DNA of 35,401 nt from the IMG/VR virus record IMGVR_UViG_3300020381_000026, positions 1-35,401 of that record; one strand, 5' to 3'. The DNA is from a virus. Lineage: Duplodnaviria > Caudoviricetes. The position numbers and the translations under genes are program-made. Positions 1 to 35,401 of the stretch are shown piece by piece (the stretch's first letter is position 1; each line of letters begins with the position of its first letter). The notes beneath the pieces were generated by a model that worked only from the letters and a program-made list of their open reading frames with translations, ran no database searches and was not told the origin of the DNA.

Positions 1-92
1 AATTCTTCATTGTCCAAGTTTTCCTTAATAACGGATTGCTTGAACAATGAACTGTTATCTGATTCCAACTTTTGTATTACTTGAAATGTCAT
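1..92 (-). CDS. Probable ATP-dependent DNA ligase, N-terminal fragment (runs off window)
   Basis: ATG at 92 overlaps the previous stop; MTFQVIQKLESDNSSLFKQSVIKENLDNEE resembles T4-type ligase N-termini; only 30 aa visible. Confidence 0.45.
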   Translation of the reverse strand, partial: MTFQVIQKLESDNSSLFKQSVIKENLDNEE

Positions 93-481
93 TATACAGT
101 TTTCTCCTCTCCAGTTGCACCATCAATGTATGTCTTACCCTTTTCCATTCCATTGTCACCATACTCAACCCAACCACGTCTTTCGTAACCGATATCACTT
201 TTAGTATATCTAGTAGTTAAGTATTTGTCAGTCATACCTAAAAGGTCTCTGGCAACATAAGGAACAAAACTCCAAACATTGTAATCACCATTAGCCTGAA
301 CTTCAACTTGCTCATCTTCAATTACAATATTAAAGTCTGACATTGTGTTAGTAGTTTTAAACTTTTTCTCAAAACTATACTCTGTTCTCATTGGTCTCAT
401 TTCAAGTTCAGAGTTTCTAAGAGCTTCTATGATTTGGTCCTGGCTCATTCCAGGTACTTTTAATTGTTTATGAAATTTCAT
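92..481 (-). CDS. Hypothetical protein
   Basis: 129-aa ORF with AGGAG RBS. Confidence 0.75.
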   Translation of the reverse strand: MKFHKQLKVPGMSQDQIIEALRNSELEMRPMRTEYSFEKKFKTTNTMSDFNIVIEDEQVEVQANGDYNVWSFVPYVARDLLGMTDKYLTTRYTKSDIGYERRGWVEYGDNGMEKGKTYIDGATGEEKTV

Positions 482-489
482 AGTTGCTC

Positions 490-906
490 CTATCTAGTGT
501 AATGTGACTCACAAAGTGGGTCCATGTAACTTGGTGTGTTAATCGATAAAGTTCTAGTAATTGTCTTACCATTGTAAGGACTTTTACCAGTCTTAGTAAT
601 CATAGGCTCAATTAACCTATACTCCTCTTCAGACATAACTCTGTAGTTATCTCTGTCTGCTTTATGAGTTCTACCCAAAACAGGATCAGTTGCATCTCTA
701 AAAGCATTATACCTACGAGCGGTATACTCAGGCTTACCTTCTGCAACAACTTCAGCAACTTCATCAATTGCCGCTTGATAGAACTTAACAGTTCTAGTTA
801 TACCAGCCTTAGCCGCCCCTACTGATTTATAGTAACCAGATTTCCAAGAAGGCCTAGTTGGCTCTTGGTGTATGCTGTCGTTACTTTTATCTACTATTAC
901 AAACAT
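490..906 (-). CDS. Hypothetical protein, probably early
   Basis: 138-aa ORF, GGTAGGAG RBS, directly below a sigma70-type promoter. Confidence 0.8.
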   Translation of the reverse strand: MFVIVDKSNDSIHQEPTRPSWKSGYYKSVGAAKAGITRTVKFYQAAIDEVAEVVAEGKPEYTARRYNAFRDATDPVLGRTHKADRDNYRVMSEEEYRLIEPMITKTGKSPYNGKTITRTLSINTPSYMDPLCESHYTR

Positions 907-940
907 AAAAACTCCTACCTTTTTATTTAATATACATACT

Positions 941-994
941 ATTATACAGATTTATAGGGTAAAGTCAACCTTTTTTTCCAGTTTTTTTGGTAAT
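941..994 (-). promoter_or_regulatory. Sigma70-type early promoter with A-tract UP element
   Basis: TTGACT(968-963)-16 nt-TATAAT(946-941), preceded by A7-CTGG-A7. Confidence 0.8.
963..994. repeat. 32-bp exact repeat, copy 1
   Basis: agtcaacctttttttccagtttttttggtaat, identical at 28316-28347. Confidence 0.95.
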
Positions 995-1016
995 AATTTG
1001 CTTGTTTTACAAGGAG

Positions 1017-2147
1017 TTACAGTAGTTTGATACAGGTTTCGTAAGCAATTTCGTGTGATTTAGGACCCCAATGTGCATTATCTCTGCCTGTATCTATAAA
1101 ATTAGGTGCATTTGGGATAAAATTAGGTGGATAATTAGGTGATTGAATTGGGCTATTGCCATCTACATTATGAGAAAATAATGCAGTTTCTCCTAATATG
1201 TGAAGTTCTGTACATCTTATATTATTTGCTTTGCACAAATTAAGTAAATTGTTTCTAATCATATAAAAGTCAAACCATTGATGTGTGTCATGCATCATTG
1301 CCCATGCTTTCATACTAGGTAATGCTGGATCATCAGCAACGTCTTTTGTCCAATCTCCACCCCACATTGGTGTAAAGATGCTTACTTCTTTTGAGTATAC
1401 CATCCCTAATTCGTTAATCTTTTTTTGATTTAATATACCCACAACTGGATCTTCTACTTGTGGTGTTGAATGATTTATATAGAATAAAGGATCATGGTGT
1501 GCGTTTGCATTGAAAGTATCGCCTCCAAATATAAGTTTTCTATGAACTTCTGACCATAACACAACAACTTCACTAGGAACATATCCAGACTCTAAGAAAG
1601 ATTCTAATAATAAAACTATTTCCTGATTTCCGCCACCTGGGTTACCTAAGTTCCAACATGCTTTGCCTTGTTGTTGTGAAACTTTGTATGCAAAATTATC
1701 TTCATCGCCAACACCAATACCAAATGTATAACTGTCTCCTAAAAACATTATTGCATCATCTTCTTTGTTCATGTTTGGGCATCGCCAGCCATTGTTGTTT
1801 ACAGTATATAGTATGTCGTTTCTATTATAATCTGTTTCATTACATTCCCAAGTTTTTGCTAACTCGTCTAGTCTAATATCAGCATGTCCATCCCATAATC
1901 GACCTCTGCCTTCCTTTTCTTTAATGTCTTTGTTGCCACGATAAAGTTGAACAGATGGACTATCTGAAGGAATATATTGTATTCTTCTACCACCACCATT
2001 CAAGTTTATCACTTCACCAAAATAACTATCTGTACCTTGTTGTTTACTGCCTATAATTCTATCCAGCATAGGTCCAAACCTAGTCTTTGGTATGATGTTT
2101 TTGTTTTCTCTAAAGGGTTTTATAGTGCCTGCTTGTAAGTTTGACAT
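1017..2147 (-). CDS. SGNH/GDSL hydrolase-like protein
   Basis: Block I FLGDSYTFG, block II NLGNPGGG, C-terminal DxxH (DNAH). Confidence 0.65.
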   Translation of the reverse strand: MSNLQAGTIKPFRENKNIIPKTRFGPMLDRIIGSKQQGTDSYFGEVINLNGGGRRIQYIPSDSPSVQLYRGNKDIKEKEGRGRLWDGHADIRLDELAKTWECNETDYNRNDILYTVNNNGWRCPNMNKEDDAIMFLGDSYTFGIGVGDEDNFAYKVSQQQGKACWNLGNPGGGNQEIVLLLESFLESGYVPSEVVVLWSEVHRKLIFGGDTFNANAHHDPLFYINHSTPQVEDPVVGILNQKKINELGMVYSKEVSIFTPMWGGDWTKDVADDPALPSMKAWAMMHDTHQWFDFYMIRNNLLNLCKANNIRCTELHILGETALFSHNVDGNSPIQSPNYPPNFIPNAPNFIDTGRDNAHWGPKSHEIAYETCIKLL

Positions 2148-2152
2148 AATAG

Positions 2153-2159
2153 TATTTAC
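2153..2159 (-). promoter_or_regulatory. T4-late-like promoter box
   Basis: GTAAATA-CTATT-ATG in a short intergenic gap. Confidence 0.5.
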
Positions 2160-2162
2160 TTG

Positions 2163-2528
2163 TTAATCAAGTCCTTTTGCAAATTTTTCGATATCGTTTC
2201 CTACCATTTTAAGCCACATTGTATCCTCTTCACTTAAAAGTGCAAGGATTTTTTTATCTAAGTAGTAGGGCCATTTCATATGTTCATGTAACTTTAATAA
2301 TATGTTCTTGTGTAATCCTTCTGAAACAGGAAACTTGTACACATCATAATGACTTTTTAATAAGTTCCAACCTAACTTAGTTAACCTAAGTCCACTACAT
2401 TTATCCTTGCTGTATTGAAAGTTCTTAAATAACATATAGCAAACATCTAGTGGTGGGTATTGTTGCAAAGACTCGTGTTCGCTTTGCATCTTTTGTGCTA
2501 ATTTGAATTGTAAACTATCCTTGAGCAT
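2163..2528 (-). CDS. Hypothetical protein
   Basis: 121-aa ORF overlapping the upstream gene end. Confidence 0.75.
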   Translation of the reverse strand: MLKDSLQFKLAQKMQSEHESLQQYPPLDVCYMLFKNFQYSKDKCSGLRLTKLGWNLLKSHYDVYKFPVSEGLHKNILLKLHEHMKWPYYLDKKILALLSEEDTMWLKMVGNDIEKFAKGLD

Positions 2529-2826
2529 CGTTCAAGTCATCTTCTGTAACAACATCACCTGTTGTCAATTTTATAACTTGGAATTCTGTTGTGCTGAAAG
2601 TTTTGTTTAGTTTCTCTGCCAAGTTAAAGGCATGTCCACTGTTACTAAATGACACTTTTTTGTATTTTGGTCCTGGGTAAGAAACTAATTTGTTTAGTGT
2701 TCTTAAGTTGATTGGATTACCTTGATAGAATACAGAATAGATGGCTTCTGCCGCCAGTATTTGGTCTGCCTTGTATGTGTCTTTGTGTACTGCTTCTAGT
2801 AAAATTTTAGGCTTTGGTCTGCTCAT
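2515..2826 (-). CDS. Hypothetical phage protein (MSRPKPKILLE...)
   Basis: GGAG RBS before ATG 2826; YPGPKYKKVSFSNSGHAFNLA core looks like a family common in large marine phages (recollection). Confidence 0.75.
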   Translation of the reverse strand: MSRPKPKILLEAVHKDTYKADQILAAEAIYSVFYQGNPINLRTLNKLVSYPGPKYKKVSFSNSGHAFNLAEKLNKTFSTTEFQVIKLTTGDVVTEDDLNDAQG

Positions 2827-2845
2827 AAGTGTATCTCCGTACACT

Positions 2846-2852
2846 TATTTAT
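2846..2852 (-). promoter_or_regulatory. T4-late-like promoter box
   Basis: ATAAATA in the intergenic region. Confidence 0.5.
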
Positions 2853-2888
2853 CAATAAAACATGTTTTAATAGGTGTTATAACTATGT

Positions 2889-3197
2889 TTAATCAAGCAG
2901 AACTGCTTTTAATTCATCTGTTTGGTGCATTTCTGTAATGATATCACACCCACCAACCAACTCTCCTTTTACGAATAGTTGTGGGAATGTGGGCCAATCA
3001 CTTACACTTGGTAATGTTGCTCTAACATCTGGATCTTCAAGTATATCCATATAACTGAATTCTACTTTATATTCCTTTAGTATGTCAACAACCTGTGCAG
3101 AAAATCCACATCTTGGTTGATGTGGGTCACCTTTCATAAACAATATAATGTTATTGTCTTTGATGATGTTTTCTAATTGTTCTTTAACTTCACTCAC
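2889..3197 (-). CDS. grxD: Monothiol (CGFS) glutaredoxin, Grx4 family
   Basis: LFMKG..PRCGFS, WPTFPQLF, GGCD; probable GTG start at 3197. Confidence 0.93.
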   Translation of the reverse strand: MSEVKEQLENIIKDNNIILFMKGDPHQPRCGFSAQVVDILKEYKVEFSYMDILEDPDVRATLPSVSDWPTFPQLFVKGELVGGCDIITEMHQTDELKAVLLD

Positions 3198-3636
3198 TTG
3201 GGAATCCTTCTTGTACAAATTTACTAATTTGTTCTATTTCTTTATCAGATAAGTTTGCGGCTTGACCCCACATCATCTGACTCATTGGACCTACCTGTCC
3301 ATTGTTTTTATATGTTGTTAGTTTTGTTAAGATATCGTTTGAACTTTGTCCTGCTAACATTGGACCTACTCCACCGCCACCTGTTGGACCATGACATGCG
3401 GCACATCCTGCCCATAAACTTCTGATATCACTAAATGGATCTCCAGCGGCTAGAGCCTGTTTTGCTTTTAATATATCCACTGTAGTTCCATGTATTCTAA
3501 CATATTCTTCGTAACATTCTCCTGTGCATGTATGTGTACTTGAATAACCTTTGTATTCTAAATCAGGATATATTACAAATGCAAAGAAGCAAAAGAATAC
3601 TACGCATCCTGATAAAACCATTCCTAATTCTTTCAT
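3190..3636 (-). CDS. Membrane-anchored class I c-type cytochrome
   Basis: CAACHG heme motif, PMLAGQ, distal Met region SQMMWGQA, N-terminal TM helix. Confidence 0.88.
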   Translation of the reverse strand: MKELGMVLSGCVVFFCFFAFVIYPDLEYKGYSSTHTCTGECYEEYVRIHGTTVDILKAKQALAAGDPFSDIRSLWAGCAACHGPTGGGGVGPMLAGQSSNDILTKLTTYKNNGQVGPMSQMMWGQAANLSDKEIEQISKFVQEGFPSE

Positions 3637-4113
3637 CTATTCAAAGAAATTGCCAATAAGGCTGTGAATATAATTATCCAACCTATCGTTATTCATAACA
3701 AATTTTTGCTGATATGTACTTGCAAACTCATGTGCCTTATCAACATGTTGACTATCAAGAGATAAACTTAATGTGTCGCCATCAGTAACTTGAATTACAC
3801 CTACCATAGCCATCATAGCATGTGGTGTACATTCATATATGTAAACACCTGGAGTATCTAATGTAATTGAAATCTCTTCATTCATCTTACCTCTCCATGG
3901 TGTTGCTCCTGGAGGAGTAAATACTGACACTGAATTGTGTGACATATCTGATGCTATAAATTTGACTGTGTCGCCTTTATTTACAGATAATACTGCAGGT
4001 TCAAATATCATCATACCGCCTGCTCCGTTGTTTAACATTTTTACTGTATGCTCTGCCGCAAAGGCTGGAACTGTTAGTAAAAATAAACTTATTGCTATTA
4101 ATATATTCTTCAT
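3637..4113 (-). CDS. Pseudoazurin (type-1 blue copper protein)
   Basis: Signal peptide ending AFA, VKMLN..MIFEP, SHN, and CTPHAMMAM copper ligands. Confidence 0.9.
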   Translation of the reverse strand: MKNILIAISLFLLTVPAFAAEHTVKMLNNGAGGMMIFEPAVLSVNKGDTVKFIASDMSHNSVSVFTPPGATPWRGKMNEEISITLDTPGVYIYECTPHAMMAMVGVIQVTDGDTLSLSLDSQHVDKAHEFASTYQQKFVMNNDRLDNYIHSLIGNFFE

Positions 4114-4343
4114 TATTTTACCTCATCAACTAGTTTTTTAAATTCTTGATATCCGCCAATCTTTGCGCCATCAACTATAATTTGTGGGAAAGTTCTTGCA
4201 CCTGGAAAAGTTTCCATTAGTGCTTCTCTATCAAAATCCTCATCTAACATTTTTACTGTTAAATCATATTCTTTTTGTTCTGCTAAGTTTTTTGCCATAT
4301 CACAGTATGGGCATTGTGGTTTACTGTATATCTCTACTTTCAT
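4113..4343 (-). CDS. Dithiol glutaredoxin
   Basis: CPYC, TFPQI, IGGY. Confidence 0.92.
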   Translation of the reverse strand: MKVEIYSKPQCPYCDMAKNLAEQKEYDLTVKMLDEDFDREALMETFPGARTFPQIIVDGAKIGGYQEFKKLVDEVK

Positions 4344-4344
4344 T

Positions 4345-4668
4345 CTATTCCTTGTTTAATGTAAGACGAAACCAAAGAGCATCATCTTCGTTCTCGAATG
4401 TTATTTTTGCATACTTAGTGTCTCGAACAACATCAAAATGCCATCCATACTTTCCTTTTGCGTTAGTATTTATGTTTGATAGAACATGGTGGGGTATGCC
4501 AATCTGGCGCCAATCATCATCCTTTCCATCATAGAATCCTTGTTCCCAAATCACTTCATGTTGAAAATACTTATTGTATCCACATTCTTCTCGCCATTCT
4601 ATTTCTGCTGACATGCCATTTGTTTGAGGAGTAGTGCCGGTAGCCGTGTCAGTTCTATAATTATACAT
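4345..4668 (-). CDS. Hypothetical protein
   Basis: ORF in a packed operon; ATG 4668 overlaps the upstream gene end. Confidence 0.7.
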   Translation of the reverse strand: MYNYRTDTATGTTPQTNGMSAEIEWREECGYNKYFQHEVIWEQGFYDGKDDDWRQIGIPHHVLSNINTNAKGKYGWHFDVVRDTKYAKITFENEDDALWFRLTLNKE

Positions 4669-4864
4669 CTGATTCTTTGAATGTGCCACCAGTTATTATT
4701 TGTTCTGTTGGCTCGTTAGTAGGATTTTCTAATTGTTCTATTTCATACACAACTCTGCTTAAGAAAGATAAGTCAAATACAGTTTGTCCACGTTTTGTTT
4801 CATTACATAACGTCTTAACTCTTTGCTTGAACTGTTCTAATGCAGTAGGATCTGTGTTAGCCAT
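4661..4864 (-). CDS. Hypothetical protein
   Basis: 67-aa ORF overlapping both neighbours. Confidence 0.7.
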   Translation of the reverse strand: MANTDPTALEQFKQRVKTLCNETKRGQTVFDLSFLSRVVYEIEQLENPTNEPTEQIITGGTFKESDV

Positions 4865-5384
4865 TCTTAGATGCTTTCCTTTTAATTTTATTTAATACTT
4901 TTAATCTTTGTTTAAGTTCCAATTTTGTTTTAAATGGCCCTTCATAACCATATGTGATTAACGTATTAAGTTTAGGACAGTTACCATGTTTCCAGCCTTT
5001 ATCAAAGTTAATTGCATACCATCCTGCCGCATAATAAACATTACTGTTTTCTGTTTTTGCAAACAATGGAATCTCGTCCATGTAATCCTCATGATCCGGA
5101 TCTACTGGAACAGGATTAGGATAGTCAACACTATATCCTTTGATATAAAATGTTGCTGGTTGATTAATATCTAACTCTACTTCGTTCTTGAAAATAAATT
5201 TATTATCGAATGCATCTTGCACTTCGCCTTTATTTTCAAACAGTATAGTTTCCGTTTTGTCCAAGTATGTGTATTTGTCTTGAACACTCTTGTGAAGAAT
5301 ACCTACACGTTTTTCGTCATCATTAACGATCCATGCGTCTTCACTTATTTTTTGCAATTTAACTTGCTCTTTAAATTTAATCAT
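4857..5384 (-). CDS. Hypothetical protein
   Basis: GAGGAGG RBS before ATG 5384. Confidence 0.75.
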   Translation of the reverse strand: MIKFKEQVKLQKISEDAWIVNDDEKRVGILHKSVQDKYTYLDKTETILFENKGEVQDAFDNKFIFKNEVELDINQPATFYIKGYSVDYPNPVPVDPDHEDYMDEIPLFAKTENSNVYYAAGWYAINFDKGWKHGNCPKLNTLITYGYEGPFKTKLELKQRLKVLNKIKRKASKNG

Positions 5385-5394
5385 TTTGACCTCC

Positions 5395-5559
5395 TCATTT
5401 TTGCCATTCACTGATTAATACTCTAGTGCTAGAATCAGCACCAAATTCTCTTTTGTAAACTTTGTTTCCTGCTCGTTCATAGATATATTTCTTATCTGTA
5501 CTACCAGGATCTTTAATCTCTGCCATCATTTTATCTATGTCTTTATCCAGCTCTGCCAT
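5395..5559 (-). CDS. Small hypothetical protein (54 aa, not in ORF track)
   Basis: MAELDKDIDK...YIYERAGNKVYKREFG...WQK* fills the gap. Confidence 0.65.
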   Translation of the reverse strand: MAELDKDIDKMMAEIKDPGSTDKKYIYERAGNKVYKREFGADSSTRVLISEWQK

Positions 5560-6532
5560 TTAACATTCCCGAATATGTTTGTGCTTGGTCACTCATTCTT
5601 TGTAAGTTCCATTTAGCACAAAATTTCATAAAGTGTATGCCTATATTGGATACTGCTTCACTCTGTTTACCTTCATTCATTCTTTGAACACATAACTTTT
5701 TTATTTCATCTGGTTGTTCTGTCAAATCAATAAGTATCTTATTACGTTCATAATCATTTTTTACTCTATGTTCATCTCCTTCATGGTCCACCCAACGTTG
5801 TAACATAAAGTTATTATAATTGTATCCGCCTGTGTTTCTATCTTCAAAGGCTTCTCGCATACCTGTTTTGTTTTTAGTGCCTTTTACTCTAGCACCAGGG
5901 TATGCACTAAACACATTGTCTGAACTATCACCTCTAACACACTTTTCAAACAGTACCCATTCAGGTTCAATTGGAGTCTTAGGTGCCTTAGTTTTCTTAT
6001 CTATAACTTCTTCTCCAGTCTTTAAATCTTTCCAACCTTCTAATGTAACTACTTGATCCGTTGTGCCGTTATACTGCGTTACATTAGGTGCTAGTAACTG
6101 ATAGAAGTCACTATCTGTGCTTATAATAAAATGATTATCTTCTGGATGTTGTTGAATCCATGTAGCAATCATATCATCTGCTTCTGCTGTTTCACATCTT
6201 ACTACAGATACATTAGTTTTTTCTGCAAAGAATTTGACCATATCATCATATGCTTCAAAGTATAATTCATCATCTTCTTGTTCTCTAACTGTTCGCTGAT
6301 CCATTATTACTTTTCTATTTGCTTTGTAAGGTGTATAAAAGTCTTTACGCCAACTTCTACCTTCTAAACAAAACACAATGTGATTGCCGTCAAACTCTCT
6401 CCAGCACTTGTTGATACTGTTAAACATGATATGCATTGCCATACCAATCTTCATATCTATGCTTTGCCCTCTGCCACCAACGTGCTTGGCTCTCATAAAC
6501 ATATTAAGTCCGTCAACAAGTAAATAGTTCAT
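5543..6532 (-). CDS. rnh: T4-type RNase H / 5'-3' flap exonuclease
   Basis: LLVDG, SWRKDFY..YKANR, EADD, STDSDFYQL, GDSSDNV. Confidence 0.92.
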   Translation of the reverse strand: MNYLLVDGLNMFMRAKHVGGRGQSIDMKIGMAMHIMFNSINKCWREFDGNHIVFCLEGRSWRKDFYTPYKANRKVIMDQRTVREQEDDELYFEAYDDMVKFFAEKTNVSVVRCETAEADDMIATWIQQHPEDNHFIISTDSDFYQLLAPNVTQYNGTTDQVVTLEGWKDLKTGEEVIDKKTKAPKTPIEPEWVLFEKCVRGDSSDNVFSAYPGARVKGTKNKTGMREAFEDRNTGGYNYNNFMLQRWVDHEGDEHRVKNDYERNKILIDLTEQPDEIKKLCVQRMNEGKQSEAVSNIGIHFMKFCAKWNLQRMSDQAQTYSGMLNGRAG

Positions 6533-6882
6533 TATAATATTTTCCCCGATATGCCTTTTTTCTTAGGACCATATTGTCTTACGTTACTATACCAAACATG
6601 TCCTTTTTCTTCTGCTTCTTTGAATATTAAATTAGTAAGCATGATTGGAAATACTACTCCAAAGTGAACAAATATACTTGTTATAATGTCGTAATTAAAC
6701 CATTCCATGTAAGTTGTAGCAACTATGCCAAAATAAACTGACCACATAGTGAACAGAACCATAGTGAAGTATCCTTGCATTGAAGGATCTCCAATATATC
6801 TTAATGGATTGTATCGATTGTCCATTACTAATCTCCAACAATCTAATACAAAAAATAAGAATTTAAAAAATAACTTTTTCAT
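6532..6882 (-). CDS. Membrane protein, paralogue of 14388-14795
   Basis: RYNPLRYIGDPSMQGYF..WSVYFG plus TM helices. Confidence 0.75.
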   Translation of the reverse strand: MKKLFFKFLFFVLDCWRLVMDNRYNPLRYIGDPSMQGYFTMVLFTMWSVYFGIVATTYMEWFNYDIITSIFVHFGVVFPIMLTNLIFKEAEEKGHVWYSNVRQYGPKKKGISGKIL

Positions 6883-7214
6883 TAGTGATTTCTACCTCCG
6901 TCGAATACACAAACAAAATATAATCCAAGATGTCCTGTGTTGAAAACTCTGTGAAAGTCACCATCTTCAATACAAATAACATCTCCACCTTCTACAGGAA
7001 AACGTTCATCATTAACCTGCATTTCACCTTTACCGTCTACAAAGAAGTAAACTTCTTCTTGTCCAGCATGAGCATGACCATTTGTTTTTTGGTTTGCTCT
7101 TAAAAACGTACTGCTTAGAATTAAATTATTACCAAATGCATTGTCTTTAAGGACATATTGTGCATTGTCTTTAATTGTTTCTCCGCCTACGTCTTTCATT
7201 GAAACTTTTATCAT
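6882..7214 (-). CDS. Cupin-domain protein
   Basis: GHAHAGQEEVYFF..G.G and GD.I.I..G.FHRV.N. Confidence 0.88.
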   Translation of the reverse strand: MIKVSMKDVGGETIKDNAQYVLKDNAFGNNLILSSTFLRANQKTNGHAHAGQEEVYFFVDGKGEMQVNDERFPVEGGDVICIEDGDFHRVFNTGHLGLYFVCVFDGGRNH

Positions 7215-7468
7215 TTGTTTAACCCTTCTTCCATAATTTTATCAAACGGACTATCTTCCTGCCATTGATTGCTTTGTATTTTACGTTCCTTAGCCGCCTG
7301 TGTTAAATCTCTAATTAAATCTATGTTCATTGTTTTAAAACTTTTAAGTAAGTCTAAAATATCTTCATCTGTAAGAGAGTTGATAAATTCAGTTATACTA
7401 GGCCCAAGCGATTCATTGACAAACTTTGCCAACTTTGCTTTTGCAACTGAATTATCTACGTCTGCCAT
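7211..7468 (-). CDS. Hypothetical protein
   Basis: 85-aa ORF with coupled start/stop. Confidence 0.7.
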   Translation of the reverse strand: MADVDNSVAKAKLAKFVNESLGPSITEFINSLTDEDILDLLKSFKTMNIDLIRDLTQAAKERKIQSNQWQEDSPFDKIMEEGLNK

Positions 7469-7962
7469 TACTCTTCATCATTGTCATTGACTAGAATTAC
7501 ATCATCCTGAGACTCTAGTCCATAATCTTGATCCTCTATTTCTTGCAATAATACTGTTCTGCAAACATCATTAAACCATTTGTTTACAACAGACTCATCA
7601 CTTTCACCTGTATAGCCTTTTTCCTGTAGCATTGCAACAAACTCATCATTCCAATCAAGTTCCATATAACCTTGCTTAGGATCTTCTACATTAACTTCCA
7701 TCTTCTTAACTTCAACCCAAGGAGTTTTATTTGCAATAGCACTTCTTTTGTCAAACTCTGTTTGGTCAATAACACCCTCATCAAACTCTACTTGAATCTC
7801 TGCCATAGCCTTATCTAAATCTGAATCACAGTCTAGTTTAGCCAATTCTTTCTTAAGTTCAATACCAGAATATTCATATTCAAGTTTTGCAATTTCTCTA
7901 GTTCTACCTTTAGTAGTCATACCTTTAAGTGTCATTGCAAACGGTATAGTTCTTTTACTCAT
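7468..7962 (-). CDS. Hypothetical phage protein
   Basis: 164-aa ORF; PWVEV..ELDWNDEF..KWFND core. Confidence 0.75.
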   Translation of the reverse strand: MSKRTIPFAMTLKGMTTKGRTREIAKLEYEYSGIELKKELAKLDCDSDLDKAMAEIQVEFDEGVIDQTEFDKRSAIANKTPWVEVKKMEVNVEDPKQGYMELDWNDEFVAMLQEKGYTGESDESVVNKWFNDVCRTVLLQEIEDQDYGLESQDDVILVNDNDEE

Positions 7963-8095
7963 TTTCTTTTACCTCATCTTTATTTTTTACAAACCATTCA
8001 TTTGAACAGTATGCATCGCAAAATACATGTAGCATATTTTGTGTATGATATACAATATCAAATACTACTTTACCACATGTACTGCATTGTCTCAT
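7955..8095 (-). CDS. Small Cys4 metal-binding protein (TRASH/YHS-like; not in ORF track)
   Basis: MRQCSTCGK...VFCDAYCSNEW, 46 aa. Confidence 0.6.
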   Translation of the reverse strand: MRQCSTCGKVVFDIVYHTQNMLHVFCDAYCSNEWFVKNKDEVKENE

Positions 8096-8096
8096 A

Positions 8097-8267
8097 TTAA
8101 TTCCAACCTTTTATTATATTTGCCATAATAAAAAATGCACAAATAACATTAACACCAACAATGAATGTTCTCACTAATGCAACAACATCATCGTACTCTT
8201 CTGTTTGTTCATCTGAAAAACTGCCTACTGCATATTTCCAGGTATTCCATGCTTTTCTTAACTTCAT
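8097..8267 (-). CDS. Small membrane protein (56 aa; not in ORF track)
   Basis: MKLRKAWNTWKYAVGSFSD...TM helix; tiles the gap. Confidence 0.65.
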   Translation of the reverse strand: MKLRKAWNTWKYAVGSFSDEQTEEYDDVVALVRTFIVGVNVICAFFIMANIIKGWN

Positions 8268-8289
8268 CTGTGTCTATATCCTTCCTGTT

Positions 8290-8436
8290 CTACTCTGCAT
8301 AGTTTATACATACTTGTATTGGATGTCCATGTGCTGTAAATTCTGTTGTGCAAGTATATTGTAAACTATAATAAATCATTATACTTCCAAACGATATAAC
8401 TAATATAAACAAAATTGCTATCCAATTATTCATCAT
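8290..8436 (-). CDS. Small membrane protein (48 aa; not in ORF track)
   Basis: ATGA overlap with the queE stop; N-terminal TM helix. Confidence 0.55.
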   Translation of the reverse strand: MMNNWIAILFILVISFGSIMIYYSLQYTCTTEFTAHGHPIQVCINYAE

Positions 8437-9359
8437 GTGCCCCATGCATTACCAAATAAATTAATATGCAATCTAGGACTAAACTTGTATCCAGTTTGCA
8501 TACATGCTTCTGCAACATCTTTTTCTGTTAGTGCTTGTTGTTCAAATGTTGCACCTTCTGGCATACAGTAAACAGCATCTACTGTTACACCTGCTTCTTT
8601 ATACGCACTCACATACTCATCTACTTCATCAAAGTCTATTATATCTCTAACAACAAACTTATTATATAAAAAACTATTCTCTACTTTATTCATACTAACT
8701 AATGCATCTGGCTTTAATGTATCTTCTCTTGTCTCAGCACTAATAGATAGTTTAGGTGATGTACTCCAAGTTATATGTACACCTTTACCCTCACCATTAA
8801 AGTATTCTGTCATATTATCTTCACAATGTTTACTGCCATTTGTTTCAAATGTAACATTTACTAAACCATATTCTTTGTTTAGTCTATCAATAAGGTCGGG
8901 CCAAACACGTTGCCACCCTAGTAGCGGTTCACCACCTGTGATAACCAGGTGTATGTCTTCGCCGTGCCGGCCCTGAAAAGTACCATTTGGTAACAATGAG
9001 ATGATGTTATCAATCACTTCACTTACACTTTCTGTTCGTTGTAAGTGTTTATACTTCATTGCCCAACTGGCACTACTGTCACACCCTATGGGTGTAACAG
9101 GCAACTCTTCGATACTTTTATAAGCATCGGGATGATTCTTATCGGCACGTTCATCAGTCATGTAAGGCATATCATCCTTCGCTATGATGTCTCCGCGTGG
9201 TTGTCCAAAACCTGCACATTCAAAATTACAGCCGAAAGTTCTAAGGAACACACTAGGCACACCTACCCATCTACCCTCACCTTGTACGGAGTAGAATACT
9301 TCAGAGTACCTTAGTTTAGGTTCCTTCTTTACTTTGTTATTAAAAGTTTCAACTTTCAT
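8433..9359 (-). CDS. queE: 7-carboxy-7-deazaguanine synthase (radical SAM)
   Basis: SEVFYSVQGEG, FLRTFGCN, ITGGEPLL, FETNG, SPKLS, PRLHINLFG. Confidence 0.92.
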   Translation of the reverse strand: MKVETFNNKVKKEPKLRYSEVFYSVQGEGRWVGVPSVFLRTFGCNFECAGFGQPRGDIIAKDDMPYMTDERADKNHPDAYKSIEELPVTPIGCDSSASWAMKYKHLQRTESVSEVIDNIISLLPNGTFQGRHGEDIHLVITGGEPLLGWQRVWPDLIDRLNKEYGLVNVTFETNGSKHCEDNMTEYFNGEGKGVHITWSTSPKLSISAETREDTLKPDALVSMNKVENSFLYNKFVVRDIIDFDEVDEYVSAYKEAGVTVDAVYCMPEGATFEQQALTEKDVAEACMQTGYKFSPRLHINLFGNAWGT

Positions 9360-9897
9360 CTTTATCTTTTATGCTGTTTTTTCTTTGAACATATTCTTCA
9401 TAATCTAAATCACTTTTAGTGCTATCCGTATTTTTCATAATGTTTGGAACAGCATTTACAAGTGCTTGATTCACTATTATATGTAAGTCTGATATTAGAT
9501 TTTTATCTGTTTCAGCAGACTCTACATTATCTAAACAACAAACTCTTAGTCCTTGGTTCATTAGTTTAGCAAAATCTTTCTCTTCAGGGTAATAATAATG
9601 TCCCTGAGCAACTAACTTAATGTAAACAATTTGATGTAAATTAATTACTTCTATAATTGTTTCATCTGTATGTTTACCTACATTAATCAATGTAAGTAAT
9701 TTTTCTATATCTGTATCTGGTATTTGTATATTGTCACTGTAGAAATGTACGGCTTCCATAATATCTTCTTCAGATAGTTTATGATAAACTCTAGTCAATG
9801 TATCAATAGTTTTACCTTTGCCAATCATACCACAAAGAGTATCAACTGGAACTAATCCATTGCCTGTCACGAAACCTGATGCTCTACGTTCTATCAT
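9349..9897 (-). CDS. Protein with N-terminal DUF433-like HTH
   Basis: VPVDTLCGMIGKGKTIDTLTRVYHKLSEEDIMEAVHFY fits the DUF433 pattern. Confidence 0.55.
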   Translation of the reverse strand: MIERRASGFVTGNGLVPVDTLCGMIGKGKTIDTLTRVYHKLSEEDIMEAVHFYSDNIQIPDTDIEKLLTLINVGKHTDETIIEVINLHQIVYIKLVAQGHYYYPEEKDFAKLMNQGLRVCCLDNVESAETDKNLISDLHIIVNQALVNAVPNIMKNTDSTKSDLDYEEYVQRKNSIKDKDES

Positions 9898-10592
9898 TAT
9901 TGACCTTTACTTCCTGCAAAACTTTGTTGAAGTTTAATATTATCCATAAACTCCTTCTGCACTTTGCCTTCGTTTTTAAATGCTCCTTTAAGAACAGTTG
10001 TTTGTGTAAGACTACTATGTGCTTTTACACCTCTATTCTCTACGCAACCATGTGTGGCTTGTATGTACACACCTAAGTTCTCTGTGCCTGTTGCACGTTG
10101 TATCTCTCTAGCAATATCATTAGCAAGTTCTTCTTGTAGTGTTCCACGTTCTGCACACCATTGTGCTATTCTAGTGTATTTAGACAAACCAATTAGTTTC
10201 TCACTAGCAATAATACCTATGTATGCTACACCTCTAACTATCTGGTGATGATGTGAACACATACTTGTTAGTTCACTTCTTACAACTAACATACCTTCAT
10301 ACCTATCAATACTATCGTTAGGGAAAGCAGTTGCAGTAGGCATAGGTTCATACCTACCTGCCATTAGTTCATTGATATACATCTTAGAAAGACGTTTTGC
10401 AGTACCATTACTGTTAGGATCATTCTCAGTATCTATAACGAGACCTTGTAATACTTCTTCAAACTTAGGAGCCAACTCATCTATCAGTTGTTGCTTCTCT
10501 CCTTCTTCAATAAAGTCTGAGATATTATCTCCTGCCCAAAAACGTTTTCCAGCATCTTTTAATCTTTGTTTAATCTTCTTGCTTGTAGACAC
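9897..10592 (-). CDS. folE: GTP cyclohydrolase I
   Basis: SMCSHH, GLSKYTR, QEEL, HGCVENRG; probable GTG start at 10592 after GGAGG. Confidence 0.95.
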   Translation of the reverse strand: MSTSKKIKQRLKDAGKRFWAGDNISDFIEEGEKQQLIDELAPKFEEVLQGLVIDTENDPNSNGTAKRLSKMYINELMAGRYEPMPTATAFPNDSIDRYEGMLVVRSELTSMCSHHHQIVRGVAYIGIIASEKLIGLSKYTRIAQWCAERGTLQEELANDIAREIQRATGTENLGVYIQATHGCVENRGVKAHSSLTQTTVLKGAFKNEGKVQKEFMDNIKLQQSFAGSKGQ

Positions 10593-10882
10593 TATCTGCC
10601 TCCTTTGTCTAAATAATGTTGTACTATTAATCCACTGACCCAATTTTCAGCAGTATCTTCTGCATAAGAAATACTCTTGCCTGGAAGTTGTCTAGTTTCT
10701 ACTAACACTTCATCTTCATAAAATTCAACTGCATAACCTTTTTCATCAATAATTTTTGCAGTTCTACTTGTTTGTCCTTTAATCTTTCTTTTCATTGTTT
10801 CAAAATCTCTGTCTGTATCTTCAAACAGTTCCATTTGTGTTGGTGCTCCTTCGCTCCAATACTGACTAACTACATTTGCCAT
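10592..10882 (-). CDS. Hypothetical protein
   Basis: GAGGAG RBS before ATG 10882. Confidence 0.7.
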   Translation of the reverse strand: MANVVSQYWSEGAPTQMELFEDTDRDFETMKRKIKGQTSRTAKIIDEKGYAVEFYEDEVLVETRQLPGKSISYAEDTAENWVSGLIVQHYLDKGGR

Positions 10883-11339
10883 TCCACCACTCCTCATAAG
10901 GAAATACTATCCAATTGTTTTCTTCTTCTTCATCTAGTTCTACAGCACATATCTGTGAAGCAAAATTACTAGACAGTTTTTCTAATAACACCGCATACTT
11001 TACATTATCAGTCATACCTTCCATAATAACTACATCATGTATGCCTTGTAATGTTGTACCTGTGTCATTAATGTCATCTATAATAACAATTCTTTTACCA
11101 TTGTATTTAGACAAAAGGTGTCTAAGTTGAGTACTATTCTGTACTTTTCCGTCTCTTGTTTGCCATTCAAATCCATGAAAAGGAATATTATAATAATGAC
11201 TCATCATAGTTCCTATTGCAAGTCCGCCTCTGCTTGGACCTAATACTACATGTGGTCTCAACATTTGTGTTGCCATTTGTTGTGTGATGTCTCCCATCAT
11301 ACCTTCAATGTCTGACCAACTGTAATATACTTTACTCAT
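10866..11339 (-). CDS. Type I phosphoribosyltransferase (Gpt/Hpt-like)
   Basis: SRGGL, PRPP loop IVIIDDINDTGTTL, WIVFPYE. Confidence 0.9.
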   Translation of the reverse strand: MSKVYYSWSDIEGMMGDITQQMATQMLRPHVVLGPSRGGLAIGTMMSHYYNIPFHGFEWQTRDGKVQNSTQLRHLLSKYNGKRIVIIDDINDTGTTLQGIHDVVIMEGMTDNVKYAVLLEKLSSNFASQICAVELDEEEENNWIVFPYEEWWNGKCS

Positions 11340-11386
11340 AGGTTTATTATACCGGTTTTTCTGGTAAATGTCAAGTAATATTTCAT
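11336..11386 (-). CDS. 16-aa mini-ORF spanning the promoter and coupled to the PRTase
   Basis: AGGAG RBS, MKYYLTFTRKTGIINL*, TGA overlaps the PRTase ATG. Confidence 0.4.
   Translation of the reverse strand: MKYYLTFTRKTGIINL
11346..11374 (-). promoter_or_regulatory. Consensus sigma70 promoter, predicted leaderless
   Basis: TTGACA-17-TATAAT, then 6 nt, then ATG. Confidence 0.85.
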
Positions 11387-11399
11387 ATTTCTCCTACTA

Positions 11400-11483
11400 T
11401 TATCCAACTGGAAAAGTTATCATTATTACAGCAAAAGCAATTAAGGTCGTCCACATAATGACCTTAGCCTTTTTCTCACTCAT
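11400..11483 (-). CDS. 27-aa single-TM peptide
   Basis: GAGG RBS; MSEKKAKVIMWTTLIAFAVIMITFPVG. Confidence 0.45.
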   Translation of the reverse strand: MSEKKAKVIMWTTLIAFAVIMITFPVG

Positions 11484-11485
11484 AA

Positions 11486-12466
11486 CTACCTCTTTTTAAT
11501 TTTAGTTTTTTGCCACTTGATTTCATCTTCAACAATTTGTTGAATAGAGTTGGTTGGCTCCCAACCTAAAATTGTTTTAGCAGAATTGATATCTGCAAAT
11601 GTCTGTGTCATGTCGCCTGGTCTAGCATCTGCATACTCTACATCTATTGTAGTATCCAATGCTACTTCAACTGCATCAACTAGTCCTTTCATACTAACTG
11701 GATTGCTGTTACCAATGTTTACAGTTATATTTTCTTTTTGGTCAAACATATAATATGCCGTACTTAGGAATGCTCTTGCAACATCATTTACGTGAGTATA
11801 ATCTCTAACGCAAGTACCATCTTCAGTATTATAATCCTCACCATTAATTGTAAACTTATTTTCCGTTAGTCCTGCCTGTGCTAAAATAGGCAACACATGA
11901 ACTAAAGGATCTTTCTGATATCCATTTTTACCTTCATTACTTCCTGCCACATTAAACAGTCTAAGGTTTGCATAATTAAATCCATATACATCTGCATAGT
12001 CTTTAATTATTTTTTCACATATTTGTTTTGTTCTACCATATGGATTAATTGGTGCAGTAGGATCGCTTTCTTTAAATGAACCATCTTCATTTATGCTTGT
12101 ACCATACACACTTGAACTACTTGCAAATATGAAGTTAGGTACTTCGGCATGTACGCAAGTATTCAACAAACTAATTGTTTGTAATACATTGTCAGTGTAA
12201 GTAGGCATTGGATCTTTTACACTTGCTGGCACACTATTGTTTGCCGCAATATGTATAACTGCATGTGGTTTGATAAGTTCTATAACACCTTTTACTTGTT
12301 TGTTATCAATCTCAAAAGGATATTGAGTAACTCCAGGTATTTCTCTTTTCTTCTTATCAATATTAATTACATTGAATCCACTATCAACAAATAGTCTAGC
12401 AACATTGGATCCTATAAATCCACTTCCGCCAGTAATTACTATTGCTTTTTCGTTATTAATTTCCAT
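11486..12466 (-). CDS. galE: UDP-glucose 4-epimerase-like NDP-sugar epimerase
   Basis: GGSGFIG, SSSSVYG, YGRTK, RDYTHVND. Confidence 0.88.
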   Translation of the reverse strand: MEINNEKAIVITGGSGFIGSNVARLFVDSGFNVINIDKKKREIPGVTQYPFEIDNKQVKGVIELIKPHAVIHIAANNSVPASVKDPMPTYTDNVLQTISLLNTCVHAEVPNFIFASSSSVYGTSINEDGSFKESDPTAPINPYGRTKQICEKIIKDYADVYGFNYANLRLFNVAGSNEGKNGYQKDPLVHVLPILAQAGLTENKFTINGEDYNTEDGTCVRDYTHVNDVARAFLSTAYYMFDQKENITVNIGNSNPVSMKGLVDAVEVALDTTIDVEYADARPGDMTQTFADINSAKTILGWEPTNSIQQIVEDEIKWQKTKIKKR

Positions 12467-13526
12467 TTGCTCTACCTCTTATAACTTCATAAAGTGCCTT
12501 ACCACTAAAGAAGTTTTCTGTTAGGCTATGTGCTTGTAAATCAATTAAACTCTTATCGTTTTCACCTAACACCTTTTTAATATGTGCCATAATTAAATCT
12601 TTGTTTAGAATGTAACTATCAAAGTCTTCTGTCCAATCACTTGGATATAAAAACTCTGATTGATACATCTCTGAATAAGATAATCTATCTGGTACCATTG
12701 GGTTGGCTCCTACCAATGCACCTTCATAACAACTAATGCCTAGTGTTTCTTGTGTGTTTGCACTAAAGACAATCTTTGCTCTACCTAACAATTCGTGATA
12801 TTCTTCTTTTGTTAGTGTTTGTTCCTGACATACAATCCAATCATATTCTGGCATACTTTCTGCCAAGTCTTTAAATATGTCTACTTGTTTTTCAGGAGCA
12901 AGTCTGTGCGGAAATAATATAATGTTTTCTTTAAATGCATTATCATGTTCCGCTAATTCATGTTGTAGATACTCCATGGGCCACCCAACTATGTGAGCCT
13001 TACCAGTATTCATTAGTTCAAACTTCTCATATCCAAACTCTCTACAGAACATGTCTAAATGAAAGTCTGTTGCAAAGAAGTTATCATCGAATACTTCAAA
13101 CATACTGCGTTCAGCATGTCTAACCCACGGTGCATCTCCAATTAATCTACCAAGGAAATCTGCTGGATCATAACTGCCGGCATGCCACATGCCACCAATC
13201 TTTATATCTATATCCAACAGTTCAGCCATGTATTTAAGTTGTATTACAGTAGGATTCCATGCGTCTGTGTAAAGAAAGTAATCGCCATCACTAACTTTCC
13301 CATCTGCAATCAACTTACTGATAGTTTTTAGTTGTTCACTCTTCCAATAGTTTGTACCACTGAAGTTTAAAAATGCTCCTGGAGTTGTATCCGTTGGGGC
13401 ATCACTAGGACCTTCAATAACATGAACTTCTAAGTCAGCGAATTGCATTTGCTCTGGCAAATACTTCTTCCACTGAGCAGTATATCTTGTTTCAACTGGT
13501 TCTAATTCAACTAAAAATACTTTCAT
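12456..13526 (-). CDS. GT-B (GT4-like) glycosyltransferase
   Basis: HRLAPEKQ and Ex7E motif ETLGISCYE. Confidence 0.82.
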   Translation of the reverse strand: MKVFLVELEPVETRYTAQWKKYLPEQMQFADLEVHVIEGPSDAPTDTTPGAFLNFSGTNYWKSEQLKTISKLIADGKVSDGDYFLYTDAWNPTVIQLKYMAELLDIDIKIGGMWHAGSYDPADFLGRLIGDAPWVRHAERSMFEVFDDNFFATDFHLDMFCREFGYEKFELMNTGKAHIVGWPMEYLQHELAEHDNAFKENIILFPHRLAPEKQVDIFKDLAESMPEYDWIVCQEQTLTKEEYHELLGRAKIVFSANTQETLGISCYEGALVGANPMVPDRLSYSEMYQSEFLYPSDWTEDFDSYILNKDLIMAHIKKVLGENDKSLIDLQAHSLTENFFSGKALYEVIRGRANGN

Positions 13527-13528
13527 AA

Positions 13529-13711
13529 TTACATACTGTTTTTCTTTTCTTGGATTTCAGCACGTCTACTCTTAGTAAGTTTACCAAGATTGCCAAGTGC
13601 TTTTCTGGCTCTAGTAGCAGATGCTTTAATACCTTTCTCTTCGAACTTTGCACTTTCTTCAAGATAGGCTTCCATCTCTGCTTTTATTTGTAAATGAATT
13701 TCACTACTCAT
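13529..13711 (-). CDS. Small basic histone H1/Hc1-like protein
   Basis: GIKASATRARKALGNLGKLTKSRR. Confidence 0.65.
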   Translation of the reverse strand: MSSEIHLQIKAEMEAYLEESAKFEEKGIKASATRARKALGNLGKLTKSRRAEIQEKKNSM

Positions 13712-13735
13712 TTTCTTCTCCTTTATATATAAAGT

Positions 13736-14155
13736 TTAACATCCTGTATCTTCTGCAATAAACTCTTCTCTCAAAGGTCTGCTATGTACAGGATATTCCA
13801 TTTCGCAACCGTTTTCATTATCTTCGGCTACTGATATTCTAACAAATCTGCTAGGATATTTGTCGTTGATTGCATTGTATAATTCATCTGCAATCATCTC
13901 ACAACTTTTGTTGTTCAGTTCAAGTACACTATCTTGATTGTATAATCTTTGTAGCCATCTTTTGAACTGAATAAATTCTATGTCTCTGTCATCGTGGAAT
14001 ACTTCTATCCACACTTTAAAATGAAATATATGTCTGTGCTTGTATCCTAAGAAACTTACATCATCCCAATCGCCTGTAGCAGTTGCAGGATTTGTATCTG
14101 CACCAGGATAATAATGCACACCTTCTTGACTAAATGTTACCCATATATTTCTCAT
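13736..14155 (-). CDS. dpdL: QueD/PTPS-like T-fold protein with LxxxHRHxF motif (DpdL-like CDG decarboxylase)
   Basis: LGYKHRHIF, RDIEF, SCEMIA, V.ED.ENG; lacks the CxxxHGH of canonical QueD. Confidence 0.72.
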   Translation of the reverse strand: MRNIWVTFSQEGVHYYPGADTNPATATGDWDDVSFLGYKHRHIFHFKVWIEVFHDDRDIEFIQFKRWLQRLYNQDSVLELNNKSCEMIADELYNAINDKYPSRFVRISVAEDNENGCEMEYPVHSRPLREEFIAEDTGC

Positions 14156-14388
14156 GTTTTTCCTTTAATAGTTTTATAAATTCTATGTAATGTGTAAAAC
14201 CATACACCATTTATTGCAGGTTCTACAAGTGCCACTATACCTGACTCCCAAAAACTTGCACCAGTTACTACACTAACAACAATCATTGCAATACAAATGT
14301 GTCCTAGTGTATATATAATAGCAAGACCCAAGGATGTTTCCATAAAGCCTTTAAAAACATTACCGATTCCTTGTGTAAACTCTGTCAT
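14152..14388 (-). CDS. DUF2061-like membrane protein
   Basis: IYTLGH..IA..V....TG....G..ALVEP.IN.VWFY..H. Confidence 0.7.
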   Translation of the reverse strand: MTEFTQGIGNVFKGFMETSLGLAIIYTLGHICIAMIVVSVVTGASFWESGIVALVEPAINGVWFYTLHRIYKTIKGKT

Positions 14389-14795
14389 TATGCCTCTTTA
14401 TTTGGATTCCAAAGTGTTAAGTTTTTAGTTTTAAGTCTGTTAGCAACAATAGTATATCTATTTTGTTCTTCTTTCCATTCCTTTAACCATTTGTGTCCAT
14501 CTCTTTCTGCATCAACAAAGATTGCATTAGTAAATGCTAACGGAAGTAATATAGCAACATGTATAAAAATACTTGCTACTGTATTATATCCAAACCAACC
14601 CAAATAGTTTGATGCTAAAAATCCAAAGTACACACTCCATATAATAAAGAGAACTAACATAAAGTATGTCTGTAAACTAGGATCTGGTATATACTTCAAC
14701 GGATTATATCTAACATCCATCACTCTTCTCCAGCCACTTACAAGACTCATTACAGTCCTTCTAAATAAACTTGGTTTTTTCATTGCAGGTTCCAT
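14388..14795 (-). CDS. Membrane protein, paralogue of 6532-6882
   Basis: RYNPLKYIPDPSLQTYF..WSVYFG; GAGGAG RBS. Confidence 0.78.
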   Translation of the reverse strand: MEPAMKKPSLFRRTVMSLVSGWRRVMDVRYNPLKYIPDPSLQTYFMLVLFIIWSVYFGFLASNYLGWFGYNTVASIFIHVAILLPLAFTNAIFVDAERDGHKWLKEWKEEQNRYTIVANRLKTKNLTLWNPNKEA

Positions 14796-14805
14796 TACTT
14801 TCTCC

Positions 14806-14913
14806 TCATTTTAAACGTTCTACTATATATTCTTTTAACACATGCATTCCATATGATGCCCACGTTATAAAGACTAAACTCCAAAACAGTATAACCAGTG
14901 AATCCCATAACAT
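14806..14913 (-). CDS. 35-aa membrane peptide (not in ORF track)
   Basis: TAATG coupling; MLWDSLVILFWSLVFITWASYG... Confidence 0.5.
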   Translation of the reverse strand: MLWDSLVILFWSLVFITWASYGMHVLKEYIVERLK

Positions 14914-15131
14914 TAAGTATTATCCTCTGGTCTATATGACACTCTTTGTTTGTCAAACTTGCCTTTTCCTAAGTCTGGATTATGTTTTGGATCTGGTGTA
15001 ATCTTTTCCTTCTTTTCCCAAAACAATCTAACAGATTTACCTGTCTTTTGTTCATGTACTATAACTGAACTTACATAGGCAAATAAACCAGCGGCTATAA
15101 CAATAAAGATACTTAATATTGTATTAATCAT
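14913..15131 (-). CDS. Small membrane protein
   Basis: N-terminal TM; probable start MINTILS after GGAG. Confidence 0.65.
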   Translation of the reverse strand: MINTILSIFIVIAAGLFAYVSSVIVHEQKTGKSVRLFWEKKEKITPDPKHNPDLGKGKFDKQRVSYRPEDNT

Positions 15132-15258
15132 CTCCATCATAATCCTCTTCATGCAAGGCAATTAGTTTATCTCTGAACTCAGAAACAACTGCAATAAGTT
15201 GTTCTATTTCATCCATATCTTGCTTTGTATCAATTTCAACTTCTAGTTTAATCTTCAT
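15124..15258 (-). CDS. 44-aa acidic protein (not in ORF track)
   Basis: MKIKLEVEIDTKQD...DGDD*, below a candidate promoter. Confidence 0.6.
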   Translation of the reverse strand: MKIKLEVEIDTKQDMDEIEQLIAVVSEFRDKLIALHEEDYDGDD

Positions 15259-15266
15259 GTTATAAT

Positions 15267-15295
15267 ATATTATACTCTTTTGCTATTAATGTCAA
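15267..15295 (-). promoter_or_regulatory. Candidate sigma70 promoter
   Basis: TTGACA(15295-15290) with TAATAT at 17-nt spacing (TATAAT at 15). Confidence 0.55.
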
Positions 15296-15885
15296 CCATT
15301 TTTTCTGGTATAAGATGTATTTCCATCAGCATATCTATGATTAACTTCACTATGATGTTGTTCATCTGCTCTTACTTTTTTAATTAAATCACTTAACTTT
15401 GCAGACTTTTTCATCTTGTAATATTTGATTGCTAGTTCTGGTGCTGGTACGTTTTCCACTTCACCATTCTCAACCATTGCTAGATAATCTGTATAACTTC
15501 TAACTGCTTCTTCTTCAAAGTAACCTATCATTCTATGTGCTGTCTTATAACTAATAGCATATAATATAGCATAGAATAACATAAACAACAGTTGGGCAAT
15601 TAGAACCAAATATCTTTCAAACCAATTAGGCTTTGCTATTTCAATAAAGAACATCAAATGCATTCTTTCGTTTTCTGCTTCTGCTAATAGTTCTCTGATA
15701 TCAGGTCCATAACCTGTTTTCATCTTACGCAGACTTTTCATGTGTAACCACATACCTGCAACCATACCAGGCACACCAGCAACTGTTTCTAGCACTACTG
15801 CCCTGTGTCCATATCTTTTAGCAAAGAATGTGTCCGCTATAAAACGGAAAAACTTTGTCATAGACATGGCTATCCAATCTCTCAT
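15292..15885 (-). CDS. aox: Alternative oxidase (diiron ubiquinol oxidase)
   Basis: LETVAGVPGM, EAENERMHL, FEEEAVRSY, RADEQHH. Confidence 0.95.
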   Translation of the reverse strand: MRDWIAMSMTKFFRFIADTFFAKRYGHRAVVLETVAGVPGMVAGMWLHMKSLRKMKTGYGPDIRELLAEAENERMHLMFFIEIAKPNWFERYLVLIAQLLFMLFYAILYAISYKTAHRMIGYFEEEAVRSYTDYLAMVENGEVENVPAPELAIKYYKMKKSAKLSDLIKKVRADEQHHSEVNHRYADGNTSYTRKNG

Positions 15886-16403
15886 TCTATAACCTTATCT
15901 CCTACATACGCCGACCAATCAGTGTATGCACTTCTGTTTCTTAAATTATGTACTTGATGACACCATACTCCGCCGTTAGGACCTTTGAATGCCTTGTCAT
16001 CAATTTTAAGTGTAGCATTGTAATTAAACTGATTAACGTATGGCATAGGCACACTAATCATTGCTACAAATTTGTTATATTCATCCCAACCTTGTTCTAA
16101 AACTTCCTCACAGTATTTGGCATTGAAGTCTACAGTTACCCAAATATCTGCTTTAATTAATTCTTTTACAATGTAGTCCCACTCTTCCCAATCCTCATCT
16201 GTTTCAGGAGCAAATGTATATCCACATCCTAAGTAAGCATGGTCAATTTTATTAGCCAAACATCTTTGCAATATCTCTTTTGGATTTTGTTTGCCTATAA
16301 CAAACAATGTAGTAACTCCAAACAAAGGAGTTCGTTCTACTTCTACACCAATAAAGAACTTTGGATCTTCTCCAAAATTATCTCTTCCTTCTACACTAGA
16401 CAA
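15882..16403 (-). CDS. Hypothetical protein inside the deazaguanine locus
   Basis: 173-aa ORF; FFIGVEVERTP..TLFV, GGVW..WSAY..D. Confidence 0.75.
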   Translation of the reverse strand: MSSVEGRDNFGEDPKFFIGVEVERTPLFGVTTLFVIGKQNPKEILQRCLANKIDHAYLGCGYTFAPETDEDWEEWDYIVKELIKADIWVTVDFNAKYCEEVLEQGWDEYNKFVAMISVPMPYVNQFNYNATLKIDDKAFKGPNGGVWCHQVHNLRNRSAYTDWSAYVGDKVIE

Positions 16404-16587
16404 TGTAATCCTCCCTCGATTTTTTTGCTGTTCTTTTTACACCTGATGGACTTGTATATTCATCTTTGGATATACCTTTAGTTCCACCATCTCTGTTTAC
16501 AATATTAAATACTATTGCCATAATTATCATAATAGATACTATACAAATAATTAAAGCGGTTATTGGTATAATTAATACATCACTCAT
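16396..16587 (-). CDS. Small membrane protein
   Basis: N-terminal TM helix, basic tail. Confidence 0.65.
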   Translation of the reverse strand: MSDVLIIPITALIICIVSIMIIMAIVFNIVNRDGGTKGISKDEYTSPSGVKRTAKKSREDYIV

Positions 16588-16591
16588 TCTA

Positions 16592-17494
16592 CTAATCCCA
16601 TGTTAAATATACTCTACCTTTATGGTATCCATTTACTTTATATTCAAATGCTTGTTTGGCATCCATTCTATTATATCCCATTTCCCACATATCGGAAACT
16701 TTTAAACTATTGCTTTTTATACATTCTCTAGCATATCTCATAGATTGTATAAACGTTTTGTCTCTTGGACTAGGACATTTAATTGTAATGTTCCTCCAAA
16801 GATATTTGCTAAAGTCCATGTTCTCTACAGTCTTCTCTGCCGCTAATACATATAAACCATTGTCATTAACAAAATCGCCTGTCATATATTCTTGTTTACT
16901 GCTGAAGTCTATAAAAGCATCAAAGCCACCTCCATTGTGAAGTGTTGTTTTAATAACTCCTTGTCTATCCCAATACTCAGGATATGCATTGCCACATACA
17001 GTAAAGTTTTTGTACCCTTTACGTTTTAGTGTATAGTGTGTTACCCTTGCTAGGAATCCTGTGCCTATAATTGCTATGCTTTGTTCATAATCTTCGTTGT
17101 GAGTATAAACTGCATTAGCAACATTAATGCCACATGCTACAGGCTCTAATATATATTTTTTATCTACTTTAGGAACTTTAACAAACGTTCCCATTTTAGC
17201 ATTGTAATAATCTGCAAAGCCAGGTTCACCTCTTGTAGCAACAATATCGCCTTCTTGTAAACCCATGTTTGCATTTACTAAACTACCGACCTTAGTAACA
17301 ATACCAATAGACTCATGACCTTGTATTGTTTTTGGAAGTGTAGTAAACTCGCCTTTATACATAGCAACATCACTACTACAAATACCTGTCATTGATGTTT
17401 TAACTTCTATTTCATCCTTGGCAGGTTCTGGCTTATCCCAAATCTCTTCTAGTAAGTCATTGTTTCCTGTAGTATATAATAACTTAACCTTCAT
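16592..17494 (-). CDS. MDR-family (Zn alcohol/sugar) dehydrogenase
   Basis: GICSSD, GHE, LEP.AC, IIGTGFL; no 4-Cys structural zinc loop. Confidence 0.85.
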   Translation of the reverse strand: MKVKLLYTTGNNDLLEEIWDKPEPAKDEIEVKTSMTGICSSDVAMYKGEFTTLPKTIQGHESIGIVTKVGSLVNANMGLQEGDIVATRGEPGFADYYNAKMGTFVKVPKVDKKYILEPVACGINVANAVYTHNEDYEQSIAIIGTGFLARVTHYTLKRKGYKNFTVCGNAYPEYWDRQGVIKTTLHNGGGFDAFIDFSSKQEYMTGDFVNDNGLYVLAAEKTVENMDFSKYLWRNITIKCPSPRDKTFIQSMRYARECIKSNSLKVSDMWEMGYNRMDAKQAFEYKVNGYHKGRVYLTWD

Positions 17495-18365
17495 GATATA
17501 CCTCTAAGTGTTTGTGTATCCATGTATCAAAATATCTATGCATATCATAATCTTCTGATAATGCTTTCATAATCATTTCACCATACGCATAGTCTGGACA
17601 TAATCCAAAGTGCCAAATGTATTCGCTGTCTGCTGTAATTACTTTAATACTTTGGTCATCATATCCTGCTTTCCAACTTGCTCTAACTGTAACAGGAGTA
17701 ATACCATTCATTATCCATGTCTCTTCTGCATAGTCGCATACATTATATACGCCATCTAATTTAATATCACCATAGTCACTACCATCTATTAAGTCTGATA
17801 ATTGCCATTGTTGTGCCATACTATATCCACCCCTATCCAAACTATCTAAAGGAGTAATGTTTATAAGTTGTGTATATAAATGTGGGAATAAATCTAATGC
17901 AACTCCACCCCATGCCAACTTTTTATTTGTACTCCAGCCACCTGGATTAGGAACTCTATTTTTGTTTAACCAATTTATTTCTATACGCAAAGGTTTCTCA
18001 TTTGAGTCTCTCCATTTTTGTATAGCACCTAAGTTTGTTCTGTACATATTATTTTTGCACATTATAAATTTTGTTTTAGGATTCTCATCACACAATGCAT
18101 TCCACATGTCAGCACTAGGAAGTCCTGGTTTTTCTACTAACACAACTTTACATTTTTTTGCTAATACATTTGCAACTTGTTCATGAGAATAGTTAGGTGT
18201 ACAAATTATACCAATATCAAAGTTACCTTTTGCATCATTAGGATTTTGAAAGTCTGCTGAAGTATCATATAAGTCGGCAGTAGTCACAGAAAATCCTTGA
18301 TTCTGTAACTGAGGTAGATAAACATTTCTACCTATACCACCTGTGCCAACTAATAATGCTTTCAT
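17484..18365 (-). CDS. Gfo/Idh/MocA NAD-dependent oxidoreductase
   Basis: VGTGGIG, ICTPN..H, VLVEKP, GGVALDLFPH. Confidence 0.88.
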   Translation of the reverse strand: MKALLVGTGGIGRNVYLPQLQNQGFSVTTADLYDTSADFQNPNDAKGNFDIGIICTPNYSHEQVANVLAKKCKVVLVEKPGLPSADMWNALCDENPKTKFIMCKNNMYRTNLGAIQKWRDSNEKPLRIEINWLNKNRVPNPGGWSTNKKLAWGGVALDLFPHLYTQLINITPLDSLDRGGYSMAQQWQLSDLIDGSDYGDIKLDGVYNVCDYAEETWIMNGITPVTVRASWKAGYDDQSIKVITADSEYIWHFGLCPDYAYGEMIMKALSEDYDMHRYFDTWIHKHLEVYHEG

Positions 18366-18554
18366 TTAATCCGTCAATCTATCTAGTTCTTCGAAGTCAT
18401 GCTCACCATATAAAGTAACTCTATAAGTATCATCTTCACTTATCCTTTCTACTTCATATGCTAATTCATATCCTTGTTCTGTTAATTTTGCTACTCTAAA
18501 AGTAAACTCTCTATAGTCGTCCTTCTCAAGTATTACTCTTTGATGGTCTGCCAT
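18366..18554 (-). CDS. Hypothetical protein
   Basis: 62-aa ORF, TAATG coupled to dpdA. Confidence 0.65.
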   Translation of the reverse strand: MADHQRVILEKDDYREFTFRVAKLTEQGYELAYEVERISEDDTYRVTLYGEHDFEELDRLTD

Positions 18555-20122
18555 TATAACTCCTCCACTAGGTCATCTAGTGCTTGTTCCATTACTTCAT
18601 CAAACTCGCCTTCAACTTGTTGTTCTACTTCCTCATCAAAGAACATACTAGCCGCACTATTTTTAAATGCACTATCATGATCCTTATGTTTGTTATTACT
18701 AACATCATCTAAGAAAGGTTTAGCATCGTCGATTAGTTTAAATGGATTTGGACAGTTAGGATCAAATACTTCTTCAACCAATGTATTAAACATCAACATA
18801 TTTCTTGGTGTCCATAAACTTTCTTGATTAAGTTTCTTTCCTTTCTTCTGCCAGTTTCTCCAGTCTAACTTGTAGTTCTCAAACTCCATTGTTGCTAGAC
18901 TGTTTGCTTCTTGTACTGCTCTAATATGCATATAAACATTGTGTGCCATTAGTATTCCATAAGTAAAACTATCCCAAGATGTTTTGCCTTCTTTACCAAT
19001 TTTGTTTAGCATACCTGGAGCATACCAATTTACATCTCCTGACGTAACTCTTCTGCCAATCTCACTCTCCCAAGGGAAAGGATTTGCTGATACGTTACCA
19101 GGACTAAAGTGGCTAAATGCTTTGTTATCAAAACACTTCTCCATAATGTAACTCATTTGTTCTGCTGTAATTTTGTTTCTAGTATAAACTAATCCATTTG
19201 CACTACTAATGTAAGGACTAGCACAATCAAAACTTACAGTAATATTAGGATTGACATGTTCTCTTAACTGTCTTTGAATGCTTGTAAGCATTACACCCCA
19301 ATCCAATTTGCTTGTACCCAAAAAGTGTATCCAATCTTTATCTTGTAATAGTTCATCATTACGCATTGTTACAAGTCTTTTAAGTACCATATGCATGTCA
19401 CGAATGTTGTTACCACCCATGCCCCAACCTTCTAGTCCATCTGGACCTTCTGAATAAGGCTTAACTGTTTGATACCATTGTTCTGCATCATCCCAATATG
19501 TTCCTTGTAATACATTTAAGAACTTTGTTTTGCCTAAACGATTATCTTTAAACCAATCTAAATTAAATGTAGTACACTTCAAACATTCATCAAAGTTCTG
19601 TAGTCCTGTTTTTTCTCTAAAGCCTGGCTTACATGCCCAACTAGGAACATCAAATGTCATACTCCAGTCTGCTGTATTTTCTAACCAAGCCAGGATTTTT
19701 GCACGGACTCTATCGGCATCGCCCTTGTATCCTGAATCGCCTGGTCTTTCAAAGAAGTTCTCCCAGTCAAACTTAATAACACCCTTACCAATTTGGAAAC
19801 CACCTGAGTCTCCAACAATAGTTGTTTCGTTCTTGTCCCTAGTATGTATAATGTATTCCATTACCTCACTTTTCTCTAAGTCTAAGTAGGCATGACCGGC
19901 ACTATACAATGCTTTATTATAGTAGTAATATCCTTTCTCCTTATCAAGAAAGTTCATACCTTCAAAGCCATGTTCAAAGCCTTGAGGCACTCTATCTCTA
20001 CCATCTACGTTTGGAATGTATCCTTCAACACTATTACATCTGCCCAACAATTCAGTAAAGAATCCACTGATTGCTGGCAAGAACGTTGCGTAATCGCTAT
20101 GTCTTTTGGATAAATCTCTCAT
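18554..20122 (-). CDS. dpdA: TGT-fold 7-deazaguanine DNA transglycosylase (DpdA family)
   Basis: GDSGGFQ, MTFDVP, LNVLQG, GWGMGG, IHFLG, SFDCASP, AHN; folE/queE nearby. Confidence 0.82.
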   Translation of the reverse strand: MRDLSKRHSDYATFLPAISGFFTELLGRCNSVEGYIPNVDGRDRVPQGFEHGFEGMNFLDKEKGYYYYNKALYSAGHAYLDLEKSEVMEYIIHTRDKNETTIVGDSGGFQIGKGVIKFDWENFFERPGDSGYKGDADRVRAKILAWLENTADWSMTFDVPSWACKPGFREKTGLQNFDECLKCTTFNLDWFKDNRLGKTKFLNVLQGTYWDDAEQWYQTVKPYSEGPDGLEGWGMGGNNIRDMHMVLKRLVTMRNDELLQDKDWIHFLGTSKLDWGVMLTSIQRQLREHVNPNITVSFDCASPYISSANGLVYTRNKITAEQMSYIMEKCFDNKAFSHFSPGNVSANPFPWESEIGRRVTSGDVNWYAPGMLNKIGKEGKTSWDSFTYGILMAHNVYMHIRAVQEANSLATMEFENYKLDWRNWQKKGKKLNQESLWTPRNMLMFNTLVEEVFDPNCPNPFKLIDDAKPFLDDVSNNKHKDHDSAFKNSAASMFFDEEVEQQVEGEFDEVMEQALDDLVEEL

Positions 20123-20124
20123 AT

Positions 20125-20877
20125 TTAAGACCTTGCAGGAAGTAAGTATGTGTAAACACCCATACCACTATCTACTTTAAGTTGTAATAGTCCTTGGTTA
20201 TTAAAACTCATTACAAGACTTGAATTGTCGCCAAGTCTAAGAATTTTTAACACAACATCTAAGGGCCATTTCCAATCTGTATTAATCTCACCTTCTACAT
20301 TGTTGTCAATAAGGATTTTAGTTCTATCACTACCACCATCACCAACATGGAAATATAAAGCACCATCTTCAGTTTTAGGACTAAAGTTGGCTTCATATGC
20401 CGCCAATACTGTATTGAAGTATGTTAAGTCCTTCATCATTTTCTGACTAGGTTCTATGTTTACATCAAACTCTGCACCTTTAAACTTAATGTCCTTCAGT
20501 TGCTGATTGATTACATCTGCTAACATAAATCTATAATGTGCATCTGTACCATTTGCACTTACAAATTCTACTTCTGTTGGAACTGTTTCACTATTCCTTT
20601 CTTGTGTTTTAACTGCCACTGTGGCATTTTCATCATCAAAGTCTGGATATTGTAAGTAACCTTTTAGTACACCCATTCTGCTTAATCCTACTGTTGCATC
20701 AACAAAATCCACAACAGGATTGTTCATGCTACCTTTTAGGATAACTGTTTTATCTGCATCAACAGTTTCAATCTCAGTTGTTTCTGCTGTGCCTTTTATT
20801 TTTACCATTTCATAGATACCTAAGTCATGTGTATGACGAATAATATCTTTGAAAGTATCTTTAATATAATTGTTCAT
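20125..20877 (-). CDS. DNA sliding clamp (gp45/PCNA-like)
   Basis: 250 aa, follows the polymerase, C-terminal YTYLLPA. Confidence 0.75.
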   Translation of the reverse strand: MNNYIKDTFKDIIRHTHDLGIYEMVKIKGTAETTEIETVDADKTVILKGSMNNPVVDFVDATVGLSRMGVLKGYLQYPDFDDENATVAVKTQERNSETVPTEVEFVSANGTDAHYRFMLADVINQQLKDIKFKGAEFDVNIEPSQKMMKDLTYFNTVLAAYEANFSPKTEDGALYFHVGDGGSDRTKILIDNNVEGEINTDWKWPLDVVLKILRLGDNSSLVMSFNNQGLLQLKVDSGMGVYTYLLPARS

Positions 20878-20906
20878 TTCTGTCTCCGATAGAATACTTT
20901 TGCTAT

Positions 20907-20934
20907 ATTATACATTACTATTTAGAAAAGTCAA
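20907..20934 (-). promoter_or_regulatory. Sigma70 promoter with embedded late-like TAAATA
   Basis: TTGACT-16-TATAAT; CTAAATA at 20925-20919. Confidence 0.65.
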
Positions 20935-20958
20935 GACTTTTCCTGCCATTTTTTCCGA

Positions 20959-23652
20959 TTAAAATTCAAAGAAAGCATCCAGTGTTTCTGCGTTGTTGGC
21001 TCTATTCAAGTCCCAACCCATTATTCCTAATACATTTCCTATCTTCTTATCGAGAACTGATTGTTCCATTGCATCTTCATCGAATGGTAATTCTTTGAAC
21101 CACTGTGGAATATTCAATTCATCTGTTGGATATGCTATGCTTGTATAGTTCATAGGATTGTTTTTCAATCTACAAACGATAACTTTAGCACCATCCATAA
21201 TACTCAAACTATAATTGTCGCTGTTAGCAAACTTTAAGTTATTGTAATTAATACTTGCTCTAACATGTCCTGGAATCATTTTGTTTTCTTTCTCATTCTT
21301 TAATGAGTCTAATTTATGTAAGGTCATATTACTTCCAGGACCTCTTACTGTTTTGTTATACTTCTTGGTGTACAAGGTTAAGTTATTAACACGTTTGGGC
21401 ATTCCTTTCTTCCAAGGATCTAATACTTTAAACTCTTGCTTGAACTCTTTAATCATTTCTATTACTTCATTTTCTGTTTTACCTTCTAGTGTTGCATCTA
21501 ATATTTCTTCTAAGAAGTCTTGTACAAACTCTGGAGTATCACTTCTTTTGATATCCATACCCATTACTTTTAGTTTGCCACCTTCAGGTTGATATCCTTC
21601 TATGTCTAAACACTTGATAGCATATCTTTTCTTAGTAATAAACAGTCCACTCTTACCAACTACTTCTCTACCTGCTTTAATTACACTACCCATTTCTGTT
21701 GGACAGTTAAAGTCATCTTTCATAAACTGTGGAAAAGTATCTGAAACTTGGTCACTGATACGGTCATACAAAGCGATTGCGTTATCCATATCTAAGGACA
21801 TGTCTTCTGGCATAGCCGGAGTGGCTGTAAAATACACAGAGTCTGTATCGCCATAAACCAAACAATCTCCTGTATGGTCGTATCTTCCTGTGAGCAACTC
21901 ATTCACTTTTGCTCCCATGTGGCGGGTGATCCGCCTACCAGTCAAAGTTGTACTTTGACCAATTCTTTTATCAAAAAACCTACAGCCTGGATTCAACACC
22001 GCACCATATAAACTGTTTAGGTTAATCTTTTTAACTAATTGTCTTTTATCCCAAAATGCAATTTCTTCTTGTTCTGTTGCAGACTTCTTCTTTGCTTGTA
22101 GTTCTTGTCTTTCTGCATACCAACGTTCTAATAGTCCTGGGATAACTCCTTTGAAATCTGTTTTAAATATAGTACCATTACTACTAATACACCAAGGTTG
22201 ACCACTATTGAATATTAAGTTGTAAACATCTGAGCCTGTAACATCTAAACTGGAACCGTCTTCCATATCTAGTTTCATTACTTTGTTTACGTCTTTTTGC
22301 ATTACCATTTCATATTCATTTGTGCCAAACTTACCTAACCAGGCATCTGCAAAAGACATCTTCTCCAATTTCATCTTACTGTTTAGTTCTTCATCTGTAT
22401 AATCTGGAACCAGTTGACCTACAATAGTTTCCTGTGCCATATTTAATGCTCTAAACACACTAGGATATAGACTGTTAATATCCATACTGCCTATCCATTT
22501 ATGGAATCCTTTCTTAGGAAATGCCACATAGGCACCAGCCGCCGTTGTACTATCTTCTGGCTTACCACGTTTTCTATCTGGAACACAAAAGCCACGTCTG
22601 TGTGCTTCATTAATAATTGCTTGTTCTGTAGTTGCCACAGCACCCATTGTTGTAAACAATAATACAGTATTGTCATGTGCAATAGTATTAGCAAGGTCTA
22701 TAAACTGTAGTTTCTTATCCATATTAGCAATTAGCATAACATCTTGTATGTTATATTCTAAGAACTTGTGGAAATCATGATTGTATAATCTATCTAAACT
22801 ACCTTCATAGGCTACTTTCTTTTCACCTAACTCCATCTCACCAATGAAATCTAATCTATAACTATGTCTTTCTTCATAGTTAAACTTACGATATAGTTGC
22901 ATGTAATCTAAATGCACCCTGCCTATTAAATCATAACTTTGTCGCTCACTACCAAAACTATCATAAGTTCTTTCTTTAGGGAATTGGTCAAACAAACAAA
23001 ACTTTCTTGTTTCGCTTTTGCCTAATACTTTTATTGTACGATTAATTGTGTAAGGAATATCATATCCTTCGCTGTTCCAACCACTTAGTATATCTGCATC
23101 TTCTATTAGTTGCAAGAAAGTTTTAAGCATCTGTGCTTCATCTCTAAACAACATTACTTCTGGTAATGGCTTTGCTATTTCTTGTGCTTGTTCCCAACTT
23201 AAAGTTTTAGGAGGTACTGCCAAACACACCATTGCATCCATCCAATCTAAGTAAACACCTATAGCAGTAATAGGCATGAATGCTTCTTCCGGTGGACTAA
23301 ATCCTTTAACAGGATCAAAGTCAACCTCAATATCAAAAAATGCTGTATGAAGTTTAGGTTGTTCTACACCCAAATAATGTTTTGCTAATGTTTTGTTTAC
23401 AGGTTTAATATCAGTTTCATATAACTGACCACTTGCACGATTAATTGCTATGTTCTTTTTGAAGTCTTTAAAGTTTTTGCAAACTACTTCCGTGACAGGA
23501 TCTCCATAGATACTTTTTGCTTTACCTTTTGGATCGCTGTAATAAAAATTGTATTCCGGTTTGTGTTGAACTAAGACACGTTTTCCATTTAACCTTTCGG
23601 ATACATGGATAACATCTCGAGTCCTATCATGGAATGCATCTACATAACTCAA
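20959..23652 (-). CDS. polB: Family B DNA polymerase (gp43-like)
   Basis: Exo DIE, WNSEGYD, YNIQD; polymerase DINSLYPS, KINLNSLYG, YGDTDS; C-terminal TLDAFF clamp motif. Confidence 0.97.
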   Translation of the reverse strand: MSYVDAFHDRTRDVIHVSERLNGKRVLVQHKPEYNFYYSDPKGKAKSIYGDPVTEVVCKNFKDFKKNIAINRASGQLYETDIKPVNKTLAKHYLGVEQPKLHTAFFDIEVDFDPVKGFSPPEEAFMPITAIGVYLDWMDAMVCLAVPPKTLSWEQAQEIAKPLPEVMLFRDEAQMLKTFLQLIEDADILSGWNSEGYDIPYTINRTIKVLGKSETRKFCLFDQFPKERTYDSFGSERQSYDLIGRVHLDYMQLYRKFNYEERHSYRLDFIGEMELGEKKVAYEGSLDRLYNHDFHKFLEYNIQDVMLIANMDKKLQFIDLANTIAHDNTVLLFTTMGAVATTEQAIINEAHRRGFCVPDRKRGKPEDSTTAAGAYVAFPKKGFHKWIGSMDINSLYPSVFRALNMAQETIVGQLVPDYTDEELNSKMKLEKMSFADAWLGKFGTNEYEMVMQKDVNKVMKLDMEDGSSLDVTGSDVYNLIFNSGQPWCISSNGTIFKTDFKGVIPGLLERWYAERQELQAKKKSATEQEEIAFWDKRQLVKKINLNSLYGAVLNPGCRFFDKRIGQSTTLTGRRITRHMGAKVNELLTGRYDHTGDCLVYGDTDSVYFTATPAMPEDMSLDMDNAIALYDRISDQVSDTFPQFMKDDFNCPTEMGSVIKAGREVVGKSGLFITKKRYAIKCLDIEGYQPEGGKLKVMGMDIKRSDTPEFVQDFLEEILDATLEGKTENEVIEMIKEFKQEFKVLDPWKKGMPKRVNNLTLYTKKYNKTVRGPGSNMTLHKLDSLKNEKENKMIPGHVRASINYNNLKFANSDNYSLSIMDGAKVIVCRLKNNPMNYTSIAYPTDELNIPQWFKELPFDEDAMEQSVLDKKIGNVLGIMGWDLNRANNAETLDAFFEF

Positions 23653-23674
23653 TTAAAATTCTCCTAAACAAAAA

Positions 23675-23941
23675 TTATAGTTGGTCTTTGCCAACTGCGG
23701 CTAGAATAGTTTCTAGTTCGTCAAATTTCTCTGACTCCTCACCAAAATTTGCCTTGTGGGCAACCTTTATTGCTTTGTTTAGGATTGCTGGTCTAATTTC
23801 CATTTCTTCTGCTATTGCTTTAACAGTTTCTCTTAAACCTACTTGTAGTGCATCGACCTCATATAATACTTGGTCGCCTTCTTGAATGAGTCTTTTAAGT
23901 CTTGCGACTTCTTCTGAATTAAATACTTTGTTGAATGCCAT
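23675..23941 (-). CDS. T4 DsbA-like dsDNA-binding protein
   Basis: 88 aa, helical, LRETVKAIAEE.EI.PAILNKAIKVAHK. Confidence 0.65.
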   Translation of the reverse strand: MAFNKVFNSEEVARLKRLIQEGDQVLYEVDALQVGLRETVKAIAEEMEIRPAILNKAIKVAHKANFGEESEKFDELETILAAVGKDQL

Positions 23942-23968
23942 CTGTTTTACCTCTGTGTATGTCTAATA

Positions 23969-23976
23969 TATTTATA
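23969..23976 (-). promoter_or_regulatory. T4 late consensus TATAAATA
   Basis: Exact match, intergenic. Confidence 0.55.
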
Positions 23977-23987
23977 AGCATAGATTT

Positions 23988-24016
23988 ATTATATAATCAC
24001 TTTGTGGTAAAGTCAA
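23988..24016 (-). promoter_or_regulatory. Sigma70 promoter for the dsbA-like/polymerase operon
   Basis: TTGACT-17-TATAAT. Confidence 0.8.
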
Positions 24017-24024
24017 TAAAAATG

Positions 24025-24031
24025 ATAAATA
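24025..24031 (+). promoter_or_regulatory. Late-like promoter for the plus-strand block
   Basis: ATAAATA upstream of the AAGGAG RBS. Confidence 0.55.
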
Positions 24032-24058
24032 CACTAGTACACACAAAGGAGACCAATA

Positions 24059-24358
24059 ATGGCAGATGTAGAGAAAAAAACAGTACAGATAGATTTGGAA
24101 CTAGATACCAAAATAGTTGATAGTAGCAAAAACCCTTATCAAAGTTGGATTGATTTAGCAACGGCAGTAGATGCCTGGAGAATCTTCCCAAGATTATTTT
24201 TAAGTGTTTATGTATTCTTATTATACTATTCCACAATGTGGTTTATGGGACTAGAAAATCCTAGTCTGGAACAATCAGGATTGATAAGTATTATTGTAGG
24301 TGCAGGTGCGGCATGGTTCGGACTATATGCAGGAACAGATAAAAATAAAGGTGACTAA
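24059..24358 (+). CDS. Two-TM membrane protein, holin-like
   Basis: DAWRIFPR followed by two TM helices and a charged tail. Confidence 0.55.
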   Translation: MADVEKKTVQIDLELDTKIVDSSKNPYQSWIDLATAVDAWRIFPRLFLSVYVFLLYYSTMWFMGLENPSLEQSGLISIIVGAGAAWFGLYAGTDKNKGD

Positions 24359-24363
24359 GTAAA

Positions 24364-24678
24364 ATGGCATTCATTAAGAATTTTGCAAGATTCAATACTA
24401 GAGAAGAATTAGAAGAAGATGATATCATAGAGTATTTTGATATTGTCCAGAGTGTTGTGTCTAGTAAAATCGTTAAAGGTGTAACTGATGATGCTAAGAA
24501 AGTAGCAATTGATGTAATCATTTACACGGACGAAGATGATGCAGGCCCAATTTTTATTCACGAAATAGTTCTAGATGAAGAAATAGATGAAGAAGAAGGC
24601 AACATGATATCTAAAGAACTTGCAATAACTTTTCCTGATTTGGAAAACTTCACCTTCGAAGCCTCCATAGAATTATAA
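24364..24678 (+). CDS. Highly acidic hypothetical protein
   Basis: 104 aa, very D/E-rich. Confidence 0.72.
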   Translation: MAFIKNFARFNTREELEEDDIIEYFDIVQSVVSSKIVKGVTDDAKKVAIDVIIYTDEDDAGPIFIHEIVLDEEIDEEEGNMISKELAITFPDLENFTFEASIEL

Positions 24679-24679
24679 A

Positions 24680-25477
24680 ATGGCAAGAGATAAGGACGGC
24701 ATTCCTTTTCACCCTGCCGAATATAACCCCGATTATCCAAGAGTCAAATGTGAACAATGTGGTTTGATGAACAGTTGTGACAGTTGGCCCGACACAAACA
24801 TGGTACCATGGTATCCAAGACTACCTATATTATTAGAAGGTGGTATGGTAGAAAGTATAGATGATTTTGTACTATCTGAATATACCGAATGGAGTTTACA
24901 AGCAATAGTAGACGCAGAAATAGACAAACGTAATGGCATGATTCTAATGCCAAATTTTATCCACCCAGTACTTTATACAAGATGTTTAGATACTTGGCCC
25001 GAACAAATGGATAAAATTGATGTAGTAGGTAGATTACAAAAAGATATATTACATTCTCCATCATGGGCAACACTTTTATTACAAGTATTTGACAACGAAT
25101 ATGTTAAATGTGCTATTGCAGATAAATTTGCATTACATGAAGAATTCAAATGTGATGCTTGGCTATGGCAAGACACAGAAGAATTTACAATAAATGATGT
25201 ACATGTGGATTACAAAGACTTTGATATAACATTTGGATTATATTTTCCTGTTGACAATTCTACACGTGAATATGGCACACAATTTTGGAAGCCAGACTGT
25301 GAAGCAGATATGGAAGACAGTTTGGTTAGAGAAGATTGCACTCTCATAAAACAAATTCCGTTCCAACATAACCTTTGTTACTTTATGCCAAGAAGTAAAT
25401 ATAGTTGGCACTCTAGTCCTATACTAGATAAACCAATGGTGAGGAATCATGTTTACGGATATTATAAATCAATTTGA
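24680..25477 (+). CDS. 2OG-Fe(II) oxygenase-like protein
   Basis: HVD...GTQFW...SWH...R. Confidence 0.75.
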   Translation: MARDKDGIPFHPAEYNPDYPRVKCEQCGLMNSCDSWPDTNMVPWYPRLPILLEGGMVESIDDFVLSEYTEWSLQAIVDAEIDKRNGMILMPNFIHPVLYTRCLDTWPEQMDKIDVVGRLQKDILHSPSWATLLLQVFDNEYVKCAIADKFALHEEFKCDAWLWQDTEEFTINDVHVDYKDFDITFGLYFPVDNSTREYGTQFWKPDCEADMEDSLVREDCTLIKQIPFQHNLCYFMPRSKYSWHSSPILDKPMVRNHVYGYYKSI

Positions 25478-26114
25478 ACATATTGCAGAAGCAGTTAAAA
25501 ATGCTGATGTAGAAACTGTTCCTTTCAAACATTTATATGTACATGAAGTAATAAAATACGATTCATATAGAACTATAACTACATTTGAAGAACATGATGA
25601 CTTGTCTATGATAGATGAGTATGGTAGAAAAGAATATACTTTGGACATAACTGACGGTAAACTTTGGGAAGAAGAAAGTAATAAACTATTTCAAGAGATA
25701 TGTAAAAAATTAAAGTTAGGTAAAGTAAGTGATTCTGTTCCTGCAACTATAAAGTTTTGGGAAGACTCTCCTGAATTAGAGATTACTGATATACATACAG
25801 ATGCATTTTATGATACAGACTTAACCATTAGTTGCCAAATATATCTACCAAAAGACTTTGAACAAATTAGATTAGGCACAAAATTATATCGATATATTGG
25901 AGATAATATATTAGAAGATGCCAATCAAGATGAAGGAACATCTTTCCCCCACCAAGCAAAAATAGATAAACAAGACAAATGGCAACATAGTAGAAGTGTA
26001 CCTTTTAAACCAAACTCTATGTTGGTAACTGTCAGCACAAAAGACAGTTGGCATCAAGCACCAATTGTACCTGAAGGTATAAGAAAAAGTTTGATGTTAA
26101 GATTTAAAGTTTAA
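25449..26114 (+). CDS. 2OG-Fe(II) oxygenase-like protein
   Basis: PFKHL, HTD...GTKLY...PFKPN..SWH..RKS. Confidence 0.78.
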   Translation: MFTDIINQFEHIAEAVKNADVETVPFKHLYVHEVIKYDSYRTITTFEEHDDLSMIDEYGRKEYTLDITDGKLWEEESNKLFQEICKKLKLGKVSDSVPATIKFWEDSPELEITDIHTDAFYDTDLTISCQIYLPKDFEQIRLGTKLYRYIGDNILEDANQDEGTSFPHQAKIDKQDKWQHSRSVPFKPNSMLVTVSTKDSWHQAPIVPEGIRKSLMLRFKV

Positions 26115-27217
26115 CTAGCAATGGCTCTGTCTGCCATTCTTCGCCAATTACTTCCATCAAAGAATACAACTGTTGACCCACCAGTTTCATCTGTGCAAAG
26201 TGCTAAGTCTCCTGCAACTGTGCTGGGCAATGTTGCTACTGTATAACTTGGTAGTTGAGGTAAGCCTGAATCTCTAAATATAAATCCATGGTCATTAGAT
26301 GTATTACCTGTGCTACCAATAGCACCAAAGTCGCTTGTTAATGTTGCTGAAGCAGTAATTACATCATAGTCTGTAAGTGAACCAAATGATAATGCTGTAA
26401 CTTTATCTACGTTAGTTGTTCCTGTGCTTGGTGCAGTATAAGATATAACACCTGTTGAACTATTATAACTTAAATCACCTGTAACACTAATTGATGCTCT
26501 GGCTCTTGGGTTGGTATAATATAAGTTACTTGATCCTTCTCCAACACTATCAGTATCCAATCCAGTTACAGTTGCTCCTGTAACAGTTAGTGTTCCACCA
26601 TTTGAAATAGTTGCACCATTAGTAAATGTTTTAACACCTGCCATAGTTTCAGCACCAGTCGTGTGCATTATGGTTGTAGCATTAGCAAGTTCTGTGCCTA
26701 TAAATGCTGATATTCTACCTGTTGTAGCAAACTCACTATCATTATCATTCCATGTTTCTGAAGTTGTTACATAGGCTGTTGCCGCCAAGTCTTCTACTTC
26801 AATTGCACCATCTAATGTTAATGTACCACTTGCATTAGGTAATCTGATTGTTCTATCAGCAGTTGGGTCTACTGTGGTTAGAGTAACTTCATGTGCATCA
26901 GCAGTAGCACCTTCTAACACTATTGCGTTTTGTACTTCTACTGTAGTTGAATTAACTGTGGTTTGAGTACCTTGGACAGTTAGGTTACCTGTAATAGTTA
27001 CATCACCAAAGTTCTCAGTGATAATTTTATTCCAAGTTACTGTATCACCTGGCTTAGATGCTATTTTAGTTTCGTTGTTTGAAACGTCAAACCAAAGGTC
27101 ACCGGTAGATACTTCCGATGCTGTAGGTGTTACTGTTGAGCCAAAGATTTTAGATCCACGTTTTCCAATTTGAAAAACAGAGTTCTGTGTTCCTTTGGCA
27201 TTCATAAAGACTGCCAT
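26111..27217 (-). CDS. Tail fibre / virion structural protein
   Basis: T/S/G/A-rich; GNLTVQGTQTTVNSTT, EGSSNLYYTNPRARA, C-terminal LPSYTVATLP..DGSNW. Confidence 0.75.
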   Translation of the reverse strand: MAVFMNAKGTQNSVFQIGKRGSKIFGSTVTPTASEVSTGDLWFDVSNNETKIASKPGDTVTWNKIITENFGDVTITGNLTVQGTQTTVNSTTVEVQNAIVLEGATADAHEVTLTTVDPTADRTIRLPNASGTLTLDGAIEVEDLAATAYVTTSETWNDNDSEFATTGRISAFIGTELANATTIMHTTGAETMAGVKTFTNGATISNGGTLTVTGATVTGLDTDSVGEGSSNLYYTNPRARASISVTGDLSYNSSTGVISYTAPSTGTTNVDKVTALSFGSLTDYDVITASATLTSDFGAIGSTGNTSNDHGFIFRDSGLPQLPSYTVATLPSTVAGDLALCTDETGGSTVVFFDGSNWRRMADRAIAS

Positions 27218-27233
27218 GTATTATATCCTCTAT

Positions 27234-27286
27234 CAGTTAATAAACTGTCTAGGATTACTCCTAGTTAAAGTTATAATACTATTTAT
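27234..27286 (-). promoter_or_regulatory. Late-like promoter plus two-hairpin 5' leader
   Basis: ATAAATA 27286-27280; CTAGGA-GTAA-TCCTAG (GNRA loop) and CAGTT-TATT-AACTG. Confidence 0.5.
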
Positions 27287-27998
27287 CTTCTTTTGATATT
27301 GTAACTCTGTTACAAAAGGTCTCTTTGCACTTAGAATAATCAGACACTTCATGGCTTTTAACAAAGGCACTAAACTTAAGATTAATACCTACTTTAAAAG
27401 TATCTCTGTCTGTATCTTGTCTGTAAAGGTCATAAAAGAACTTTACGATGTTTTGATTAGGTGTAAGAACTGCAACTAACATACTATTGCTTCTATTCAT
27501 GTACCTTGACATAACAATCTCACCTTCGAAATTGCCACGTTTTTTAAGTGTACCTTCATAATCTGAAACATCTCTTAGAGACCTTTCACGTTCTGACCAG
27601 TCATCATGCTTGATATTATTTCTAAACACACCTGGAAGAGAACCAACAATAGGAAGTCTATCGTCCTTACCATTCAACGAAATATCTTCTGCTTTAATAA
27701 GAGCAGTAATTTTCTTTTCAAAATCTGTAAGGTCACGTTGCATTGCTTTAAAAATTAATCCTTCAAAGTATTCTATAATCTCATCAGCCTTGCCAAAATG
27801 TTTCTGCTCAACTGTGATTTTAGAACTTTTAGGATCATGCAATAGACCTAACATCAATTTAAAATTGGATTCAATATCTTTTGTTTTGTCTACTTGATGA
27901 GACTTAATGTATTTGAATCCTTGAAATTCGTCAACTGCCACTGCGTGAGCAATTAAGTCACGTCCAGTGAACAGTTTGTTGGATTTAAGAAAAGCCAT
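27279..27998 (-). CDS. Hypothetical protein (possible C-terminal OB fold)
   Basis: 239 aa; beta-rich tail FSAFVKSH...ETFCNRV. Confidence 0.75.
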   Translation of the reverse strand: MAFLKSNKLFTGRDLIAHAVAVDEFQGFKYIKSHQVDKTKDIESNFKLMLGLLHDPKSSKITVEQKHFGKADEIIEYFEGLIFKAMQRDLTDFEKKITALIKAEDISLNGKDDRLPIVGSLPGVFRNNIKHDDWSERERSLRDVSDYEGTLKKRGNFEGEIVMSRYMNRSNSMLVAVLTPNQNIVKFFYDLYRQDTDRDTFKVGINLKFSAFVKSHEVSDYSKCKETFCNRVTISKEDK

Positions 27999-28258
27999 TA
28001 AGACTTCTTCTCAATCATTGCAAGTGGAACATTGTATCTACCTTGTGGTAAATCTACAATAGCCTTCTTAACATTAACCTTAACAACTTCTCCCAAAGTT
28101 CTTTTGGTTTTTTGGACCACATATACTTGGTCACCAACTGAGATTTCAGCCTTAGCATTTTGCGTTTTGACTGAATTAATCCAAGCATTAAGTTCATTTA
28201 ACTCTGAAAGAGCAAAATCTCCTGTTTGGATTGCTTTTTTGATTTCAAATAAGTTCAT
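27998..28258 (-). CDS. Small SH3/KOW-like protein, probably early
   Basis: ISVGDQVYV..GEVVKVN..AIV; GGTAGGAG RBS. Confidence 0.75.
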   Translation of the reverse strand: MNLFEIKKAIQTGDFALSELNELNAWINSVKTQNAKAEISVGDQVYVVQKTKRTLGEVVKVNVKKAIVDLPQGRYNVPLAMIEKKS

Positions 28259-28292
28259 AAATTCTCCTACCTTTTATTTAAACTATGTGCAT

Positions 28293-28347
28293 AGTATAGC
28301 AAATATAGGGGTACGAGTCAACCTTTTTTTCCAGTTTTTTTGGTAAT
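28293..28347 (-). promoter_or_regulatory. Sigma70-type early promoter with A-tract UP element
   Basis: TTGACT(28321-28316)-17-TATACT(28298-28293). Confidence 0.8.
28316..28347. repeat. 32-bp exact repeat, copy 2
   Basis: Identical to 963-994. Confidence 0.95.
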
Positions 28348-28348
28348 T

Positions 28349-28470
28349 TTAAGTGAATTCCGGACCTGCCTACTTGCACTAAACAGGTTATTTCAATACC
28401 GTTATCGTATTGACCGGCTATCATTCCATGCCCTCCCCGGGCAAATTGTGGAACAATTCTCCCTACTCAA
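28349..28470 (-). ncRNA. Candidate structured RNA, unknown family
   Basis: Nested helices forming two three-way junctions; non-WC positions are G-U only on the minus strand; GC-richer than flanks. Confidence 0.55.
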
Positions 28471-28502
28471 TTTTTTCAGTTACTTGTTCCAATATTGTAT
28501 TC

Positions 28503-29120
28503 TTATCGTGTGTATGTTGTTTCTTTAGGCTCATTGCTGATTATATGATTATACACATCTTCCCAATTCTTTGCTACAAATCCATCTACTTCTTGATTCA
28601 TGTTGTGTCCATGTTCTATTAGTATTCCTTTGAATCCAACATCAACACCTGCTTTTAAGTTTACTGGTTTGTCTTCTATCCAATAACAACCTTTGTATTT
28701 CTTAGCAAGTCTTTCTAATGCTTCATCTTTGTCTGCACCAGTATCTAAACATATTACCTTGCTAAATGCATACTTGCCCATTAACTTTGCTAAGTTTCTT
28801 TCTCTTAATGCATGAGCATAAGGATCTAAACTCAAACTAGTTAATGCTATAAATTTATATCTATGTTGTTCATGTAACTTTTTAATAAAAAATTGTGCAT
28901 CTCTCAAGGGAGGTAAAAATCCTATAGCCGCAGACTCATTAAAAGTCTTAACCATTTGATTACCTTGTTGATGTGTTAGTCCGTATCTATCTCCGATACT
29001 GTATTTGAATTGATAGCCTTCTACTTTTTCATGTCCATGATGTTCGGCCCAAACACTAAATCCTTCTTCCCAATCTAGTACAACACCATCTATATCCGTT
29101 ATAATATATTTTTGTTTCAT
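28503..29120 (-). CDS. HAD-family 5'(3')-deoxyribonucleotidase-like protein
   Basis: TDIDGVVLDW, ALTS, WIEDK..N. Confidence 0.85.
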   Translation of the reverse strand: MKQKYIITDIDGVVLDWEEGFSVWAEHHGHEKVEGYQFKYSIGDRYGLTHQQGNQMVKTFNESAAIGFLPPLRDAQFFIKKLHEQHRYKFIALTSLSLDPYAHALRERNLAKLMGKYAFSKVICLDTGADKDEALERLAKKYKGCYWIEDKPVNLKAGVDVGFKGILIEHGHNMNQEVDGFVAKNWEDVYNHIISNEPKETTYTR

Positions 29121-29126
29121 ACTTGA

Positions 29127-29155
29127 ATTATACCGGATTTTGTGGTAAATGTCAA
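29127..29155 (-). promoter_or_regulatory. Consensus sigma70 promoter, predicted leaderless
   Basis: TTGACA-17-TATAAT, 6 nt, ATG. Confidence 0.85.
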
Positions 29156-29814
29156 TCTTTTAAATTACGATTACTTTTGGCTATGTGTCTCAAAATGTTT
29201 CTTGATGCTATGCCAAATGTTTCTTGCTGGTCTTTTTCTTCTATGAAGTTGCAGTTTACTACTTGTTCTACAACATGGCTAGGTTTTTCGTCTATCAAAT
29301 CTATAAGCATCCATGCCGCCTTTTCTTCATCAATCATCATATCATACTTCAAGTCTTTATTTGATCCTCTAACTAGATTTGTATTCACAAAACCAAAAGA
29401 AATATTATGTATTCTAGTTTTGTTTTTATAAGGATAATTAAAACTACTGTTAATTGCGTGTTCTTGTAATGCTTTTTTATCAACTACATATTCAGGTGTA
29501 CCTAGTATATGTCCTAAGTGACCTGATATAGATCCTGTGTTTATGATTACTTTGGACTGGTCGGCCCATTTGGTATATAGATGTTTGACTATCTTAGTTT
29601 GGATTTTTGGATAATATGCATTATTAAATACAACATCTGGATCAAAGTCTATAAGAGTCTGGATTATTTTATCGCCATCATCTTCTGCAATGTTATGTCC
29701 ATTGCTTTTAGAATATCCTCTTATTTCCCAACTAGATTCTGTTAGACTTAATATTGTATCTATTTGTTTACCAATGCCACTTGAGTGTCCAGTGATTGCT
29801 ATCTTTTTAGTCAA
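29152..29814 (-). CDS. Short-chain dehydrogenase/reductase
   Basis: ITGHSSGIG, NNA, YVVDK, GFVNT; probable TTG start. Confidence 0.85.
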   Translation of the reverse strand: MTKKIAITGHSSGIGKQIDTILSLTESSWEIRGYSKSNGHNIAEDDGDKIIQTLIDFDPDVVFNNAYYPKIQTKIVKHLYTKWADQSKVIINTGSISGHLGHILGTPEYVVDKKALQEHAINSSFNYPYKNKTRIHNISFGFVNTNLVRGSNKDLKYDMMIDEEKAAWMLIDLIDEKPSHVVEQVVNCNFIEEKDQQETFGIASRNILRHIAKSNRNLKD

Positions 29815-30133
29815 AGTGTTTCCCCAGCATCTCGTTGACATTCTTGCCAACATCCTTTTCTACTTTCCTTACATCAACAATTATGTTTATTTGTGATACA
29901 TTTGAGAAAGCAGAAATCATCTTCTGCCAGGTTGCGTTTGGAGAGGTTGGTAAAGGGTCTGATAATTCAGCATGGTCTAATTTTGCATTTGTTCCGTCCC
30001 TAAACTCTATGATGATAGAATCAATCATAGTTACAGGTATCTCCGTTGGGAAAACTTGCTTCAATAAATTTTCAAACTTTTCATTTTTTGAATGCTTTGC
30101 AACCAATACAATCTTTATGTCATTCGCAGACAC
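29807..30133 (-). CDS. Hypothetical protein
   Basis: AGGAG RBS, GTG start; ATAAATA at 30186-30180. Confidence 0.72.
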   Translation of the reverse strand: MSANDIKIVLVAKHSKNEKFENLLKQVFPTEIPVTMIDSIIIEFRDGTNAKLDHAELSDPLPTSPNATWQKMISAFSNVSQINIIVDVRKVEKDVGKNVNEMLGKHFD

Positions 30134-30198
30134 TACTCTTCTCCTACATTGTAAGTTAAAAATATAACGTTACTTGTTATATTTATCTAGTTCTAATC

Positions 30199-30819
30199 TT
30201 AACTAGATTTTGGCGGTCTTCCAGGTCCTCTTTTGGGACTTAGTTCAGGTGCAATTCTATATGCCTCTGATTTTTTGGCTTCCGCGTCACTTACTAATGC
30301 CTTGGCATCCTGCTCTAACAGTTCTGCCTGTGCTAGAAGATTGTTTGCAATATCAACTGGCTCACCTGCTGAGTCTTCAACTACTTCAACAGTTGCTGAA
30401 GTGTCAACTGAAACTCCATCACCTTCTATGATTGCTTCTTCAGTTTTTAGTGGTGGGTTACTGCCTGTTTCTATTTTTCCTAACTCTGCATTTACTTCTG
30501 AAAGTTCAATCTCTTGATTAGGTACTGGTGTCAGTTTAACCATATCAACTGGAACCTTTTGAAGTTTTTGGTTTGCATGTAAAGTTTCTAGTAGGTTACT
30601 TCCATCAGTTGCTCTTCTTCTAAAGAATACTTCTGAAATGTTGTTTGACTCTTGACCTTCAGGACTATCAACGACACTCATTATGTCATCGTGTAATTGA
30701 CCTTCAAGTGAATCACTTACTACTATAAGTGCCTGGTCTGCCTCTTCTGGTAACTCTCTGAAAACAACCACACAAGGTTTGTCTCCATATTTACCAACGT
30801 GCTTCATTAAATCTGCCAT
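30199..30819 (-). CDS. Hypothetical phage protein with C-terminal AT-hook
   Basis: KHVG..VVVFRELP; ends KRGPGRPPK; AGGAG RBS. Confidence 0.75.
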   Translation of the reverse strand: MADLMKHVGKYGDKPCVVVFRELPEEADQALIVVSDSLEGQLHDDIMSVVDSPEGQESNNISEVFFRRRATDGSNLLETLHANQKLQKVPVDMVKLTPVPNQEIELSEVNAELGKIETGSNPPLKTEEAIIEGDGVSVDTSATVEVVEDSAGEPVDIANNLLAQAELLEQDAKALVSDAEAKKSEAYRIAPELSPKRGPGRPPKSS

Positions 30820-30820
30820 G

Positions 30821-31129
30821 TTATTTCTCCTCTGGAGCCTCTTCGACGCCATCATTTTCTACTGGTGCCTCTTCGGCTTCCGCGGCGGCTTTTGCCGCAT
30901 CTTGTTGTTCTTTCACACTTCCTAAGAATTGTGCAAGTTTGTCGTATAAAGAACCTACTACAGATAGTTCACCACCTTTAAATGCACCTCTTTGTGATGC
31001 CAGGTCAATTATCTGTGCAATTTGATCCAAGTCACGTAATGTGATTGACTCAACTGGACGTCCTTCATCTACTGCAGGAGCATCCTGTTGGATCTCTTCT
31101 GCATTTGAAACTGTTTCTTCATTAGCCAT
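30821..31129 (-). CDS. Acidic hypothetical protein
   Basis: IIDLASQRGAFKG.EL..VG.LY core; TATAAATA at 31176-31169. Confidence 0.75.
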   Translation of the reverse strand: MANEETVSNAEEIQQDAPAVDEGRPVESITLRDLDQIAQIIDLASQRGAFKGGELSVVGSLYDKLAQFLGSVKEQQDAAKAAAEAEEAPVENDGVEEAPEEK

Positions 31130-31215
31130 TATATAATTTCTCCGGTTTAATGTTTTGTTATATGCAATTATTTATAACATACTTTAATTAGAAAGGAAAT
31201 AAAATGGTGTGTTTT

Positions 31216-31950
31216 TTAGTCAAAAACTACGGTATCTTGAACAATACCTTGCTCATCCAAAATAACACCTGAAACAAATCCACCTTTACCAGCACCAGTA
31301 TCTGTAAAAAATACAGTACCACCTTGGTCATTAGTTGACTCAACAATCTCGTTGATGTTACTTTCAAAAGCAGGAGTTTCATGGAATGGACTTCTGTCGT
31401 GTCCAACAATTACAGTCTTACCATTAGGAATAGCATCTACCCAAGCATAAGTTCTAGCAGGATATTGTTGTCCTTTCCATTCTATAAATGGCTTAGATTT
31501 ATCTATCTCTCCATATAACCTTGCTCTGTTCTGAGCCTTCTCATCTACGTCATTAGTCCAATAAGATTTAGTAAATGCACCATGAGTCAAATGAGTATCA
31601 CCAATAACCAAATGCGTTTTCATTCTTTCATAAAAAGTCATAAAGTCTTCTTTGACAATTGGGTCACTTTCTAAAGCATCTATTGTAGAAGTCATACCAT
31701 GGGAAACAGTTACATTATTACCTTTAAGGTATCTGTAAATTTTGTTATCATGATTGCCTTCAATGAATGTTGCTTTACCAGTTTTGGCAAGTGTACTAGC
31801 AAGAGCAATAGTTGAAGTAGCATGTGGACCGTAGTCAACAACATCACCTACACTAATAATGTGCAAGTCATTTTGTTCAGCATATATTGAAGCATCCATA
31901 AAGAACTTGTATTCATTATGAATATCTCCTAATACTAAAAATTTTGCCAT
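31216..31950 (-). CDS. Calcineurin-like metallophosphoesterase
   Basis: GDIH, GDVVDYG, GNHD, HG, VGH, DTG. Confidence 0.9.
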   Translation of the reverse strand: MAKFLVLGDIHNEYKFFMDASIYAEQNDLHIISVGDVVDYGPHATSTIALASTLAKTGKATFIEGNHDNKIYRYLKGNNVTVSHGMTSTIDALESDPIVKEDFMTFYERMKTHLVIGDTHLTHGAFTKSYWTNDVDEKAQNRARLYGEIDKSKPFIEWKGQQYPARTYAWVDAIPNGKTVIVGHDRSPFHETPAFESNINEIVESTNDQGGTVFFTDTGAGKGGFVSGVILDEQGIVQDTVVFD

Positions 31951-31976
31951 TTCAAATACTCCTACAGTATCTATAT

Positions 31977-32004
31977 ATTATACAGGTTTTAGGGCAAATG
32001 TCAA
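31977..32004 (-). promoter_or_regulatory. Sigma70 promoter
   Basis: TTGACA-16-TATAAT. Confidence 0.75.
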
Positions 32005-32005
32005 C

Positions 32006-33064
32006 CTAATATTTCTCTAATTTACCCTCTCTAACCAGGTCACAACTCACACAATGTGGGCCTCCTGCAAGGGTTCTCATATGACGCATTTGGACTGGAA
32101 CTGGTGTAATTCCATGCTTTTCCATTGCACTCATTAAGTGCGTTTCTTCCTGTGGTACCATCACTGTATTTGGATCAATTGATAGCACATTCATGCCTAT
32201 CCAATGACTAGCAGGAGCATACTCCATAAGGGCCTTCTGACCCACACACATGTCGTCTGTGTACCATATAATATCCCACCCATCAAACACACTAGGTATC
32301 TTATCTTTGGGCACTCTATGAGCATTTAATACGACTAAACCGGGTCTTAAAGGCATAATTGTGCTGTCTACATGGGCCCAACTATACAAATCATACATTT
32401 CATGTACGGTAAATTCAGGGCCTAAAGTGTTTCTTAACCACTGAGCACCTTTGGCATTACCAGTATTTGATATCAAATACAGTATATCATAACCCATTCT
32501 GATGATATTTGCTGGGTCTAAAATAGGTTCTTCCTCAGTAATGCTTGGGTCTACACCAGGCTGTATTCTGTATAAACTGTCATTTAACATAGGTTTAGGC
32601 ATAGGTAACCACTTGGAACCTGCCATCATTTTGTCCTGAAATAACTTATTGAATAGGAATGTTTCGTGATATCTTGCCCTTAAACTCATAGCACCTTCTA
32701 TAATAGTGTCGCCTATTACAGTAATGCTATCACGTGGGCAATATGCTTCGTATTGGTCAGTAGTCCATCTACCATTAGAAACACTTGTAGTGAAGTCTAT
32801 GACGCTCGTATCGGGTCTATAAACAGTTATATTTGCTTGTTCTAGTATAGAACATATATTATTTAAGTCCTCTTCTGCTTGTTCATATACATGCAATGGA
32901 TACTCTCCTTTGGGCATAACATTATATTGTTCTGCTGTAAGGTTAGCATAGTTAGTTGCATGATGACTTAAATCATTTTGTGGAATGTTAGCACCAATGC
33001 TAGTGCCTATAATTATTTCTTTTAGGGGGTCCCATTCATTGCAGGACCAAACTTTCTGTGTCAT
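32006..33064 (-). CDS. Amidinotransferase (AGAT/StrB1 family)
   Basis: NEWDPLKE, CPRD, HVDST, GGPHC. Confidence 0.9.
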   Translation of the reverse strand: MTQKVWSCNEWDPLKEIIIGTSIGANIPQNDLSHHATNYANLTAEQYNVMPKGEYPLHVYEQAEEDLNNICSILEQANITVYRPDTSVIDFTTSVSNGRWTTDQYEAYCPRDSITVIGDTIIEGAMSLRARYHETFLFNKLFQDKMMAGSKWLPMPKPMLNDSLYRIQPGVDPSITEEEPILDPANIIRMGYDILYLISNTGNAKGAQWLRNTLGPEFTVHEMYDLYSWAHVDSTIMPLRPGLVVLNAHRVPKDKIPSVFDGWDIIWYTDDMCVGQKALMEYAPASHWIGMNVLSIDPNTVMVPQEETHLMSAMEKHGITPVPVQMRHMRTLAGGPHCVSCDLVREGKLEKY

Positions 33065-34239
33065 ATTATAATCTGTCTCTTAAAATCCTTTTCAATTATT
33101 CCATATAGTTGTGGGAAAGTATCTGCAAAACTTTGTCCTCTGTATTCATCCATGCGTTTCATCCAAATAAGAAATAGTTCATATCCATCTTCTGACATTG
33201 CTGGTAGTTGTAAATAGTTTCTAATATCATCACGTTCAACTATTTGTAATATTTGTTCTTTAACATGTGGTGCAAAGTTTCTAATGTTCATAAACTTTGG
33301 TCCTTCTGCAAAACCTATCCAAGGATACTGTCCAAATGTTTCATTCTGCCATTCCATTATCTCATCTATATTTAAAATATTTTGCATTGACATAGTCATA
33401 TTACCGAATATCTTTGTAGGTATTCCCAAATTCATATTATTTAAATCATCTACTACGTCTAGTAATACTTCCCATTTGCCTGGATATCTTAAATATTCAA
33501 ATCTACTTTCTATACCGTCAATACTCAAACTGATATCTATACCTTTGAAGTGTTTCCATAGTTCTTTTAATCTATCTGTTGGTTTGTTTGTAGCATTTGA
33601 ATTGTACATCAATGTTATATCTTTTGCTCTACCTTGGTCCACTAGGTACTGTAGGATATCAAATTGTGTTATGTTCAACAAAGGTTCCCCACCAAAAAAC
33701 TCTAGCCTTTCTATGTTTTCTGAAATAGGAATCCATTCTGCCATAGGTACATGCGTGGGTGGAAACTTGGATATAAATGGACCACCGTCTCCATACAAGT
33801 CTAAATACTCTCTACCTTCTGGATCAAACTGATTACTATCATGAGCACCACAACTTCTACATGCAAGATTACAAACATTACTGCTTCTGTAAACAATAAC
33901 CTTAGGTCCTTGTAAAAATTTTTCTGATTTTATAAAGTCTTCGTAAATGTCAGTATGCTTATATTGTTCTAACATCCTCTTTCTAAGACTAGGCTTTCCA
34001 ATTTCTTCTTCTGTAAAACATCTTTTACACTCAGATGCTTGTTCATTATTAAGATGTTTTTGTCTTAGGTTATTTAATTCTTTGGCGTCCCATTGTTCTG
34101 AAGCATTAAGATGAGCATGGGGCCAATCACCTGCACCAAAAGGACATGGTGAATTCCATCCTCTGACATCTGGTCGTGTCATTATGAATGGTGCTAGACA
34201 AAGGTTGTCTGGTTTTTCTTTAGGTATTTTTAAACTCAT
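33061..34239 (-). CDS. Radical SAM protein with N-terminal twitch/SPASM-like cysteines
   Basis: CNLACRSC, GGEPLL, SIDG; N-terminal CLAP, PC, CKRC. Confidence 0.88.
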   Translation of the reverse strand: MSLKIPKEKPDNLCLAPFIMTRPDVRGWNSPCPFGAGDWPHAHLNASEQWDAKELNNLRQKHLNNEQASECKRCFTEEEIGKPSLRKRMLEQYKHTDIYEDFIKSEKFLQGPKVIVYRSSNVCNLACRSCGAHDSNQFDPEGREYLDLYGDGGPFISKFPPTHVPMAEWIPISENIERLEFFGGEPLLNITQFDILQYLVDQGRAKDITLMYNSNATNKPTDRLKELWKHFKGIDISLSIDGIESRFEYLRYPGKWEVLLDVVDDLNNMNLGIPTKIFGNMTMSMQNILNIDEIMEWQNETFGQYPWIGFAEGPKFMNIRNFAPHVKEQILQIVERDDIRNYLQLPAMSEDGYELFLIWMKRMDEYRGQSFADTFPQLYGIIEKDFKRQIII

Positions 34240-34519
34240 CAGCAATATTTATCGTATGTATTGCTGGAGCATCTTCTATATGTGGTGAATCAAACTCTTG
34301 TAAAACTCTTGCTACGTCATCATTAGATTCAAAATACATGATCCATTGGTTACCCATATCTTTGACTACACAATATTGTCCTATGGCATTGTCATATAAC
34401 CAATCGCATACTGCAAAATCATTTGTAACAAACTTGTTACTCAACATAGTAGCAAATTTTTCTGTTCCTGCTAACGAACTAAATTCTGATTCAGTTAGTT
34501 TATTAAATCTTCTAATCAT
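34220..34519 (-). CDS. Hypothetical protein
   Basis: 99-aa coupled ORF. Confidence 0.7.
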   Translation of the reverse strand: MIRRFNKLTESEFSSLAGTEKFATMLSNKFVTNDFAVCDWLYDNAIGQYCVVKDMGNQWIMYFESNDDVARVLQEFDSPHIEDAPAIHTINIADEFKNT

Positions 34520-35193
34520 AATATTGTATTCTCCCAGTCAGACCATCTGACAAAATCTAATTTCTTATCTTCTTCTGTTACACCATACAACCAATGTGGC
34601 TTACCTAAGTTTTCTATCTGTAATCTTTGTGCAATAAAGGTAGCCCACTCCATAGGTCGAGTATTAGCCGCAGGACATATACCAAATGCATTTACTTTCT
34701 TTGCTCTTTGATTCCATATCAATTCATAATCCACTGCTCTAAATGTTTTGTATAACTGTAAGTTATTCCATTGTGGATTATGGTCTGCTGATATTTGACT
34801 TGTAATATAACATACTTGATGATTAGGTATGCTTGTAATTTTTTTATTGTTTATTAAGTAGTCTATTAAGAATGTTTTAAAGAACAATTGATTCCTATTA
34901 TCAATCCACCATTTGTTAAATATTTGAAATGAATCTGTTGAGTCATAATCTATCATAGGTTGTGGAAGTTCTTGTACCATACCTACATTGATATTGAATA
35001 TAACTCTTTGAGGACATTCTAAAAGGTCAATATTATCTGATATCCAGTCTTTAATATCTGCAGGATGATAAGATACTTGTTTGATGTCTAAGAAATTGTC
35101 TTCTTGTCTACCAAACTTTATTACATCTCCTTCTAGAGTAGATGCAATTTGTTGTGACCATTGTGAACTGGCACCAAATAACCATGTTGACAT
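34516..35193 (-). CDS. Degenerate SDR/Rossmann-like protein
   Basis: LFGASS, FGR, YITS, YxxxR in place of YxxxK. Confidence 0.5.
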   Translation of the reverse strand: MSTWLFGASSQWSQQIASTLEGDVIKFGRQEDNFLDIKQVSYHPADIKDWISDNIDLLECPQRVIFNINVGMVQELPQPMIDYDSTDSFQIFNKWWIDNRNQLFFKTFLIDYLINNKKITSIPNHQVCYITSQISADHNPQWNNLQLYKTFRAVDYELIWNQRAKKVNAFGICPAANTRPMEWATFIAQRLQIENLGKPHWLYGVTEEDKKLDFVRWSDWENTIL

Positions 35194-35401
35194 CTATTGT
35201 TTTCTCTCATAAGGTACAGTAACACCAAATGGTGATTGAGGAACTTTACCGCCATAGCCTCCGCCATGTACAATAAACAATGTATCACAGTAGTTTTCAT
35301 CTCCCCAACTATCCCAAGGGTAACCATCTGTAAACATAACAAACTTCTTAGGTACAATACCTTCTTCTTTAAAGTAGTTCCAGCAACACTCAAAGTCTGT
35401 A
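35194..35401 (-). CDS. C-terminus of a vWA-like domain protein (DUF2201-type), partial
   Basis: TDFECCWNYF...VMFTDGYPW.SWG...CDTLFIVHG. Confidence 0.72.
   Translation of the reverse strand, partial: TDFECCWNYFKEEGIVPKKFVMFTDGYPWDSWGDENYCDTLFIVHGGGYGGKVPQSPFGVTVPYERKQ

Follow-up and report, generated by a model that had tools for sequence, protein, structure and literature searches.

A glycosyltransferase-linked 7-deazaguanine locus in a marine jumbo phage and its candidate sugar-bearing DNA purine

Genes of the locus

The window, by which we mean the whole stretch of 35,401 nucleotides that was analyzed, belongs to a marine jumbo phage. All ten genes that an earlier note on this DNA had named are present on its minus strand (Table 1). 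They share one orientation, in agreement with the co-directional run described there, but the run falls short of a clean operon, because nine of its 19 open reading frames are unnamed extras, among them the alternative oxidase AOX and an Hc1-like peptide. The unrelated genes taken up by the region include AOX, Bax1-I and an IMPDH-like gene. The two sigma-70-type promoter sites listed are consensus matches, and such sites numbered 50 in total versus 59.9 in shuffled sequences, i.e. they are not in excess.

Table 1 Features of the locus, in window coordinates
Feature	Coordinates	Strand	Basis or remark
QueE, CDG synthase	8433..9359	-	family profiles; C44, C48 and C93 widely spaced
FolE, GTP cyclohydrolase I	9897..10643	-	family profiles
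Type I phosphoribosyltransferase (PRTase), likely purine salvage	10866..11339	-	PF00156
Sigma-70-type promoter match, 12/12	11346..11374	-	just upstream of PRTase-folE-queE; consensus match only
GalE, UDP-glucose 4-epimerase-like, accessory	11486..12466	-	TIGR01179
GT4-like glycosyltransferase (GT), subtype A	12456..13526	-	AF2 fold, conserved residues
DpdL, QueD paralogue, proposed CDG decarboxylase	13736..14155	-	motif; match to phiST CGPG_00067
Alternative oxidase (AOX)	15292-15885		extra ORF inside the run
173-aa conserved protein, function unassigned	15882..16403	-	accompanies both the module and Gfo-MDR
MDR-family zinc dehydrogenase/reductase, coupled to Gfo	16592..17494	-	Pfam ADH_N
Gfo/Idh/MocA NAD-dependent oxidoreductase, predicted glycoside 3-dehydrogenase	17484..18365	-	Pfam PF01408
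DpdA, DNA-guanine transglycosylase (522 aa)	18554..20122	-	hhalign, TGT-like Atlas cluster, motifs
Sigma-70-type promoter match, 11/12	20907..20934	-	upstream of the putative sliding clamp gene preceding dpdA; consensus match only

Gfo, MDR, GalE, PRTase, FolE and QueE are supported by Pfam, PHROG and NCBIfam, the GalE score against TIGR01179 being 261.8 bits for a cut-off of 262.3. The reported lack of QueC, QueF and ArcS was borne out, none of them having a match among the 56 proteins of the window. Canonical QueD is likewise missing from the 35-kb window, the record being a fragment; it was found elsewhere in the genome in four of five large relatives, and none of these five yielded a QueC above the cut-off. 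A QueC-like match in genome G001 fell below the cut-off and was rejected; judging by its motifs, this protein is presumably an NAD synthetase. The window contains no tRNA genes. At least 0.95 of its words are present in 14 marine DNA runs, seven of which are possible sources. Contigs from three seawater RNA libraries cover 20-26 of 30 bins, and since DNA carry-over is possible they are not taken as a sign of expression.

DpdA, DpdL and the glycosyltransferase

DpdA matched neither Pfam nor any PDB sequence, its profile and that of DpdL were without a match in the PDB, and none of 30 family members matched the Pfam TGT family PF01702. Support comes from a TGT-like Atlas cluster (score 0.94), with PF01702 in 17% of the cluster members. 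It was matched by hhalign (92%) to the ACP17 gene that adjoins the GT of that phage, and it matches gp168 of PA5oct at 37%. Residues D105, D158 and D299 are invariant in 30 sequences, the catalytic aspartate motifs of a TGT being DSGG, MxxD and xFD. In DpdL the sequence LGYKHRHIF fits the LxxxHRHxF motif for which the protein had been singled out; it matches phiST CGPG_00067 at 32.5%, H14, H40, H42, C85 and E86 are invariant, and HRH is kept in 78 of 80 non-redundant loci.

By its AF2 model (pLDDT 89.5; GT-B, GT4-like fold; Z 25.1, rmsd 3.4 and 320 aligned residues against 6kih) GT is an intact GT4-like enzyme, and the match to Pfam PF00534 is weak (E 0.0023). H115, R208, K213, E260 and E268 are invariant in 48 sequences; they correspond to the conserved His, Arg/Lys pair and EX7E motif of a retaining GT-B enzyme. 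The best fold matches are small-molecule GT4 enzymes such as tetrahydrobiopterin glucosyltransferase (Z 21.2), the GT of phage HY126 ranking 33 (Z 19.0) and the T4 DNA alpha-glucosyltransferase (AGT) ranking 36 (Z 18.3). The family is very large, numbering at least 8000 clusters when grouped at 90% identity, and the GT slot of the locus is filled by three exchangeable subtypes (A, B and C), which have R14, D88, D123 and E139 of the N-terminal domain in common and differ in their donor-side motifs. Acidity of GT (pI 4.66) was dropped as an argument against DNA binding because low pI values are also found for DpdA (5.06) and the clamp (4.73). Prediction of a DpdA-GT complex scored 0.00 in two runs, which bears neither way on binding.

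Co-occurrence of GT and the Gfo-MDR pair with DpdA and DpdL

The association of these genes exceeds chance by far. The placing of GT with the deazaguanine genes held up in both marine and cultured phages: 47 GT-anchored loci, with contig ends scored as misses, contained FolE in 45, DpdL in 44, PRTase in 41 and DpdA in 40 cases, and GT was present in 75 of 80 DpdL-anchored loci. In the cultured phages PA5oct, ACP17, BUDD, BCSR5 and BUCT-ZZ01, GT adjoins DpdA and/or DpdL, and in Phosso DpdL only; these phages represent unrelated lineages and several gene orders. Among close relatives (29-30 rows) three changes of GT subtype are needed on the DpdA tree and 3 or 4 on the trees of the DpdA halves, versus 7-13 on the trees of the neighbors (clamp, DpdL, GalE, PRT, FolE, QueE and the 173-aa gene; shuffled mean about 13) and 8 on that of PolB. 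Within subtype A, GT distances track DpdA poorly (rho 0.20, versus 0.35 for the clamp and 0.47 for DpdL).

The Gfo-MDR pair, which directly follows dpdA in the window, proved linked to dpdA as well as to a single subtype of GT. Eighty Gfo-anchored loci included DpdA in 79, the clamp in 78 and MDR in 77, and all 68 typed GTs were of subtype A; in the DpdL-anchored loci 46 of 71 typed GTs were B or C, and none of the 46 was accompanied by Gfo. Once kinship is corrected for, the link of Gfo to subtype A is not significant (of 6 independent pairs, 3.6 agreed with the link and 0 ran counter to it; median p 0.125), and a Fisher test (p 0.001) was set aside because its rows are kin. All Gfo loci come from one clamp-dpdA phage clade, so that the position of Gfo alone proves little; within subtype A the Gfo distances track the clamp (0.62) more closely than GT (0.40). 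Since 15 of 62 subtype-A loci lack the pair, it is not required for GT to work. Gfo directly precedes MDR in 7/7 gene orders, the two lie within 30 nt in 45/47 cases, and the motifs EKP and DLxPH of Gfo (45/47) and GxCxSD, GHE and EPxAC of MDR (44/47) are kept. Gfo has a Rossmann fold with EKP and the Asp/His catalytic motifs; its top PDB profile match is DgpA (7xr9, E 6e-10), which catalyzes the first step of C-glycoside cleavage, and a glucuronide-3-dehydrogenase is also among its best solved relatives.

Of the sugar-making module postulated in the earlier note, the linked Gfo and MDR stand, and the case for GalE is weaker: it is an accessory gene, found in 36 of 80 non-redundant loci, that shows no preference for a GT subtype and remains in place when GT relocates. 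The 173-aa protein bears no sign of a sugar enzyme. Its gene is found in 35/47, 59/80 and 69/80 loci and its family has 787 representatives; no Pfam family was detected in 38 members or 30 longer forms (apart from one incidental portal match) and no match in the PDB. The single-sequence AF2 model is poor (pLDDT 43.6), the fold search made with it giving an uninformative best Z of 6.8, and homology to QueE was not supported (hhalign probability below 1% with shallow and deep alignments).

Predicted pathway and alternative readings

Synthesis of CDG by FolE, QueD and QueE is an established pathway, for which QueD would be supplied here from elsewhere in the genome, as the relatives suggest, or by the host. 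DpdL would decarboxylate CDG to 7-deazaguanine, a step proposed by Cui et al. and never demonstrated in vitro or in E. coli (PMC10516641), and DpdA, by the function of its family, would exchange this base for guanine in DNA. GT, as a retaining enzyme using a nucleotide-sugar donor, would then transfer a hexose, most likely once the base has been inserted, an order favored because the DpdA pocket motifs are constant across GT subtypes. 7-Deazaguanine has no hydroxyl as acceptor and no conserved hydroxylase was found among the accessory genes; the favored acceptor would be the exocyclic 2-amine, in line with deazapurine natural products that have N-linked sugars, the alternatives being C-glycosylation of the pyrrole ring or an ester linkage to CDG that has kept its carboxyl group. 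Gfo may oxidize and MDR re-reduce one sugar hydroxyl, most likely at C3 to judge from the nearest solved relatives of Gfo, giving an epimer either of the donor or of the sugar already bound to the base, with GalE merely broadening donor supply. The likely purpose would be evasion of nucleases active on plain DNA or on DNA with simple modifications. Because 7-deazaguanine genes, an intact GT and subtype-bound dehydrogenases come together, the phage DNA likely contains a new sugar-decorated purine. Action of GT on the deazaguanine we regard as fairly probable and, if so, tailoring of the sugar by Gfo/MDR as about an even chance; the reading that a QueC-less DpdA/DpdL set with GT replaces some G by 7-deazaguanine, adds a sugar to it and alters this sugar by Gfo-MDR is put slightly above even.

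The DpdL-type dDG system of the Cellulophaga phage phiST has in common with the locus FolE, QueE, DpdL bearing LxxxHRHxF, a DpdA-family protein and, as far as the window goes, the lack of QueC; its set of FolE, QueD, QueE, DpdL and DpdA3 goes with plain dDG in the DNA (Cui et al. 2023, 10.1101/2023.04.13.536721; PMC10516641). It has no GT of the present family, and its DpdA3 has 259 aa and replaces dG fully, whereas the window DpdA of 522 aa is distant (hhalign 49%) and is joined by GT, Gfo, MDR, GalE, PRTase and the 173-aa gene. DpdL phages can indeed dispense with GT, as none of five tested genomes carried it (positive control 5/5) and phiST DNA holds plain dDG. Expression of ACP17 DpdA and DpdL in E. 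coli gave no dDG. Wroclawvirus PA5oct/Paride shares orthologues of DpdA, subtype-A GT, DpdL, PRTase, QueE, Gfo, MDR and the 173-aa protein (in PA5oct gp168 DpdA, gp167 GT, gp166 DpdL, gp162 QueE and gp123-121 Gfo-MDR-173aa), but in PA5oct the trio, with the 173-aa gene last, lies 26 kb from dpdA and the GalE-like ORF is short. PA5oct DNA resists five restriction enzymes, which the paper reads as modified G, naming QueE and QueD only and leaving the base unnamed (PMC12191111).

The T4 alpha- and beta-glucosyltransferases are likewise GT-B enzymes that add sugar to phage DNA bases after replication; acceptors of these and other phage GTs are hydroxyls of 5-hydroxymethyl- or 5-hydroxy-pyrimidines, whereas the acceptor predicted here, a purine analogue, has no hydroxyl, and the window GT is nearer in fold to GT4 small-molecule enzymes than to AGT. 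HuiG of huimycin biosynthesis, likened by reaction, puts a sugar on a 7-deazapurine nitrogen, though its product is a secreted metabolite derived from preQ0 and not DNA (10.64898/2026.04.15.718813). Our literature search, in which subscription journals were thinly covered, found no glycosylated deazaguanine in DNA, the glycosylated DNA bases found being pyrimidines. A glycosylated purine, if real, would be a new chemical class made by a new kind of DNA glycosyltransferase; it would put a name to the modified G in therapy-candidate phages like PA5oct and might account for the missing dDG in the ACP17 experiment. A tentative extension, well short of even, is that a widespread jumbo-phage clade writes a family of sugar-bearing 7-deazaguanines, N- or C-linked and not via a hydroxyl, diversified by GT subtype swaps together with DpdA and by the Gfo-MDR epimerizing pair; the present phage would then have a rare-sugar epimer on its purine.

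It is rather unlikely that the DNA holds plain dDG/dCDG as in phiST, with GT, GalE, Gfo and MDR glycosylating another target (virion or host protein, surface glycan or small molecule) and merely co-located in a replication-linked block. phiST does yield dDG without GT, passengers occur in the block, and jumbo-phage sugar clusters are interpreted as surface-polysaccharide systems in PMC7824862; a distant GT relative in PhiXhv-15 even stands outside any Dpd locus, in a GlmS/deacetylase/Gfo/GNAT cluster of a genome without DpdL, with FolE and QueE elsewhere. Set against this are a GT that keeps its place next to DpdA and/or DpdL across several unrelated lineages with different gene orders, and a GT subtype that follows DpdA and not its physical neighbors. 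Less probable still is glycosylation of a soluble intermediate, either deazaguanine, as free base or nucleotide, ahead of its insertion by DpdA or a pterin of the FolE branch, with Gfo and MDR working on a side chain of the base or pterin, for instance to make a hydroxymethyl handle, instead of on the sugar. The near-identity of the DpdA pocket motifs across GT subtypes, with or without Gfo, argues against it, and the Gfo-MDR pair cannot provide a required handle since many subtype-A loci lack it. The small-molecule (including tetrahydrobiopterin) enzymes nearest to GT in fold and the GT acidity, which DpdA and the clamp share, would suit such an acceptor, as would the adjacency of Gfo-MDR to dpdA, not GT, in most gene orders and a PRTase conserved to the same degree as the core.

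Sugar transfer to the inserted base is the preferred reading, and we find it very improbable that Gfo, MDR and the 173-aa protein work together in removal or salvage, cleaving the glycoside by oxidation and elimination and recycling glycosylated bases or nucleotides. The DgpA match of Gfo, the joint movement of the trio in PA5oct and the weak glycosyl-hydrolase-like Atlas neighbors of the 173-aa protein point that way, these last at 0.86-0.90, where scores below 0.9 are leads only; yet the 173-aa gene occurs without Gfo/MDR in 26 of 80 non-redundant loci and Gfo/MDR without it in 3. The prokaryote genomes searched with Gfo yielded one 6-kb MAG contig carrying Gfo-MDR-173aa, which is probably phage DNA.

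Gene content of the locus and its phage

The window is a piece, 35 kb long, of a marine jumbo phage, and the record IMGVR_UViG_3300020381_000026 ends where the window ends. Immediately upstream of the locus, family searches of the window proteins found a polymerase of family B and a putative sliding clamp, whose positional counterpart in Phosso carries a clamp annotation. The nearest cultured relatives by DpdA (37%) are the PA5oct/Paride group. The earlier note had described one co-directional run of dpdA, a Gfo/Idh/MocA gene (Gfo), MDR, a 173-aa ORF, dpdL, a GT4-like glycosyltransferase (GT), galE, a PRTase, folE and queE. All ten are present in the same direction, but nine other ORFs, including an alternative oxidase, are mixed in with them. 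The identities of Gfo, MDR, GalE, PRTase, FolE and QueE were borne out by family searches.

DpdA had no match in Pfam or PDB profile searches. It has three invariant aspartates within TGT-type motifs, its Atlas neighbour cluster carries the name TGT-like, and hhalign gave 92% with the ACP17 gene adjoining the GT of that phage. DpdL matches its prototype from phiST. QueD was absent from the window and was found elsewhere in the genome in four of five large relatives; QueC was above the cut-off in none of the five. The genomes of L219, L220 (PA5oct) and G003 have two QueD-family genes each in addition to DpdL. The 173-aa protein occurs in 70 of 80 non-redundant loci and in ACP17 is encoded between folE and dpdA; the AF2 model, fold search, Pfam, PDB, Atlas and QueE profile comparison gave it no identity.

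Features of the window and of loci in related phages (L-numbers are handles of relatives' loci)
Feature	Source	Position	Strand	Remarks
Two glutaredoxins, cytochrome c, plastocyanin/azurin-like gene	window	2889-4343	-	consecutive; phage electron-transfer cluster
QueE	window	8433-9359	-	C44, C48, C93 invariant; long insertion within usual cluster-binding motif
Histone H1-like Hc1 peptide, 60 aa	window	13529-13711	-	PF07432; between dpdL and GT; kept in many relatives
Alternative oxidase	window	15292-15885	-	PF01786, E 7e-70; inside locus; in few relatives (1/47 GT loci)
SDR, metallophosphoesterase, amidinotransferase-like protein, twitch-domain radical SAM	window	29152-34245	-	second modification-type cluster; radical SAM gene NF033640 above cut-off
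GNAT / GlmS / PIG-L deacetylase / Gfo	Xanthomonas phage PhiXhv-15, L224	277-8704		cluster around distant GT
Two glycosyltransferases with dpdA-like and dpdL genes	Synechococcus phage BUCT-ZZ01, L226	4004-8161		one glycosyltransferase on either side
PIG-L deacetylase	BCSR5, L225	5815-6522		near GT
Cytidylyltransferase-cupin fusion	L089	10604-11416		near GT
UDP-sugar dehydrogenase with DegT-type aminotransferase	L028	4169-5878		near GT
DpdL as C-terminal fusion in 383-aa protein	Vibrio phage Bakedbeans gp176, L139	6215-7366		phage without GT

Association of the glycosyltransferase with DpdA and DpdL

The proposed tie of GT to dpdA and dpdL held in the co-occurrence check. Among 47 GT-anchored viral loci FolE was found in 45, DpdL in 44 and DpdA in 40, the misses including contig ends, and in the best 80 of 204 DpdL-anchored loci GT and DpdA were each found in 75. 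In cultured phages DpdL was matched in 18 of 23 GT records and GT in 18 of 29 DpdL records. GT adjoins DpdA and/or DpdL in PA5oct, ACP17, Phosso, BUDD, BCSR5 and BUCT-ZZ01, in differing gene orders. The pair of glycosyltransferases flanking the BUCT-ZZ01 genes suggests a disaccharide. The table also lists accessory sugar genes of other kinds from BCSR5, L089 and L028.

One exception is PhiXhv-15, where a distant GT relative lies in another sugar cluster, DpdL was not found, and FolE and QueE are encoded ~115 kb away. That cluster is possibly another base-glycosylation system. A genome-wide test (positive control 5/5) found no GT in five DpdL phages including phiST. These counts, taken with the GT-less DpdL phages, indicate that GT is an optional extra of the DpdL pathway and is rarely present in its absence. 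The locus extends the DpdL-type 7-deazaguanine system, and this extension is real and widespread.

GT subtypes, DpdA and the sugar genes

From 150 loci in which the complete module was visible, 80 were left once GTs >92% identical had been removed; of these, 62 have the GT form of the window (subtype A), seven subtype B and 11 subtype C. B and C show about 20-32% identity to the window's GT; N-terminal R14, D88, D123 and E139 are common to the subtypes, and the donor-side motifs differ. Among cultured phages, PA5oct and Paride combine a subtype-A GT with DpdA, DpdL and Gfo-MDR, the GTs of ACP17 and Phosso are likewise of subtype A, and that of BUCT-ZZ01 resembles subtype C. The window's GT is also carried by a 329-kb contig. 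For the clade close to the window (the window plus 29 of 33 loci having all genes), the DpdA tree requires three subtype changes; the trees of clamp, DpdL, GalE, PRTase, FolE, QueE and the 173-aa gene require 9, 11, 8, 13, 10, 12 and 7 respectively, and shuffled labels ~13, a comparison to be read with the caveat that kin share labels. With 31 loci plus the window the changes were eight for PolB and three and four for the two halves of DpdA. Simple linkage fails to explain this tracking, since DpdL lies between dpdA and GT and GalE abuts GT, and neither tree follows the subtype; the tree of DpdL, a short protein, is however weak. Two findings speak against tracking: GT and DpdA distances within subtype A correlate at only 0.20, and the pocket motifs of DpdA hardly differ from one subtype to another. 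We take this near-identity to mean that the sugar would go on after insertion.

GalE had been counted as a module member. It is present in 36 of the 80 loci and abuts GT in 31, but it stays in place where GT moves in others, and the subtypes do not differ in its occurrence; GalE is accessory.

Gfo and MDR fared better: in the best 80 of 227 Gfo-anchored loci DpdA was found in 79, MDR in 77, DpdL in 73, GT and the 173-aa gene in 69 each and GalE in 21. All 68 typed GTs there were subtype A, the other 12 being absent or cut, and among 71 typed GTs in the best 80 of 204 DpdL-anchored loci 46 were B or C, none of them with Gfo. Over six independent pairs this link scored 3.6 in the same direction and 0 in the opposite, which is not significant. 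The two genes abut in 45 of 47 loci, the agreement between their trees is 0.84, and their catalytic motifs are retained in 44-45 of 47. The best solved relative of Gfo is DgpA, followed, among others, by glucuronide-3-dehydrogenase; these presumably oxidise C3 of glycosides. An oxidase-reductase pair of this kind suggests epimerisation.

Fold of GT and the predicted modification

The AF2 model of GT, built from 48 sequences (pLDDT 89.5), matched best retaining GT4-type enzymes in the fold search: sucrose-phosphate synthase (Z 25.1), BshA (23.9) and tetrahydrobiopterin glucosyltransferase (21.2), whereas T4 alpha-glucosyltransferase was a weaker match (18.3). H115, R208, K213, E260 and E268 are invariant. 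The locus is best read as one that yields a glycosylated base, and GT probably acts on the base; if it does, the chances that Gfo and MDR tailor the sugar are evenly balanced. The nitrogen targeted by HuiG is, we assume, the 2-amine.

Addition of GlcNAc by HuiG to a nitrogen of a deazapurine is described in a preprint (bioRxiv 10.64898/2026.04.15.718813). The literature searched contained no glycosylated deazaguanine, and none is described in passages of PMC7824862, PMC12783734, PMC13326640 and PMC9025141. In Cui et al. (bioRxiv 10.1101/2023.04.13.536721), deoxy-7-deazaguanine (dDG) was found in phiST and DpdL proposed as a decarboxylase, and expression of phiST or ACP17 dpdL with dpdA gave no dDG. 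PA5oct DNA resists five enzymes, read as modified G in passages of PMC12191111, where LC-MS was done on other phages.

In PA5oct 26 kb separate the Gfo-MDR-173aa trio from dpdA; Phosso and ACP17 lack such a trio, and no Gfo was found in either. New here are the division of GT into three subtypes, the way these track DpdA, the confinement of Gfo-MDR to subtype A, the lesser place of GalE, and the recognition of PA5oct, a phage in culture, as one with the core plus this trio.
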